In this document: one piece after another, positions 1 through 64,000 of the stretch
Position numbering within the stretch: position 1 is the first letter of the stretch
Layout of the letters: each line of letters starts with the position of its first letter
Position numbers and translations under genes: made by a program
The notes under the pieces: generated by a model
Told to the model about the DNA's origin: nothing
What the model saw: the letters and a program-made list of their open reading frames with translations, nothing else
Database searches by the model: none
Source: an uncultured Chthonomonadaceae bacterium
Lineage (GTDB): Bacteria > Armatimonadota > Chthonomonadetes > Chthonomonadales > Chthonomonadaceae
Direction: 5' to 3'
DNA length: 64,000 nt
Assembly (NCBI GenBank): GCA_963817895.1
Contig: CAWFQB010000014.1
Location: 448,001-512,000, forward strand

Positions 1-2828
1 ATTCCCCGGACCCAACGTGAAATACCGCCGAGCCGGCTTCCATGCGCGCAAAGGAGACGCCGGACGCCTTCCGGGCCACTGCGCTTCCCTCCTGTACATC
101 CTGTTCCCGGCGCGGCGGGAACATACACCGTAGCGGAGGTGTTGGGAGGCACAACAATGCTTAGATACAGGACGCCTCCCTGCTTGCGCCACTCACTGAT
201 CGCCAGTCCGCGTACACTGCGATAGCTGCCCCGCGCCCAGGTGAGGTCGCCGACTATGCGCGGTTGAATGCGAATCTTGTCGAAGCCGACTGCGTCCGGT
301 TCCACGCAGATGCCCGCCAGTGACTTCTGAAACCAGGCGCTGATGGAACCGAACATCGGGTGATTGTGGGAGAATGTATTGTCGCTGAACTCCCAATGCT
401 CCCACAGCGTTGTGGCTCCATTTGCCAGCATCCATCCCCAGCCCGGAAACGTCTGCTGGCTCGCGACGGTATAAGCCACGTCTGCGTGTCCTCCTTCGCT
501 GAGGGCGCTGAGCAGGGCCGGCGTGCCGAAGATGCCTGTAGTCAGATGGCCTCCATGCGTTTGCGCAACGTCCTGCGCCAGCACCTCCATAGCCGCCGCT
601 TCTTCTGATGGAGGCACGAGACCATACTGGAGGGCCATCGCCTGGCACGCCTGGGTTGCCGTGTCGTAGCGCCCCGTTCCCGCCACAAGGAATCTCTGGT
701 TGAACGCAACGGCGATCGTTGCCGCCTCCTGCGCATAGTCATGAGCGTCCAGCCTGTCGTCCCAACGCCCGCGCCATTTTCTCCAGCAGGCGCGCATTGT
801 AGTAGTAGAAGGCGGTGCCGGTCAGCGCTGTGGGCTTGGCGACGAGGCTCTCGTGATCGCTGATGCCGTTGTCCAGAATGTGATCCACGGCCTTTGACGG
901 AGCAGGGCAAACCAGTGCTGCCCTTCGGGTACTGCTCCCGCAGCGTTTTGCGGTCGCCATACATTACATAGCGCTGCCAGACGAGCTGAGGATGCGCCGT
1001 GCCCCACTCCACCGGTCCCGCGCCTTCTCCCAGACCCGCGTCCGCAATGCCTACAAACGGCGACGGTTTCGGTAAAACCTCCATTCGGCCGCGCGGAGTC
1101 CGCCAGGTCCAGCATAGACTTCTCGTAGAAACGCGCCATGTCGAAGTTGAGCATCGCTGTTTCGCTGGTCGCCACAATATCGCCGCCATAGCCGAATTTC
1201 TCACGGTGCGGACAGTCGGACTGGACACTGAACAGATTGCTCAGAAACGTGTTTTCTACCATCGTCTGAATGCGCGTGAGCATCGGGTTGGAACAGGCGA
1301 AGTCACCGACTTTCTCTACATCGGCGTTCAGCCCGATGCCTTCGACAGCGTCTTTTGGAGGTATGCCCGGATAGCCGGTCACTTCGACGTAGCGGAAGCC
1401 GTGAAAGGTGAAGCGGGGCGTATAAATTTCGAGCGTTTTTCCTTTACAGACATACGTGTCGGCCTGCCATGCTGTCGCGGGAGCCTGTGATCCTGCCTCG
1501 ACCCTGCGCCCTTTAATCTGCCCGGTCACAGAGGTCAGCGGGTTGAGGGTACCGTCGGGATTCAGCAATTCCCCATAGCGCAGCGTCACGCGCGTTCCAG
1601 GCATACCCTCAACCACTCGCAGGCGCGCCCAACCCGCAAAGTTTTGTCCCAGATCGAAAAGGTACACGTCGGGGCGGGGCTGTGTCCTTGCGCGCGCGAG
1701 AAAGCGGCGCGTGGCGCGAATGGGTGGGGAAATCTGGGCGGACAGACTGCCGATGGGTTCCCGCGCAGGCACAGCGTACTTCCAGATCTCTTCGTCAAAG
1801 CCGGGGCGGTCCCAGTCCGGCTGTTCCCGGCGCGCATCGTAAGCCTCGCCCAGATAGACGCTGTTCTTGCGGATTGGACCGTCATGCGTCTTCCACGTCG
1901 TGTCCGTTACGAGGGTCTGGCGTGTGCCATCTGTATACGTAATCTCCAATTGCAGGAGGGCGCGCGGCGCGCCGATGGCGAGATGCTCGCGCAGGTTGAG
2001 ATGGCCCCACATCCGCAGGGGAAGTGGATCATACCAGCCGTTGCCCAACACGATCCCCACCGCGTTTTGACCCTGTTGCAGCGCAGACGTGACATCATAG
2101 GTGGCGTATAGCACCCGTTGCGAATAGGCCGTCCAGCCCGGATCAAGGACATGATCGCCCACTTTGCGGCCGTTGAGGGTAAGCTCATAGTAGCCTAGCC
2201 CACTAACATACGCCCGGGCGTATCGGATGGGTTTGCCGACGCGGAACTCCTTGCGCAGCAGGGGAGCGGGAGTATCACCGAAGTATGCCTCCTCGGTTGG
2301 CGGGGGCGGCACATCCTGTCGTATCCACTGCGCGCGCCAATCAGAGGGATGGAGCAGCCCCATCTCCCAGAAAGCGGAACCTGCTGTGGAGGAGGGCCTC
2401 CCTTGCCCATCCCACACCTGTACGCTCCACCAGACGCGCTGCCCGGAGTGCAGGGGACGCCCATTATATTCCACGCCTACAGTCTGTGTGGAGGCTATTC
2501 GTCCGCTGTCCCACAGGTCGGCCAGGCCGGTTTGCAGCCGCTCCGCGCTGCTGGCAACCCGAAGGCGATAGGCGCTCTGACGCAGCCCCCGCGCATGGGG
2601 CGCAACAGCCTTTAACTCCCAACTCAACCGTGGATGGGCAGTGTCTACACCTATGGGAGCATCCGCATACTCGCAACGCAGCCGAACGGCCTTCATAGCG
2701 CAGGGAACTACGCTTACACCCTCCTTATGGGCCGGTTGCGCTCTGGCCGCGAGCAGCGTGCCGCGTGAAAGGATCAACAGACCACTCACGAGCCATGTAT
2801 ACCAGATCATGGAACAGTTTTCTCTCAC
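1..2828 (-). CDS. Alpha-L-rhamnosidase (GH78), frameshifted; C-terminus runs to the window edge
   Basis: ORF 822..2828 has GH78 motifs (LYATYDVT, DLGQNFAGW, PRFTFHGFRYVEV, SDCPHREKFGYGGD). Homology continues in other frames (739..960; GATTLWEHW...SHNHPMFG near 350-430). Confidence 0.9.
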
Positions 2829-2921
2829 TACGTAAACCTCTGTGCGCCGTATGATCCGGCAATATATTTCCTGTCAGGCCTTTCAAGCAACCCCGGATTA
2901 CTATAACCTGACTGCTCGCTA

Positions 2922-4663
2922 TTACAGGAGGACACTCACTGCGGCGATTGGCGTACGACTATTGGGACATAGCCGATCGTCCATTCCCGGCGGCGGCTGA
3001 ACCAGAAGCGCCGGGTCAAGCATCGCGACCGTTCCTGTGCCGGGCGGAGGCATGTACTCCTTCCGGGGCGTCCAGGCGGCGTGAATCTTCTCCACAATGG
3101 CCTGCAAACGCTGCTTCTCCGCGCCGCTCAGGTCCGCATCTTGCAGCGCGGGCTGGTCTATGAAGCGGTACCAGTAGTAAGTGACCACACTGCCGTCGGA
3201 AAGCCTGGCCCGGAATGGCCCCGCTTTCGGACCGGGCTTGTGCCAGCAATCATCTCCGGCCTCAGGCGAGGTATAGGATGCGTCTGCAGTGGCCGGAAGG
3301 AACCGCGCCGTCTTCAACCCGGTTGCGTCCGGCACTGCGTCTGCGGCAACGGCTGCCATTTCGTTCCCCTCCTGCTTGAAATACTCTGGGAAAGACCCGC
3401 GCCGAACCTTGCCGGTCCAGGGCGTGAGCGCAGAAGGCTGCCACTGCAAACCGAACGTACTCCTATCAAACGCGACAGTTTCCACCCATTTCTCGAAGTT
3501 GCGAATGGGACGCTTCTCCGCTCCCTGGCGCACGGCAAGGGGACGGGCTTTGCAGGGCGGAACCAGAGCGCCTTTCGCATCGAATTTGCCGGAGGGTGCG
3601 GCTTCCCCCGGCCAGCCAGCGCTCCACCTGCCGATACAAGCGCGTCTTTGGAGTAGTGCGTCAGATTGTGGATGAGGATGGTGCGGCCCTCCTTATCCAC
3701 CGGGAATTGCAGACGCGGGATACGGGTATAGGTCACTGCCGTCCGCATCCTGACTGAGGAAACGCGGCACGGTATTGATCTCGATAGCGCCGCCGGTCAC
3801 CAGACCCGGTCGGGTGTCCAGTCCCCGCGCAATGGCGGGCGGGTGCTGCCGGGAGATACGGCTCCAGGTGACGGGCGTGTAAAACGCCACCGGCCCTTTG
3901 AAGTTCTTGGAATTGAGGAAAAGCGTCCAGCACTGGTTGCCGGTGGGAATGGGCAGGCCGGCGGTCGTGGATTTCGGCTTCGGTCAGCGGCAGCGCCATC
4001 CAGGCATAGCCCAGGAGGTCGCCGCAGGTTCCGTTCCGAAACGTCAGGCCGTCCGGCGGAACCAGCAGGCGCGGGCTGAGTTGCGCAATGCCCATCTGGT
4101 CCGGCTGGAGCGCTTTGGTATTCCCGAATCCCCATCCCGGCGACGATATCTCGTGGTTGTAGCCATTGGCCGTGCCGTTCATGCGGAACTTGGCCGTCGT
4201 CAGCTCCAAAATGGGTACTGCCCCAGAAGCCCAGCCCGCCTTCGATGGTCTGGAAGACATCGCGGTAGCTGGGGCCGCGTTCCGGCCAGTTGTCGCGGGC
4301 CACCGTGCCCCTGGGCAGCAGCGGAGTGTTGATCTTGCGGTTCTCCGGCACGATCCAGATGGAGGCAAGGCCGATCTGAAAGTCGCGCAGGGGCCGCTCC
4401 ACCAGAGGCCAGGCGGTGGCGTAAAGGCTGACGCCGTACCCATACTCCTCCGGCGGGGCCGGAACCTCCATGCTGATATAGCCCGCCAGCCCTTCCGAAA
4501 CGAGCTGTGGCGTTGGCAAGGCCGGGGATGGCGTCTGAAGTTCCTGATTGAAATTTTCCACAGGAGGCAACCCTTTTTGGGATTTTGCTCTCTCCTCCGC
4601 ATGAACAAAGAGAGCGCTGCTGCCGAGCAGACAGACCAAAAGTGTACGTTGTCGAACGCGCAT
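2922..4663 (-). CDS. Secreted conserved hypothetical protein split over about 4 frames
   Basis: Signal-peptide-like start (MRVRQRTLLVCLLGSSALFVHA). ORFs 3797..4663, 3733..4743, 3693..3890, 3314..3748 and 2922..3533 overlap and read as one protein with indels. Confidence 0.6.
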
Positions 4664-4714
4664 GTGTTTTGTTCCTTAGAGAAGGATACCGCCCAAAGTG
4701 TCTTGGTCCGGGTG

Positions 4715-5063
4715 TCAACGGATTTGCCGTTCAATTCCGGCAAAGAGGGTCTTTAGCTATGCCAATCGTGCAGCGTCGAGACAGGGACGCCGCGACCGCG
4801 CGAAGATTTTCCCGCAACCGCTCCTCACTGTGAAAGCCCACACAGCAGGCACTGATCTCCTGCGCCAGAACAAAGCGCAGCGCGGCTTCAGGGATGCTGT
4901 AAGGCTGGAGAAAATCCAGGAGCGTTGGGGTGTCGTATGGTGGGACAACGGGAAGATTGCCGTCCGCGATGTGGCGACGAATACATTCTAAAGCGGCATT
5001 CACATGCATAAAAGTCTCTGACGAAAGTGCGGGCGTTTCGTAATGCAGCATTTGGCCTCTCAA
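4715..5063 (-). pseudogene. 3' fragment of an aldo/keto reductase-like gene
   Basis: SIPEAALRFVLAQEISACCVGFHSEERLRENL resembles the AKR C-terminal cofactor-binding segment; no N-terminal part is present. Confidence 0.55.
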
Positions 5064-5136
5064 CTTGTGATAATGCTCGAATAGGCGGTCAGCCGAGGAT
5101 TTCCTACAGACTGCCGCAATATCTGTTCTCAGGACA

Positions 5137-8100
5137 TTATTGCTTGTTTGCGCCCCCGCTAAGGGTACTGCCAGACTGCACCTTATACGCCCCTTGGGTA
5201 TTGCGGGTCAGGTCACAGCGCCATGCCTCGGCAACGCTCTGATCGTCCGCCAAAATCCCGGCAAGTTGATTGCCATTGAGGGTGCAATCCCGCAGTTCGG
5301 CGCGGCCGGAATGGAGAGCGATTCCTGCGCCGCCGTTACTGTACAGGGGGCTTTTCTCCACGGTTGCATGGCCGCCACTTCCAATCCAGATGCCGTCGCG
5401 CGTATTATGATGCGCCTGGCAGCGTTGAATAGTCCCATTGGCTTTGTCGCTGACGCTGATGCCCACCGCTGCATTGCCGAAGACAAAACAATCCTGGAGG
5501 CTGCACACGCTGTTCGCGCCTATCTTGACGCCATCCTCCTTGTTATTGAATACCTGACAGTGATAAAACTCCCCTTTACCGCCGTCTATTACGCTTACGC
5601 CGGTCCACCCGTTTGTGCCGATGTCACAGTCTCTTACGATTCCGTAGCCGCCGCGTCCGATCCAGATGCCGTGATGCTGATTGTTCTGCGCCCGGCAACG
5701 CAGTATGGTTGCCGTCGCGTTATCGCCAACGCCCACGCCTGCCGACACATTGCCAACCAGGATACAATCCTGCAGGCTGCCCGTGCTGTTCATGCCCAGC
5801 CACACGCCATTCTCCTGATTGTTCAAAACCTGACAGCGATAAAGGGTCAGTTTACCGCCATCTACGATGTTTGCGCCTTTCTCCCCGTTCTTGCCGATGT
5901 CGCAGTTTTCAGCAACGATCTGGCCCTCCTGGGTCGCCGTAATCCCCTGATGCGCGCCATCATGAATTTTGCAGCGTCGTAATAAAATGGAACCGCTGGC
6001 CCGCGCGAGTACATTTGCGGAGGGACTGCCGGAGAGGTCGCAGTCCTCGAATTGCGCCCTCGCATGGGCGATCACGAGGACGCCTTCCTCTTTGCAGTCG
6101 TGAACCCAACACTTCGTCGCGAAAACATCGGTTTTCTCGCCGGACGCGATCAACCCCGCCCCCGTCTCGGAACTGAGAGCGCAGTTGAACAGGGTCAAAC
6201 GTCCTGACGTAATTCCTGCCGCAGGGACGGGCTTGCCCGCAGGCGCGCCTTGAACGCGCAGAATGATTCCACGCAGTGTCACATCCGCCTCCTGCACGAA
6301 GACGCACGGGCTGCCTGTTGCCTCGATACGCACTTCTCCCGCCGGATTGTTGCTCGTCAATTCCACAGACTTATCAAGTACGAGGCTCTCTTTGTAAATT
6401 CCCGGATCAATAAAAATGCGCGTCCCGGCAGGAACATTGCGGATGGCTTCGGTAATGGAAGCGAACTGTCCCTCGCCATTCTTGCTTACCGTGATGTGGG
6501 GCGCAAGATAGACTCCCAGAGCTAAACGCGCCGTAACTTCCTCTTGCGCCTGCTCCCAGGCGTCCCGCTTGATCTGGCCTCCCGGCGTTTGCAGCACCGC
6601 CAGCAAAGGCGCAAGGGAGGCGTTGTCTTGCAGCCGCGCCTGAAGGAGTTCAGGGCTGACTCCCATCTCCGCCGCCGCCTGCATCAAATTAAGCGGCGCA
6701 TCGTATTTTGTCGCGAGGGCGACGATGGGTTCCGCGCTGCCGATTTCCGCGCCCGTCGCGTGGATGCCGGCAGCATAACGCTTATTGTCCCCTTCCATCA
6801 GGGCGGCAAGGCGCGAAGGTTCCACATACAGCCCCAATGCCCGGTCGCGGTCGTAGTCCGGGGTCGGGGTTTTCTCAATCACAGCGCGCACCTGATCCTG
6901 GAAGCGTCTGAGTCCCTGCGTGTGACAGGTCATGCACGTCAGTCCATTGCGGACAACCGGGTCGCTTGCGTTCTCCTTGTTGGTGACGATTTCCACCGGC
7001 CCCGCGTTGATTCGTTCTCCATTGCTGTTGACAAGCATATAGCCCTGCAATCCATTGGGCAGGTTGAAGATGATTTCCCCGCCCGCCACATCAAAGAAGA
7101 TTGGATTCTGAAAGATGTTTTGCTTGCCCACGCTGGAACTAAAATCATACGAGCGCCAGTAGGCTCCAAATGCGGCGTCATGCCGCTCCACAATGCGATT
7201 GTTGCGTGACACGCCGCTCTCGCCAAATCCGGCGCGTCGAGCGTTTCCTTGCCGAATATTCCTGTTCGCATCGATCCCCAACTTCGCCTCAAGCTCGAAG
7301 ACGGTGCGCGGCAAGCCCAACAGTGCGTGATAGAGTAAGGGTTGTCCAGCGCGCGCCACAAACCAATCGGCGCGCGCGCACAGCATTTCACAATCGGTAG
7401 CGGCGCGAACGCTCTGCCCGACGGCGGTTTGAGCGACAACGGCATAAGGATAGAGCGTGACCAGTTTGCGCCAGGTGTCCGCCGTCCAGGAATAGTGGCG
7501 TATATCAATGCGCAGAATAGTCTGGGCGGCATCTACGGGCTGCGGCACGGCAATGCGTTTCTGCCACGACAGACTGTTGAGGAGTTTGGACAGGGCAAGG
7601 CTATACGCATGGAGAGCGTCGTCGCTGACGCCGGCATTATAGAGATGGGTAAGGGTAAAATAGCGCGTGTATTGCCGGTCAGGTTCCTTGATTCCGTCGA
7701 TGATCTGCCCTGATAGCCGTATAAGTGGTTTCGGTAGAAATGAACTTGCGCGAACCGGAGGTAGACTTTCCGATGCCTTCCGCACCCGCTTCGATCCAGG
7801 CTTTGAGAGTTGCTTTCTCGTCCGACGTAAGAGCGTCCTGTCGGCTTTTGGGCGGCATTGGGTCATTGGGGGAGAGAACGGCGCGGATGTAGATGCGCGA
7901 ATGTGCCGGGTCGCCGGGCTTAATCTGGTTTTTGGCTAGCATCGCAACGCGATCATTGATGTCAAACCCGGCGGTGGCATCCGCGCCGTGACATTTGCTG
8001 CAATGCGTGGTAAAGATCGCCTGCGCCTTTTGCGGCAGTTCGGAAGTATTTTGGGCGCCAGCATCCTGTCGGCTGTCAACAAGGACAAGCAGCGTCAGGA

Positions 8101-8152
8101 AGAGAGCGAGACCAACCCGGATGGATAAATGGAGGGGCAACATGGTTTTCAA
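5137..8152 (-). CDS. Secreted planctomycete-type cytochrome c + second heme domain + right-handed beta-helix protein (frameshift near 7700)
   Basis: 7679..8152 has a signal peptide, CSKCH and MPP...LT..EK..LKAWI. 5137..7866 continues with CMTCH and a long parallel beta-helix repeat region. Confidence 0.75.
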
Positions 8153-8270
8153 TTTAACATCCCCTTGTTAACGAGGCTTACGCGCCGAAACAACTTTTCT
8201 AAATTCCTACTCTTGCATCGAACAGCAACCTGGCCGCTTTTCGTAAGTGATTAAGAGCATACAGACCTGG

Positions 8271-8586
8271 ACGAAATCAGCGTTCCGGTAGTAGGGGCGC
8301 TGATTTCGTTTCCATAGATAGGATCGTTTGCAATAGTCTATACGTCACAGGCTTTGTACGCCTGTTCCAGCGCGGCGACCGCATCGCGTTTGGGTGTGAA
8401 TTCCTGTCCCACATAACCGTCGTACTCCGTGGCGGCAATGGCGCGGCAGATGGCGGGATAGTAGAGTTCCTGGTTCTCGTCGAGTTCGTTGCAGCCCGGA
8501 TTGCCTGCCGTGTGGAAATGCCCGATGTAGTCTATGTTGTCGCGCAGGGTGCGGATCACATCGCCCTCCCCTTTTTACATGCCTAC
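8271..8586 (-). repeat. Displaced hyi 3' end, copy A, with downstream hairpin
   Basis: Encodes [75 protein letters not shown], nearly identical to the C-terminus of 18846..19604. Confidence 0.95.
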
Positions 8587-8866
8587 AATGCTCTTGCGGA
8601 CAACAAACCGTGGCGCAACACCCTAAAGCTTAGTGATTCGGTTCTTGAACTCAAGGATTAAGGCTTTCTTTGCCGGCAAGGCGCATGCCGACAAGATGCG
8701 AGGCTCCTCTTGACGTAAGATCATCCATGTCCGACTCCCAGCACTTGCGGTCTGCCGTACAAACCTTGACTATTTGATGTCAGGTAGGTTTCTGCTTGGG
8801 GTAGAATTTCAGATACGAGATGACAAGGCTGGCCTCCCTTAGTTCCAGTTCAGTCTCCTGATTGCT

Positions 8867-10259
8867 TCAACGCGCCACCAGTTCTGGCAACTGTTTCTCG
8901 GCGATTCCGATCTGCCGATCCAGCGGAATGCCCGCACATGTCAGCAGCGTGCCAAGCAGATCGCCCTGGTTACCTTTGACATCGGGGAGATAACATCCGG
9001 TCTTGAGCGATCCGCCGCCTTTACCGGCGATGATAAACGGCAGGTTCTCCCTGGTATGTTTGTTTCCGTCTTCCAGGCCTGATCCCCACATCAAGATGCA
9101 ATTGTCGAGTAGTGTGCCGCTGCCTTCCTTCAAGCCGGCCATCTTCTTCACCATGTAGGCAAATTGAGCCACGTTGAAAGCGTTGATCTTGGTGACCTTG
9201 TCGAGCATCACGGGATTGTTGTTGTGGTGCGTCTGGGAGTGATGCTCGTCACTGAAGCCAAGCTCCGGGTACGACACGCCGTTTGGTGTCGACCCGATGT
9301 AAGTACTCACACGGGTGAGATCGCACTGGAACGCCAGCACGTTGAGGTCGCACATTACCTCCATGTACTCGCTCCGTTTGTCGCCCGTGGGGATTTTGAC
9401 CTCAATCGGCACCGAACGGGCGGCGACCGTGTTGGAGGGGGCGACGTTGGCCTTTGCCAGAGAACTCTCTTTCTGCCGCGCCTGGATTGCCGCGATTCGT
9501 CGTTCCACAGCGCGCACACTGTCGAGATACTCGTCCAGCTTCTGCTGGTCGTCACGGCTCAGTTTTCCGCGTAGTTCCTTTGCACCGCCCAAAACCAGGT
9601 CGAGCATCGAACGGTCCAGTGGGTCATAAGAGGTCTTACTCGCGGGACCGAAGCCTGTCTCACGGCATTGGAACAATCGCTTGAGAACGCTGGCGGGATC
9701 TATCTCGGCCGGCATCGGCTGGCGAGGCCCGCGGAAACTGCAGTGCGAGTAATACGCTTCGTGCAGCCCTTCCTGGTGCTCCATGTGTGTTTGAGGCATC
9801 GTCGCCAGTTCCAGCGACGGCATGAGGAGTGAACGCGCCGACATAGTTCGCGGCGATCTGGTCGGCAGAGGTGGCGATGTTCACGACTGCCCTGCTTTTG
9901 CGAATCCGGCAAGGTTGCCGTCAGCCAGGTGGAGAGTTCCAGAGCGTGGGGCGCGCCGTTGAACGGCGCGATGGGCACGCCGCTGATCCCCTTCACCAGT
10001 AGGCACTGATCGAGTACGCCACGCAGCGGCTCCAGGATCGGTGGTGGCGACTTCAAGAACCCGGCGGAATCCGTTGGCCAGAATCGCTCGGGGATCACAC
10101 CGTGCGGCATGTACATGAAACCAAGCCGTACCGGTGGTTTCGACGCGGCGGGCGACTTCCGACCATCCGCCCAGCCCATCGTTTCCAGCAGAGGCAACGA
10201 AAGCGATACACCAAGCCACTCAGACAGGTTCGGCGACTGATAAGAACGTTACTTCGCAT
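8867..10259 (-). CDS. DUF1552 family protein (frameshifted)
   Basis: SRR-containing leader, [47 protein letters not shown]...GNKH..ENLP; lies downstream of a DUF1592 gene. Confidence 0.85.
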
Positions 10260-12198
10260 TTTGGGTCTCTCCTGTATTGGTCACGCGACGATGGGTAAAG
10301 GGATCACTGGTCACCACGCTAAGTACGAGCGTCTGCATCCGATAGTCATCTTTCTTGATCGAGTCTGTCATTTCATCTACTACGATCTCATCATACCCTT
10401 CCAGCTGCCGACCAAGTGCATACGCCAGCAGTTTGCCGGTGAGATTTCGGCAGAAATCATCCTTTCGGTCGGCTATGATCCGCTTGAGTTCCGCAGGGGT
10501 GGTGAAATGGAGTCCTCCCGGCAGTTCGCCGGAGGCATCGATCTTACCGGCGGAATCATCTACAGTTCGCCAGCGACCGATCGCATCGAAATTCTCCAAC
10601 CCGAAACCGATCGGGTCGAGCACCTTGTGGCAGCTCGCGCAAACGGCGTTCGAACGATGTAGCTCCGTGCGCTGTCGCAGCGTCATGTTCGCTATTACCA
10701 GTTTGTCCTGCTTCTCCAGCGTAGGCACATTGGGTGGGGGCGGAGGCACATGTTCGCCAAGTACCTGCTCCAGCACCCAGACGCCACGATTCACAGGGCT
10801 GGTGCGGTTTGGAAATGAGCTATTTGCGAGAATACCAGGCATTGTAAGGATGCCGCCGCGGTTGGAATTCGTCAGAGTTACACGTCGCATCTGCTCGCCG
10901 CGAACGGTCCCCTCCATCCCATAGATAGTCGCCAAGCTCTCGTTGAGGTAGGTGGAGTTGCTATCGATTAAGGTTGTCAATTTGAGGTTATTACGAAGGA
11001 CCTCTTGAAAAAACAGGCGGGCCTCGTCGTACATTGCCAATCGCATTTTCCCCGTCATCTGAGGAAACTTCTCGGTGTCGAACATCTTGCCCTCAAGCTT
11101 GTCCACGCCGAGCCACTGTGCCCCAAATCCATCGAACAGCGCCCGCGACCGCGGATCTTTTAAGAGCCGTCGGGCTTGGGCTGCGAGTACCTCGGTGTTC
11201 TGTAGTTTCCCAGAGTCTGCCAGTGCGGACAACTCGCCGTCGGGCATCGTCGCCCACAGCAGATACGAAAGGCGTGACGCCAGTTGATAATCGTCCAGAG
11301 GGACCATCTCCTGTGACACCGTCGTATTGCCGCTGCTATTCGCTTTGACGGGCGTGATAAACAAGAACTGCGGTGACACCAGGGTCGCCTTGACCATCAA
11401 TCGCAGCGCTTCGGGATAGGGTTTGCCGTTCTGTCTCGCCAACGAGAAAACTCGCATCAGGACATCCACTTCCGCATCCGAAGCGGGCCGACGAAACGCG
11501 AGACGAGCCAGTGATCGGGCAACTTTCCGCGCTGCCGCCGTGGGATCCACTCCTTTATCCGGCAACTCGCCGAGCAACCTCCGCTGCACTGCTGTCGGCT
11601 TTGATCCGGGGGGTGAAAATGACTTGTCCAGAACATTATTCGCTATTGAAAGGTATTTCTCGATCAGTAGTGGCGAGAGTGTGTTGGTGTATCCCGCGCC
11701 GACTACCTCATCTGGCAGCTCTCGTGCAATCGCAGGATCGACACCGAATATATCATGAAGGGTGTTGCCATATTCCCGCTTGTTCAATCGTCGAATGACA
11801 AACAAGCCAGGATCCTTCGGCACACGTTTCTTCATTCCTGCTACCCATTCGATGACCGCCCTGCGTTCCTTTTCGCTCGGTTGCCTACTCTCATTCGCCG
11901 GTGGCATGTCATGAGCCGCGATCTGGGTCGACGCTCGCTTCCACAGCATCTGGAACGCCAGCCCGTTCGGATTCTTTTGTAAATCTTGGAATGTCACACC
12001 TCCGCTCCGCCTGTTGTCTGTATGGCAACGCAGGCAGTAGGTCTCCATGAACGGTGAGACCTCGTTCTTAAAGGTTTTGGCCGCTTCGGTGCGTGCCCGG
12101 ATTAAAGCCGCGGCATCATTCTTCGATGAGTCGTCCGCGCACAGCGCTGTCGGCAGCGCCAGCAGCAAGGCGGTGAGGAGTGTTATGGTGTGTTTCAC
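10249..12198 (-). CDS. DUF1587/1595/1592/1588/1585 multidomain protein with heme-binding motifs
   Basis: CLRCH, RRLNKREYGNTLHD, LASRLSYLLWATMPD, RTSPVNRGVWVL, CASCH..LDPIGFGLENFDAIGRWR. Probable GTG start at 12198 followed by a signal peptide. Confidence 0.9.
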   Translation of the reverse strand: MKHTITLLTALLLALPTALCADDSSKNDAAALIRARTEAAKTFKNEVSPFMETYCLRCHTDNRRSGGVTFQDLQKNPNGLAFQMLWKRASTQIAAHDMPPANESRQPSEKERRAVIEWVAGMKKRVPKDPGLFVIRRLNKREYGNTLHDIFGVDPAIARELPDEVVGAGYTNTLSPLLIEKYLSIANNVLDKSFSPPGSKPTAVQRRLLGELPDKGVDPTAAARKVARSLARLAFRRPASDAEVDVLMRVFSLARQNGKPYPEALRLMVKATLVSPQFLFITPVKANSSGNTTVSQEMVPLDDYQLASRLSYLLWATMPDGELSALADSGKLQNTEVLAAQARRLLKDPRSRALFDGFGAQWLGVDKLEGKMFDTEKFPQMTGKMRLAMYDEARLFFQEVLRNNLKLTTLIDSNSTYLNESLATIYGMEGTVRGEQMRRVTLTNSNRGGILTMPGILANSSFPNRTSPVNRGVWVLEQVLGEHVPPPPPNVPTLEKQDKLVIANMTLRQRTELHRSNAVCASCHKVLDPIGFGLENFDAIGRWRTVDDSAGKIDASGELPGGLHFTTPAELKRIIADRKDDFCRNLTGKLLAYALGRQLEGYDEIVVDEMTDSIKKDDYRMQTLVLSVVTSDPFTHRRVTNTGETQNAK

Positions 12199-12322
12199 AT
12201 TCAGTTCCTTCAGTTGAGTGTTTGCAGACCAAGGTTTTACGCCTCTTCCCAAGGCGCCCTGAGCTTCGGTTTCGCGGTGAGGAACTCGAGGCAGCGGCGC
12301 AGCTTGCCTTCCTTTAACCTGC

Positions 12323-12637
12323 ACGAAATCAGCGTCCCTACCACCGGAACGCTGATTTCATTTCCATAGATAGGATCGTTTGCAATAATCTATACGTCAC
12401 AGGCCTTGTACGCCTGCTCCAGTGCGGCGACGGGATCACCCTTCGGCGTGAATTCCTGCCCGATGTAGCCGTCGTAGCCGGTTGCGGCGATGGCGCAGCA
12501 GATGGCAGGGTAGTAGAGTTCCTGGTTCTCGTCGAGTTCGTTGCGGCCCGGATTGCTGGCCATGTGGAAGTATCCGGGTGTTCGGTGTTGTTATGCAATG
12601 TTCTGATTACGTCGCCGTCCCTTTTTTACATGCATAC
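12323..12637 (-). repeat. Displaced hyi 3' end, copy B (frameshifted), with downstream hairpin
   Basis: Aligns along its length with 8271..8586 and with 18846..19090; encodes ...[54 protein letters not shown]. Confidence 0.95.
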
Positions 12638-12665
12638 CAGGCAAGGACATGACTTATTAGATGAA

Positions 12666-15600
12666 TCAGCCAAAATAAAGGAGATCAGGCAATTTCTCCG
12701 TTAGGTTAATGAACCATTGCTCACCACGTACAGCGGTGAAATCAGAATCATTTTCTACATGCTTCTTCCCCATGTGCGGCAAACTAGGCAGCGCGAGATG
12801 CAACTCACTTCGGCATTGCTCTGCCTCACCCTTGCGGGCGTAGCAGCAGGCAAGATCATAGTGTGCGCCTGCAATTACCTGAGCGTCATACCAGGGCATT
12901 GTCAAGCACGTTTGCAGAACCTCTTGTGCCCGTTCGAGGTGGTTTAGCTGAAGTAGAATTTCGCCCCGTGTAGCATTCAAACGAACATTGCGTGGCATAC
13001 AGGCAATCTGTGCGTCGATTTCTTTGAGAGCCGATGTAAGTAGTTCCTCCTTACCCGGTTCCTGTATGTGTTGATGCCAACCATTCATTACGTTCTTGCA
13101 TGATCCGCTCGACAGCAGCTTCTGAACGGCTGCCTGTTCTCGCATCCAGCCCGAAACATACTCCGCTTGATTTGAGCGCAGACTCGCAATTGAAAGCGCA
13201 GGCGGGAAGTACCATGTTTCGGCAGCAACGCCATGTCCATTAACAATACTGCCGTTTTCCAGCCAATGATGCCGATCATGCACCCAGCCAATGCCACTGC
13301 ATATCCATTTTTCACAATCGGCGGCAGTGAAAGAAGGAGTATGCTGGAAAGCCCGGACGATATCTATTGCCACGCGATGCGATTGGCTGAGTAGATCGCT
13401 CTCAAACTCCAATGTGGGAACCTCAACCTTATCCGTGTCGCAGAAGGCGCTTAGGGTTGTGTATACGCCCTGATACTCATGCTTCAAGCGTGAAGCAGGC
13501 AGCCCGCGTATAGCTGTCAGCGCTTGATCACACACGCAGCGGCAATCTCGCAAGGACAATGCAACCGGTGAGAACATGGCGCGCAAGGTATGGCTGAGTA
13601 GAACCGCGCGCCAGTCCGTAGCGTCACATGCCCATTCCCATAATATAGGCACAGCATTCTCTTTGTTGACATGCGCGTGGAGCGTTTCCAGAATGGTTTC
13701 GGGCGCGCGGCGGATGTCCGCTTCCAGACTGCTTAACCTGGCCTCCGTCCCCAAGCTTCGGTTAGCCAGTAGTTCCGCGTAAGCAGGCGGAAGCAAGGCA
13801 GCCTCGCGCAGCGCATACAAGAACAGATCACGGTCACGAGAGATATTTCCCTCAACATTGATATGCTTCGCACAAACGTCACCAGCCTGTTCGATGATCT
13901 CCGGCGTGATACGCCTGGTGTGTACAAGCGCAGTGCAGAAACGCAACAAAGGCCAATCCGGGGGCAGTGCGGCTACAATAGCTGCGGGATTGTCCACGTA
14001 AGGCGCGCAAGCGCACAGCCAATCTGTCGCCAAGTTCGTTACCCTAAACTGCCATTCGGATGGACTTCCATCAGCAGGATGAATGTTGTATTCTGCGTCT
14101 TCTCTAGCTGTCTGGCATAACAATCTGTACCAATCTGTAAATAGTGAATGGGTGGCTATTTGACTCGCGAAGCGTCCACAAGTTTCCAGTGTCTGCACAT
14201 ACAGGAAATTATGGTTTGTTTCCAATGCGAGATGGTGAAAAATCATCGGTGCCTCGGCTGCCGCAGCGGACATGCCTCCGATGTCCAAAGCGATCCGCGC
14301 AAGAACCGCAACAGACGCACTGTAGGCAGCAAAAGCCCTGTTCTTATTTTGAATGTCCTCGTATAATGGCCCAGATAACTCTTCCAGCACACTTCTCGCA
14401 TGAGCATCATGGGGAACTTGGCTGGCGTACTGCCACCATGTGAAAGCTAACAACTCATTGAGCAAGGTTCGCGCGGAGCCGAAAGCTGTGTCAAGCCTGC
14501 CGGGGAGCATATTACCAACAAGGGCTGGACGGATACAAGCAATGTGTGCCAACAGTGTCAACGCAATGCCACACGCCCTTGTGTGCAGCATATTGCCCTT
14601 CTGTATAGCCTCAATTACAGATTCGGGATCACTTTCTGTGTAAAAGTACAGTAATCGAGACACGTCACCAACAACAGCTTGCTCCGTACCTGCCTGATGA
14701 AAGACAACTTCCTTGATATGCTCGGGGCGTCCCTCGGCGACGGGCAACAAGGCACGTGCAGCGGCTTGACGTGTCCAGAGGTTCTCATCACCAAGTTCCT
14801 GTACCAACACGGGAATGTCTGCTCCATTTCCAAACAGCGCCACGCGCCCCCGGATTGCATCAATCTCATAGCCCAAGGTTTCACGCACGTCCATGCGTTC
14901 GGGTTTGCGTGGCGACACGTAACGGCTTTGAAACCAGGCAAGAATCCAGTGTGCAGTTGCAGCAGCCTCAGCATGGCTGACAGCTTGCAAAGGCTGAAGT
15001 GCGCCACTCAGGTAACGTGCTTGCTCTCTGTTTTCGGAACTCATCATGAAGCCAGAGGGTCGCTGTAGATCGCGCCTCAGTCGCAGCAGCATTCGTCGCT
15101 TGACCCAAGAAGGAGCAATCTCCAGAGCAGCGCTCAAGGCAAATTGGCCTTTTAGAGCCTGCGTTTCTTTCTCGTCCGCATACAGTGTTCCAATCCAAGC
15201 GCGGGCGTAACTGGAATGTCCCGCCATAGCCCCCAAAGCGCGCATGGCGTTCCATGTGGAATAAGTTTCGTCACGATTAGACCAGGCGGTTAGCATAGCT
15301 GGAATACGCCAGTCGTCTCCCTGACGCTGCGCCAACCCCTGCGCCAGAGCGCTTAACCAACGAGAATCGCACTCCAGAACATGTCCAGCCCATTTCACTG
15401 CATCCGGTTCCACTGTTTCGATAGCCTGACGCACCAGTGCTGTCATTATGCCGTCGTCCAGCCCTGGCTCCATTTCAGCAAGCACATCTTCGTTCTGCGA
15501 CATGCGACCGGCCAGCCAAAGTGCCGTCAGTCGGTCGCCGAATTGTGGATTGGCATACACAACAGCACCCACCGGAGCCTTAATGTCTGCTGTGCGCGTG

Positions 15601-17786
15601 AGGATATCCTCAGATTGCAGGGCGGGCAGGACTTTCCGCCCAAATCCGGCAAGAACACCATCTATGGATTGAACAAGCTCTCCAGAGGGCTTTCCTACTC
15701 GACGGGCATGCCACATTTCAGCCGCCAGCAGCTTACTGAGATCATCAATTTCGTCTGGTTCACAGGCGGAGCGACGTGCAACTTCGTTGAAACGATATTG
15801 AGCTTCCTCATCTAACAGCACATCAACATCGACAGCTACTGGTGTTTTGACGTTGCCGCCGGAGAGATACTGGCGGATGTAAATCTTCAACAAATATGGA
15901 TTACGCAATGCTGCAAACGCGGAGTGTCGTAGTGCAAGGGCGATTTTGTCTACATCGGAAGAAGCGGGAAGCCGACATACAAGCATAGCTTGCATTTCAC
16001 TATCGGATAATCGGGTAAGTTCGTAAGAGTATAACCGAGACTTGTCCAGCTTGTTTGTCTTATCTGTATTGTCCGGCTTGTCTGTGTTATCTGTCTGTTC
16101 CGGCGTGATTACATGCCGGAACAGGTAAGGCGCAAGGCGCTTGCCCTGCGACAGTCGTTGCCAAACGCCGGATCGGACGGACAGCGCCAGCTTTATGCCT
16201 CGATGTTGCGCTTCTTGACACAGAACTTCTAGTTTATCTTCAAAGGCAGCGGGATCGCTTGAAAGTAGAACCTCATCGGCAATAAGAACAAACGTCTCAT
16301 GTAATGTATCCGACGCTATACCCTTTAGCTGCTGGAATAATTCCTCTGCCGTCGCGTCCGGACGTGTCACGCCGGATAGTGATTCACGGATTAGATCAAC
16401 CAAGGAGCGGCATTGTTCAAGTTGAGTTCCGCGTATCAGCAAGCGTACACTGTTATTGAGTCTCTCTGCGGCTTCGGCATAACATTCCCACGACTTGCCA
16501 CAGCCGCTATTGCCAATAAGGACAAACAGAGGGCGGTCACTTTTTCGGAATTCCTCAAAAGTGGCGGCAAGATCAGACCGAGAAACATACAATTCAGCCC
16601 GCCAGTCACTCGGCAGTGAGCGTTCCACCTGTTGCTGACATGCCTGAAGAGCATCATCGAGAGGAGGTTTGCGCACCATTGACGTTCCTGAATCCGAGAT
16701 GGCATTCGCTTCTTCGTTGCAGGGCAGCTCCGAAGGAGTGAAAACCTGTGTTACGGCCTCTCTTTTCACAGGCTGAATCAATTCAGGGAAAAAGTTAGGG
16801 TTTTCCAAGCAAAATCGCAACAGACTTACGGATGCGGCAGCAGCTTTTTTCTGCCAACCGTCACCTTTGCCTACACCCCAGTCGCAGATGCCTTTGGCGA
16901 ATAGAAACCATGCCTGCCCCTCTCGCTCCTTGTTGGAGTAGGAGAGCACGCTGGTTCCTAATCCATGCCCTTCCATATCCAGCCCGATAGCGTCCTTGTA
17001 TTCCGCACGGAGTTCCTCGCGTCGGTTGAAGTGATTAAGAAGTTCGTCCCCCGAAATGACCAGTCCACTATGAACACGGCAGCGGCGAGAACCGTAGTCC
17101 GCCTCGGGTGCTGTCTGCTGCCACTCTTTCGCATGTTCAAGTAAAAGATTAAGACGGTCACGGTTGGCAGCAAACCGCCCGCCTCGATTCTCAGTGCGGT
17201 CTACTTTGGTTGCCCGAAAATTATGTTGCCACAGACTGGAAGCAACCAAGATGTCACCTATTTGCTGGGTGGAGGCTGAATCATCCGTCTCAGGAGTCAT
17301 ATACTTCGGCAAGACTATCGTCTTATTTTTGGTTTTCAAGGTTGCACGAAGCAACTCCGCAATATGTAATGGCAGTTCGCTCTGGTTGCTCGGGCTGAAG
17401 TACTTTTCTAATTCTTCGCAGGCAATGGTGGTTTTATCAGAGGCGCTTCTTTTAAGGCCACACGCGATGCCAGGCATAAGTACATAAAAGGATTGTGAAC
17501 CACCAGTCCCTCGCAGTTCTGCGAGTGCAGCAGTGATCTCTGTCGCTGCATTCATACCAGCCTGTCCGCACATCAAATGAGCCGCCAGGTACTTGCCGAA
17601 GTAACCGAAGCGGTACTGCTGGTAAAGTGGAATTATCTCCTCTACGAATGGTTCAGCGTCAAGTACCACGTTGACGGCATCTGCCTCTACCTGCATGGCC
17701 GTTACAATTAGAACGTTGACCCTCTGCCTCAGTTCGTCAAACTCTTTTTTGCTGATTGATCGAGTCATTGTGCTTGTCCCTGACAA
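12666..17786 (-). CDS. NLR-like (Avs/STAND-type) protein: PNP/MTA-nucleosidase effector + P-loop NTPase + helical/TPR C-terminus
   Basis: PNP motifs (LIVTAMQVE, MPGIACG, IGDILVAS, GLDMEG, KGICDWG); Walker A GNSGCGKS; Walker B FVLIADE; terminal TPR (YDLACCYAR...NDSDF). Confidence 0.85.
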   Translation of the reverse strand: MSGTSTMTRSISKKEFDELRQRVNVLIVTAMQVEADAVNVVLDAEPFVEEIIPLYQQYRFGYFGKYLAAHLMCGQAGMNAATEITAALAELRGTGGSQSFYVLMPGIACGLKRSASDKTTIACEELEKYFSPSNQSELPLHIAELLRATLKTKNKTIVLPKYMTPETDDSASTQQIGDILVASSLWQHNFRATKVDRTENRGGRFAANRDRLNLLLEHAKEWQQTAPEADYGSRRCRVHSGLVISGDELLNHFNRREELRAEYKDAIGLDMEGHGLGTSVLSYSNKEREGQAWFLFAKGICDWGVGKGDGWQKKAAAASVSLLRFCLENPNFFPELIQPVKREAVTQVFTPSELPCNEEANAISDSGTSMVRKPPLDDALQACQQQVERSLPSDWRAELYVSRSDLAATFEEFRKSDRPLFVLIGNSGCGKSWECYAEAAERLNNSVRLLIRGTQLEQCRSLVDLIRESLSGVTRPDATAEELFQQLKGIASDTLHETFVLIADEVLLSSDPAAFEDKLEVLCQEAQHRGIKLALSVRSGVWQRLSQGKRLAPYLFRHVITPEQTDNTDKPDNTDKTNKLDKSRLYSYELTRLSDSEMQAMLVCRLPASSDVDKIALALRHSAFAALRNPYLLKIYIRQYLSGGNVKTPVAVDVDVLLDEEAQYRFNEVARRSACEPDEIDDLSKLLAAEMWHARRVGKPSGELVQSIDGVLAGFGRKVLPALQSEDILTRTADIKAPVGAVVYANPQFGDRLTALWLAGRMSQNEDVLAEMEPGLDDGIMTALVRQAIETVEPDAVKWAGHVLECDSRWLSALAQGLAQRQGDDWRIPAMLTAWSNRDETYSTWNAMRALGAMAGHSSYARAWIGTLYADEKETQALKGQFALSAALEIAPSWVKRRMLLRLRRDLQRPSGFMMSSENREQARYLSGALQPLQAVSHAEAAATAHWILAWFQSRYVSPRKPERMDVRETLGYEIDAIRGRVALFGNGADIPVLVQELGDENLWTRQAAARALLPVAEGRPEHIKEVVFHQAGTEQAVVGDVSRLLYFYTESDPESVIEAIQKGNMLHTRACGIALTLLAHIACIRPALVGNMLPGRLDTAFGSARTLLNELLAFTWWQYASQVPHDAHARSVLEELSGPLYEDIQNKNRAFAAYSASVAVLARIALDIGGMSAAAAEAPMIFHHLALETNHNFLYVQTLETCGRFASQIATHSLFTDWYRLLCQTAREDAEYNIHPADGSPSEWQFRVTNLATDWLCACAPYVDNPAAIVAALPPDWPLLRFCTALVHTRRITPEIIEQAGDVCAKHINVEGNISRDRDLFLYALREAALLPPAYAELLANRSLGTEARLSSLEADIRRAPETILETLHAHVNKENAVPILWEWACDATDWRAVLLSHTLRAMFSPVALSLRDCRCVCDQALTAIRGLPASRLKHEYQGVYTTLSAFCDTDKVEVPTLEFESDLLSQSHRVAIDIVRAFQHTPSFTAADCEKWICSGIGWVHDRHHWLENGSIVNGHGVAAETWYFPPALSIASLRSNQAEYVSGWMREQAAVQKLLSSGSCKNVMNGWHQHIQEPGKEELLTSALKEIDAQIACMPRNVRLNATRGEILLQLNHLERAQEVLQTCLTMPWYDAQVIAGAHYDLACCYARKGEAEQCRSELHLALPSLPHMGKKHVENDSDFTAVRGEQWFINLTEKLPDLLYFG

Positions 17787-17862
17787 TTATGTTCGTACCA
17801 CATAGCCTATGGGCGAGTGAATGAAATATTAATCCGCATCTTGTTTGCGTATAAACCTGCAA

Positions 17863-18501
17863 TCAGTCCTTCGATTTTGCAATGTCCCGTAACAGTTTTA
17901 TGCGCGTATCCATCCGTTCTCGAAGGTCGTCGAACGTCATACAGCTCACTTTGTTCGCGTTGATGGAAACCTTCTGCGTACGCCAATGAAGCCGTTCTCG
18001 CATTGTATTGTCAAGGTATTTACTTCGCCCAATGAGCAGCAATCCTGAAAAACTGTGCAGTTCGCCGCCAAAGCGCTTGCGGAAATCAATGTTGCCCCGG
18101 TACATATCAAGCGCCCAAAACCAGTCTATTAATTGTGAGTAGCCGTGTTCAAAGCGGCGTCCCCACTCATCATGGTATTTGTCCCCACTGCCGAAAACGC
18201 TATAACGACGCGCATCTTCTATTTCCACCAGTACGAATTCGCCACTCTGCGAATGCCCCGCCGCCCAATCGCAGCGGAAGTTGCCGAAGAGATCAAGTTC
18301 AAACCCGAACAAATCTATCTCCTCGATACGCAGGTTCCAGGAGGCGGCAAATGTGGCAAGATGAGGCCGTGACCCAAAGAAAGGCAACAGGTCGTTCTTT
18401 TCCGAAAGTTCATCCTTGCTGTCCAGAAGCGCGCCGAATTCTGCAAGTTCCTGCTCGCACTGGTCAAGCGAAAACTGAAACTTCGAGAGTTCCTTGCTCA
18501 T
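17863..18501 (-). CDS. Shedu-like (DUF4263) anti-phage nuclease
   Basis: E-L-D-L..FRCDW...FVLVEIEDA...FEHGYSQLIDW...LLIGRS...MTFDDL matches the DUF4263 PD-(D/E)xK pattern. Confidence 0.8.
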   Translation of the reverse strand: MSKELSKFQFSLDQCEQELAEFGALLDSKDELSEKNDLLPFFGSRPHLATFAASWNLRIEEIDLFGFELDLFGNFRCDWAAGHSQSGEFVLVEIEDARRYSVFGSGDKYHDEWGRRFEHGYSQLIDWFWALDMYRGNIDFRKRFGGELHSFSGLLLIGRSKYLDNTMRERLHWRTQKVSINANKVSCMTFDDLRERMDTRIKLLRDIAKSKD

Positions 18502-18770
18502 CCATATCTCTCAGCGAAGCGCCTGTTGAGTATGTCCAGGACAGTGATACTGTCTTGACCAACAGTAAACGCTACCAGCAAATCATTTCCAGTCCGAAGC
18601 ACATATGTGGGGTTCTCCTCCGTTATGTCCTTAAGTCGGGCAATGTTGGGGTCCGACAACCCACATTCGGCCAGCATGTGAATGCGGGTGAGTACGCGAT
18701 TGCGCTCTTCTGAATCCAGAGAACTGAGCGCATCTTCAGCTTGTGGATAATAGTGTATGGAATATGACAT
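18498..18770 (-). CDS. RelE/ParE-fold protein with no adjacent antitoxin
   Basis: YSIHYYPQAEDALSSL...YVLRTGNDLLVAF...ITVLDILNR has RelE-like spacing; its stop overlaps the Shedu start. Confidence 0.6.
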   Translation of the reverse strand: MSYSIHYYPQAEDALSSLDSEERNRVLTRIHMLAECGLSDPNIARLKDITEENPTYVLRTGNDLLVAFTVGQDSITVLDILNRRFAERYG

Positions 18771-18807
18771 TGTTTTACTTTCCAAGAACGTTCCCTGCCC
18801 TCGATTC

Positions 18808-18816
18808 ATTATACCA
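18808..18816 (-). promoter_or_regulatory. Extended -10 promoter (TGGTATAAT) for the defence cassette
   Basis: Minus-strand TGgTATAAT lies between the hyi stop and the RelE-like start, inside a CTGCCC/GGGCAG inverted repeat. Confidence 0.5.
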
Positions 18817-18845
18817 TTTCGGGCAGAGAGGTTTGTTCACATCCT

Positions 18846-19604
18846 TTACACGTCACATGCCTCGTAAGCCTGCTCCAATGCTGCAACCGGTTCGCCCTTT
18901 GGCGTGAACTCCTGCCCCACATAGCCGTCGTAAGCGGTGGCGGCAATGGCGCGGCAGATGGCGGGATAGTAGAGTTCCTGGTTCTCGTCGAGTTCGTTGC
19001 GCCCCGGATTGCCTGCCGTGTGGAAATGCCCGATGTATTCGATGTTGTCGCGCAGGGTACGAATGACATCGCCCTCCATGATTTGCATGTGGTAGATGTC
19101 GTACAGCACTTTTACGCGGGGCGAGTTGACCAGTTTGCACACGTCCACGCCCCAGGCAGTGTGGTCGCACTGGTAATCGGGATGATTCACTTTGCTGTTG
19201 AGCAGTTCCAGCACGAGGGTAACGCCCGCCTGCTCTGCAGCCTTCGCCACCCGGCTTAACCCTTCCGCCGTATGCTCAATCCCCGCCGCGTCGGGCAGGC
19301 CGTTGCGGTTGCCGCTGAACACGATCAGGGCGGGAATGTGCCACTTCACGGCGAGTTCCAGATTGGCGTTGAGTTCCGATTCGATGCGGTCATGGTTTTC
19401 GCGCCGGTTCAGGCCGTCGCCGAGCGACTTATGCCCGCCCATTGTGATGATCTGCAAACCGCCATCGGTAATCTGCGGCCACAAATCTTCCGGGGCCATC
19501 TCCACGCCCGCGTAGCCAATACGCTTCGATTCTTTGATAAGGGTTTCCGCGCCCACCTTGTTCGCCAGCGCCCACCACGCGAGCGATTGCTTGATTGCTG
19601 CCAT
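18846..19604 (-). CDS. hyi: Hydroxypyruvate isomerase family TIM-barrel protein
   Basis: LVLELLNSKVNHPDY, KVLYDIYHMQIMEGD, HFHTAGNPGRNE, GYVGQEF. Confidence 0.88.
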   Translation of the reverse strand: MAAIKQSLAWWALANKVGAETLIKESKRIGYAGVEMAPEDLWPQITDGGLQIITMGGHKSLGDGLNRRENHDRIESELNANLELAVKWHIPALIVFSGNRNGLPDAAGIEHTAEGLSRVAKAAEQAGVTLVLELLNSKVNHPDYQCDHTAWGVDVCKLVNSPRVKVLYDIYHMQIMEGDVIRTLRDNIEYIGHFHTAGNPGRNELDENQELYYPAICRAIAATAYDGYVGQEFTPKGEPVAALEQAYEACDV

Positions 19605-19634
19605 TGCTTTCTTTTTCTCCTCTGCTTCGAGTAT

Positions 19635-21152
19635 TTAAGCCAACACGAGAGTCAGTTTTGTCACGGATGCCGGAGTCAGCGTCAAATTGCCTAAAATGCC
19701 TTCGGGATTCGCGCCTTTCCATTCCTCGGCTCTTACATTGTCCGGTTCGTCGTGGGTGTTGTGCGCGTGAATGTCGCCTTTCGGGTAGGCAAGCGTGGTC
19801 ATGGCCTCGAAACTCGCCTGCCCGCCACCGAAAAGTTTTAAGTCAATGGCCGCTTCCTCCGTCGCGCTTGTGTTGGTCAGGGTCAGGGTCAGCGTGTTGC
19901 CTTTCACGCTTGCCGAACCGGATACGACAGGCAGTTTTTGCGCTTTGCCGTTCACGGTCACGTCCACAGTGGGCGTGTCGCACAGCAACCGGACGGCCTG
20001 CCCGTTATGATGATCCTTGTACATGTGGTACACATGGTACGTCGGGGTTTTCAGCATTTTGTCGCCGTCTGTCAGCAGAAGGGCTTGCAGCACGTTGATG
20101 GTTTGCGCGATGTTTGTCATCACCACTTTATCCGCGTGGCGGTTGAAAATGTCGAGCGTGAGCGAAGCTACAAGCGCGTCCCGAACCGTGTTCTGCTGCC
20201 ACAAGAACGCGGGATTATGGCCGGGAGTTGCCGGGTGCCACGTTCCCCACTCGTCCACGATAAGGCCGATTTTGCGGTCAGGGTCGAAGGCATCCATGAG
20301 GGCGCGCTGCTGAACGACAAGCGGCTCCATCTGTATCGCTTTCCACAGCAGTTCGTACCATTGCGCTTCCGTGTACTCGGTTGCCGTGCCTGCCGTGCCG
20401 CAGTAGTAGTGCGCGGCGTAGCCGTGAACGGGCGGATGATGCCCGTGATCTTTTTTCAGTTTGGTGAAGAAGCGGCGCGTCCAGTCCAGATCGTTGGTGT
20501 TGGGGCCGCAGGCGATAAGGTACAGAGGGTCCGCGCCCCAGTTGCGCAGATAGGTGGCGAACCGGCGGTACTCCGTGCCATAATCTTCGGGCGTGAAATG
20601 CCCGCCACAGCCCCAGTTTTCGTTGCCCACACCCCAGTAGCGGACATTGTACGGCGCGTCCTGCCCATTCGCCCGCCGCTGTCTAGCCCATTCGCTGTCG
20701 CCGGGAAAATTGCAGTATTCCACCCAATCGCGCATTTCGCGGGGGCTGCCGCTGCCTAAATTGCCGCAAAAGTACGGCTCGGCCCCGACAGCGCGGCAAA
20801 AATCCATGAACTCATGCGTCCCGAACTCGTTGGTTTCAATCACGTCGCCCCAGTGAATATTGATACGGCGCGGACGTTTTGCGCGCGGTCCCACCCCGTC
20901 AATCCAGTGGTAATCATCCGCGAAGCAGCCCCCCGGCCAGCGAATGAGGGGCGCTCCCACCTCCTTCAAAGCGGCAACCACATCGTTGCGGACGCCGCCC
21001 GTATGGGAAATAAGCGACTCGGTTCCCACCCAGCAACCCTCGTCTATGCAGCCGCCCAGATGTTCCATAAAGTGGCCGTAAATGTTGGGGTTGATGGTTC
21101 CTATCGGCTCGTTGACAAGCACATTGACGGCAATCGTTGGCATATTCGGCAT
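19635..21152 (-). CDS. abfA: Alpha-L-arabinofuranosidase (GH51)
   Basis: IYGHFMEHLG, IRWPGGCFADDYHW, WGVGNENWGCGG, LIVDEWGTW, NIAQTINVLQ; start at 21152 has an RBS. Confidence 0.95.
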   Translation of the reverse strand: MPNMPTIAVNVLVNEPIGTINPNIYGHFMEHLGGCIDEGCWVGTESLISHTGGVRNDVVAALKEVGAPLIRWPGGCFADDYHWIDGVGPRAKRPRRINIHWGDVIETNEFGTHEFMDFCRAVGAEPYFCGNLGSGSPREMRDWVEYCNFPGDSEWARQRRANGQDAPYNVRYWGVGNENWGCGGHFTPEDYGTEYRRFATYLRNWGADPLYLIACGPNTNDLDWTRRFFTKLKKDHGHHPPVHGYAAHYYCGTAGTATEYTEAQWYELLWKAIQMEPLVVQQRALMDAFDPDRKIGLIVDEWGTWHPATPGHNPAFLWQQNTVRDALVASLTLDIFNRHADKVVMTNIAQTINVLQALLLTDGDKMLKTPTYHVYHMYKDHHNGQAVRLLCDTPTVDVTVNGKAQKLPVVSGSASVKGNTLTLTLTNTSATEEAAIDLKLFGGGQASFEAMTTLAYPKGDIHAHNTHDEPDNVRAEEWKGANPEGILGNLTLTPASVTKLTLVLA

Positions 21153-21514
21153 AATCGGCTGACTCTCCCTAAGTGAAATTTTGGATATACTCCCGCTGTA
21201 TTTCAACTGAGGGCAGGCGAGTTCCTGCGTTGTTTCTGCCTGCAACACGCATTTTTGCCGGAATACGAGGCTGGTATCGTAACGCTTATTCTCAATAAAT
21301 GGGATGCAGACAGGAAAAAGGTCGGCTGTATGTTTGTATACATAGCCGACCATAAATTTAACGATATAATTTTTCCTATGTTTTTGGAACTATGCGCCCC
21401 CGTTTACGTGAATAACTGCGAGGCCCCGATACGTCTCGCATGGAACGTTCCAAAAGCATTAAGCATTAAGCATTGAGAGGGTAATCTTTCTGCTTAACGC
21501 TTGACGCTTTCGCA

Positions 21515-21904
21515 TTAGCCCTCAATCCTCACCGCGGAATACCCGTTTCTCAACGTTAAAAACCACGTATGACGGCGAAGTTCCGCCTGTTCCGTAAACT
21601 GTACGCCGCACTCGTACCAGGTTATGCCCGCTTCTTCCACAAGATGCTGCCGCACAATGCGCGCCCTTCCTACCCGCAACGCCGTATCGTGTGGCGGATG
21701 AATCAGGATTTCGCTGCCGCAGGGCATGCATACAGCCATGCGCAGTTTCAATCCCTTGCGGCTGATGTCCACGCAGGGACATTCGTAAATTCCCATCTGT
21801 GGATGTTCCACTCTCAATGTTTTGGCAATGCACTTCTGGCGCAATGCGTCGCGCCGATCATCATCCAATGCGTTGATTATATCTTTTTCGGCTGTAAGCG
21901 TCAT
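21515..21904 (-). CDS. Stand-alone PilZ domain protein (c-di-GMP receptor)
   Basis: RxxxR (RDALR) and DxSxxG (DISRKG) motifs; start overlaps the subtilase stop. Confidence 0.85.
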   Translation of the reverse strand: MTLTAEKDIINALDDDRRDALRQKCIAKTLRVEHPQMGIYECPCVDISRKGLKLRMAVCMPCGSEILIHPPHDTALRVGRARIVRQHLVEEAGITWYECGVQFTEQAELRRHTWFLTLRNGYSAVRIEG

Positions 21905-23793
21905 TATTTTTCTCCTTGAATCACTTTGGTAGATAGGTCAGATTGCGTTGTCGTAACGCCCCACACGGCCCGGTCACTCCAGACATTCGTTCCCCACAGG
22001 GCGCGGTTGGCGTTCAGTTGGTTGGTACTCACGCCCCAGATGGCGCGCGTTCCCCAGATAGCGCGAAGATGGGTGACATCCGTTCCCCAGATCGCCCGCG
22101 TTCCCCACAGGGCGCGATCCATGTTGATCGTCACATTGCCCTGATCGTCAATGGTAAGCGAGGGCGACAGCGCGGGCTGCGTGGGGACAATCCGGCTGTT
22201 CAGAGCAGCGGGTATATTGAGAAATCCGGCCCCGTAGGTGCAGGGGTTGCCCATTCCCGTCGCGTCTGCCCACTTGTCGGCGGAAAACATCAGCCGCGCT
22301 TTCACGGTATCGGGCGTCAGCGCGGGGCTTGCCTGTAACATCAGGGCGATAGCCCCGCTGACAACCGGCGTCGCCATCGAGGTTCCCGACAGGCGGATAT
22401 AGTCTCTGGAGGCTGAACTGTTTCCGTTCTTGACGTACTCGCTGTTCAGCACATTGGTTTGCGCGTTGAAGTTGAGGTCAAGGTACGAGCCGGGAACGTT
22501 CAGCGAGACGATGTGGTTTCCGGGCGCGACAATATCGGGCTTGAGCGTCAAGTCCAATCGGGACGGGCCGCGACTGGAATACGTCGCCACCGCGTCATGC
22601 GGATGCTGTCCGTCTACAGATTTCATCGCGCCAACAGTAATCACATAAGGATCGTTGCCGGGGCTGTCAATGGAGCCATAAGCCGCGCCGTAGCCTTCGT
22701 TGTCCGGCACGGGCGGGTTGGGCATGGCGTCGTTTACGCGGCCATCGTTGCCTGCCGCGCAGACCACTACGATACCGGCCTGCCATGCCGCTTCCACCGC
22801 CTGGCAGAGCGGATCGTTCGCGGCAGCATCCCCAACAGGATGCCCCATAGATAGGTTCAGAACCCTGATATTGTAGGGATTGTTGTTCTTGACGCTGTTG
22901 ACTACCCATGTAATGCCCGCGACCACTGTGCTTACGTCGCTCTGCCCGTTTGCATTCAGGACGCGCACGTTTATCAGGGACGCTTTCGGCGCGATGCCGT
23001 AGTAGTTCTGCGTATTAGCGGCGCTGCTCGATTGGGCCGCATTGCCCGCGATAATGCCCGCGACATGGGTTCCATGCCCGCATCTATCGTCGCCGGAGCC
23101 TGTAGGCGCGATTAAATCATGATCCGTGAGCCATGTTTGAAGACTGGGGCGCGGCCCGACTGCAGGCGCAGGGTCATTACTCGCGTCCACAAAGTTGACG
23201 CTGACGGCCACGCGGTCGCCCAACGCGGTCAGCTTACCTTTGAGGCCGGGTATGTACTTGCATACATCCGGGTGCTGTTCATGGATGCCGCTGTCCAGAA
23301 TCGCCACGCCAATATTCGTTCCATCCAGTTTGTAAGGCGCGGCCCACGCCGCTGCGGTTCCCGTCGAACCGGTTGTAAACCCGTCGTATTTACGCACGAT
23401 GGCGTTGGACGACAGATGCTTCACAAACGGAAGCGCGGACAGTTTGTTCAGCGCCGAATTGGGAATGCGTACCGTTACCGAGTGTATCAGCGGCAATCGG
23501 CTTTGAATGGACGCGCCACAGGCTTTCAATTGCGCTTCCCGATCGGGAGTGCAGTCGCCATCTATTCTCACAATTACAGAGGACCAATCATTCGCCGTCC
23601 TTGCTGTCAGCGCGTTCGCCAGAAAGCTGTCCGTCTTCGGACCGGTCTTGTCGGCGCGAACCGATTGCCCCATTCCAATCAGCAGCAGGGCTACTGTCGC
23701 GCCTCCCCCAAAAAAGCGACCTGCATTATATTTTCCAGGGCGGTTTTCACGCCATTTTGTCACAAACTTCTGATACTTCTTCATACCGGTCAT
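21904..23793 (-). CDS. Secreted S8 (AprX-like) subtilase A with C-terminal RAxWG repeats
   Basis: Signal peptide, propeptide, catalytic triad DSG / HGTHVAG / GTSMATP; tail has 6 RA[LIV]WG. Confidence 0.93.
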   Translation of the reverse strand: MTGMKKYQKFVTKWRENRPGKYNAGRFFGGGATVALLLIGMGQSVRADKTGPKTDSFLANALTARTANDWSSVIVRIDGDCTPDREAQLKACGASIQSRLPLIHSVTVRIPNSALNKLSALPFVKHLSSNAIVRKYDGFTTGSTGTAAAWAAPYKLDGTNIGVAILDSGIHEQHPDVCKYIPGLKGKLTALGDRVAVSVNFVDASNDPAPAVGPRPSLQTWLTDHDLIAPTGSGDDRCGHGTHVAGIIAGNAAQSSSAANTQNYYGIAPKASLINVRVLNANGQSDVSTVVAGITWVVNSVKNNNPYNIRVLNLSMGHPVGDAAANDPLCQAVEAAWQAGIVVVCAAGNDGRVNDAMPNPPVPDNEGYGAAYGSIDSPGNDPYVITVGAMKSVDGQHPHDAVATYSSRGPSRLDLTLKPDIVAPGNHIVSLNVPGSYLDLNFNAQTNVLNSEYVKNGNSSASRDYIRLSGTSMATPVVSGAIALMLQASPALTPDTVKARLMFSADKWADATGMGNPCTYGAGFLNIPAALNSRIVPTQPALSPSLTIDDQGNVTINMDRALWGTRAIWGTDVTHLRAIWGTRAIWGVSTNQLNANRALWGTNVWSDRAVWGVTTTQSDLSTKVIQGEK

Positions 23794-23820
23794 AACCTCA
23801 CTCTTTCGCCTGATAGTAAC

Positions 23821-23877
23821 TTCCGCTTTGAAGTCGCCGGAATGGAGGCAGAGCGAACCTCTACAAGGTTATGCCCG
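23821..23877 (-). promoter_or_regulatory. Conserved upstream block of subtilase A (possible structured RNA)
   Basis: Highly similar to 26082..26137; GAGGT/GCCTC stem whose loop is complementary to downstream AGCGG. Confidence 0.5.
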
Positions 23878-23953
23878 GTTTGCGCGTGTTTTCGACCAGT
23901 TATAATTGCGGGATAATGTAAAGACGAGAAACGTAATTACTGAACAAGCATAT

Positions 23954-23997
23954 CTATCCGGTAAGCCGCCTAAAGTTACAGGCGGCTTACCGGATAG
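23954..23997. terminator. 18-bp perfect hairpin between the two subtilase genes
   Basis: ctatccggtaagccgcct-N8-aggcggcttaccggatag. Confidence 0.65.
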
Positions 23998-24106
23998 TTA
24001 TCTCTACTCAGCTATATTCCCCACACTATGCGCCCACAAACGAGAGTTTTGTAATCCGGCCCTCTTGACAGGGTGCGACCGGGACACGTCTGCTGGTTAA
24101 CCATCA

Positions 24107-26047
24107 TCATTTTTCTCCTTGAACCACTTTGTTACTTAAATCGGCCTGGGTCGCCGATGTGCCCCACATTGCCCGATCACACCAGACAGTGGTTCCCCAC
24201 ATCGCTCGGCTGGCATTAAGAATGTTCGCGCTGGTTCCCCACATCGCCCGCGTGCCCCACATCGCTCGCAGGTCTGTAATGTCCGTTCCCCACATTGCGC
24301 GCGATCCCCACAACGCGCGATCCATGTTGATGGTCACGTTCCCCTGACTATCCTGCGACAGGGAGGGCGACATCGCCGGTTGCCGGGCGACAATCTGACT
24401 GCTCAACGCGGCGGGGATATTGAGATAACCCGCCCCGTATGTGCAGGGATCGCCGTTTCCCTGCGCATCCGCCCATTTATCCGCCGCAAACATCAGGCGG
24501 GCTTTGATGGTGTCCGGCGAAAGGGTTGGATTGGCTTGCAGCATCAACGCCACTGCGCCACTCACAACCGGCGTCGCCATAGAGGTGCCCGACAGACGGG
24601 CATAGGAAGTGGAGGGCTGACTGTCGCCATTCCAGATGTACTCGTTGTGCAGCACATCAATCTGCGCCCCGTAGTTGAGATCAAAGTACGAATTCACCAC
24701 GTTCAGCGAAACAATACGGTTGCCGGGCGCGGCAATGTCGGGCTTGAGAGTCAGGTCCAGGCGCGTCGGACCCCGACTGGAATAGGTGGCTGCCCGGTCA
24801 TGCTGACGCATGCCGTCCACCTGCTTCATCGCGCCGACCGTAATCACATACGGATCGTTGCCGGGGCAGGCAATGGAACCATACGCGGTTCCGTAGCCCT
24901 CATTATCGGGGCAGGGCGGCGCAGGCAGATTGTCGTTGAGACGGCCATCATTGCCCGCTGCGCAGACCACGACCAGACCTGCCTTATAGGCCGCTTCCAC
25001 CGCCTGACAGAGGGGGTCATTGGTATAATAGTCGCCCACGGGATGCCCCACAGACAGGTTCACCACGCGAATGTTGTAAGGATTTTTGTTCTTGACGCTG
25101 TTGACGACCCACTGAATACCCGCAATAACCGTACTCACGTCGCTCTGCCCGTAGGCGTTTAACACACGCACGTTCACCAGCGAAGCCGCAGGAGCGATAC
25201 CGGCAAAGGAGTGCGTGTTGAACAACCCGACGGACATTGTCGCATTTCCGGCCACAATGCCTGCGACGTGCGTACCGTGTCCGCATTGGTCGTCCGCATG
25301 ACCATCCGGGGTACTCTTGTCGTAGTCGGAATTCCACGGCGGCGGAGCAAATTGGCCTGCAACCGGCGCCGGATCCTTGTCCTTTTTATCAGACTTGCCG
25401 GGAAGCAACGCTAAAATTCCCTTTTTGGCTGCCGGATCGTTGTGAGTGTCCACAAAGTTGACGCCTATGAGAACGCGGTTTCCTTTTACTTTTATTTTGC
25501 CGTTGGAATCGACAAGGTACTGGCACATGTCAGGATGATCCTGGCTAATTCCGCTGTCGAGGACGGCCACGCCGACGTTGACGCCGGACAGGTAATTGGG
25601 TGCGCCCCACGCCTGCCACGCCCCACTCGCGCCCACTGTGTACTCGTCGGTTTTTTTCACGGTAAGGTCCGAAGAGAGATGCCGTACCCAGGACAATTCC
25701 GCCAGTTGCTGTAACGCGCTGTTCGGGACGCGCACGGAGATAGACTGGATGAGCGGCAGCTGCACTGTCACAACTGCGCCCAACGCCTTCAACTGCGCTT
25801 CTCTGATGGGCGTATACTCGCCGTCTACTCTTATGATTACCGCCGACACGCCCGCCTGCCGCTTTGCAGCCAACACGCGCGAAAGAAACAGATCAGTTTT
25901 TGTCGTGGCTGCATCCGCCCGCGCAAACTGCGTCTGGCCGGCAAACAGCAGGGCTGCCGCAGCGCAAGCCGCAATTCCATTTACTGCTCTATGTTGCTTA
26001 TGGCCGTCAGTTCGGCCCGACTTCTCGCATTTGATATTTTTGTTCAT
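24107..26047 (-). CDS. Secreted S8 (AprX-like) subtilase B with C-terminal RAxWG repeats
   Basis: Paralogue of subtilase A with an intact triad; tail has 1 RALWG and 5 RAMWG. Confidence 0.93.
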   Translation of the reverse strand: MNKNIKCEKSGRTDGHKQHRAVNGIAACAAAALLFAGQTQFARADAATTKTDLFLSRVLAAKRQAGVSAVIIRVDGEYTPIREAQLKALGAVVTVQLPLIQSISVRVPNSALQQLAELSWVRHLSSDLTVKKTDEYTVGASGAWQAWGAPNYLSGVNVGVAVLDSGISQDHPDMCQYLVDSNGKIKVKGNRVLIGVNFVDTHNDPAAKKGILALLPGKSDKKDKDPAPVAGQFAPPPWNSDYDKSTPDGHADDQCGHGTHVAGIVAGNATMSVGLFNTHSFAGIAPAASLVNVRVLNAYGQSDVSTVIAGIQWVVNSVKNKNPYNIRVVNLSVGHPVGDYYTNDPLCQAVEAAYKAGLVVVCAAGNDGRLNDNLPAPPCPDNEGYGTAYGSIACPGNDPYVITVGAMKQVDGMRQHDRAATYSSRGPTRLDLTLKPDIAAPGNRIVSLNVVNSYFDLNYGAQIDVLHNEYIWNGDSQPSTSYARLSGTSMATPVVSGAVALMLQANPTLSPDTIKARLMFAADKWADAQGNGDPCTYGAGYLNIPAALSSQIVARQPAMSPSLSQDSQGNVTINMDRALWGSRAMWGTDITDLRAMWGTRAMWGTSANILNASRAMWGTTVWCDRAMWGTSATQADLSNKVVQGEK

Positions 26048-26081
26048 ACCGTTTATAGCCTCATCCTCAGCTTTATTTAAA

Positions 26082-26137
26082 TTCCGCTTTGAATCACTGG
26101 AATTGAGGTACAGCGGACCTCAATAAGGGTATGCCCT
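26082..26137 (-). promoter_or_regulatory. Conserved upstream block of subtilase B (possible structured RNA)
   Basis: TTGAGGT-ccgctgt-ACCTCAA hairpin; loop CCGCT is complementary to downstream AGCGG. Confidence 0.5.
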
Positions 26138-26189
26138 GTATACTGACAGATTCCGTCTATTACAATTGCCTGATTCTTCTTGCCTGATT

Positions 26190-28691
26190 CTACGCCGCTT
26201 TCGCTTCCGGCCAAACAGTGATTTGAAGAGATACTTCCGGCTCCTGAATTTCGAGGCATTTTTCGCTGTTCTTTTCGCGACCCGCAAGTTTGCCTAATTT
26301 GCGCTCGGTCTTCTGGTGGTACATCTGCGTATCGGCGGCGGAAAGGAGGGTGGCGCAGTCTTCGCCATCGTGGGGAAAACACGCGACGCCAATACTCACG
26401 CCCAGATGCAGCGCTCCCAACTTGGGATGAATCAAATCCGGGTCGTAGGCTTCCACGGCCTGCTGTATTTTCTGCGCGAGCGCGGTCGCTTCCGCCCTTT
26501 CGCCGCCCTCGACCACAATCAGAAACTCGTCGCCGCCGTACCGAGCCACAATGTCGCCTGTCCCGACGTTCATGCGGAACAGATGCGCCAGTTCGCCCAG
26601 CACCTGATCGCCTTTCTGGTGGCCGAAATTGTCATTGATCGGCTTGAAACTGTCCAGGTCGAGGCACAGGAGGGCGAAGCCCGCGCGTTCGGGACGGCGG
26701 CACTTCTCCTCCACCATCTGCGTCAGATAGCGGATGTTGTACGCGCCCGTCAGAGGATCGGTGAACGCATGGCCGCGTGTACGGTCGAACAGCAAGCCGT
26801 TGTACAGCGCCATCGCCGCCCGCTCCGCAATGGTTTCCAGCAGTTGCTTGTCGTGGACGCTGAATGCTTCGGTTTCCGGCGAGTACAGATTGATGGTTCC
26901 CAGAACTTCGCCCTGATGCACGATGCTGACAATCAGCGCGGACTCGAATGTCACCCACTGCGCCGACTGCGAACTGGTCAGCAGTAGATCATCCTGATCG
27001 TACTGTCCCACATACGTGGTCCGTGTGGCGGCGACCTGCGCGGATGTGCAGCGCGGATTCAGGGAGCGCGCAGTGACAAGAAAATCGCGGTTCAATCCCA
27101 CTGCCGCCCGCGCGCTCAGGGTCTCTTCGCCCTCCTCTTTGAGCAGGAACACGCACGCGCCGCCGGGGAAAATCGCTTCCAGTTTGCGGGCCAGAATATC
27201 AATCGTCTCCTGCAATCCCAGACTGGAGGACAGGGTCTGCGCCACTTCGTACAGCGCCCACAGCTCCGAACTCGCCCGCTGAATATCGCGGGCCGCCCCC
27301 TCCATTTTCGACTTCGGATTCTCGATTTTAGAGGGCGCGGGTACAAGAGGGCCTTCTCCCTGCTCCGCCATTTCGTGAACCACGCGGTCAATCACCAGTA
27401 CGAACGCATCCACAATGACCGGGTCGAAGTGCGTTCCCGCGTCTTTGATAATCACCGAAAGGGCGCGTTCATGCGTCCACGCCGTCCGGTACGAGCGGGA
27501 ACTTGTCAGCGCGTCGTACACATCGGCAACCGCCAGAATACGCGCCGTGAGGGGAATATCCAGGCCCGCCAGACCCTCCGGGTAGCCGGTTCCGTCCCAC
27601 TTCTCATGGTGGTACTTCACAGCGGGCAGAACGGGCCAGGGGAACTCGACCGGGTCCAGAATCGCCGCGCCGATTTCAGGATGCTTCTTGATTTTTTCGA
27701 ATTCTTCGTCCGTCAAACGCCCTGGTTTGAGCAGCACGTATTCGGGAACGCCCAATTTGCCGATGTCGTGTAGCAGCGCGCCGGTATTCACGCCCTCCAG
27801 TTCCGCGCCGGTCAGTCCCATCTGCACGGCAATGGCGACCGCGTACCGCTGTACCCGCAGAATGTGCTGATGCGTGTACTGGTCCTTGGCGTCAATGGCG
27901 AGGGCGAGGCTTTTAATTGTCGCTAAATACAGATCCGCAAGATGCGCCTGATTGCGCTGAAGCTCTTCGATATGCTGTAGTTTCTCCTCCTGCCGCCCAA
28001 TGTACGTGCCGTAAGATTGGTAGGTGAGATAGGCGACGGGCGACACGAACAACAAAATCGCGACCAGGTGCTGCCCGAACAACACCAACGCAAGCGTGCT
28101 GATACACGCCCCGGCAAAATAACTGGGGGCTGTCCACAGAAACGTCTGTTTCCACAAGGTAAACGGAGGCTCTTTGGTACACAGCGCGATAATCAGGGCC
28201 ACGCCGCCTGTGTTGATGACGAAATTCATCAACGCCGCGCCGATGACGGCCATGAAGGTTTCTACGGGTCGCATTTGCAGCGTGCCGCCGTTCAGCCACA
28301 AAAACACCAGTCCCGCCAGCCAGCCCTCCAGTATCCCCAGGCAGGAGTTGAAAGCCAGTTGGTAGAGGGGCTGCCGTTTGGGATACAGGCCACCGGAGAT
28401 GCAGGTAATCATCGCCGTCATCGCGCCAGCTCCCGGCCCGAAGTGCAGCATGGCGGCGAACGTAATGGCAAACCCAAGCGACATGGAACCGGCGTCATCC
28501 TCTTGTTTATGGCGCATCAGGCAGATTTTCTTGCCGCCCGCCAATACAGCGATTATCAGGAAAACGACCAATTCCCATGCCTGCGTTTTACTGGTAGGCA
28601 TAGCCGTCGTGCAGGCGTAAACCGCGGCGACAAGACCGAGCAGGCAAACTGTTAGCAAGTACAATTGCGCCGGCTTTGGCAAACTACGCAT
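26190..28691 (-). CDS. Multi-TM sensor + HD-GYP + GAF + GGDEF c-di-GMP signalling protein
   Basis: About 7 hydrophobic helices; LLHDIGK and HHEKWDGTGYP; a GAF segment; RYGGDEF. Confidence 0.93.
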   Translation of the reverse strand: MRSLPKPAQLYLLTVCLLGLVAAVYACTTAMPTSKTQAWELVVFLIIAVLAGGKKICLMRHKQEDDAGSMSLGFAITFAAMLHFGPGAGAMTAMITCISGGLYPKRQPLYQLAFNSCLGILEGWLAGLVFLWLNGGTLQMRPVETFMAVIGAALMNFVINTGGVALIIALCTKEPPFTLWKQTFLWTAPSYFAGACISTLALVLFGQHLVAILLFVSPVAYLTYQSYGTYIGRQEEKLQHIEELQRNQAHLADLYLATIKSLALAIDAKDQYTHQHILRVQRYAVAIAVQMGLTGAELEGVNTGALLHDIGKLGVPEYVLLKPGRLTDEEFEKIKKHPEIGAAILDPVEFPWPVLPAVKYHHEKWDGTGYPEGLAGLDIPLTARILAVADVYDALTSSRSYRTAWTHERALSVIIKDAGTHFDPVIVDAFVLVIDRVVHEMAEQGEGPLVPAPSKIENPKSKMEGAARDIQRASSELWALYEVAQTLSSSLGLQETIDILARKLEAIFPGGACVFLLKEEGEETLSARAAVGLNRDFLVTARSLNPRCTSAQVAATRTTYVGQYDQDDLLLTSSQSAQWVTFESALIVSIVHQGEVLGTINLYSPETEAFSVHDKQLLETIAERAAMALYNGLLFDRTRGHAFTDPLTGAYNIRYLTQMVEEKCRRPERAGFALLCLDLDSFKPINDNFGHQKGDQVLGELAHLFRMNVGTGDIVARYGGDEFLIVVEGGERAEATALAQKIQQAVEAYDPDLIHPKLGALHLGVSIGVACFPHDGEDCATLLSAADTQMYHQKTERKLGKLAGREKNSEKCLEIQEPEVSLQITVWPEAKAA

Positions 28692-28996
28692 TTTGTTTCC
28701 TCTTTATATACATTTTAATATAACAATTATTATCCATGCCCACCCGTTCTCCGCAAGCCTTCCGCCTGCAAACGCCGAACGGTGAAACCTCTGAATGTCG
28801 AACGCTGGTATTCTGAATCCCTGAACTGTATAGTCGTTCATTGTCAACACCAAACCTGATTTTCTTTAGTACACGTTCGGCATAGGGGCCGCAAAAAAAT
28901 CTTAGTTAAATTTGCCGGTTCTCGTGGAATGATTTTCATGGTGAAGTGATTTTCTTGAATAGAGAATTTTTGAATAGAAAGGAATGACATTGCCCC

Positions 28997-29839
28997 ATGT
29001 TGTCTAAACATAACCAAAATACCAGCATCGCTCAACGCTCAACGCTCAACGCTTTCACTTTGATTGAGTTGCTCGTTGTGATCGCCATTATCGGCATTCT
29101 GGCTGCGATCCTATTTCCGGTCTTTGCCCAGGCGCGAGAGTCGGCGCGGGCCACCGCCTGCCTGTCCAACACCAAACAGCTCGGCCTGGCCCTGACGCTT
29201 TATGCGCAGGACTATGACGAGGGGCTTATCGCCTGGCGCAACTGCCCGGCTCACGATGCAACCGGCGTGACGCAGTGTTCGCTTGCCGACCAGACCGCAT
29301 CCCTGTGGACCAATACCCTTCAGCCGTATATCAAGAGCCAGCAGATTTTAAAGTGTCCCTCGTATGTGGCGGAAAACACCGCGCAGGCGATGGACGCGGA
29401 CGATTGCGATGGCGCGGGCGCGTCGCCTAACGTGTTTCCCCCGGACACGGTGTTCGCCAACTATGGCCTGTCCTACCCGGCAACCTACTATCCGGGCTGT
29501 GACACAACCGGCAACATGGCTTACGCTCATTACGCGGGCAGCGGATGGATGACCGATACAAACGGCAACTACGTTTTCTCCGCCCAATCGCTGACGAATG
29601 TAGTCGCGCCCGCCCGTACCGCGATGGTGGTAGACGCGCTCACATTCCAGAAGCACGACGGCAGCGGCCCGTATTTAGGCATTCTGTACGGCTGCGAGGG
29701 ACGCTTCCGGCACAGGGGCGGAGCCAATCTGACTTTTCTGGACGGCCATTCCAAATGGATCACCAACAACCCGGAACGCCATCTGGAACAGGACGCATCC
29801 GGCTGCTACTACGAGCGCTACTTCACCTCGGATAAGTAG
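28997..29839 (+). CDS. Prepilin-type N-terminal cleavage / DUF1559 / H-X9-DG protein
   Basis: [33 protein letters not shown]...[20 protein letters not shown]. Confidence 0.92.
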
Positions 29840-29925
29840 AACCGACATGTAAATAGCCGCGAATGAACGCGAATAAACGCGCCTACATAGCTAGATTTAA
29901 TGCGACAACAACCGCGCTAAAACAA

Positions 29926-30139
29926 CGTCAAGGTAGAACAGTCAGGTAGGGGCGCTGCTTGCTGCGCCCAAAACGACGAATTGCTGCGCCCAAAACGACG
30001 AATTGCTGCGCCCAAAACGACGAATTGCTGCGCCCTCTGGAAGCGGTTGCTGCGCCTTTGTTCGAGGAGGGTTCAACCAATGTTGAGGAGGGTTCAGCAA
30101 GCAGAACCCCTACAACGTACCCTGCTATCCTACCTTGAC
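29926..30139. mobile_element. MITE (gtcaaggtag/ctaccttgac ends) enclosing a REPIN with three 22-bp tandem repeats
   Basis: GTAGGGGCGCTGCTTGCTGCGCCC ... GGGTTCAGCAAGCAGAACCCCTAC; (ttgctgcgcccaaaacgacgaa)3 at 29959..30024. Confidence 0.75.
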
Positions 30140-30205
30140 AGACTTGTAGCGCAGCGAACATCTCTATGAAACAAAGCAAGCAGTAAAGAATACAGGAGGT
30201 TAATC

Positions 30206-30409
30206 ATGCTTAAACAGAAGAAACAAAACAGCCGACCGGAAGGAACGCGGCGCGTTGCGCGGCGAAACGCGAAATGGATTTTGTTGCCGGTTGCGGCAGG
30301 CGCGTTCAGCCTGCTGGCGGGTTGCCGAACGCAGACCGCCGATGCGTCCGACCCCGACCCGCACTACTACAAAGGCGCGGACTTCCACGGCAAACCGAGG
30401 AAAGCGTAG
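30206..30409 (+). CDS. Small putative lipoprotein
   Basis: AGGAGG RBS, basic N-region, hydrophobic core, lipobox LAGC. Confidence 0.65.
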   Translation: MLKQKKQNSRPEGTRRVARRNAKWILLPVAAGAFSLLAGCRTQTADASDPDPHYYKGADFHGKPRKA

Positions 30410-30489
30410 TTGGTGGTTGGTGGTTGGTCAGGTTGTTATTAGTTGGAAAACTTCTCAACCTTATCTCTTGCAGGTTCGTAATCTATGGC

Positions 30490-32187
30490 ATGAGAACACC
30501 AACCACCAACCACCAACCACCAACCACCACTTTCGACCCCGTTCAGGTGGAAGTATGGCGGCACTTGCTGGCGGCAGTGGCCGAAGAGATGGGCGTCACG
30601 CTGGAACGAACAGCCTACTCCCCCAACATCAAGGAGCGTCTGGACCATAGCTGCGCCCTGTTCGACGCGGAGGGACGATTACTCGCGCAGGCGGCCCACA
30701 TTCCCGTACATCTCGGCGCAATGCCCCTGATGATTCAATCCCTGCGTTCCCGACTCGACTGGCAGCCTGGCAGCATGTGGCTGTGCAACGATCCCCGTTG
30801 CGGCGGAACCCATTTGCCGGATATTACGCTGATTGCGCCCGTGTTTGTAAAGGATGAAGGCGGAAGGATGAAGGATGAGGGGAAAATACGAGATACAAGA
30901 TACGAGATACGAGAAGAAGAGAATTCATCCTTCATGCTTCATCCTTCATCCTTGCTTGGCTTCGTCGCCAGCCGCGCCCATCATGCCGATGTGGGGGGAT
31001 TGTCGCCCGGTTCGCTGCCGCTTTCTACGGAAGCCTTTCACGAGGGAATTATCATTCCGCCGCTGTTGTTGGTAGAAAATGGGCAGGTGCGGCAGGACGC
31101 TCTGGAACTGGTTTGCGCCAATTCACGGACGCCGGGGGAGCGGCGGGGCGACCTGTCGGCGCAAATCGCCGCCAATGAGACGGGCATACGGAGGTTTCGC
31201 GCTCTGATGGAAGCGCATGGCGCGGAAACATTCGGGCTGCGCGTGGGCGAAAACATCGCGTATGCCGCGCAAGCCGTTCGCGCCGCCATTCAAACCCTGC
31301 CGCCGGGAGTTTATGAGGCCGAGGATGTTCTGGACGATGACGGCGCGGGCAGCACAGACATTCTGATTCGCGTTAAAATGACCGTGCAGGCAAACGGCGG
31401 CATCTGCTTTGATTTCACGGGCAGCGCCAGTCAGGTGCGCGGTTCGCTCAACGCCACTCTCGCCATTACCCGTTCCGCCTGCTACTACGTCGTCCGCTGT
31501 CTTGTCGAGGAAGAAATCCCCACGAATGAGGGCTGTTTCGCGCCCGTCGAAGTGATTGCGCCACCGGGAAGCATCGTCAACGCGCGTTTTCCGGCTGCGG
31601 TGGCGGCGGGAAATGTCGAGACTTCGCAGCGCATTGTGGATGTGCTGTTGCGGGCATTAGCGCAGGCCGCGCCTGAACGTATTCCCGCCGCCAGTCAAGG
31701 CACGATGAACAACCTGACCATCGGCGGGTGGGACGCGGAGCGGCAACAGCCGTTCGCGTATTACGAAACAATTGCGGGCGGCGCGGGCGCGTCCCCTTTC
31801 GGAGCGGGCATGTCGGGCATCCACACCCACATGACCAACACGCGCAATACGCCGGTCGAAGCCTTTGAAACCCATTATCCCATGCGCGTGGAAGCCTACG
31901 CGCTTGCAGAGGGGACAGGCGGCGAAGGCGAACACGCGGGCGGCATGGGAATCATACGCCAAATCCGTCTGCTCACGGATTGCCGCGTGTCGCTGCTGAC
32001 CGAGCGGCGCGTCCATCCCCCGTTCGGCGCGCATGGCGGCCGTCCGGGGCAATGCGGGCAAAATCGGCTGCAATTGCCGGGACAGGCGGAACAAACTCTC
32101 CCCGGCAAATGGAGCGCGGACTGCCCCACCGATTCCCTGTTGACCCTGCGCACCCCCGGCGGCGGCGGCTGGGGTAACAAATCCTGA
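30490..32187 (+). CDS. Hydantoinase B / 5-oxoprolinase family protein
   Basis: RTAYSPNIKERLDHSCALFD, QAAHIPVHLG, GGTHLPD, RAHHADVGG, GNVETSQR, TPGGGGWG. Confidence 0.93.
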   Translation: MRTPTTNHQPPTTTFDPVQVEVWRHLLAAVAEEMGVTLERTAYSPNIKERLDHSCALFDAEGRLLAQAAHIPVHLGAMPLMIQSLRSRLDWQPGSMWLCNDPRCGGTHLPDITLIAPVFVKDEGGRMKDEGKIRDTRYEIREEENSSFMLHPSSLLGFVASRAHHADVGGLSPGSLPLSTEAFHEGIIIPPLLLVENGQVRQDALELVCANSRTPGERRGDLSAQIAANETGIRRFRALMEAHGAETFGLRVGENIAYAAQAVRAAIQTLPPGVYEAEDVLDDDGAGSTDILIRVKMTVQANGGICFDFTGSASQVRGSLNATLAITRSACYYVVRCLVEEEIPTNEGCFAPVEVIAPPGSIVNARFPAAVAAGNVETSQRIVDVLLRALAQAAPERIPAASQGTMNNLTIGGWDAERQQPFAYYETIAGGAGASPFGAGMSGIHTHMTNTRNTPVEAFETHYPMRVEAYALAEGTGGEGEHAGGMGIIRQIRLLTDCRVSLLTERRVHPPFGAHGGRPGQCGQNRLQLPGQAEQTLPGKWSADCPTDSLLTLRTPGGGGWGNKS

Positions 32188-32280
32188 TAAGTCTATTAGC
32201 GCGTTGTTCTTCTGTGGCGAGTAGAACACGGGCAGAAAACAAAGCGGAACGAAGTCTTCTGTTTGGCAATTTTTCCTGTG

Positions 32281-32745
32281 TTACTCGTCTATTGTTTGTA
32301 TAAAAGTGAGCGGATCAACAACAGTCATGTAGGGGTACAGACGTTTAAAATCACTGCTTGACCTGAGAACAAGCAGATGTTTGTCTCGCGTGACGAGAAA
32401 ATCTACTTCCTCCTGAATTGCAAGATTCAGAATTTTCTCGTCATTGGGGTCACGCGGATATTGCAAATAGGGACGTATCACGGTTACGGGAGTTGTTTTC
32501 AGGTCTATAATGCGCAGTATCAGGTTGGCTCGTTCGGGAGTAAGGAGTGGATTTTTTGCGATGACAACGGGGCGCGTAAGAACATCTGCATACTCTTCTC
32601 GCACCTGCGGGCTGAGTGGCACAATAATTTTTCCGGCTGCCAACAAACGCAAACACGACGCAGCCGGACCTGCATTTGATATAGCGGATTGCAGCACGAC
32701 ACCCGTATCAAATACCGCTTTTTTGCGATCAACAGGTTCGCTCAT
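32281..32745 (-). CDS. PIN-domain toxin (putative TA system)
   Basis: AVFDTGVVLQS...E..DVL.RP...RDPNDEKIL.LA...DFLVTRDKHLL. Confidence 0.88.
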   Translation of the reverse strand: MSEPVDRKKAVFDTGVVLQSAISNAGPAASCLRLLAAGKIIVPLSPQVREEYADVLTRPVVIAKNPLLTPERANLILRIIDLKTTPVTVIRPYLQYPRDPNDEKILNLAIQEEVDFLVTRDKHLLVLRSSSDFKRLYPYMTVVDPLTFIQTIDE

Positions 32746-33098
32746 GATTTAGATGTTTGAGGGGCGCGGCGTTCCGCTCGATATTTAGCCACCTCGGTAT
32801 CCACAAACTCTCCAATTTCTTCTTCTGTATGTCCCTGCTTATGGCTATATTCGTAAACGGGAGCCAGTATCTCGGCCAACATCGCGCTTAAATCTTCTTC
32901 GGGCGATACTTCATCTGCAATCAGGCGCTCAATTCCCCTCTTCGCAACTGTTTCCTTCACAACCAACTCAGGAACAGTCTTCATTGTATCGTCATGTTTC
33001 GCGCCGCAGCATAGCGATTCCGATTCGACCACAGTGCCTTCATCCAGTTCGCTGTCATAGCCTGCTTCTATATCGGCTATTCCTTTTTTTTCTTTCAT
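32742..33098 (-). CDS. Putative antitoxin (acidic small protein upstream of PIN toxin)
   Basis: Overlaps the PIN start by 4 nt; C-terminal TEEEIGEFVDTEVAKYRAERR resembles antitoxin tails. Confidence 0.55.
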   Translation of the reverse strand: MKEKKGIADIEAGYDSELDEGTVVESESLCCGAKHDDTMKTVPELVVKETVAKRGIERLIADEVSPEEDLSAMLAEILAPVYEYSHKQGHTEEEIGEFVDTEVAKYRAERRAPQTSKS

Positions 33099-33350
33099 CT
33101 AAGAAACTCTCCCTTCTTTAAATTACTCTAATCGCAAACAGAAAGCCAGAAACTTCACCGCTCTCTTTTCTACTCCATTATAGGGAGAAAGGAGGAGAAT
33201 TGTCAACGAATTCAGCAAAAAATCTCTGGCGCAATTCAAGTTCGGGGATATACGGATAAAACCTTTTTTACATACTCCCGGCGGTTGAGAATAGAAACCA
33301 TAATCCCGCCCGGTTGCCGCGTTTTTATTTTCTGTCGCGTATAAAAGCGC

Positions 33351-34292
33351 ATGGAACACAGGCAAGACACCGAAACGCGCAGCTTTCTCTGGCAAAAACC
33401 ACAACTTGGCCTGGTGTGCATCACGACTACGGAACGGGTACGCTTTCGGACGATTACGCGAACGCGCCTGCTGCAATTTCCCGCGCATGAACGCTCGTTT
33501 TTGCTGTACCATCTGTATCAGGACAATTTGAACCGGCTGGCGGGCGCGCTGGAGTTTTGCGCCCAAAACAACATCGGCATGTACCGGCTGTCCTCCAACC
33601 TGCTGCCCTTTGCCGACGATCCCACATACGAGGACGCGCTGCTTGCCTGTTCGGAAACCCTTGCCGCGATTGGCGCGCGGGCGGATGCGTTACACATCCG
33701 CCTGCTGGCGCACCCGGAACAATTTATCGTGCTGAGTTCCGACAGTCCGCAAGTGGTAGCGAACAGCATCCGTTCCCTGCGCGGACACGCCCGTATTCTG
33801 GACATGATGAACCAGCCGCGCTCACACGCCTGCCCGCTGATTCTGCACGGCGGCAAAGGCAACCGGGCGGACGCCCTTGTTCGGACGATTGACACACTCG
33901 ACGAAACAATGCGGGCGCGGCTGATCCTTGAAAACGATGAGGATGCGTACAGCAGCCGGGAAATCTTGACCGTTTGCCGACGCGCGGGAGTTCCGATGGT
34001 CTTCGACGCGCACCATCATGTGTGCCATGAGAAACTCTCCAGTTATGAAGACGCAAGCGTGATAGAGATGTTCTGGGCGGCGCGGGAAACGTGGCCCCTC
34101 CCACAATGGCAAATTACGCATATCTCCAATGGGCGCGCGTTTTTCGCTGACACCCGCCACAGCGACCTCGTAACGCAAATACCCTCCGTATTCCGCTACG
34201 CGCCGTGGATAGAAGTGGAAGCCAAAGCCAAAGAGCAGGCCATCGCCCTGCTTCAAGCCCGCTGGCAAAGCAGGCTGCCAACAGCATTGTAG
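33351..34292 (+). CDS. uvsE: UV damage repair endonuclease
   Basis: LGLVC, YRLSSNLLP, RLLAHPEQF, ILHGG, RLILENDE, VFDAHHH, EVEAKAKE. Confidence 0.9.
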   Translation: MEHRQDTETRSFLWQKPQLGLVCITTTERVRFRTITRTRLLQFPAHERSFLLYHLYQDNLNRLAGALEFCAQNNIGMYRLSSNLLPFADDPTYEDALLACSETLAAIGARADALHIRLLAHPEQFIVLSSDSPQVVANSIRSLRGHARILDMMNQPRSHACPLILHGGKGNRADALVRTIDTLDETMRARLILENDEDAYSSREILTVCRRAGVPMVFDAHHHVCHEKLSSYEDASVIEMFWAARETWPLPQWQITHISNGRAFFADTRHSDLVTQIPSVFRYAPWIEVEAKAKEQAIALLQARWQSRLPTAL

Positions 34293-34385
34293 GGGCGCTG
34301 CTTGCCGCGCCCTCTTTCGCGAGGGGTTCAGCCCTTGATTGCGAAATTAAGCGATTGAGGAGGGTTCAGCAAGCAGAACCCCTAC
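34289..34385. repeat. REPIN (inverted GTAG-type REP pair) overlapping the uvsE stop
   Basis: gtaggggcgctgcttgccgcgccct ... agggttcagcaagcagaacccctac. Confidence 0.8.
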
Positions 34386-34429
34386 GATGTATTCTTTTCC
34401 ACGAGATTACAATTTATTTGCGCAAAGGG

Positions 34430-34459
34430 TTGACAGCTGCGCAGTGGCAACGGTATACT
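34430..34459 (+). promoter_or_regulatory. Sigma70-type promoter of the arg cluster
   Basis: TTGACA-N18-TATACT. Confidence 0.7.
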
Positions 34460-34490
34460 GCTATTATCTTTTGAAGGATATGATGAATTT

Positions 34491-34559
34491 ATGTTAGCAT
34501 ACAACATAAACAGTTCTTGTTCGGCATCCAGCCGTCGCCGTCAGCGTACCGGTTTCTAA
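34491..34559 (+). CDS. Putative arginine leader peptide MLAYNINSSCSASSRRRQRTGF
   Basis: 22-codon uORF after AAGGA; CGT CGC CGT CAG CGT at 34533..34547; lies directly upstream of argC. Confidence 0.75.
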   Translation: MLAYNINSSCSASSRRRQRTGF

Positions 34560-34602
34560 GCCCACGCTGCGCGGCGCAAGTCGTTTTGCTTCGCAATTGA
34601 AG

Positions 34603-34647
34603 GTCGTGGGCCAATCCGAGGACGGAGGCTTGCGGCTTTTTTGTTTT
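34603..34647 (+). terminator. Attenuator terminator in the arg leader
   Basis: gtcgtgggcc pairs with ggcttgcggc (with G-U pairs), inner tccg/cgga stem, then TTTTTTGTTTT. Confidence 0.7.
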
Positions 34648-34712
34648 GTGCTTACCAGCCGCCGGTCACACTGCACCGCGCGGCTTTTATATTGAGTCTG
34701 GAAGGTGCTGTT

Positions 34713-35774
34713 ATGATTGATGTAGGAGTTGTGGGGGCGTCAGGGTATGGCGGCGGGGAATTGCTGCGCCTGCTGCTGCGGCATCCCGATGTGCAGGTGA
34801 CAGCCGCCGTATCGGAAACGTATGCGGGCAAGCCGTTGTCTGCGGCGTTTCCCGGCCTGACGAATACCCGCGCAGATCAACTGCGATTTGAAAGTTATGG
34901 CGACGGCAGCCGTATCGCGCAATGCGACGTGGTGTTTCTGGCGCAGGAAAACACCAAAGCCATGCAGACCGCGCCCCATCTGATTGAGGCCGGGTGCAAA
35001 ATCGTGGATTTGTCCGCTGATTTCCGGTTTCGCAGACACAGACACATACGCGCAGTGGTATGGCATGGCACACGCCTGTCCGCGCCTCAATGCCGAGGCC
35101 GTATACGGGATGCCGGAACTGAACAAAGAGGCCATTCGCAAGGCGCGGATTGTCGGGCAATCCCGGCTGCCACGCCACTGCGGGAATCCTCGCCCTCGCG
35201 CCCCTTATGAAGAACAATCTGATTGATGTAAACAGTATCATCATTGATCTCCAAAACCGGCGTATCGGGCGCGGGACGGGCGAAATTCAGCCTCGACTAC
35301 CACTTTCCTGAAATCAATGAGAGCGTGAGCGCGTACAAAGTTGCGGGGACGCACCGCCACACGCCCGAAATCGAAATGGCGCTTCAGCCGCTTACCAATT
35401 CGCCAACGCCGCTTGCCGTGACGTTCACGCCACATCTGATTCCCATGACGCGCGGCATACTGGCAACCTGCTATGCCACCTGAAAACAACCGGCAGGCGT
35501 AGCCGAATTGAATCAACTGTATACCGGCAATTTTATGCCGACGCGCCCTTTGTCGCCGTTGTGGAAGACCATTTGCCTGCCACAAAACACACGCTCGGCA
35601 CTAACGTTTGCCATCTTGCCGTCAGCGTAGACAACCGTAACAACCGCGTCACCGATTATTTCCTGTCTCGACAACCTGATTAAAGGCGCGGCGGGTCAGG
35701 CCATTCAGAACATGAACCTGATGTGCGGTCTGGAAGAAACCGCAGGATTGGAAGGGGGAGGGTTATGGCCGTAA
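34713..35774 (+). CDS. argC: N-acetyl-gamma-glutamyl-phosphate reductase (frameshifted)
   Basis: [72 protein letters not shown]. Confidence 0.95.
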
Positions 35775-36404
35775 TGATAGAAAAGGAGAAAAGGAGAAGA
35801 GGAGAAGAGGAGACAGGAGGAAATAATGAAGTAAATCTCCCCTCATCCCTCATCCCTCATCCCTCATCCCTACCTGTCTTCGTCCGACTTTACCGCCCCG
35901 AAGACTACCCTACTGTTCTGGCTTTGTGGGAAGAAGCGAAACTGCGCCCGTATCTGGAACACGGAATTAGAACGGCTGATGGGTTCGGGAGGCGGCGCGT
36001 TGGTTGCTGTCGCGCCGCAGACGAAAGACGCGGGCGGGCTTTCAGAAGATCAAGCTGGAGAGTTCAGGAACGAGCAAGTTGTGGGCGTTATTTTGTGGTC
36101 GCACAATGGCAGCGTGGGCATTTTGTGGCGATTGGCGGTTGCGGAACATCAGCGAGGGCGGGGCATTGCCACAAAACTTTTGGACAGGGCGGAGCAGGAC
36201 ATTTACGAGGCGGGATTGAGCGGCGTAACCCTGCTCACCCGCGTCACAAACACGGTCGCCAAAAGTATGTATACCAAACGCGGCTACAAACATAACAGCC
36301 CTCTGGAATTTTGGGGCAAAAAACTGTCCGAACCGGGAACAGAAATACCGAACACCGAGAACTCTCAACCCTCAACTTCGAGCGAGGAGCAAACATCGTG
36401 CTGA
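35774..36404 (+). CDS. GNAT acetyltransferase (frameshifted; N-terminus partly repeat-derived)
   Basis: VRLYRPEDY..VLALW; LAVAEHQRGRGIATKLL; N..AKSMYTKRGY. Confidence 0.8.
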
Positions 36405-37620
36405 CGCAGTGGAAGGATGTGGAAGCGGGCGTTACGTACCCGGAAGGCTTTGTCGCGTCGGCGGTGCGCTGCGGCCTGAAAACGGCGGGCGCGGATTTGG
36501 CGTTGCTCGTCAGCGACACGGCGGCGACCGTTGCCGGCGTGTTCACCACCAACCGGGTGCAGGCCGCGTGTGTGCAGTATTCCCGGCGCGTAACCCGCAA
36601 CGGAACCGCTCGCGCTATCCTTATCAATGCGGGCAACGCCAACGCCTGCAACGGCGAACAGGGCGACCACGACAACCGGACACTGGCCGAATGGGTATCG
36701 CGTCACCTCAATATTCCGCCGGATTCGGTACTCACCGCGTCAACGGGAATCATCGGGCATCTGATGCCGATGGATAAACTGCAAGCCGGCATTGCCGACG
36801 CGGTTGCCAATCTGGACCGGGACGAGGACACGGATGAAGCCGTTGCCCGCGCCATTATGACGACGGATACCGTTCCCAAATTTCGCGCCTGCGACGCGGA
36901 CAGCGACCAATGGGTTGCGCCCATTCGGTTCGGCGGCATGTGCAAGGGCGCGGGCATGATCGCGCCCAACATGGCGACCATGCTTGCCTTTCTCACGACG
37001 GATGCCCGCCTGCCCGCGCCCCTGCTTGCAGGAAGCCCTGAAACGCGCCGTTGCCGCCTCGTTCAACAGCGTCACCATTGACGGCGATACCAGTACCAAT
37101 GACATGGGCCTGCTGCTGGCATCCGGTATGGGCGAGGGCGTGATCTCCGTACCCGGCCCCGCCTTTGAAGATTTTGTCGAAGCCTTAACCCGCCTGTGCA
37201 TCGAGCTTGCCAAAGCCATTGCCCGCGACGGCGAGGGCGCAACCAAACTGGCGGAAATTATCGTTCGCGGCGCGTTGACGGAAGCCGGGGCGCATACGAT
37301 TGCGAAAACCATTGCCGAATCGCCGCTCGTGAAAACTGCCCTGTTCGGCAACGATCCGAACTGGGGCCGGTTGCTCATGGCGGCAGGACGCGCCGGGCGT
37401 TCCCTTCGACCCGACCAAAATAGACGTGCAAATCGGCCCGCATCTTGTCTGTTCGCAGGGCGGCAGCGTGGAATTCGACCGCGATGGGGCGCATGATTAT
37501 CTGACACAAAAAGACGTGCAAATCGTGCTGGACTTGAATCAGGGCGACGAACTCGCCACCGTCTGGACGTGCGATTACAGCTACGATTACATCAAAATCA
37601 ACGCAGAGTACCACACGTAG
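36398..37620 (+). CDS. argJ: Bifunctional ornithine acetyltransferase / N-acetylglutamate synthase (frameshifted)
   Basis: AGVFTTN, NAGNANA, KGAGMIAPNMATML, DGDTSTND, RDGEGATK, DPNWGR, YIKINAEYHT. Confidence 0.95.
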
Positions 37621-37711
37621 GCAAAGGATGAAGGATGAAGGATGAAGGATGAGTAAAATATGCATCGACATTCATCATTCATCACTCATCATTTGCTTTT
37701 TGGTCAACACC

Positions 37712-38524
37712 ATGCAATTACGCTCATTTGGCTATCGTACCGATCTGATTTTCGCGCGCTTTGAAGGCCGCATTACGGATAAAGGCGACTATTTGGTAAT
37801 CCAAACGCCCTCCAATCCGACCTTTTACTGGGGCAACTTTCTGCTGTTCGCGCATCCGCCGCAACCGGGGGATTATGAACGGTGGACAAAACTATTCGCG
37901 CAGGAGATAGGATCGCCCGAACAGGTGGGACATATTGCTCTTGCATGGGATAATACAGCAGGCGAAACCGGCGAGGTCGCGCCCTTTCTGGCAGCGGGCT
38001 TCGAGTTAGATACCGCTGTCGCGCTGACCGCCCGGCAAGTACAACTGCCGCCGAAGTTCAACCCCGATGTACAGGTACGCGCGCTTGAGTCGGAGGAGGA
38101 TTGGGAAACCGCCCTGCAAAACCAGATTGTACACAGGGAGCCGAAGTACAGTCTGGAAGGCTACACGACATTTCGGCGCGCGAAAATGGCATCTTATCGC
38201 GCGATGGTCGCGCAGGGGTTGGGGCATTGGTTCGGCGCGTTTGTGAATGATGAAATGGCAGGCGATTTAGGGCTGTTTGTGGACAGTACCCAGCGCGGCA
38301 TTGGCCGCTTCCAATTCGTCACCACCTACCCGGATTTTCGCAGGCAGGGAGTTTGCTCTACCCTTGTTTACAAGGCCGCCCAATTCGGCCTTACTTCGAT
38401 GGGTCTTGAAACACTGGTGATGATAGCGGACGAAGACTACTTTGCCGCCCGTATCTACGAGTCGGTAGGATTTCAGCCCGCCGAACGCCTGACAAATCTG
38501 CAATGGGTTGCAAACACAAAATGA
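37712..38524 (+). CDS. GNAT acetyltransferase
   Basis: TPSNPTFYWGNFL; RFQFVTTYPDFRRQGVCSTLV; ARIYESVGF. Confidence 0.85.
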   Translation: MQLRSFGYRTDLIFARFEGRITDKGDYLVIQTPSNPTFYWGNFLLFAHPPQPGDYERWTKLFAQEIGSPEQVGHIALAWDNTAGETGEVAPFLAAGFELDTAVALTARQVQLPPKFNPDVQVRALESEEDWETALQNQIVHREPKYSLEGYTTFRRAKMASYRAMVAQGLGHWFGAFVNDEMAGDLGLFVDSTQRGIGRFQFVTTYPDFRRQGVCSTLVYKAAQFGLTSMGLETLVMIADEDYFAARIYESVGFQPAERLTNLQWVANTK

Positions 38525-38997
38525 ACTTAAAACAACCAATTCATCTGCGCGTGATGAGTCGTCCGGCATTGGGGCAAATGGCTGCGGACGAGCCGTTTAT
38601 CCTGATTTCCGTCACCGATCCCGGTTCCGATGAGGCGTTGGTTGCGGACACGCCGCTGTGTCGCGGAGTCCTGCGGCTGCAATTCGACGATGCCGAGTAC
38701 AAAGGACAAACCCCACGCGGCAAAACCCTCATCAGCAAACAGGACGCCGACGCCATACTCGCGCTCATACACCGGCATGTCATGGAAGCGCAGGAGCCGG
38801 TACATACGATCATTTGCCAGTGCGAAATGGGGCGCAGCCGCTCGGCAGGCATCGCCGCTGCCCTGTCCAAAATTCTGACAGGCGAAGACGCCCACTTTTT
38901 CAGCGACTACTACCCGAATCGTTGGGTATACCAAACCATTTTAGACCAACACGCCCAACATCAGGAAGCAACAACCTCTTCCCTGACTCGGAAGTAA
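38521..38997 (+). CDS. Protein-tyrosine/dual-specificity phosphatase-like protein
   Basis: ISVTDP, LRLQFDD, CX5R motif CEMGRSRSAGIA, PNRWVY. Confidence 0.8.
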   Translation: MNLKQPIHLRVMSRPALGQMAADEPFILISVTDPGSDEALVADTPLCRGVLRLQFDDAEYKGQTPRGKTLISKQDADAILALIHRHVMEAQEPVHTIICQCEMGRSRSAGIAAALSKILTGEDAHFFSDYYPNRWVYQTILDQHAQHQEATTSSLTRK

Positions 38998-39016
38998 TCA
39001 AACTTCAGACTTCCTG

Positions 39017-39119
39017 AGAGCCTATTCCAATAGGCCGGGTACAGAGAACGTACCCGTCTGAGTAGCCTGCGGCTAAACGTCCTTCGGACGTAAATGCTTT
39101 TCCTACTGGGACAGGCTCT
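39017..39119. mobile_element. About 103-bp MITE with 18-bp imperfect TIRs and internal hairpins (copy 1)
   Basis: agagcctattccaatagg ... cctactgggacaggctct; second copy at 52003..52106. Confidence 0.8.
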
Positions 39120-39148
39120 AAGCGCGACCAGCCCCCATACAACCGCCT

Positions 39149-39196
39149 CCCCTCTCCTGGCGCGTTGCGCGGCAAGGAGAGGGGCCGGGGGTGAGG
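39149..39196. repeat. CCCCTCTCC...GGAGAGGGG...GGTGAGG palindromic repeat
   Basis: Related copies at about 44131..44169 and, interrupted, at 59572..59782. Confidence 0.7.
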
Positions 39197-39279
39197 TCAA
39201 GCATCCCGCCCAAATTTCCTGTATAATAAGAGCAGGGACTTGCAGGCAGACTGCATAACTATCAACAGGTACTCACATA

Positions 39280-40146
39280 ATGCTACAAATTGATTCCAGC
39301 GCTCATGCGTCCGTACTGATTGAAGCCCTGCCCTATCTGCGGCAGTTTTACGGCAAAACCATTGTCGTCAAGTACGGCGGCAACGCCATGATTGACGAAA
39401 CGCTCAAAGCGCAGGTGATGCAGGATATTGCCCTGCTGCATTACGTGGGGATACGGCCTATTCTGGTACACGGCGGCGGGCCGGAAATCAGCGCCATGAT
39501 GAAGCAGATGGGACATGAACCCGCTTTCGTCGGCGGTCTGCGCGTGACCGACGCCGAAACTATGGAAATCGTCGAAATGGTGCTGGCAGGCAAAACCAAC
39601 AAAGGTATCGTATCCCTTCTCAACAAACAGGGCGCAAAGGCCGTCGGCTTGAGCGGCAAAGACGCCAATTTAATACAAGCCTATAAAATGGAATCGCCGC
39701 AGGGTGATCTGGGCTATGTCGGTGAAGTGGCAAAAGTAAACGCGGAACTGCTCACCCTTCTTGGCGAACAGGGCTATATTCCCGTAATCTCGTCCGTCGC
39801 CATCGGACCCGACGGTGAAAGCTACAATGTCAACGCCGACCATGTTGCGGGACACATTGCCGCAGCCGTGCAAGCCGCCAAACTCGTGATTTTAACGGAT
39901 GTGGAGGGATTGTACGCCGATTACAGCGACAAGACAAGCCTGATTTCCGAAATGGACGCAGAACAGGCCGATAGCATGATTGCCAGCGGCGCGGCGGAAC
40001 GGGGCATGATTCCCAAACTGCAAGCTTGTATTGTGGCTGTAGAGGGCGGCGTACCCCGCGCCCACCTGATAGACGGACGCCTGCCACACGCCCTGCTCAT
40101 CGAAATCTTTACGGACGCGGGTATCGGCACAATGGTACACGCTTAG
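39280..40146 (+). CDS. argB: Acetylglutamate kinase
   Basis: VVKYGGNAM, LVHGGGPEI, GLRVTD, YNVNAD, GMIPK, HALLIEIFTDAGIGT. Confidence 0.97.
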   Translation: MLQIDSSAHASVLIEALPYLRQFYGKTIVVKYGGNAMIDETLKAQVMQDIALLHYVGIRPILVHGGGPEISAMMKQMGHEPAFVGGLRVTDAETMEIVEMVLAGKTNKGIVSLLNKQGAKAVGLSGKDANLIQAYKMESPQGDLGYVGEVAKVNAELLTLLGEQGYIPVISSVAIGPDGESYNVNADHVAGHIAAAVQAAKLVILTDVEGLYADYSDKTSLISEMDAEQADSMIASGAAERGMIPKLQACIVAVEGGVPRAHLIDGRLPHALLIEIFTDAGIGTMVHA

Positions 40147-40261
40147 GTTAGGTTGTTAGTTGTTAGGTTATCAGGTTGTTAGGTTGAGGAAAAAAGATAT
40201 ACATTACTAACCTAAAGACTTAACAACCTAACAACCTGCCTCTTGGAGTATTACAAAAAAT

Positions 40262-41053
40262 ATGGCACGAAAAAATACAATCGCGCGTGATTTTTTAGCG
40301 GCGTGTCTGACGTTTGCGCTGCTCACGGGCAGGGCTTCAACACTGAGCCGCGCCGATTCCCGGCAGAACGTGGATGAGTACGCCTATGCCGTTTCCGACG
40401 CGCCTGCGCGTGACGGCCATAACGATACCTACGCGGACGCGCTCACGAATGAACTGCACTGGGGACATTTTCCCATTCGTGTCGCGTTTACCAACAGCAT
40501 GAGCAGCGACCGCGAAAAACTCGATGAGATTGCGCAGCGCGGTTTCGCTCAGTGGGTCAAGGCGACGCAGGGCGAAGTAAAGTACGAAGTGGTTTCAACG
40601 CCCTCCCGCGCCGATGTGACCGTCACGTATGAGGTTGTTCCTGCCCGTCCGTTCACGGGCGGCAAACTTGGCACAACGGGTTTCAATTACAACAAAACGC
40701 GCCGCCAGTTGTTTCATGCGGATATGCACCTGAATGTATGGGAAGGCATGACGCGCCGCGACCTGGAACGCTTTGAAAACACTGCTGCGCACGAGTTCGG
40801 CCACGCGCTCGGCATCAACGGCCACAGCCCCAACCCCGATGACTTGATGTACTTCACATCATCGCAATCGGTGGACCGCGCGCGACCTGAACACGCTGGC
40901 CTGCATAGACGGCTTCAAACGCCAAAAGAAAGACATACCGCTCTAACTGTCGACCGGATTCAACTAAATCAACAGGATGCGCAAAACGCAATCAAGAAAT
41001 CCTGCCAAAACACGCTCATAAACAGATGGAGACGCCATGATACTCGACCTTGA
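40262..41053 (+). CDS. Matrixin/metzincin-like secreted metalloprotease (C-terminus possibly frameshifted)
   Basis: Signal peptide; HEFGHALGINGHS followed by Met-turn DLMY. Confidence 0.85.
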   Translation: MARKNTIARDFLAACLTFALLTGRASTLSRADSRQNVDEYAYAVSDAPARDGHNDTYADALTNELHWGHFPIRVAFTNSMSSDREKLDEIAQRGFAQWVKATQGEVKYEVVSTPSRADVTVTYEVVPARPFTGGKLGTTGFNYNKTRRQLFHADMHLNVWEGMTRRDLERFENTAAHEFGHALGINGHSPNPDDLMYFTSSQSVDRARPEHAGLHRRLQTPKERHTALTVDRIQLNQQDAQNAIKKSCQNTLINRWRRHDTRP

Positions 41054-42303
41054 AACCTACTCTTCCCACCTTCAACCCCCTTCCGCAGGCTATTGCATAC
41101 GCCCGAAGTGGACGCCGCGCACATCATGCAGACCGACAGCGAGTATGTGCTTGGCACGTATGCGCGTCAGCCGATTGTGTTTGTGCGCGGCGAGGGCGCG
41201 CGTTTGTGGGACAGCGAGGGGCGCGAGTATCTGGACTTTCTGGCGGGGATTGCCGTTGTGCAGGTGGGGCATTGCCATCCGCGCATTGCCGCACGCCATC
41301 GCAAATCAGGCGCAAACGCTGATGCAGGTCAGCAACCTGTACCACAACGCGCTGCAGGCCCCGCTTGCCAAACGCTTGTGCGAACTCGCGGGCATGGAAA
41401 AGGCGTTCTTCTGCAATTCCGGCGCGGAAGCGAACGAGGCCGCGCTGAAAATCGCCCGCAAATGGGGCAAAGCAGAAACGCGGCAGCGACTGCTTTGAGA
41501 TCATCACGTTTCAGGGTTCGTTTCACGGGCGCACGATGGGAACCGTGACCGCAACCGCGCAGCCCAAATACCAGACGCCATTCGCGCCGCTTGTGCCCGG
41601 CTTCCACTACGCGCCCCTCAACAACCTTCACGCGCTCGACGACCTTATCAGCGAAAAGACCTGCGCCGTAATGATTGAGCCGATACAGGGCGAGTCCGGC
41701 GTCAATGTCGCGTCCCCGGATTTTCTCAATGGCATCCGCGCCCTGTGCGACGAGGCCGAAGTGCTGCTTATCTTAGACGAAGTGCAGTGCGGCATGGGGC
41801 GAACGGGACGCTTCCTGGCCAGCCAGCTCGCGGGCGTTCAGGGCGATATTGTCACGCTTGCCAAAGGCATAGCCGACGGCTTTCCGATGGGCGCGTGTTT
41901 GACGCGGGGCGAAGCCGCGCATACGCTTGTTCCCGGCGATCACGGCAGCACGTTCGCGGGCCAGCCGCTCGCCTGCGCCGCCGCCCTCGCCACCTTAGAC
42001 GTTTTGGAAGACGAGAACCTGATGCAGCGCGCCGAGCAGACCGGGCAGTATTTCCGCAACGCCTTGAACCAACTTCGCGCCGATTTCCCCGCCCGCATCA
42101 CCGAGGTGCGCGGACACGGTCTGATGGTGGGCGTCCAGTTCGCGCAGCCGGAAGCGAAGACTTTGTATCAAGGTTTACTCAAGGCGGGCATCATCGCCAA
42201 CGCGACCGGCGACTTTGTTTTGCGCTTCGTTCCCCCGCTCATCGTCACAAACGACGACTGTGACCGCGTTGTAGACACGTTGCGCGACTTGCTGCAAGCG
42301 TAG
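41037..42303 (+). CDS. argD: Acetylornithine aminotransferase (frameshifted)
   Basis: YLDFLAGIAV..VGHCHP, FCNSGAEANEAA, EPIQGESG, DEVQCGMGRTG, TLAKG, HGSTFAG. Confidence 0.95.
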
Positions 42304-42326
42304 CCAGTTTGTGGAGGAGATTTTCC

Positions 42327-43097
42327 ATGACAACCACCCTTGAAAAACCGATTGTTCAACAGCCGACTGTGGAGACTTCGCAAACTGAATCGCCCTTACC
42401 TGAAACGTTGCTGTCTGACCCGTTGCGCTTTGAGGAGCCGAGGCGCCGATTATGGACTCGCGCCGATTACCATAAGGCAGGCGAACTCGGCTTTTTCGGC
42501 ATGGAGGAACGACTGGAACTAATCAATGGGGAGGTGTGGAAAAAAATGAGTCCACAAGGAGCGCCACATGCTTTCGGCGTCGGGGTGGTCGCCGAAGTAT
42601 TACGCGGAGCATTTCCAGCAGGTTTCCACATCCGTGAGGAAAAGCCGCTTGTTTTAACGGACCTGACGGAACCGATTCCGGATGTTATGGCGGTTCGAGG
42701 AACGCTGCGCCAAAATCCCGGATTTGCAACTTCCGCTAATGCGGTACTTGTTGTAGAAATATCGGCGTCATCGCTCAAATTCGATCAAAATTACAAAGCC
42801 GAAGCGTATGCCCGGTCTGGAATCCCCGACTATTGGGTGCTGAACCAACGCGCCCGCCAGTTGGAAGTGCGCCGCGAGCCGGGACTGCTTGGCGATGGAC
42901 AATGGGGCTACCGTTCCCTGCAAATAGTGCTTGCGGATGGGCAAATTTCCCCGCTTGCCGCGCCACAAATTGTCATCAAAGTTGTCGATCTGCTGCCTAC
43001 CCTGTCGCAAACTTCCTCGGAGGCAACATCAGACGACAGCGCAGCAAACACAGCCGATTTACAGCCCAATGTGTCAGACCCTCCGCAGAATGATTGA
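42327..43097 (+). CDS. Uma2 family endonuclease
   Basis: ELINGEV..MSP...H, PIPDV, LVVEISASS...D...K...YARSGIPDYWV. Confidence 0.9.
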   Translation: MTTTLEKPIVQQPTVETSQTESPLPETLLSDPLRFEEPRRRLWTRADYHKAGELGFFGMEERLELINGEVWKKMSPQGAPHAFGVGVVAEVLRGAFPAGFHIREEKPLVLTDLTEPIPDVMAVRGTLRQNPGFATSANAVLVVEISASSLKFDQNYKAEAYARSGIPDYWVLNQRARQLEVRREPGLLGDGQWGYRSLQIVLADGQISPLAAPQIVIKVVDLLPTLSQTSSEATSDDSAANTADLQPNVSDPPQND

Positions 43098-43108
43098 GAT
43101 AAAATCGC

Positions 43109-44090
43109 ATGGACGCCAACCAACTCCGACAATTAATTGAAGATAACGCCCACTCGTGGCGCAAGAAATCCGTTATCAGCCTGTTCGACTTTTCAACCGA
43201 ACAGATACGCGCCGCGCTCGACGTTGCGGCGGGGCTGAAACAGTACGACCTTGCCCGTGAGCGCAGCCTGTACTGGCAGTATCCGCGCACTCTCGCGCTG
43301 CTGTTTGAAAAACCCTCCCTGCGCACAAGGGTCAGTTTCGAGGCGGGCATGGCGCACCTGCACGGACAGGCCATTTACCTTGCGCCCGGTGACGTGGGAT
43401 TGGGAGCGAGGGAACCGGTTGCCGATGTGGCGGGCGCTCTCTCGCGGTGGGTAGACATCATCGCCGCCCGCGTGTTCAAGCACGAAACCGTTGAGGAACT
43501 GGCGCAGCATGGCACGATTCCCGTCATCAACGCGCTCAGTGACCGCGAACATCCCATACAGGCGTTTGCCGACCTGCTCACGCTTGCAGGAGCAGAAGGG
43601 GCCGCTCGGCAACAACCTGAAACTGGCGTATGTGGGCGACGGCAACAATGTTTTACACGCCCTTTTGCTCGCCTGCGCCAAAATGGGGGTAAACTTAAGC
43701 GCGGCCTGCCCTGCCGGTTACGAGCCGTCCGGCAATTATGTGCAGGAAGCCACCCGCATCGCGCAACAGACGGGCGCAAGCGTTGAGATTGTTGCCGACC
43801 CTGTTCAGGCTGTTCAAAACGCCGACGCCGTGTATACCGACGTGTGGGCCAGCATGGGACAGGAAGACGAAAAAGCTGCCCGGATGCAGATTTTCGCGCC
43901 CTACCAGATCAATACAACCCTGCTTTCCCACGCCAAACCGGATGTATCCGTTTTGCATTGCCTGCCCGCGCATCGCGGCGAAGAGGTTTCCGCCGATGTC
44001 ATGGACGCGCACAACACGGTTATTATGAATCAGGCGGAAAACCGGCTGCACACGCAGAAGGCGTTGCTGACGTTAATCTTAGGATTGTAA
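43109..44090 (+). CDS. argF: Ornithine carbamoyltransferase (frameshifted)
   Basis: FEKPSLRTRVSF, HPIQAFAD, YVGDGNN, YTDVWASMG, HCLPAHRGEE, QAENRLH. Confidence 0.95.
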
Positions 44091-44202
44091 GTAACTATTC
44101 AGCCCTATCTCGAAACTGATTTGAATAGTTCCCCTCTCCCAAACTTGGGAGAGGGGCTAGGGGTGAGGGCCTGAATAGTTACGATTGTAATAAGGAGTTT
44201 TC

Positions 44203-45529
44203 ATGCGTAAGATTGTCCTCGTATATTCGGGCGGGCTGGATACGTCCGTGTGTATTCCGCTGATGAAGGAAGAGTATGGCTTCGACCATGTGATTACGGT
44301 CACGGTAGACGTGGGGCAGGCGCGGGAAGACATCGCGCAGGCCGAGGAACGCGCCCGCCGCTTTGGAACCGAACACTATACGGTTGACGCCCGCGCTCTG
44401 TTCGTGGAGCATTTCTGCTGGCCTGCCGTCAAAGCGAACGGCGATTATCAGGGCTATCCGATTTCAACGTCTATCGCTCGCCCGCTCATCGCCCTGAAAG
44501 CCGTCGAAAAAGCGCAGGAGTTGGGCGCGACCGCGTTCGGGCATGGCTGCACCGGCAAGGGCAACGATCAATTCCGCATCGAATACATCATGCGGACGCT
44601 GATGCCGGATGTCGAAATCATCGCGCCCATGCGCGAAGGCCGCAAAATGCCGGATGGCAGCCGATCTCCCTGGACCCGCAGCGAAGAGATCGAATACGCT
44701 AACGAACACGGACTGGACATTTCACAAACCACAAGCAAAATCTGGAGCATTGACGAAAACCTGTGGGGGCGCAGCGTGGAGGGCGGGCGATTGGAAGAGC
44801 CGAATTATGCGCCCCCGGAAGAGATTTACCAGTGGACACGCGGCCTTAAAGACTGCCCGGACGAGGCGCGGGAACTCACCATAGGCTTTGAAAACGGCGT
44901 ACCCGTCGCGCTGGACGGCAAAAAGTACGCTCCCTTCGATCTGGTCGTGGAACTCAATAAAATCGCGGGCGAAAACGGCGTCGGGCGCGTGGACATCATG
45001 GAAGACCGGATGCTCGGCCTGAAAGTGCGCGAAAATTACGAGTGTCCCGCCGCCGTCGTGATTCTGGCCGCGCACCGCGCGCTCGAAGCCCTCGTATGCA
45101 CCCAATCGGAACTGAAGTTCAAGAAATCGGTAGACGCGGAATGGGGCGAAATGGCCTATAAGGGGCTGTGGTTCGACCCGCTGAAGGAAGACTTGGAAGC
45201 GTTCATCAACAAGGTACAGGAGCGCGTTACGGGAACCGTCAATCTGCGGCTGGCGAAGGGCAACGCCATCATCGTCGGGACGAGCGAGCGAATTGGCGCT
45301 GTACAACGAGGATTTAGCCAGTTTCGACAGCAAAACGTTCAATCAGGCCGATTCGCTCGGCATTGTCAAAAATTACGGGATGCAGTCCAAACTCTACTTC
45401 CAGTTGAAGTACCCGGCGGGAGCCTTGCTTGCCGGCAACATGGAACAAAAATTGCTCGGCAGCCAACCCACCGCCCATGAGCAGGCCGATGCGGGCGATG
45501 CGGGCGCGACGGGCGATTACAGCGGTTAA
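44203..45529 (+). CDS. argG: Argininosuccinate synthase (frameshift near 45285)
   Basis: YSGGLDTS, HGCTGKGNDQ, SIDENLWGRS, GVGRVD..EDR..GLKVRENYE. Confidence 0.96.
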
Positions 45530-45559
45530 AACGACAGCGCCGATAGCAGAAGGTTGAAC

Positions 45560-46161
45560 ATGAAACGTATCTTCTCGAGCATGGGACTGAAAGAGGCTAT
45601 GCTGTTGATACCGGCGGCGCGTCTGACACCCTGGACTATAGACGCGCCGCCCTACCTGCCGAGTGAACCTCTAGCAGGAGTGGCTGCGACGCCTGCGCGT
45701 TTTCAATCAGACCAATTCGGAAGCCGCTAAAATACTGCTGATTGACACTCTGTTTGCCGAAATCGTGCCCAATTACGCGCATCTGAAGCATTTGGAAGGC
45801 AGCAGCCCTGGAATCGGCGTCCCTGACCGGTGTTGCCGATTATATCATTGCCCCGGATTATGCCTATATCACCACGCCTCTTTTATGTGTCGCGGAAGCC
45901 AAACGCGATGATTTTGTACAGGGACAAGCGCAGTGCATTGCGGAAATGATTGCCTGCCGGGACAACAATCGGCAGGAGGGGCATGAAACGGATGTATACG
46001 GCATCGTCAGCAACGGGCAAACTTGGCAGTTCTACAAACTCACCACACGGCAGGAGTTGTTTGAAACTGACCTGTACGTTACCAGCGATTTACCCAAACT
46101 GCTTGGCGCGCTGGACTATGTATGTGGCGAGTGCGCCCAAAACATTCCTCCGGCAGCATGA
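45560..46161 (+). CDS. PD-(D/E)xK / HsdR-N-like hypothetical protein (frameshifted)
   Basis: TGVADYII...LCVAEAKRDDF.QG.AQC.AEM...YGIVSNGQTWQF. Confidence 0.65.
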
Positions 46162-46450
46162 ACCAATGGTCCGGTTGTTTGGGCATAGCAGCCGAGCCAA
46201 TAGCGGAAAAAGCCTGTAGCATTACGCTGCAAGCCGCCCGTTCCCGAACCCGGCAGCCTCGCCCTGCTTGCGGGAATTGCCGTCAGGGACTTCCGTTGAT
46301 TAAATTGTTCCACTGAGCGTCCGCGCAAAACTGATTTTAATCTTTTGCGCGGCTGTGATAACGAAGTCCGTCTGCGCGGACTGGAACAACTATTTGTCCG
46401 TAAGTCCCTTATTCCATGTTTGCGGAACATGTTAATATCCGAAAATTCCT

Positions 46451-46483
46451 AAAACCCCATTCTTTGCCGGGAATGGGGTTTTT
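46451..46483. terminator. Intrinsic terminator-like hairpin after the arg cluster
   Basis: aaaaccccattc-N8-gaatggggttttt. Confidence 0.65.
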
Positions 46484-46671
46484 GTTATGGTGTTCATGTC
46501 TTATTTAACAGGTAGCGGCAAACAGGTGGCAGTGGTATAATGATAGAAATTGACAGGATATTCACCTGTTATCATCAGACCTCTTTCAGAAATTTACAGT
46601 ATGAGACAGGCTGAACGTGGTTCACGAAACCTTATGAAAAAGGGCAATCGTATCCAACTACCGGCGGGGAA

Positions 46672-48405
46672 GTGACGCTTGCAGTCACTACCTCTGAACA
46701 CGAGAGGAGTTTTGCAGCCATGCCTCACCCCCGTTTACCTGCCATAATCCCGCAGCGTATGAACACAAATCGCCTGTCCGCGTGGGCGAAATTCCGGCGC
46801 GACGCGCGTCACCCGTCACGCGCAATGCCGTTCCGTCTGCTCTGCGCCCTGCTCCTGCTGACGTTTGCTGCCACCACTCAGGCCGCCAACATCAATGTTC
46901 CCGCCGACCAGAGTACCATTCAGGCAGGCATCAACGCCGCTGTGAATGGCGATGTCGTGATTGTCGCCGATGGAACCTACACCGGCGCGAACAACAAAAA
47001 CCTCGACTTCGGCGGCAAAAGCATCACCGTTCGCTCGGCAAGCAACAACCCGGCGCAGTGCGTCATTGACTGCCAACAGGCCGGAAACGGCTTCTACTTT
47101 CACACCCATGAGACGGCGGCGGCCACTGTCAGCGGCTTCACCATTCAGAACGGCTCCAGTCAGAACAGCACCTCGGGTTCAGGCGGCGGCGCGTACTGCG
47201 TAAATAGCAGCCCGACCTTCCAGCATTGCGTGTTCGCCAACAATACCGCGAGTTCCCTGGGCGGCGGACTGTTGTGCTTTTACGCCAATCCCACCGTGAC
47301 CTCCTGTGTCTTCCGCAACAACACGGCTAATTACGGCGGCGGCATGTACAACTATCAGAGCAATTCGGTGGTGACAAACTGCGTCTTCTACGGAAATACC
47401 GCCGCTTATAACGGCGGCGGCATGTACAACGATTCCACTGCCGCGCCCACCATAACTAACTGCACCATTTTTGGAAACTTCGCGAACGGCAGCGGAGTCG
47501 GAATGGTAAACAGCCCGGATAGCCCCGTGAAGGTGTACAATAGCATCATCGGCAACGGCGTCAACGGCAGTTTTGCTACTCTCAGCCATAGTGATGTGGC
47601 CGGTTATAACCTGGCGTCCACTCCCGACAACAACGGCAACTTCGACGCGGACCCGCTGTTTGTAAACTCCGCCAACGGCGACCTGCATCTTCAGGCCGGT
47701 TCGCCCTGCATAGATCGCGGTGACGATGCCGCGATTGCAGGCGTGACTACGGACCTAGACGGCAACCCCCGTATTGTCAACGCGCATGTAGACATCGGCG
47801 CTTACGAGTTACAGAACGTCGCGCCCATTCTGAACGCCATTCCAAACCAGAACGCGACGGCGGGCCAGACTTTCACATTCACCCCCACCCTGGCCCAAAA
47901 CAGCAATCATCCCCCGCTGACGTACTCGCTCGTGGGCGCGCCTACAGGCGTGGTCATCAACAACACTTCGGGACAGGTAAGCTGGACGCCCACCATTGCC
48001 GGCGTTTACACCTTCAGCATAAAAGTGACGGACACGGTCAACCTTTCGGACACCAAAACCATTCAGGTGACAGTGAATTCCGATCCAAATGGCACGGCGC
48101 GGGTGATTGTAACGGACATTGCGGCGCAGCGCGTCAGCGCCAATACGGTAACAGTCACGTTCACTCTGAGCGATTTGGGAACAGCGGCCCTGCAAAACGT
48201 GCGCGTGACGCGCGGCCTGCTTCGCTCGACGCAGGCGCAAACTCCGCTCCCCGGCCCGTTCGCGCTGGGCGCAGGCAATAGGCAGAGCGTGACCCTGACG
48301 TTCACGAGTACAAGCGCCATACCAGCGGGAACCACGCCATTCATCCTGAACGGTTCCTATATGGGCGGAACCTTCAGCACGGGACTGAATATCGCCGTGC
48401 CGTAG
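46672..48405 (+). CDS. Secreted beta-helix / choice-of-anchor-Q-like + Ig-like protein
   Basis: Signal peptide (MPFRLLCALLLLTFAATTQA; true start probably later than 46672), TIQAGINAA, NTA..GGG repeats, DLHLQAGSPCIDRG...DIGAYE, Ig-like repeat. Confidence 0.75.
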   Translation: MTLAVTTSEHERSFAAMPHPRLPAIIPQRMNTNRLSAWAKFRRDARHPSRAMPFRLLCALLLLTFAATTQAANINVPADQSTIQAGINAAVNGDVVIVADGTYTGANNKNLDFGGKSITVRSASNNPAQCVIDCQQAGNGFYFHTHETAAATVSGFTIQNGSSQNSTSGSGGGAYCVNSSPTFQHCVFANNTASSLGGGLLCFYANPTVTSCVFRNNTANYGGGMYNYQSNSVVTNCVFYGNTAAYNGGGMYNDSTAAPTITNCTIFGNFANGSGVGMVNSPDSPVKVYNSIIGNGVNGSFATLSHSDVAGYNLASTPDNNGNFDADPLFVNSANGDLHLQAGSPCIDRGDDAAIAGVTTDLDGNPRIVNAHVDIGAYELQNVAPILNAIPNQNATAGQTFTFTPTLAQNSNHPPLTYSLVGAPTGVVINNTSGQVSWTPTIAGVYTFSIKVTDTVNLSDTKTIQVTVNSDPNGTARVIVTDIAAQRVSANTVTVTFTLSDLGTAALQNVRVTRGLLRSTQAQTPLPGPFALGAGNRQSVTLTFTSTSAIPAGTTPFILNGSYMGGTFSTGLNIAVP

Positions 48406-48607
48406 CGAATTCGGTTTGCAGTTTGTGACGAATACCGATGGAATTTCTGCCCGATGGCGCAACTTACATATAAACGCGCCATTCGGCAGAAATTCTGTGT
48501 TAAAATAATCTTTTCCATGAGCGCGAAACGGAGTCAGCAGTACCTATCGCCATTGCTCGGATAAAGCAGTTTCTTGAATCAAGTCGCCTGGCCTGAAAGG
48601 AACGTCC

Positions 48608-49213
48608 TTGCGTACTCAATTTCGTGTGTCTCGCCTCCTCTTGTCGCGCAGTTTCCTGTGCCTGTTTGTTTGCTGCCTGCTGCTGCGGGGCGGGACGGAG
48701 CGGGCGCAGGCGTCCGACATCAGAATCGTGTTTATGCCCGACACCAATACCGTGATGCAGGGGGATACCAATCCCATCAACTACACCGCCCTGTTCAGCA
48801 ACAATACCGCCACGGACCTGCTCATCACGGACGTCTCCGCAAATTCTATGGATCCCAACGTCGGCTTCAGTTACGGCTTTTTCAACGGCATAAACGGCAA
48901 TCCGTTTGAACTGACCGCCGGTCAACAAAATTTGCTGGTTCCAAACGTGATTTCCCTTAATCTTGATTCCACCGTTCCCGTGGGAACGTATACTTTTGAC
49001 GCTACCTTTACCGGGCGCAATTTCAGTGGAGGCAGTGAACGCGATCTGGGTACAGGAACGCTGCATGTCAATGTTCAGGCGGCGGGATCGCCCACGCCGG
49101 AATTCGGGTCCGTGTGGACATTAGGCGGACTGCTGCTGGCGGGCGGCATCGGCGCGTGGCGTCAGCATCGCCGCCGCCCGACAATATCCCGCGAGGCTCC
49201 CCATGCCGCCTGA
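48608..49213 (+). CDS. PEP-CTERM-like exosortase substrate (TPEFG variant)
   Basis: N-terminal signal; C-terminal SPTPEFGS + TM helix + WRQHRRR; directly upstream of exosortase. Confidence 0.8.
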   Translation: MRTQFRVSRLLLSRSFLCLFVCCLLLRGGTERAQASDIRIVFMPDTNTVMQGDTNPINYTALFSNNTATDLLITDVSANSMDPNVGFSYGFFNGINGNPFELTAGQQNLLVPNVISLNLDSTVPVGTYTFDATFTGRNFSGGSERDLGTGTLHVNVQAAGSPTPEFGSVWTLGGLLLAGGIGAWRQHRRRPTISREAPHAA

Positions 49214-50111
49214 ACCGGCGACGGCTGCTCCAACATCGGCTACAGTGGATACAGAGCAAATCGCTCCGGCCACGCGCTCCCTGACGGCGGAGTGGCTGTT
49301 TGGCGCGCTGCTGCTTTTGCTGTATCTTCCTGTCGTGGTTCAAACCGGGCGACGGTGGTTCATGGCCGAGCAGTACGCGCACGGCATTTTTATCTTCCCC
49401 ATCGTTGGCGGCCTGTTGTGGCTGAAGCGCGACGCCATCCGCAATGCGTCCCGGCAGCCGAGCGCGTGGGGACTGCTGCCGCTTACAATGGGGCTGTTGG
49501 CGCAGACGGTCGGGCATTTACTGAAATTCGAGTTTCTGGCGATGCTGTCCCTCCTGCCCACCCTCGCGGGCGGCATCCTGCTGCTCCATGGCCCGCATTT
49601 ATGGCGCGTTGCGCGCTTTCCGGTCCTGTTTCTGGGCTTCGCCGCCAATCTGCCCATGCCGGTTCTAAACGGGCTAAGTCATGCCACGCAAAGCCTGAGC
49701 GCGACCGGCGCGGCAGCGATTATGAAATCTCTCGGCTTTGTCATCGCGCGGCAGGGCAACGCGCTGCATGTGCCCGGCATGACGCTGGAAGTGGCGGACG
49801 TGTGCAGCGGCTTCCGTAAACTGACCGCCCTTATCGTATTCGCCGTGCTGTACGGCTATCTGTATCCTATCGGCAGCCTGCGCCGACTGGGTCTGGTTCT
49901 GCTCATTGCGCCCATCGCCCTCCTCGCCAACATTGCCCGTTTGTGCGTTTTGGTTGCCGCCGCGACGTGGGGCGGGGCGCGGTGGGAAAGCGGGCTGCAC
50001 GGCCCTGCCGAATTGGCTGTCCTCGTCCTGGCGTTCGGGCTGATGGTGGCGACGGGAAGGAGAATGGGATGCGTTCGACCCCGATTTGCGCGCGACTCGG
50101 CCTGCTCCTGA
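49203..50111 (+). CDS. Exosortase (EpsH family)
   Basis: YAHG; catalytic EVADVCSG, NIAR and LH motifs; multiple TM helices. Confidence 0.92.
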   Translation: MPPEPATAAPTSATVDTEQIAPATRSLTAEWLFGALLLLLYLPVVVQTGRRWFMAEQYAHGIFIFPIVGGLLWLKRDAIRNASRQPSAWGLLPLTMGLLAQTVGHLLKFEFLAMLSLLPTLAGGILLLHGPHLWRVARFPVLFLGFAANLPMPVLNGLSHATQSLSATGAAAIMKSLGFVIARQGNALHVPGMTLEVADVCSGFRKLTALIVFAVLYGYLYPIGSLRRLGLVLLIAPIALLANIARLCVLVAAATWGGARWESGLHGPAELAVLVLAFGLMVATGRRMGCVRPRFARDSACS

Positions 50112-50677
50112 TGCTGCTTGCGCTTGCCGCCAATCTGCTCACGCCTACGGGCGCGGCGCGGCGTCTGCCCCGCCCGGACGCCAGTGCCTTTCCCCGTCAC
50201 GCAGGCAAATGGCGCAGCGTTTCCGACCGTCCTATCCCCGAACTTACCGTGAAATCATTGCCGACCGCGACCCTGATTAACCGCATTTATGCCAACGCGC
50301 AGGGCGAGGCTGTGGAATTCACGCTGGTTTCCGCGGCCCGCGCCGAGGACGCCCACGACCCCGAAGCCTGCCTGCCCGGATGGGGCTGGACGCTGGAAAA
50401 TGCCCACTCTCTGACGCTCGACGGGCAGGTGATGCGTTCCGCCCATGCGCGGCAAAACGGGCAGGAGATGGATGTCCTTTTCTGGTGGGATGTGCCAAAC
50501 GCCCCTGCCACCCATTGGCTTTCGCGCCTGCAAGAGCTGCGCATTGAAACGCAGGGGCGCGGCTCGATCCTTGTCCGCCTGACCACTCCCGCCACTCCTC
50601 ACAGCGAAGCCTCCCTCCGCGCCTTCGCCCGCCAACTGCTTCCCGCCCTTGTCGTCTGGAAGCATGTGGGGAAATAA
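50069..50677 (+). CDS. Exosortase-associated EpsI family protein
   Basis: FPRHAGKW...RIY...HDPEACLPGWGW; overlaps the exosortase end. Confidence 0.8.
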   Translation: MRSTPICARLGLLLMLLALAANLLTPTGAARRLPRPDASAFPRHAGKWRSVSDRPIPELTVKSLPTATLINRIYANAQGEAVEFTLVSAARAEDAHDPEACLPGWGWTLENAHSLTLDGQVMRSAHARQNGQEMDVLFWWDVPNAPATHWLSRLQELRIETQGRGSILVRLTTPATPHSEASLRAFARQLLPALVVWKHVGK

Positions 50678-50761
50678 AAAAGAAGATACGAGATACGAGA
50701 TACGAGTAGGAAAGGATCCATCCTTCATCCTTCATCCTTTGTTCAGGAACGGAACAAAATA

Positions 50762-51874
50762 ATGACATTTGATACCAATCAGCAAGATTTGAATATACAG
50801 GATGCGCTTCCCGGCGCGGTTACATCTCACTCATCCGACGCGGTAAGCGCTACGGACATGCTCAACGAGTATCTGCGCGAACCGTACCAGCAATTTGAGG
50901 TGTCACAGGATGTGCAGTCTTTACGTTTCCGTTTCCGTATGCCCGTCTGGTTGACAGTAACTTGCGCTTTCATACTGGGAGGGCTGATGGGCGTATTCGT
51001 GATGAAGCAGCGCCATGCGGCGGATAAAGTTGTCGTGACGGTCGGCAGTGAAACCATTCGCGCGCAGGATTTTTACAGCCGCCTGGAGGCCGCCGCCGGA
51101 CCGCAGGTACTGAAGCAGATGGTGGCAGAAACACTGACGCGCCAGTACGCGCAACAGCGCCATGCCTTGCCCACTCCCTCAGAAGTTCAGTCGCTGGCGG
51201 CGCAGATCAGCGCGCAGTCCGCCTTCGCTTCCTCCACGCAACATCCAATTACGCCGCAGGCCGCGCAGCAAATCGCCCAAACCGAAAGCCTTCAGGAGAA
51301 GTTGACAGCGCAGGGCGTTGAAGCCTCGGACTCGGAAACGCGCGCCTATTACCGATCACAAACCGACCCGCGCAATCCCAATGCCCGCTTTCTGCGTCCC
51401 AAATCTGTCCGCATAGCCGTGATTGTGACGCCCTCGGAAACGGAAGCGCGGGAGGCGGAAAAAGCGCTGGACGCGGGAACCCCCTTTGCCACTGTCGCGA
51501 AAACCTACAGCAAGGATCGCAGCGCGGCGCAGGGCGGTGAGATGCCTGCGTTTCAGCGCGGACGCACTCCCGCCCGACGGGTGCACGGTTTGGAAGATGT
51601 GATTTTTGGATTGAAACCGGGCCAGACAACGCGAGCGCAGAAAGTAGTGGGCGCGTGGTGGATTATGACCTGCCTGGAGAAAACGCCCGGAGAAACGCTT
51701 CCGTTCGCGCAGGCGCAGGCGCAATGCAGGCGGGAAGCGCGTCTGCTGAAAGCGCAGCGCGAACAGGGTGCGCGGGTGCAGGCGGATTTCGCGAAATTTC
51801 GCCGGAGTGTCCCCGTGCAGGTGTTCTGGGAACGCTACGCGGCTTCCGTCCAGGAGGAAGAAACAGGTTTGTGA
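50762..51874 (+). CDS. PpiC/parvulin-type peptidyl-prolyl isomerase (PrsA-like)
   Basis: TM helix, SurA-like N-domain, FATVAKTYSKDRSAAQGGEM. Confidence 0.8.
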   Translation: MTFDTNQQDLNIQDALPGAVTSHSSDAVSATDMLNEYLREPYQQFEVSQDVQSLRFRFRMPVWLTVTCAFILGGLMGVFVMKQRHAADKVVVTVGSETIRAQDFYSRLEAAAGPQVLKQMVAETLTRQYAQQRHALPTPSEVQSLAAQISAQSAFASSTQHPITPQAAQQIAQTESLQEKLTAQGVEASDSETRAYYRSQTDPRNPNARFLRPKSVRIAVIVTPSETEAREAEKALDAGTPFATVAKTYSKDRSAAQGGEMPAFQRGRTPARRVHGLEDVIFGLKPGQTTRAQKVVGAWWIMTCLEKTPGETLPFAQAQAQCRREARLLKAQREQGARVQADFAKFRRSVPVQVFWERYAASVQEEETGL

Positions 51875-52002
51875 CCCGCGCCGATACGCGAACAGCCTGC
51901 CGCTCCTTGTAGTTTAATGGCGCTGGCGCAGAAACACGTATTGCTGGCGTAAACAGGCGTTCCCGCCGCCCGCTATTTTCATCAGATTTACGGCCCCAGT
52001 TT

Positions 52003-52106
52003 GGAGCCTATCCCATTAGGCCGGGTACAAAGAACGTACCCGTCTGAGCGGCCTGCGGCCAAGCGTCCTTCGGACGCAAATGCAATCGCCTATTGGGATA
52101 GGCTCT
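52003..52106. mobile_element. MITE copy 2; provides the last codons and stop of the amidohydrolase
   Basis: gagcctatcccattagg ... cctattgggataggctct; homologous to 39017..39119. Confidence 0.8.
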
Positions 52107-53445
52107 TAATCGCTTTGGGGTTCGCGTTCTGAAAATCGTTTTGTAGTTTCCGCCTGTCCATCTTTTCGCCGTTTACAAATACCGCATGAATCTGGCGAAC
52201 GTTGCGAATATCCTGAAGCGGGTTCGCATCCAGCAGGACGCAATCCGCATAGCGTCCCGACTGAATAGTTCCCACCTCTTTTTCTTTTCGCAACACCTGC
52301 GCGGCGTAGCCCGTTGCGGATAGCAGCGCGTCTTTTGGCGTCAGTCCGGCCTCCGTTAATAGCTGTAGTTCGGCCAGCAGTCCGGCTCCCGGCAATACCC
52401 AGGGCGCGGGCGTATCCGTTCCGGCGATCAAACGCGCGTTGTTTCGTTTCAACTCCCTGATTAGTGACAAAAACTGTGTTCGGGAACGTCGGGCGCGGGC
52501 AAAATCCTGCTGTTTCCAGCCTTTGGTTCCGATAAACTCCCAGTACGGGTCGTGCCAGAAACGTTTCCAGCCATCAGGAACCGTTGCCCACCCGCCGTAG
52601 GTTTTGGCGGCTCCCGCCTGTCCCTGCCAGGGCAGAATGGCAACCGCAAGCGTGGGCGTAATGGCGACATGGTGACGGGTAATCGCGCCAATCAATTGCC
52701 GCGTTTTTGCGCCATTCAGATCTACTTCCGGTACGCCCGCAAACGTTTTGCCGTATCCTTCCGGCGTGTGGGGCGGCAGGACGCGCAGTTCCTGAAACAG
52801 CGTGGTAACGTGTTCCAGATTGTCAATGCCCTCGTTTGCCGCGAAACTCGGCAGCGTGGCTGCCAGATGCGCCGTCACGGGCAGGCCGCGACGGTGCGCC
52901 TGCGCGATCACCGCCCGCGTCACGTCCGGTTTCGCCAGCACATACAGTTTCACGCCATCCACGCCCTCCGCCTGCATCGTGTCGAGCAGTTGCGGAACCT
53001 CCCGCGCGTTTTTCACGGCCACTGCGCCCCACCAACTCGGCTTGCCCTCATCAATGTTGCGCCCCATCCAGTAGATGCGAGGTATGGCTTCCGATTTGCC
53101 GCGTTCCCGTAACGCCTGTATGGTTTTCAGGTTCGAGCCGACATCGCGCACACTCGTAACGCCGTACAGAACAAACGTTCCCGGCGTCAGAACCTCATCC
53201 AGATGGACGTGCATATCAATCAAGCCGGGTATCAGCCATTGGCCCCGCGCGTCCACAATCCGGGCGTCTGCCGGTATCGCAACCTGCCCTCGCCTCCCGA
53301 CCGCCGCAAATTTTCCGTTCTGCATCACAACAACGCCGTTACGAATGGGCGCTTTGCCCGTGCCGTCAAAGATATTTACCCCGATTATTGCCGTTGGCGC
53401 ATCCATGACCGGCAGCGTGAACAGCCTGCATCCAGGCGATAACAA
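52090..53445 (-). CDS. Amidohydrolase family protein
   Basis: LIPGLIDMHVH, VTAH, LEH, AGTDTP, GTIQSGRYAD. Confidence 0.88.
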   Translation of the reverse strand: MLSPGCRLFTLPVMDAPTAIIGVNIFDGTGKAPIRNGVVVMQNGKFAAVGRRGQVAIPADARIVDARGQWLIPGLIDMHVHLDEVLTPGTFVLYGVTSVRDVGSNLKTIQALRERGKSEAIPRIYWMGRNIDEGKPSWWGAVAVKNAREVPQLLDTMQAEGVDGVKLYVLAKPDVTRAVIAQAHRRGLPVTAHLAATLPSFAANEGIDNLEHVTTLFQELRVLPPHTPEGYGKTFAGVPEVDLNGAKTRQLIGAITRHHVAITPTLAVAILPWQGQAGAAKTYGGWATVPDGWKRFWHDPYWEFIGTKGWKQQDFARARRSRTQFLSLIRELKRNNARLIAGTDTPAPWVLPGAGLLAELQLLTEAGLTPKDALLSATGYAAQVLRKEKEVGTIQSGRYADCVLLDANPLQDIRNVRQIHAVFVNGEKMDRRKLQNDFQNANPKAIKSLSQ

Positions 53446-53644
53446 GCAACATCCAGAGTGACATTCATTTTCCTTTCACTTCTGCGAGACTTTTTTGGAG
53501 GTGGAATTTTCAATGTAGCCCCTCCAACATTCCCCCGCAACATTACGACTTCCCCATCCGTAACAAAAACCGTTAGCCTACGTCTATATCTGTATCCGCA
53601 ACTTTGCCAACCCTCTCAATATGATTTATTCAGGAGCCGCATCA

Positions 53645-55872
53645 ATGCAATCCCGATGTTTGCTCATCGCGCTGGCCGGAACGTGCCTGCTGCCAACAGC
53701 CGTATACGCCGACTCGCCGGAAGAGCAACTTGCCGCCGCGTCCGCGCTGTATGACGCCCATAAATACGATCAGGCCGCGCAAAAACTGGATGATTTCGTC
53801 GCGCAAAATCCCAAACACGCCAAAGTGGGCGTCGCCGCGTTCGTCCTGGGCCGATGCCGAACGGAATTAAAACAGTATCCGGCCGCCATGGCCGCGTACA
53901 ACAAAGCCACTTACGACAAAGACCCTTCGATTGCAACGCAGGCGGAACTCGGACTGGCCGACGCCGCCATGCAGACCAATCAGTACGATAAAGCGGTCGC
54001 AGCGCTTCAGGAAGCCGTGAAAGGCTCGCTTGAAGCCGGAACAGGCCGCAGTCGCGTGGTACTGGCTTGGCGAGTCCGACTATAATCTCAAAAAGTACGG
54101 CGCGGCGCGGGACGCTTACGATAAAGTCGCCAACGATTTCAGCAAAACCGATCTGGCGTCCGGCGCGTTATACGGCGCGGGATTGTCGGCCTTGCAGGAC
54201 GGTAAGCCCAACGACGCCAAACAGCGCTTTCGCAGCTCTGGCGGACAAGTACCCGCGCAGCAATCAGCGAGGTTCCGCCCTGCTGTATATCGCGCAGATA
54301 GATTTGAACGCCAAAAACACGAATGGACGCGCGGCAGGAATTTGAAACCCTGCTGCGCGACCAGAACGCGCTGCAAAGCAATCCCGGCCTGCGCGCCAAA
54401 GCCGAAGACGGCCTGATTCAGTGCCTGCTGGAAGCCAAAGATTGGGAACACGCCGCGCCCCTGCTGGAAGTGGCTGTCAGCCGGTTGGGACAGGACGACC
54501 CGCAAAAGTACCGCGCCGCCATGAGCCTGGGCAATGCCCGCTATCAGCAGATGCAGTACGACCGCGCCCTCAACGCTTATCAGATCGCCGCGCAGTCCAA
54601 AGAGGATACGGTTGCCGCGCAGGGTTTGTACTGGTCGGCAAACGCCCAACTCGGCCTGAAACGTCCCAACGAGGCCGCCGCGCAGTTCGCGCAGGTCGTA
54701 TCCCGCTTCCCCAAAGACAAACTTGCCGCCAAAGCGCAACTACGCGCCGGGCGACGCGCTTTCCGAAGCCCAAAAACCTAAAGAGGCGACGGTCGCGTAT
54801 CAGGCGGTCGTGGACAAATATCCGCAGTCGCCCGAAGCGACACAGGCGCGTAAAAACATGGGCGATATGGTCGGTTCGCTGGACGATCCCGCGCAGATTC
54901 TTGACCGCCATCAAGAACGCGCCGCCTGAAGCGAAAAACAAAGCCATGCTGCGCGTGGCCCGTTTGTATCTTACCGGAAAGAAAACGCCCGAAGCTATCA
55001 CGGTCCTCAACGATCTGATTAAAAGCAACCCCGCGCCCGAAATCGGCGGGGAAGCGCAGTACCTGCTCGGTCTGGCGTACGACTCGCAGCAGAAAACCGC
55101 GCCTGCCGCCATCGCGCTTGCCGAAGCCACCCGGCTTACGCCCCACGCGACATGGGCATTGGACGCCGATACGCGCCTTGCGGAACTTTATCTCGACCTG
55201 AAACAGCCGGACAAGGCCGAAAAAGCCGCGTCCGCCGCCCTTGACCTGAAACCCGAAGAGCAGGCAGGGCAACAAATCCGGTTGACGCAAATACAGGCGC
55301 AATTGGATCAGAAAAAATGGGACGAGGCGTTTGCCAATTGCCAGACGGTTCTTGCCAATCATCCCACCGCGGAAACCACAGCGACGGCGCTGTACACCCA
55401 GGCCTGGGTCCGCGACAAACAAAACAAGCCCGATGACGCGCTTCTTCTCTGGGACAAACTCGCCAGCGAGTATCCCAAAAGCGAGTATGCAGCCGAGGCC
55501 CTGCTGCAACTCGGAGACGCGCGACTAAAGGCGGAAAAATATGCCGAAGCCCAGGACAAATACTCGCAACTCCTCACGAACTTCCCGAAAAGCCCTTACG
55601 CGCCCGAAGCCCGCTTCAAGCGGGGCAGCGCGCTGTTCAATTCTGGCAAACCGGAGGATGCGGCCGCTGATTTCCAAGCCCTCGCCGACGACAAAACGGC
55701 GGGCAGTTACCAGTCGGAGAGCCTGTATTGGGCGGGTGTCGCCCTTGATAAAGCGGGTAAAAAGGATCAGGCGATCCAACGGCTGACCGCGCTCGTCACG
55801 CAGTACCCGACTCACGCCCGCGTTCCCAACGCCAAAATTCGCCTCGCCGCGCTGAAAGCGGTGAATAACTGA
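53645..55872 (+). CDS. Exported long TPR (CpoB/BamD-like repeats) protein, frameshifted
   Basis: Signal peptide and continuous TPR repeats (..YP.S..A..A) across ORFs 53621, 54030, 54067, 54323, 54723 and 54421. Confidence 0.85.
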
Positions 55873-55977
55873 CAATTCAGGGAGTAGGGAGCGGGGAGTA
55901 GGACAATGCGCGACTTGAACAAAACCTTTCCTACAACCTACTCCCTAAAAACTACTCCCTCCTTTTGAGGAACCCGC

Positions 55978-56612
55978 ATGAAGTTACTCGACCTATTCAA
56001 CGAAGCCGACAAAGTGAAATATCCGCTCGGCCTGTTTTCTATTCTCGCGCTTGCAATCATACTGGAGCGCGTGTTTACCCTGTATGCGGCTGAAAACGCT
56101 GGAAGATCAGGCGTTCCTGAAATTGCAGGCCGGACTGGAAAGCGGCAACACCGGTATTGTCAATGATCCCCAACTCGCCGCCGCGCCCGTGACGCAGGTA
56201 ATGGGCGATAGTGACGACGCTGCGCGGGGCGAGTCGGGAGAGCCTGCTCAATGCATCCGAAGTGGCGATTGCGCAGCAGCGGTTGCGTCTGCGCCGCTAT
56301 CTCAGCACTCTGGCGACGATTGGCAGCACCGCTCCCTTTATCGGCCTGTTCGGAACCGTGCTGGGCGTGTTGGGCGCGTTCAAACAGATGGGCCAGGCGG
56401 GGCAGGGCGCGATGGAGGGCAGCGCGGTGGCAGGACAGATTGGAACCGCTCTCAGCGCGACTGCTCATCGGCCTGCTGGTTGCCATTCCCGCTGTTATCG
56501 CGTACAATTACTTAGTCGGCTTAGTGCACGGTCAATGTGCTGCACGTTTCCGGCCACGTTTCGCGCCTGCTTCCCCTGCTGGAAACACCGCATGATCTAC
56601 GCGCCGCCGTGA
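55978..56612 (+). CDS. exbB: MotA/TolQ/ExbB proton channel protein (frameshifted)
   Basis: [45 protein letters not shown]. Confidence 0.9.
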
Positions 56613-56642
56613 CCAACGGGCGGGCGCATCAGGAGGTTTGAC

Positions 56643-57062
56643 ATGCACGGCGGCAACAGCAACGAAGACGAGCCGATGGCGGAAATGAACCTGATTCCGC
56701 TCATTGACATTGCCCTGACCCTGCTCATTATTATGATGGTGACGACCGCGTTCGTGCGCAAGCCGGGCGTATCCCTGAAACTGCCGGAAACCACCACCCG
56801 CGAAGGCGCGGCGGAGATGAGCAAGGATCAGACCATCTATATCGGCCCTGACGAAAAACTGTACATGAACGGCAAACCCGTCAGCGATCAGGAAGTGGCG
56901 AACACGATGAAGCAGGTTGCCACTTCCAACAAGGAAGCGCGTATTCTTATTAAGGGCGACCGCGCCATCCGCTATGACCGCGTGATGAGCGTGTTCGACA
57001 TTGTGCGGCAGGCCGGCCTGACCCGCGTGGTTCTGCCGACCGATCCGAAACTGCCGCATTAG
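56643..57062 (+). CDS. exbD: ExbD/TolR biopolymer transport protein
   Basis: EMNLIPLIDIALTLLIIMMVT (conserved Asp); IKGDRAIRY..VMSVFD. Confidence 0.92.
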   Translation: MHGGNSNEDEPMAEMNLIPLIDIALTLLIIMMVTTAFVRKPGVSLKLPETTTREGAAEMSKDQTIYIGPDEKLYMNGKPVSDQEVANTMKQVATSNKEARILIKGDRAIRYDRVMSVFDIVRQAGLTRVVLPTDPKLPH

Positions 57063-57200
57063 TTGTTAGTTGTTAGTTGTTAGTTGATAGCCGAACTACT
57101 CTGTTCTTCCTTCTCTTTGCGCGATTACAAGGGTTGCCCGTGCGCTGGTCTATCAACTCTCAACTAACAACTAACAACTCTGAAAGACTGGTAACACGAA

Positions 57201-58885
57201 ATGCGTATCGAACGCTGGTACTGGATCGTTGTATTCTGCGTGATTTCGCTGTTCGCGCACTTCAGTTTGAAGTATGTGCAGGCGTCGCTTGTTCCGACGG
57301 GACATGTCACTCCGGCTTCCACCAATCTGGAGGTGACGCTCGCGCCGCCGGACCCGGTTGCGCCTGCGCCCAGGGCGGTCGAGGCAAAGCCTGCGGAACC
57401 TACGCCCAAACCCGAAACGCCGGAGCCGAAACGGGAAGAAACCGTTACAGCGCGGACGCCTTCAGCGGAACACGACACCAACTTTCATAAGGCTGAAGAT
57501 ACGCGGCATGTGCGCCTGACCGCCGCTTCGCAGGAAGAAAATGCGCTGCCCGACATCAAGAAGGTCGCGCCTGATCCGGTCGGCGTTCAGGATGAGGATA
57601 AGATCACCAATGAAGCGCCACCGGCGGGGCTTCCCAACGCGCCCAAAAGCAACCTGTCGCCGCGCATCGCCAATAACGCGCCCAAAAGCCTGACGGTTCC
57701 CACGGAAGCGGCGGGCGGCGGTTCGTTCGCGCCCGACAAAACCATGACGGGCAAAAACGGCGCGGCGGGTCCTGAAAGCCCTGTGGAAGACGTGGTTTAT
57801 GCCGGGGGCGGGGCGGGGGGCGAAAACCTGCCCAAAGCGCCCGCCAAAGTGGGCGGCGGGGGCGGCAACTCGATTATGACGGTGGAAAACCTCGCTTGCG
57901 AAAGCGGCCATTCCCGAAGACAAACCCGGACTGAATTCAGGAACCGGGAGGCGGCGCGGGAACGGGCGGCGGGGGCGGCATCGGTTCGCGCATCGGCAGA
58001 AGCAACGGCACGCGCCAGAACGGATTGGACCGAATTGCCAGCCTGAACAGCAAACCGGGTAACGGCATCGGGGCGGGTTCGGGCAGCGGGCAGGGTACAA
58101 AGGCTCCCGGCGGCGGCAAAGGCACGGGCGCGGAAACGCCCGGAACCGGGGGCGAAGGCGCGGGTTACGGCAAGGGCGCGGGAATTGACATCGGCGAGGG
58201 CAAGGCCCCACACGGCGAAATGGCGGCCTGACTCGCGGCATTCCTTTTGGTGACATTGTGGGCATGCTGGGCAAGGGCAAACCGGAAGGCGGCGGCAGTG
58301 GCGGGCCGGGACGCGGAGGCGTTTTTGGACAGGCGCCGACGATACGGGGTGGCGGCGGCGGCAACATCCACATCATCTATCTGCTGGACACATCTGGCAG
58401 CATGAAAGAGTTCGGCAAGATATTCAAGGCTCAGGATGCGCTGAAGCGCGCTCTTGCAGAACTACGCCCCACAGATACGTTCAATGTGATGAACTTCGAC
58501 AATTCCGTCCATGTTTTTTCGCCGGATATGTTGTCCGCAACTCTGGACAATAAGACAGAAGGCGTTTCTCTACATTGATAACCTTCAGCTTGATCCGTAC
58601 ACCAACCTTTCCTCGGCCATGGAAAGGGCGTTGCAGGAGCCTGCGGCGACGCATATTTTCATTATGTCCGATGGTGAACCACACAGCGGCATTGAAGATT
58701 TTGAGCAGTTGAAAGCCTTCGTTCGCGCCAAAAACACGCGGGGGGTGGAGATTGACGCGCTGTTTCTGGGGCTTGGCAGACGCTTCGAGATTGGTATGCG
58801 GCTTCTCAGCGGCATTGCGAAAGAAAACAACGGCGCTTTCAGAGCTATCAACATGCTCGATGAGACTGTCATTCCGGGCAGATAA
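57201..58885 (+). CDS. TonB/TolA-like membrane-anchored Pro/Gly-rich protein with C-terminal VWA domain (frameshifted)
   Basis: TM helix with SxxxH (SLFAH), Pro-rich then Gly-rich linker, MIDAS LLDTSGS / TNL / MSDGEP across ORFs 57201, 58025, 58258 and 58511. Confidence 0.75.
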
Positions 58886-58977
58886 AGGGATCAGGATGTC
58901 AGGTATCGGGCAGCAGGTGAGTTCGCTGACCGGGCAAGTTTGATTCTCTACAACGACTTTTCGTTTTTGTGCTGATA

Positions 58978-59014
58978 AACAGCGCACAGCGCGTATATTA
59001 CGCTGTGCGCTGTT
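58978..59014. terminator. 14-bp inverted repeat after the VWA gene
   Basis: aacagcgcacagcg-N9-cgctgtgcgctgtt. Confidence 0.55.
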
Positions 59015-59164
59015 GCTTTATGGAAAACACGTCTTTCGGGCAGGAACAAAACGCGGCAACATCGAATTGGTAAATTCATCGCGTTCAATCATAAAACAGC
59101 ATCCGAATACCGAACACCAAACACCGAATACCGAAATATCAAAATATGAGGAGATTCTTGTTCT

Positions 59165-59560
59165 ATGTCGCAGCAAACAATCTATGTCGTGGATGATGAG
59201 CCGCTGATTTCCCGTCTGGCGCAGGTAAATCTGGAACGCGCTGGCTACAAGGTGCTGACCGCTCTGGATGGTATGGAAGCCTTGCAGTCGCTGCAATCCG
59301 GGCAGGTGAAGCCCGACCTAATTTTACTGGACGTGATGATGCCGTTCATGGATGGTTTTGAACTGATGGACCAGTTGAAAGTGGATTTTCAACTGCAATC
59401 CATTCCCATCGTTGTAATGACGGCGCGTTCGAGAGATGAAGACATTCTGATGGGGAAAGAACTCGGAGCGCTACAGTACCTCACCAAGCCCATCAATCCG
59501 TCAGAACTGATCAGCACGGTCAATGGCATACTTAAACCCGCTGGCGAAGCCACGCCATAA
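59165..59560 (+). CDS. Single-domain response regulator
   Basis: VVDDE, LLDVMMP, MTA, YLTKP. Confidence 0.93.
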   Translation: MSQQTIYVVDDEPLISRLAQVNLERAGYKVLTALDGMEALQSLQSGQVKPDLILLDVMMPFMDGFELMDQLKVDFQLQSIPIVVMTARSRDEDILMGKELGALQYLTKPINPSELISTVNGILKPAGEATP

Positions 59561-59579
59561 ACTATGAGTAGCCCCTCTC

Positions 59580-59747
59580 CTAGTAGTCCGTCAAGGTAGA
59601 ACAGTCAGGTAGGGGTTCTGCTTGCTGCGCCCTCTGCAAGCGGTTGCTGCGCCTTGTTTGAGGAGGGTTCCGCCAACGTTTGAGGAGGGTTCAGCAAGCA
59701 GAACCCCTACAACCGTACCCTAAACTTCTACGTTGACGAAGTACTAG
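59580..59747. mobile_element. MITE with 22-bp TIRs containing a REPIN, inserted in a palindromic repeat
   Basis: ctagtagtccgtcaaggtagaa / ttctacgttgacgaagtactag; CTAG at both ends. Confidence 0.8.
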
Positions 59748-59790
59748 CGCGTTGCGCGGCAAGGAGAGGGGTTAGGGTGAGGTAAATCTT

Positions 59791-60879
59791 TTAGCGGGCA
59801 GCCTGTTCCACTTTTGTGGGCGTTGCCTGTAGCGTAAACTGCTCGATAATGTTGCCATCCGGCTCGACGGCGCGGAGAGACATGGTATCGCCGTTCACGT
59901 TGATCTCGCAATGATGGTGTACCATTTTTGCCTTCTTGATGTAGGGCGTATCCGGTGTCACGCTGTACAGGGGAGCGCCGCCACCGCCTGATACCACATA
60001 CGTAATGCCATGCGCGACATGCCGCTGATAGTCGTGGTCGTGGCCGTTGAGAACCAACTGCACATGCCCCTCCTGCAAAATCGGTTCCAGCCGTTTGGCG
60101 CGTTCCAGCAACTCGGCGCGGCGTCCGGGCTTGTCCACACAGGTATGTACCGTATGGTGGAAGAATACAACCCGCCACTTCGCGTTTTGATGCGCCTGTA
60201 AATCCTTCTTCAGCCACTCCTGTTGCGCCGCAAATTCCGCTTCCGGGCGGTTGCTGTCCAGCGCGGTAAAGTGGACATTGCCGTAGTCAAACGAGTATTC
60301 CGCCGGGACGCCGAAATAGCGGAAATACGGCGCGCCCTCCCGCTCGTGGTTGCCCAGACTCGGATAGTACGCGGTTTCGCTTAACGCCTTGCCTGCCACC
60401 TGCCAGAACTCATCCCAGTGCGCCTCGTTGTTGCCGTCCGCCACCTGATCGCCCGTTTGTATCACGAAATCCGGCTTGAATTTGCTCATGCTTGCCAGCA
60501 CCGAAGCGTGTACCTGCGGCTGCGTTCGATTGTCGCCATACGCGACGAACTTGAAAGGCTGACTGACGGGCGCGGCCGTGATAAACCCGCCCGATTTTGT
60601 CGCGCCCTCGCACGTTACCGTGTACGCATAGCGCGTATATGGTTTCAGGCCGGACAGCAGAACGCGATGGTAGCGCGTCGGCGCAGCGTCCTTGCCCGCT
60701 GCTTTCCCATCCGCGAGTGTCACCGTTCCAGTCGTCGGCGTGTCGCTAACCCAACACACGGTTATGCCCGTCGCAGTCGGCATCATCAGGTACGGCCCCT
60801 TGTCAATCCCCGTCGCCTGAGCAACCCCGCACAAGACAAGAAGAAATACCACGGCTGCAATTTGAAACGAATTTTTCAT
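59791..60879 (-). CDS. Secreted purple-acid-phosphatase-like metallophosphoesterase
   Basis: FN3-like N-domain; YGD, TGD, GNHE, FHH, NGHDHDYQR. Confidence 0.9.
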   Translation of the reverse strand: MKNSFQIAAVVFLLVLCGVAQATGIDKGPYLMMPTATGITVCWVSDTPTTGTVTLADGKAAGKDAAPTRYHRVLLSGLKPYTRYAYTVTCEGATKSGGFITAAPVSQPFKFVAYGDNRTQPQVHASVLASMSKFKPDFVIQTGDQVADGNNEAHWDEFWQVAGKALSETAYYPSLGNHEREGAPYFRYFGVPAEYSFDYGNVHFTALDSNRPEAEFAAQQEWLKKDLQAHQNAKWRVVFFHHTVHTCVDKPGRRAELLERAKRLEPILQEGHVQLVLNGHDHDYQRHVAHGITYVVSGGGGAPLYSVTPDTPYIKKAKMVHHHCEINVNGDTMSLRAVEPDGNIIEQFTLQATPTKVEQAAR

Positions 60880-60922
60880 TATCACTCCATTCAAGAAGTT
60901 TCCATGAACTTCACTCGCCATT

Positions 60923-61127
60923 CTAGTTTACCGTCAAGGTACATGAGTTAAGTAGGGGCGTTGCTTGCTGCGCCTTTTTAGGGGCGTTGCTTGCTGCGCC
61001 TTTTTAGGGGCGTTGCTTGCTGCGCCTTTTTAGGGGCGTTGCTTGCTGCGCCTTTGCTTGAGGAGGGTTCAGCAAGCAGAACCCCTACAACGCCCCTATC
61101 ATTCTACTTTGCCGCACAACGCGCTAA
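60923..61127. repeat. MITE/REPIN with the left REP amplified four times (26-bp tandem)
   Basis: (taggggcgttgcttgctgcgcctttt)4 at 60953..61055, then agggttcagcaagcagaacccctac. Confidence 0.8.
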
Positions 61128-61151
61128 GATAAGTGCGGGGTGAGGTACAAC

Positions 61152-62138
61152 CTACGGCGTGAGTTTCAGCAGGTAGCTGTTCTTGTCATCGAAGTAGCAC
61201 GTCCAGACGGCGTGGGTTTTAGTGTCCACTGTCAGAGTGTGCGAACCTTTGGGAGTGGTCACTTTACCGAGCGATTTGATGCCGTCTTCCGTTTCCTGCG
61301 CGATGGAGATGGCGCCCTTGCAGGCGCAATAAATGCGCTGATTGCCCGGATCGAATGCGATCTGATCCACGCCCTTTTCAATGTCTATAGACGAGAATAC
61401 TTTGCCCGTTTTCAGGTCAATGGCGACCAGTTTGCCGTTGCTGCCTGCGGAAAACAACTTCTGCGTTTTGCCATCAATCGCCAGTCCATGCGGGCCGACA
61501 GCGGGCGCGGTATCGAAGGTTTTTTCCACTTTGTTCGTTGCGGGATCAATCACCTGAACCGTGCTGTTGCTTTTGATGTTCTGGTAGATGCGGTCGCTGG
61601 TTCGGTCATATTCCAGCTTTTCGGGCGCAGTCGGAATTTTCACCGTATCCACGATCTTCTCGGTTTTGGGGTCAATTACCCACACATCTTCGCCATCATC
61701 GTGGTCAGCGTAAATCATGCCGTTCTTCGGGCAGTACAGCACATCGTCTACCGGCCCGGTTACGGCAATCTCCCCGGTTTTCTTCAATGTGGCATAGTCC
61801 AAAATGACGACTTTGTGCTCCACGTCATCGCCTAAAAATATTTTATTGTCCCGGCGGTCAATGCCAATGCCCTGCGCGGTTCCCACTTCGGGCGAAGGCA
61901 GAGCCGTATCCGTTTTCAAATCCACAACGGCAACGCTTTTGGTTCCCTTGTGCGTGGCAAACACGCGCTGCCCGTTGCCATCCACGCGCATCCAGTCAAA
62001 ACCGCCCGCGCCGCCCGCAATCATAATCGGCTTGCCTGCGGTCAACACAGGCGCATCGGCAGGCGCGGCAAACGAGCGAAACGCGGCAACGCCCAACAGG
62101 GCGGCGGCAATCAATGTAACTTTTCGGTTTGAAAACAT
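61152..62138 (-). CDS. YncE/YVTN-type beta-propeller secreted protein
   Basis: Signal peptide; GGFDW; repeated V.VID.KT motifs; GSHTLTVD. Confidence 0.85.
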   Translation of the reverse strand: MFSNRKVTLIAAALLGVAAFRSFAAPADAPVLTAGKPIMIAGGAGGFDWMRVDGNGQRVFATHKGTKSVAVVDLKTDTALPSPEVGTAQGIGIDRRDNKIFLGDDVEHKVVILDYATLKKTGEIAVTGPVDDVLYCPKNGMIYADHDDGEDVWVIDPKTEKIVDTVKIPTAPEKLEYDRTSDRIYQNIKSNSTVQVIDPATNKVEKTFDTAPAVGPHGLAIDGKTQKLFSAGSNGKLVAIDLKTGKVFSSIDIEKGVDQIAFDPGNQRIYCACKGAISIAQETEDGIKSLGKVTTPKGSHTLTVDTKTHAVWTCYFDDKNSYLLKLTP

Positions 62139-62184
62139 GAAGTGTCCTTTGTTGTGTTAAGCTAATCGCGCGAACGATGTAATG

Positions 62185-62362
62185 TTACTGTTCGCCGCGC
62201 TTCTTGTGTTCGGCATTGAGGGCTTTCTGCTGCGCCGACATGCCGCTGTTCATCTCATCGCCGGGTTTATCCCCCATCTTTTGCGACGAACAGCCGGAAG
62301 TGATTATTGCGCAAAACAGAAGTAGAATCAGAGGGCGTAATCTTGCGACAGATTGAGTTCAT
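62185..62362 (-). CDS. Small putative lipoprotein (one frameshift)
   Basis: MNSICRKI.. joined by a frameshift to LILLLFCAIITSGC-SSQKMGDKPG...KRGEQ*. Confidence 0.5.
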
Positions 62363-62452
62363 AAGTTGTTCACTCCAGTACGAAGACGATGCAGGCGCAA
62401 GCGCGGCGTGGAAGCGAAACAATTTGCTTCCACGCCGCGCTGATATTTGTCA

Positions 62453-63340
62453 TTACGGGGTTTCTGTCCAGTTGCCGGAGTAGAAGTCATGAACGGCCTG
62501 CTGGCAGGTTTCCGTTGCAGACTGAACCGGGTAGCCCCCGGCGCCGCCCAATGCCGCGTAGTCCGAAGGCGCATTGGGATCATAGCACCATTTAACCGCA
62601 TTCGCTTCGCTGGCGGGGCGGGCCGTCAGGCCAAAGCCGGCGTACTGCCCGGCTTGCATTTTGATGATTTTGGCGTGTCCATCCACAAAAGCGTAGTTCA
62701 GGTTTGTCATGTGCCGAATGGAGGCGGTATTCTTCGGGCCATCACTGCCACTGATGATGTTGTCCATTGCAATGGAGTAGCCGGGGGTATCGTAGGTATC
62801 CCCGAACGCCACGCAGTCGGCAGGAGCGGTGATAGCGGCAATCGCGCGTCCGGGGCGGGAGCCGTCCGGCAATTGCAGGGTCAGGCCATAGCCGCTGTCG
62901 CTGATCCAGCCGTCATTGTAGCCGTAGCCCTGAAGTCGCAGGCCGAGCGCGGCAGGATAATTCTGTGGCTTCGACGCGGCGCTGGCGGCGGTAGTGGTAA
63001 GCGCGCGGTCAGGACAGACCATCATTTGCCAGTTTTTCACATAAGGCTGTATGAGATTGAACCAGTACCCGCCCGATACGTACTTGCCGGTGGCATCCTT
63101 AACAGTTGGCGAGTTTTGCAGGGGCGTGGTTTCATCGAAATCCTGCGTGTACATGGCATACGCCAACCCGGACTGTTTAAGGTTGCTCAGGCAGGAAATG
63201 GCGCGGGCTTTTTCCCTCGCCTGCGCGAAGACCGGGAACAGGATAGCGGCTAATATCACGATGATAGCAATCACGACAAGCAATTCTATGAGAGTGAAGG
63301 CGCGAAGCGATGTTCGCGAAACCAATCCGGTACGAACCAT
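62453..63340 (-). CDS. Prepilin-type N-terminal cleavage / DUF1559 / H-X9-DG protein
   Basis: [49 protein letters not shown]. Confidence 0.92.
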
Positions 63341-63464
63341 GAAGCATCTCCTTTGAAAATACAGGCCAACGAAACGCGGCGTGTCTGCCGCCCTCTTTTA
63401 GTTTAGACTATGTGGTATTAAGGGCGTGTTAAATTTTCACTTTCGATTGTTAAGGTTCGATACA

Positions 63465-63493
63465 TTGACATTGGCGGGCAACTTCTGTATAAT
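63465..63493 (+). promoter_or_regulatory. Perfect-consensus sigma70 promoter
   Basis: TTGACA-N17-TATAAT. Confidence 0.8.
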
Positions 63494-63563
63494 GCGGGCA
63501 GGCGTTTTCACGCGAACTCATTTCAATCTTTTATCAACTTTTTCAACCTTTAGGAGAACCGCA

Positions 63564-64000
63564 ATGGCTATTATGACGGGCTTATCGGGCAATGAGATGT
63601 TTTGCCTGCACAAAAAGGGGCTATCCGCCGGGGATATGGTTATCGGCAACAGCGTGTATTCCATTGGTTTTATCGGCAGCGTGGGTTCGGGGTTGAAAAC
63701 CATGACGGGCGGCGAAGTGACGCAGATCACGAGCATCATACACGACGGACGCAAAAGTTCGTATGAGCGCATGGTGGCGGAAGCGGAGCGGCACGGCGGC
63801 ATTGGAATCACAGGCGTATCCAGTGAACTGGTGCAGCAAATGGGCAATGTGGAGTTTCTGTCCGTCGGGTCGTGCGTTCATCAGGAGGGCGCGAAATCGG
63901 AGAAACTGGGCTTCTCCTCCAGCGCGGACGGGCAGGAGTTGTACTGCCAGATGGATTCCGGATTCCGGCCCATCAAGTTCGTGTTCGGCAATGTCGCCTA
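63564..64000 (+). CDS. YbjQ/UPF0145-like heavy-metal-binding domain protein (partial)
   Basis: AGGAG RBS; MAIMTGLSGNEMFCL...VIGNSVYS.G...GGEVTQIT.II.DGR...RM.AEA..HGG.GITGV; open to the window end. Confidence 0.75.
   Translation, partial: MAIMTGLSGNEMFCLHKKGLSAGDMVIGNSVYSIGFIGSVGSGLKTMTGGEVTQITSIIHDGRKSSYERMVAEAERHGGIGITGVSSELVQQMGNVEFLSVGSCVHQEGAKSEKLGFSSSADGQELYCQMDSGFRPIKFVFGNVA

Follow-up and report, generated by a model that had tools for sequence, protein, structure and literature searches.

In the 64,000-nucleotide stretch of DNA analysed here (the window), the 76 last codons of a Hyi-family gene are present three times in direct orientation, in the gene itself (18847-19089) and in two displaced copies (copy 2, 12391-12633; copy 3, 8339-8581), in agreement with an earlier note that had read the last ~75-80 codons of hyi three times. 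Ungapped identity relative to the 8339 copy is 70-86%; blastn gave 80-87% (E 1e-55 to 1e-81). The core common to all three is GA, from the codon for Glu in MEGD (19076-19075, 12619-12618 and 8568-8567); the displaced copies do start at the same point, as had been claimed, but this start is the GA and not the HMQIM codons proposed at the time. The junction GTAnGCATGTAAAAA opens both displaced copies exactly as first described, and both also have a hairpin-bearing 75-nt tail (hairpin z = -4.3) that is absent from the gene, the hairpin loop lying in opposite orientation in the two. The differences among the copies are, as the note had said, mostly synonymous, with a dN/dS of 0.071 between the gene and copy 3 (76 codons), and of 0.075 between the gene and copy 2 and 0.094 between copies 3 and 2, the last two values covering the 59 codons downstream of the gap only; none is near 1. 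Copy 2 carries several damaging changes besides its deletion. Against TIGR03234 the gene scores 96.8 bits (cut-off 353), below hydroxypyruvate isomerase equivalog level, and on this profile it should be regarded as Hyi-like only.

The two cassettes of the window measure 6.46 kb (cassette 1) and 4.05 kb (cassette 2), and their cargoes are those originally reported, defence-type genes in the former and DUF1592-group and DUF1552 genes in the latter (Table 1). The smallest ORF of cassette 1 had no Pfam, PADLOC or NCBIfam match; its Atlas look-alikes reach 0.94 to RelE/ParE-type clusters, the family standing on 31% of members, and its RelE/ParE-like nature is a lead. The 1706-aa protein, whose STAND/AAA match lies below cut-off, is a predicted defence sensor-effector. 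The indels of the DUF1552 gene are missing in other strains. No recombinase or transfer genes occur inside the cassettes, and the absence of an integrase from the window extends to its contig (C14), which had no tyrosine recombinase, resolvase or large serine recombinase (LSR) match; tblastn of seven of the genome's own recombinase segments and of the LSR P0001 against C14:400-520 kb likewise returned nothing. No closing arm was found for the region 1..8264.

Table 1. Features of the hyi-like locus, with positions in the window.
Feature	Position	Strand	Remarks
Intact Hyi-family gene, 252 aa, target gene	18846..19604	-	AP_endonuc_2 TIM barrel
Attachment site of the gene, attB-like: host left arm, GA core 19076-19075, host-type right arm DVIRTL	19052..19099	-	
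Current 3' end of the gene, 76 codons	18846..19076	-	
RelE/ParE-like small ORF (a lead), probable start 18770, cassette 1	18498..18809	-	
Stand-alone Shedu SduA nuclease domain, cassette 1	17863..18501	-	PF14082 E 1.7e-19; PADLOC SduA E 2.8e-66
1706-aa nucleosidase-like + weak STAND/AAA + TPR_END protein, cassette 1	12666..17786	-	
Cassette 1 right end: 18-bp non-hyi arm from GTATGC + GA core	12618..12637	-	
Displaced hyi 3' copy 2, 1-nt deletion, decaying	12390..12619	-	
Tail with strong hairpin 12325-12359, start of shared DUF cassette	12317..12389	-	near-identical in G006
DUF1587/1595/1592/1588/1585 gene, cassette 2	10249..12324	-	
DUF1552 gene, cassette 2	8867..10220	-	frameshifted in window, open in G006
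Cassette 2 right end: 18-bp arm + GA core	8567..8586	-	end of identity to G006
Displaced hyi 3' copy 3, open frame, 91% aa to gene	8338..8568	-	
Second tail copy, hairpin 8273-8307, loop inverted	8265..8337	-	
Further module(s), probable	1..8264	-	9.7 kb, to C14:446581, missing at this position in G002

The same layout was found in relatives, the gene and a displaced 3' copy lying on one contig and strand in 11 of 42 family genomes, 0.3-7 kb apart and with up to five copies in G048, so that tandem accretion at one target, the hyi-like gene, is seen in the window and beyond it. The cargo is varied and often defence-type, comprising known and unnamed genes (Shedu, Septu, HEC-01, PDC-M38, HNH, PIN), and no recombinase was detected among the 123 ORFs scanned of the 205 listed in array cargo and flanks. 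Cassette number and content vary between relatives, and the junction falls at the same nucleotide in other genomes, both of which the initial proposal of an attachment site in hyi had implied. Among 80 genome-contig loci from the search of other phyla, several of them with less than 10 kb downstream, one had a displaced 3' copy, and it belongs to a Chthonomonadaceae record.

The DUF cassette of the window's genome (G000) recurs in G006, from another genus, at 96% identity over 3257 bp and 94% over 407 bp, and the hyi of G006 is only 72% identical to that of the window. This identity stops at the GA core and changes over near the stop codon, the hyi ends of the cassette differing between the two genomes (dS 1.45). 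The cassette is covered as a unit in four public sequencing runs. In a tree of the junction hyi ends, from which 7 of 38 junction rows were left out as degenerate or truncated, gene and copy group by host, as strongly supported sisters in G001, G023, G048 and G355; between genera, hyi ends diverge by 20-30%.

A search for recombinases next to hyi 3' fragments, which the earlier note had suggested, yielded a serine recombinase in G355 and G403. The LSRs of this clade (655-685 aa) are represented by P0001, which matches PF00239 and PF07508 above cut-off, carries a YVRVS motif and has a zinc ribbon scoring 21 bits (cut-off 25.3). Of 401 phylum genomes, three (G355, G403, G056) contain homologs at 73-74%, the remaining nine genomes with matches reaching only 28-36%. 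In G355 and G403 the LSR starts ~40-130 bp from the displaced hyi 3' end, in divergent orientation, and in G056 its C-terminal half is found at a contig end, 4.3 kb behind hyi, the N-terminal half and the right junction being absent from the assembly; in all three a protein with resolvase and recombinase domains sits at the element end. Genes for a relaxase (Replic_Relax) and a coupling protein (TrwB) adjoin the LSR in G403; Replic_Relax had no match in G000, in a search run without a positive control. No cognate LSR was found in the window's genome (best 29-32%; genome 81% complete, with three PF07508 and nine PF00589 matches) nor, with P0001 as query, in the near-complete G001 (34%) or in G023, and the loci fetched for the genome's own LSRs and the other 28-36% homologs contained no hyi fragment. 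Plasmids gave no LSR match and phages a single one at 22%; in viral contigs the LSR and the left-arm pattern had no matches, the hyi C-terminus left no locus kept, and the right-arm pattern matched once, without hyi.

The right arm of hyi reads GATGTAATTTCCT[G/C]CATAC in G355, G403 and G056, a fixed inverted-repeat arm by which DVIRTL becomes DVISCI/DVISSI. This 19-mer is present in 10 of the 41 other family genomes (eight genera) and in none of the 26 other genomes of the order, 13 of its 14 places being in hyi, while reversed controls gave 0. From the two junctions of G355 a 23+GA+23 site can be rebuilt in which GTATGC stands mirrored at either end, and from those of G403 a 22+GA+23 site, the two element ends sitting on different contigs in each genome and the LSR-adjacent junctions numbering two; the size and layout of the ~48-bp symmetric G355 site are those of an LSR attP (PMC3783163). 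From this site we infer the geometry of the attachment site 19052..19099, and the P0001-clade LSR is the probable enzyme for hyi. In the cassettes, GTATGC lies at -18 in 7 of 21 family junctions, whereas at the two LSR-adjacent ends it lies at -23/-22, so the cassette left arm is not a plain attR; the G018 and G054 copy 1 junctions are mis-anchored in this comparison. Core and GTATGC are common to both end classes, but the right arms of the window are host-type, as they are in the genes of G001, G006, G018, G023 and G048. Unrelated cassettes in five genera keep GTATGCATGTA, the ~20 bp upstream of the core being all they share, and in G000 and G006 the same arm is joined exactly at the core to different right arms. 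A metagenome pattern scan gave two matches, none in hyi, and a spacer pattern search five, all outside hyi.

Delivery of a 3' end can be followed in G056: up to the site, the LSR-linked gene is of paralog type (73% vs 44%), and beyond the site it is of ortholog type (71% vs 58%; 90% to the genome's own ortholog), a chimera that proves such delivery. Because of this chimera and the copy comparisons, the window gene's current 3' end was likely delivered or reshaped by cassette 1.

With a probability of about 0.7, we read the hyi-like gene as the attachment site of one LSR clade on mobilisable integrative elements of the phylum, and the window's cassettes as integrase-less passengers stacked serially; the part of the earlier note that saw in hyi an attachment site with gene-restoring 3' replacement is supported by the comparative data. 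All that the passengers would retain is a short att arm together with a replacement 3' end, and they would have stacked one after another through an enzyme probably provided by a visiting or since-lost element. Strand exchange would take place at the GA dinucleotide, each insertion re-completing the gene and pushing the old end downstream, and the gene would stay whole because each cassette brings a spare copy of its end. Recombination among the 230-bp repeats would match the ends to the host and reset the gene to an attB-like state, making the next insertion possible, and transfer between cells may occur by conjugative hitch-hiking. Against this reading stand the lack of a cognate LSR in G000, G001 and G023 and the host-type right arm of the gene, where simple integration predicts the element arm; moreover, site-specific exchange alone leaves the host grouping and the differing G000/G006 ends unexplained. 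The host-matched 3' ends indicate homologous recombination as well, and the cassettes may move by this route, in cis or in trans; the ends do not favour the further claim that the cassettes are satellites mobilised in trans, and neither do the public-run contigs, all from other strains than the window's, in which no excised circles or joints at the GA core were seen (no RNA run was among the matches listed).

Those same observations could be accommodated if the LSR had founded the first repeat and the cassettes now relied on homologous recombination alone to spread. Donor fragments lying between two hyi 3' copies would then cross into the hyi end of a recipient, and the 18-bp arm would be an inert scar. 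The sister grouping of gene and copy, the start of G000-G006 cassette identity near the stop codon, the host-type arm in most genes fronting arrays and the three genomes without a cognate enzyme all fit, but the retention of GTATGCATGTA by unrelated cassettes would be unexpected of an inert scar, the divergence of hyi ends between genera makes them a poor substrate, and the switch of right arms falls exactly at the core (where a conversion tract could also stop); we consider this account unlikely. Still less probable is the action of another recombinase, tyrosine or a resident distant LSR, on the 18-bp-arm sites, with the P0001 clade merely sharing the target: cassette arms and LSR-adjacent arms differ in geometry by 4-5 bp and the genome has PF00589 and PF07508 matches, yet GTATGC and the right arm are identical in both end classes, the examined distant-LSR loci are devoid of hyi fragments, and G056, of the same family, has the P0001 clade behind hyi. 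Plain segmental duplication with decay, or misassembly, to which nearby indel errors and the restriction of the public runs to other strains might point, is refuted by the low dN/dS (0.07-0.09), the recurrence of junction and layout in many independent genomes and the presence of the cassette in another genus and its coverage as one unit in four runs.

Within the reading of LSR-stacked passengers, it is conceivable, if rather doubtful, that the cassettes are dedicated LSR hitch-hikers, with the motif 5 bp nearer the core and every cassette ending in a fresh attB-type site. The motif is known to lie 5 bp closer to the core in attB than in attP, and a shift of 5 bp in this direction, as in the cassette arm, hints that attB sites are regenerated. 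If so, hitch-hikers could dock into a helper's attP for conjugative transfer, and each array would have a renewable landing pad that gets round one-way serine-integrase chemistry, in effect a defence array resembling an integron but operated by a serine integrase that visits.

Integrase-less, gene-restoring units with a probable enzyme elsewhere would work like CIME accretion or ccr-less SCC composites. The latter combine an LSR, an intact rlmH, a GA core, degenerate inverted half-sites and tandem cassettes, some without recombinase (PMC13739063), and resemble the hyi system in the serine enzyme (CcrAB/CcrC), the intact coding target, the core with its half-sites and the tandem recombinase-less cassettes. 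The hyi system differs in phylum, target and enzyme clade, and membership of the Ccr family is rejected, as P0001 scores 36 bits (Ccr cut-off 900) and the target is a Hyi-family gene, not rlmH; moreover, its element arm recodes the protein, its units measure 0.3-7 kb, and each carries a 230-bp replacement end because the proposed crossover lies 76 codons inside the gene. CIMEs of the ICESt1 family, as presented in PMC5704250, have lost integration and transfer genes, keep att sites, occur in tandem and are movable with an active element, and serine-recombinase site-specific IMEs disrupt their target genes; units without recombinase or transfer genes, stacked in tandem, are the likeness on these accounts, whereas the hyi gene is restored and the cassette arm spacing differs from that of the autonomous element. 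The integron comparison holds for small, varied, defence-rich cassettes entering one site, but the entry site lies inside a gene, and the integron-like array of the earlier note fails in that an adjacent resident integrase is missing (the locus has no tyrosine recombinase of the IntI type and C14 no PF00589 match); nor is an attC-type site apparent at the cassette ends, which consist of arm and hyi copy, the tail hairpin belonging to one cassette lineage only. Islands in icd and guaA are tyrosine-integrase elements that restore the gene with their own 3' end and carry their own integrase; they share the long replacement end and displaced copy, whereas hyi has a serine enzyme and integrase-less units. 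A phage satellite (PICI/P4/PLE) was rejected, the cargo having no integrase, replication or packaging-hijack genes and neither site nor enzyme having been found in viral contigs.

Small cassettes free of an integrase, often with predicted anti-phage genes, pile up in these soil bacteria behind a sugar-isomerase-like gene, the probable docking point of a mobile serine integrase. As a rule attB is lost when a serine integrase acts, and the gene is often broken as well; with a repaired gene and arrays of up to five copies, the refilling of one site by a one-way enzyme becomes a directly testable question. A serine integrase clade whose representative, P0001, has no sequence relative in the PDB gains a candidate enzyme and a defined target, with both a 48-bp attP and a crossover dinucleotide predicted, and the family-wide hotspot can be mined for known and unnamed defence-type genes. 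No paper on a hydroxypyruvate isomerase gene as integration site was found in a literature search that left aside TIGER/Islander and bioRxiv supplements, which might list it; Armatimonadota integrase and genomic-island papers gave none on a hyi site by title and abstract start, and target-name terms were absent from eight supplements of PMC10083194. A fourth, decayed hyi fragment lies 44 kb beyond the array, outside the window.

The earlier note's three direct repeats of the hyi 3′ end were confirmed at their positions (table), the shared part starting in each at the GA dinucleotide, here termed the core, in the Glu codon of MEGD; the resulting units measure 6456 and 4052 bp. Each displaced copy has on its upstream side a non-hyi arm of 18 bp that begins GTA(T/G)GC and on its downstream side a tail of 75 nt, absent from the hyi gene, that contains a strong hairpin. 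Among the three copies dN/dS was 0.07-0.09, not near 1, which argues, in line with the earlier note, that each evolved as a working 3′ end and was damaged later, copy 2 worst. Because the window assembly has indels absent from other strains, copy 2 may owe its 1-nt deletion to an assembly error. The target protein is Hyi-like, scoring far under the equivalog cut-off. Chthonomonadaceae supplied the best named relatives and is the likely family of the host.

Coordinates of hyi-related and neighbouring features (window positions unless a locus or contig is named; G000, the window's genome; C14, its contig; other G-numbers, compared genomes; L-numbers, fetched loci)
Location	Feature	Remark
18846..19604 (-)	hyi gene	core at 19076
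12390..12619 (-)	hyi copy 2	core at 12619
8338..8568 (-)	hyi copy 3	core at 8568
12325-12359, 8273-8307	tail hairpin loop	inverted between the two (micro-inversion); oriented in G006 as in copy 2
822-10220	several frameshifted genes (rhamnosidase, cytochrome c/beta-helix, DUF1552)	pointing to assembly indel errors
17859/19048, 18454/19048	joints in public runs X1, X4	single low-depth other-strain contigs
21904-26047	tandem pair of S8 peptidases, secreted	73-77% DNA identity over parts
29917-30152, 34264-34391, 59580-59716, 60923-61113	intergenic repeat family	22-26-nt tandem units, inverted arms
G000:C14:412155-412250 (L020/L140)	fourth hyi 3′ fragment, decayed	same orientation, 44 kb downstream, behind TIR/TPR-type genes
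G000:C2:158156-166710 (L021, L023, L192)	two LSR genes 7 kb apart	814-aa frame has a G001 counterpart
L002:6133 (G002 hyi)	1-nt frameshift soon after DVISCI, element-type 3′ end	error or inactivated gene
L016 (G004:C115)	type I CRISPR-Cas gene set incl. Cas3	flanked on each side by a hyi 3′ fragment, the two spaced 6.7 kb
L015:2766-6247 (G024:C38)	BRCT-domain gene and reverse transcriptase	immediately upstream of cupin and hyi 3′ fragment
L009:5824-6171 (G017), L012:7940-8146 (G008)	5′-part hyi fragments near the locus	different kind of duplication

Loci with extra hyi matches were retrieved from the 42 family genomes surveyed. Fragments comprising only the 3′ part occurred in 18, those of G004 and G053, at contig ends, possibly being broken genes; 11 of the 42 carried the gene with 1-5 displaced copies on the same contig and strand, 0.3-7.1 kb apart core to core (the G048 count takes in its truncated gene). 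Cassette number and content vary among relatives at the hyi locus, as the earlier note's cassette reading anticipated. Among 80 all-prokaryote loci a single one, from Chthonomonadaceae, had a displaced 3′ copy, and a decayed array of two copies was found in G226, from another class.

Cargo ranged over HEC-01, Septu, PDC-M38, PDC-M28, HNH, PIN, NYN, methylase and Cas3, and also included ankyrin, sulfotransferase and DUF genes; no recombinase was present among the 123 ORFs scanned (205 listed). Cargo passes between genera: two G006 contigs match the window's DUF1592/DUF1552 unit at 96% and 94% identity, with a common start at the tail and a common end at the arm. Other-strain contigs from four public runs span ~8.35-12.86 kb of the window and scarcely the 12.9-17.8 kb gene. 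Cassette 1 (SduA, RelE-like and 1706-aa genes) may be composite. The X1/X4 joints connect the end of the SduA gene, or that of the RelE-like gene, with hyi at 28 nt beyond the core; such contigs would represent shortened forms of cassette 1 or deletion products. The plastic zone at hyi may span about 55 kb.

At many junctions a second fixed sequence, GATGTAATTTCCTGCATAC, lies right of the core; it ends in the reverse complement of GTATGC and recodes DVIRTL, the host-type right arm, to DVISCI. Ten of the 41 other family genomes contained it, none of 26 from elsewhere in the order did, and reversed controls gave no match; among aligned junctions, it occurred in nine intact genes, covering both hyi paralogs, and five displaced copies. 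The window lacks it. Beyond the family, the arm pattern matched only G355, G403 and, at two mismatches, G202.

In G056, 4.3 kb behind an arm-bearing hyi gene, the contig runs out within a large serine recombinase (LSR), whose C-half it covers; full-length homologs have 655-685 aa. Among 401 phylum genomes, the LSR at 73-74% was confined to G355, G403 and G056, and nine others held distant relatives (28-36%). The LSR gene start adjoins a displaced hyi 3′ end in G355 and G403, directed into the element, the recombinase neighbour that the earlier note had proposed to seek. The site rebuilt from the G355 junctions (23 + GA + 23 bp, GTATGC mirrored at both ends) matches the LSR attP layout in PMC3783163. 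The G056 gene is a chimera, paralog upstream of the core and ortholog downstream, direct evidence that the element delivers the hyi 3′ end. The G403 element encodes a relaxase (Replic_Relax) and a coupling protein of the TrwB type, and in G355 a ParA gene lies behind the left junction; the autonomous forms thus look like IMEs, as seen in few genomes with the two ends on separate contigs. No cognate LSR (clade of the reference P0001) was found in the window's genome, best 29-32%, which suggests, as far as an 81% complete genome can show, that the array is now orphaned.

Comparative evidence is strong for the favoured reading, in which hyi is an LSR attachment site where integrase-less cassettes accreted; the full model has a probability of about 0.7, its mobilisation route being hypothetical. 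The LSR of a visiting element would recombine an incoming circle into hyi at GA, the incoming end completing hyi and displacing the old one, and repeated insertions would stack units.

Simple LSR stacking is not the whole story, given the reshaping of ends and the offset of the cassette-arm motif. Most genes heading arrays have the host-type arm, hyi ends cluster by host and not by cassette, and the DUF unit has differing hyi ends in G000 and G006, with an identity switch near the stop codon; together these argue for recombination among repeats that reshapes the ends and would reset the gene to attB. In the cassette arm GTATGC lies at -18 in 7 and at -20 in 2 of 21 family junctions, and in none at -23/-22, its position next to the LSR genes; the left arms of several further copies resemble hyi. 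Homology between unrelated cassettes ends about 20 bp from the core, and at the core itself G000 and G006 join the same arm to different right arms. In the literature, the zinc-domain motif shifts by five base pairs between attP and attB. These observations underlie the doubtful proposal that the cassette ends are regenerated attB-type sites, forming a renewable landing pad. The autonomous junctions behind it number two, both from another class, and an attP that differs by lineage would explain the -18 versus -23 offset equally well.

The array works like the SCC composites with ccr-less units and the CIME accretion described in PMC13739063 and PMC5704250, respectively, but differs in its target, in a long arm that restores and recodes the gene, on a serine system, and in its small, defence-rich units. 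An SCC identity was rejected, the P0001 score falling below the cut-off of the Ccr-family model, and the integron likeness drawn in the earlier note did not hold, the array not being an integron. In six other species, integrative hitchers were nearly always >4 kb and equipped with an integrase (10.64898/2026.01.13.699239). LSR target genes are defined as disrupted in PMC10083194, whose passages and eight supplements do not name the Hyi family under the five target names tried. In the literature searched, which excludes the large island databases, hyi was nowhere described as an att site.

Elsewhere in the window, the S8 peptidases carry C-terminal RA(I/M)WG repeats, and the intergenic repeat family, with similar dispersed repeats elsewhere, is MITE/REP-like.

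Follow-up and report, generated by a model that had tools for sequence, protein, structure and literature searches.

A conserved Arg-rich leader upstream of argC in Armatimonadota, a probable leader-peptide attenuator of arginine biosynthesis

Introduction

Arginine synthesis is the standard case of control by the ArgR repressor, with T-box control taking its place in some Firmicutes. ArgR repression serves the same goal as the leader described here, in a genome in which no ArgR (PF01316) was found. T-boxes, like this leader as we understand it, read tRNA charging, end in a terminator and have the same regulatory goal, but they bind the tRNA directly and have no leader ORF. T-box control of arginine genes exists in other bacteria, and the same source, in its accessible portion, reports no RNA element for the arginine operons of Actinobacteria (PMC1262725). 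The attenuated operons listed for Escherichia coli and Salmonella are trp, his, leu, thr, ilvGMEDA, ilvBN as well as pheA, a list from which arginine is absent, and such attenuators are known to be biased in their control codons (PMC1183508). The main text of PMC2965389, as far as it is accessible, does not include arginine, and among the entries of its supplement are at least nine terminators, unannotated, that precede argC, argG or argJ in a small number of other bacteria. Among open full texts no leader-peptide attenuator of arginine biosynthesis was found; subscription surveys may hold a prior prediction.

Described small ORFs resemble the present leader in single respects. In Salmonella, orf34 upstream of speF, encoding SpeFL, likewise contains consecutive Arg codons, and pausing there at low arginine raises downstream expression; SpeFL differs, according to the accessible account, in having ornithine decarboxylase as its target, in acting by way of Rho and RNase G, in lacking an intrinsic terminator and in its conserved peptide core (PMC6386406). 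Staphylococcus aureus rbfL is a leader ORF that senses arginine limitation by its Arg codons, but these are the rare AGA and AGG, and the accessible part of the report describes repression of a biofilm regulator's translation by occlusion of its ribosome-binding site, with the opposite sign and no terminator (PMC13009471). The E. coli argL is a small ORF located 5' of an arginine-biosynthesis gene, argF; unlike the leader considered here, it overlaps argF and reduces its translation, and the accessible text describes neither a terminator/antiterminator nor an arginine response (bioRxiv 10.1101/511675).

The leader analysed here precedes argC in the window, a stretch of 64 000 nucleotides from an uncultured Chthonomonadaceae bacterium of the phylum Armatimonadota. 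It resembles the classical attenuators, as they are described in the accessible sources, in its promoter, its short ORF with end-product codons, its alternative 2:3 and 3:4 helices and, less uniformly, 1:2, its predicted intrinsic terminator and its synonymous-codon bias. It differs from the classical list in the amino acid, in its Armatimonadota host and in matching no Rfam leader, and from the classical attenuators in its second terminator and predicted second antiterminator and, in family f3, in a T tract that follows hairpin 5:6 rather than 3:4.

Organization of the locus

The features of the locus, with RNA segments numbered 1 to 6, are as follows.

34430..34459, + strand: sigma-70-type promoter TTGACA-N18-TATACT, 11 of 12 consensus positions
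34473..34478, + strand: SD-like GAAGGA, 12 nt 5' of the leader ATG (spacings of 10-14 nt occur in several homologues)
34491..34559, + strand: leader ORF MLAYNINSSCSASSRRRQRTGF*, 22 codons, with an in-frame ATG signal in homologues
34533..34547, + strand: control codons CGT CGC CGT CAG CGT, which are segment 1 of the protector stem
34560..34576, + strand: segment 2, with segment 1 (via 34564-34576) or segment 3 (via 34560-34568) as alternative partners
34603..34647, + strand: terminator 1, formed by segments 3 (34603-34612) and 4 (34627-34636), with T tract 34637-34647; -18.2 kcal/mol, conserved in the alignment A1 described below
34627..34666, + strand: predicted second antiterminator 4:5 (34627-34637 with 34657-34666), from folding and the own-partner test
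34657..34694, + strand: terminator-like hairpin 5:6 (34657-34685, -16.4 kcal/mol) with a T-rich tail and compensatory changes
34700..35771, + strand: SD GGAAGG (34700-34705) and argC, start 34713, frameshifted in the assembly
35852..45330, + strand: further same-strand genes after argC, namely GNAT, argJ, argB, probable argD, argF and argG

The -35 box TTGACA (34430-34435) and the -10 box TATACT (34454-34459) are separated by a spacer of 18 nt, and transcription is predicted to start at about 34466. An earlier note on this DNA had placed the promoter, an upstream ORF at 34491..34559 with four Arg in five codons and none elsewhere, and the argC start at 34713, and all of these coordinates hold: Arg occurs in the ORF only within the run at 34533-34547. 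A matching promoter pattern lies 5' of 35 of the 39 homologous leaders, and in the leaders of family f29 and in that of genome G014 the ATG is found 9 nt past the -10 box, so that these mRNAs are nearly leaderless. An out-of-frame micro-ORF, MMNLC* (34480-34497), is nearer to the SD-like GAAGGA than the leader ATG, which it overlaps, and may compete with the leader ORF for this motif. In the same-genus genome G002 an out-of-frame ATG lies 8 nt 5' of the leader ATG.

The run downstream of argC contains argB (39280-40146), a probable argD (41037-42303), argF (43109-44090) and argG (from 44203), with unrelated genes interspersed. While argJ, argB, argF, argG and the GNAT gene were assigned by NCBIfam, we take 41037-42303 to be argD from sequence features, as we do for the non-arg members of the run, presumably a second GNAT-like, a peptidase-like and a Uma2-like gene. 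The nearest ArgB in public databases, 93% identical, carries a Chthonomonadaceae label. No argH was seen up to position 52000 of the window. In argC, the GNAT gene, argJ, argD and argF, and towards the end of argG, the reading frame is shifted with respect to a close relative (34713-45480). A reading of the arg genes as pseudogenes was rejected: ilvB, elsewhere in the genome, is also broken by frameshifts and argC of the same genus is intact, which makes assembly error the likelier cause, and the frameshifts in the window are probably of this kind.

Two further observations concern the surroundings of the leader. Palindromic, GC-rich sequence occupies 34290-34385 of the window, after uvsE, and long imperfect inverted-repeat inserts separate leader and argC at loci L033, L002, L020 and L028; both look like small mobile repeats.

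Distribution and conservation

Taken alone, the Arg run of the window is only modestly improbable, at least four Arg in five codons of a 10-40-codon ORF being reached in 75 of 3000 dinucleotide shuffles, and it is therefore conservation that carries the case. Of the order's 61 genomes, 57 had their argC upstream region inspected; four had no usable argC start, and in three the upstream sequence was shorter than 200 nt. A motif search recovered a leader with an Arg run and the hairpins in 29 genomes, from which an alignment (A1) and a model (R1) were built. R1 gave exactly one match per genome in 34 of the 61 genomes: 25 of 36 in family f1 plus the genome of the window, 8 of 22 in f3 and 0 of 2 in f2. 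Five of the matches lay outside the training set, two before argC (G057 and G011) and three at contig ends (G012, G016 and G049). Of 151 genomes of the phylum 19 had an R1 match, seven of them in the order, and five strong ones were found in a separate family, f29, each directly before argC. Eight weak matches (E values from 1e-5 to 9e-3) were dropped, six of which look like generic terminators or chance and two of which are Trp-codon leaders. The leader was confirmed before argC in 36 of 39 cases, that is in every case with a visible next gene, at a distance of 953 nt in G017; the Arg-rich ORF and terminator that the earlier note had described from one sequence are conserved before argC in relatives, with 39 leaders in all.

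The distribution has limits. R1 matches are absent from 27 of the 61 genomes of the order, many of them near-complete and also without ArgR, so that the leader is not an obligatory substitute for ArgR, and other controls or none must operate in its many ArgR-less relatives without a leader. No homologous leader was found before argC in 26 genomes from other Armatimonadota families, and none of 17 Bacillota argC upstream regions scored. Seven of the 26 Armatimonadota regions were picked out by a permissive search for a uORF plus a terminator; none of these looks homologous or has an R1 match. Within the genome of the window there is no second copy of the leader, and its 369 strong promoters yielded 17 distinct uORF-plus-terminator leaders, among which only that of argC has a run of four in five of one residue.

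A few leaders stand apart from this set. About 410 nt before argC at locus L063 (Armatimonadia), a promoter, an ORF ending in ...GRARRS* and a terminator were observed, with no R1 match; this is possibly a divergent or independent Arg leader. The two weak R1 matches with Trp codons, near position 1500 of loci L151 (G140) and L155 (G122), precede trpE-like genes and comprise ORFs ending in ...KGWWWRS* and ...SSWCWP*, respectively, together with hairpins bearing the same GCCGTGGGC arm, two or three in tandem. They are candidate Armatimonadota trp attenuators sharing the RNA scaffold.

A small share of matches was also present in 22 sequencing runs, including one RNA library; the four that were examined all gave contigs of relatives. 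The 158-nt contig from the RNA library spans 34497-34614 and is informative on neither transcription nor ends. In unrelated metagenome contigs, the leader differs from the window at 2 of 146, 4 of 160 and 14 of 210 positions and pieces of argC coding sequence at 24 of 149, 29 of 228 and 17 of 102, the leader (compared over 34481-34690) being closer to the window than argC (34729-35300); the leader and argC pieces may come from different organisms.

No ArgR (PF01316) is present in the window, as the earlier note had stated, or in the genome, which is 81% complete. The search, which covered the PF01316 type of ArgR as distinct from the AraC-type ArgR of pseudomonads and recovered it in 9 of 14 control genomes, gave a match in one of the order's 61 genomes and in none of the 44 that are of high quality. 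This single match is found on a small contig, next to an additional, divergent argC. Two of the 151 genomes of the phylum contain ArgR, both from one family and near argC.

Alternative helices and ribosome geometry

Stem 1:2 comprises 12 bp with one bulge, stem 2:3 pairs 34560-34566 with 34605-34611 and extends to 9 bp, and hairpin 3:4 (34603-34636), with a predicted energy of -18.2 kcal/mol, is followed by T6-G-T4. A simple terminator scanner listed neither 3:4 nor 5:6, in the case of 3:4 probably because of a 2-nt bulge. When the leader of the window was folded, 1:2 was obtained with no ribosome, 2:3 with segment 1 masked and 3:4 with segment 2 masked.

Covariation among the 29 aligned leaders points to the same alternatives. 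The 2:3 helix is 95% paired, with compensatory changes in four of seven pairs, and none of 500 shuffles reaches its pairing and covariation scores; the OFF helices also exceed every shuffle (0 of 500) on both scores. In an own-partner test with one genome per genus, from which G008 and G029 were left out for want of a second hairpin, permuted partners did as well as the real ones in 1 of 5000 cases for 1:2, 0 of 5000 for 2:3, 8 of 5000 for 3:4 and 0 of 5000 for 5:6, values that overstate independence since the genomes are related. Five control pairings had no advantage over permuted partners.

The distance between the Arg codon preceding the E/Q codon and segment 2 is 19-21 nt in all 29 leaders. 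With a footprint of 13 nt, the geometry assuming 12-13 nt past the A site, a ribosome stalled on the control codons is predicted to free segment 2 and one at the stop codon to cover it: the probability of 2:3 exceeds 0.5 in 28 of 29 homologues in the stalled state and in 0 of 29 at run-off, the latter being partly built in, since segment 2 is masked. Folded free of any ribosome, 17 of 29 homologues favour 2:3 and 9 of 29 favour 1:2. At equilibrium the terminators win or tie in the full-length RNA (-43.1 against -43.0 kcal/mol in the window), and read-through must therefore rest on the order of folding, that is on kinetics.

The three stems proposed in the earlier note (1:2, 2:3 at 34560-34566/34605-34611 and 3:4 at 34603-34636 with its U-tract) all fold as described, and they behave as mutually exclusive, covarying helices. 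Its protector 1:2 folds in the window and covaries, but the ribosome-free fold is dominated by this stem only in the minority of homologues given above. Its four-segment, trp-like layout is incomplete: beyond it lie another terminator and, probably, another antiterminator.

The second hairpin

Hairpin 5:6, which the earlier note did not describe, is present in 27 of 29 leaders, with compensatory changes in seven of nine pairs. The 5' arm of this hairpin and segment 4 have complementary sequences. When 2:3 is held locked, the predicted fold of the window containing 4:5 reaches -43.0 kcal/mol against -43.1 kcal/mol for the terminated fold. Predicted folding places 4:5 in 20 of 29 homologues prior to the synthesis of segment 6, and in 16 of 29 it is displaced by 5:6 at equilibrium. 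Own-partner 4:5 pairing was better than permutations (p about 0.001; 36 leaders from 24 genera, omitting G008 and G029, which have no second hairpin, and G011, in which the first terminator is deleted), while across all genera the mirror control 3:6 gave p about 0.36 and the control 2:5 p about 0.03. Against 248 background terminator arms, 4:5 was among the best 5% in 12 of 27 leaders. By column counts 4:5 was not significant (58 of 500), nor was it within f1, where p was about 0.06, like the 0.08 of the 3:6 control.

The tails of the two hairpins differ among families. The median number of T per 8 nt is 6 in f1, 2.5 in f3 and 6 in f29 after 3:4, and 5, 6 and 6, respectively, after 5:6; genus g7 is without 5:6 and G011 without 3:4. 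This T content fits a terminator that has moved. In f3 a good T tract is within reach of the switch only via 4:5, the strongest point in favour of a relay, and we lean, by a small margin, towards the view that the 4:5 relay exists and that segment 4 blocks the second terminator.

A 5:6-like hairpin was also observed alone in the last 100 nt before argC at locus L003 (G022), where it comes directly after a promoter, and less clearly at L004 (G039) and L019 (G054); it may be a remnant or have a role of its own.

Proposed mechanism and alternatives

The leader is very probably an Arg-tRNA-sensing, ribosome-mediated transcription attenuator of the arg genes, judging from its sequence and modelled folds. 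This reading, already put forward in the earlier note, is supported by conservation before argC, helix covariation, footprint geometry and the near-absence of ArgR. With ample Arg-tRNA, the ribosome would reach the stop codon (34557-34559) and cover segment 2, which would allow terminator 3:4 and then hairpin 5:6 to form, ending transcription in the leader. Upon shortage of arginine, the ribosome would stall on the CGY codons, covering segment 1 and leaving segment 2 free, and 2:3 would form before segment 4 is made; segment 4, thus freed, would pair with segment 5, blocking the second terminator and letting RNA polymerase enter argC. We infer the translation of the leader, the stalling, the termination sites and the arginine response, and the folding states are predicted.

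In the leaders the conserved run takes the form RRR(R)(E/Q/A/V/D)R, or nearly so, and Arg is retained across synonymous changes: counting only the first six codons of each of the 39 runs, there are 165 Arg codons, namely 100 CGT, 55 CGC, 5 CGA, 4 AGG and 1 AGA. CGT makes up 61% of leader-run Arg codons; in the genome, over 2257 long ORFs taken from six frames, its share of Arg codons is about 14%. An ARAGORN scan found tRNA-Arg anticodons GCG (two), TCG (two), CCG and TCT and no ACG, and CGU is therefore presumably read by wobble; the pairing needs of the RNA could also favour CGT in the run. The scan additionally calls tRNAs for Pyl(CTA), SeC(TCA), Ile(TAT) and Cys(ACA), some of which are possibly products of assembly errors.

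A nascent peptide that senses free arginine or ornithine in the tunnel, in the manner of SpeFL, TnaC or the fungal AAP, might instead bring the ribosome to a halt; one site could be the stop codon over segment 2 under high arginine, and arrest there would likewise produce the OFF state. The conserved RRR(E/Q)R, in which E is mostly retained and is encoded by both GAG and GAA, speaks for such a peptide. We nevertheless consider this very improbable, as the 7-16 tunnel-filling residues before the run are unconserved (12 Arg per 397 residues), E gives way to Q, A, V or D, and the length of the tail after the run ranges between about 2 and 12 residues. A conserved peptide 5' of a fixed arrest site, the hallmark of SpeFL, TnaC and AAP, was found nowhere across the 39 leaders. 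Moreover, the E/Q change is matched by a change in segment 2 pairing, which points to a constraint on the RNA.

The R-X-R motif present in most leaders would be difficult to translate, and Arg-Leu-Arg motifs of leaders have been tied to antibiotic-induced stalling in the accessible part of PMC8632094, so that the leader might sense a general slowdown of translation or ribosome-targeting drugs rather than the supply of arginine. This is very improbable for an element that is found as a single copy in each genome and is located before argC wherever the next gene is visible (36 of 36 cases), and in whose run Lys never takes the place of Arg.

A switch of the T-box or riboswitch type, binding a ligand, tRNA or protein, with an incidental ORF and a CGY repeat kept for G-C and G-U pairing, would also tolerate T/C changes in the third position, and three other loci of the genome have T-box-like leaders. 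These lie at G000:C1:905963-906195, C3:645196-645483 and C3:25705-26097, just under the Rfam gathering score, and precede a presumed valS-like gene, ilvB and a presumed thrC-like gene; the genome may thus mix T-boxes with a leader-peptide attenuator. At argC itself the T-box model RF00230 has no match, and the 4227 Rfam models gave over 33800-35000 two chance-level matches (E values of 0.21 and 0.79), outside or overlapping the promoter. An incidental ORF is also difficult to reconcile with the reading frame: of 38 leaders with enough flanking sequence, 33 have an ATG 6-16 codons 5' of the Arg run and in open frame with it, the counts for the other two frames being 0 and 1; the remaining five start with GTG or TTG. 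Since AGG, AGA and CGA keep Arg yet break the CGY repeat, and the loops of the hairpins are unconserved, we regard a switch of this kind as very unlikely.

Elsewhere in the genome, no leader ORF was found directly upstream of trpE or hisG. A promoter, short ORFs and a strong terminator were observed from G000:C1:1083305 onward before a presumed leuS-like gene, possibly a further attenuator or an unrecognised T-box.

We give hardly any credence to a fixed leaky damper or RNA-stabilising structure indifferent to arginine, most plausible for 5:6, which stands alone before argC in G022, and compatible with the many relatives that do without the leader, because covarying, mutually exclusive helices and a fixed codon-to-hairpin distance would be unexpected in it.

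For attenuation by Arg-tRNA sensing, the broadest formulation is evenly balanced between true and false: that in at least three Armatimonadota families arginine biosynthesis is governed in the absence of a repressor, through a six-segment relay in which the stalled ribosome promotes 2:3 and segment 4 disarms the second terminator, that the working terminator has shifted, being the first hairpin only in g7, both in f1 and f29 and the second only in f3, and that the sensor is CGU read by wobble.

Conclusions

The leader upstream of argC is a real, conserved element with the testable properties of a classical leader-peptide attenuator: an Arg-enriched leader ORF before argC, mutually exclusive 2:3 and 3:4 helices and the corresponding geometry. 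New relative to the classical attenuators are the amino acid, the lineage and a probable two-terminator relay; the mechanism class itself is textbook attenuation, which limits the surprise. Should the 4:5 relay exist, a single ribosome would govern two terminators placed one after the other, repression should be tighter and a portable arginine sensor could result, the 280-nt leader being a compact cassette suited to reporter use. In a phylum nearly free of ArgR, a conserved Arg attenuator would explain how the pathway is regulated in part of the phylum.
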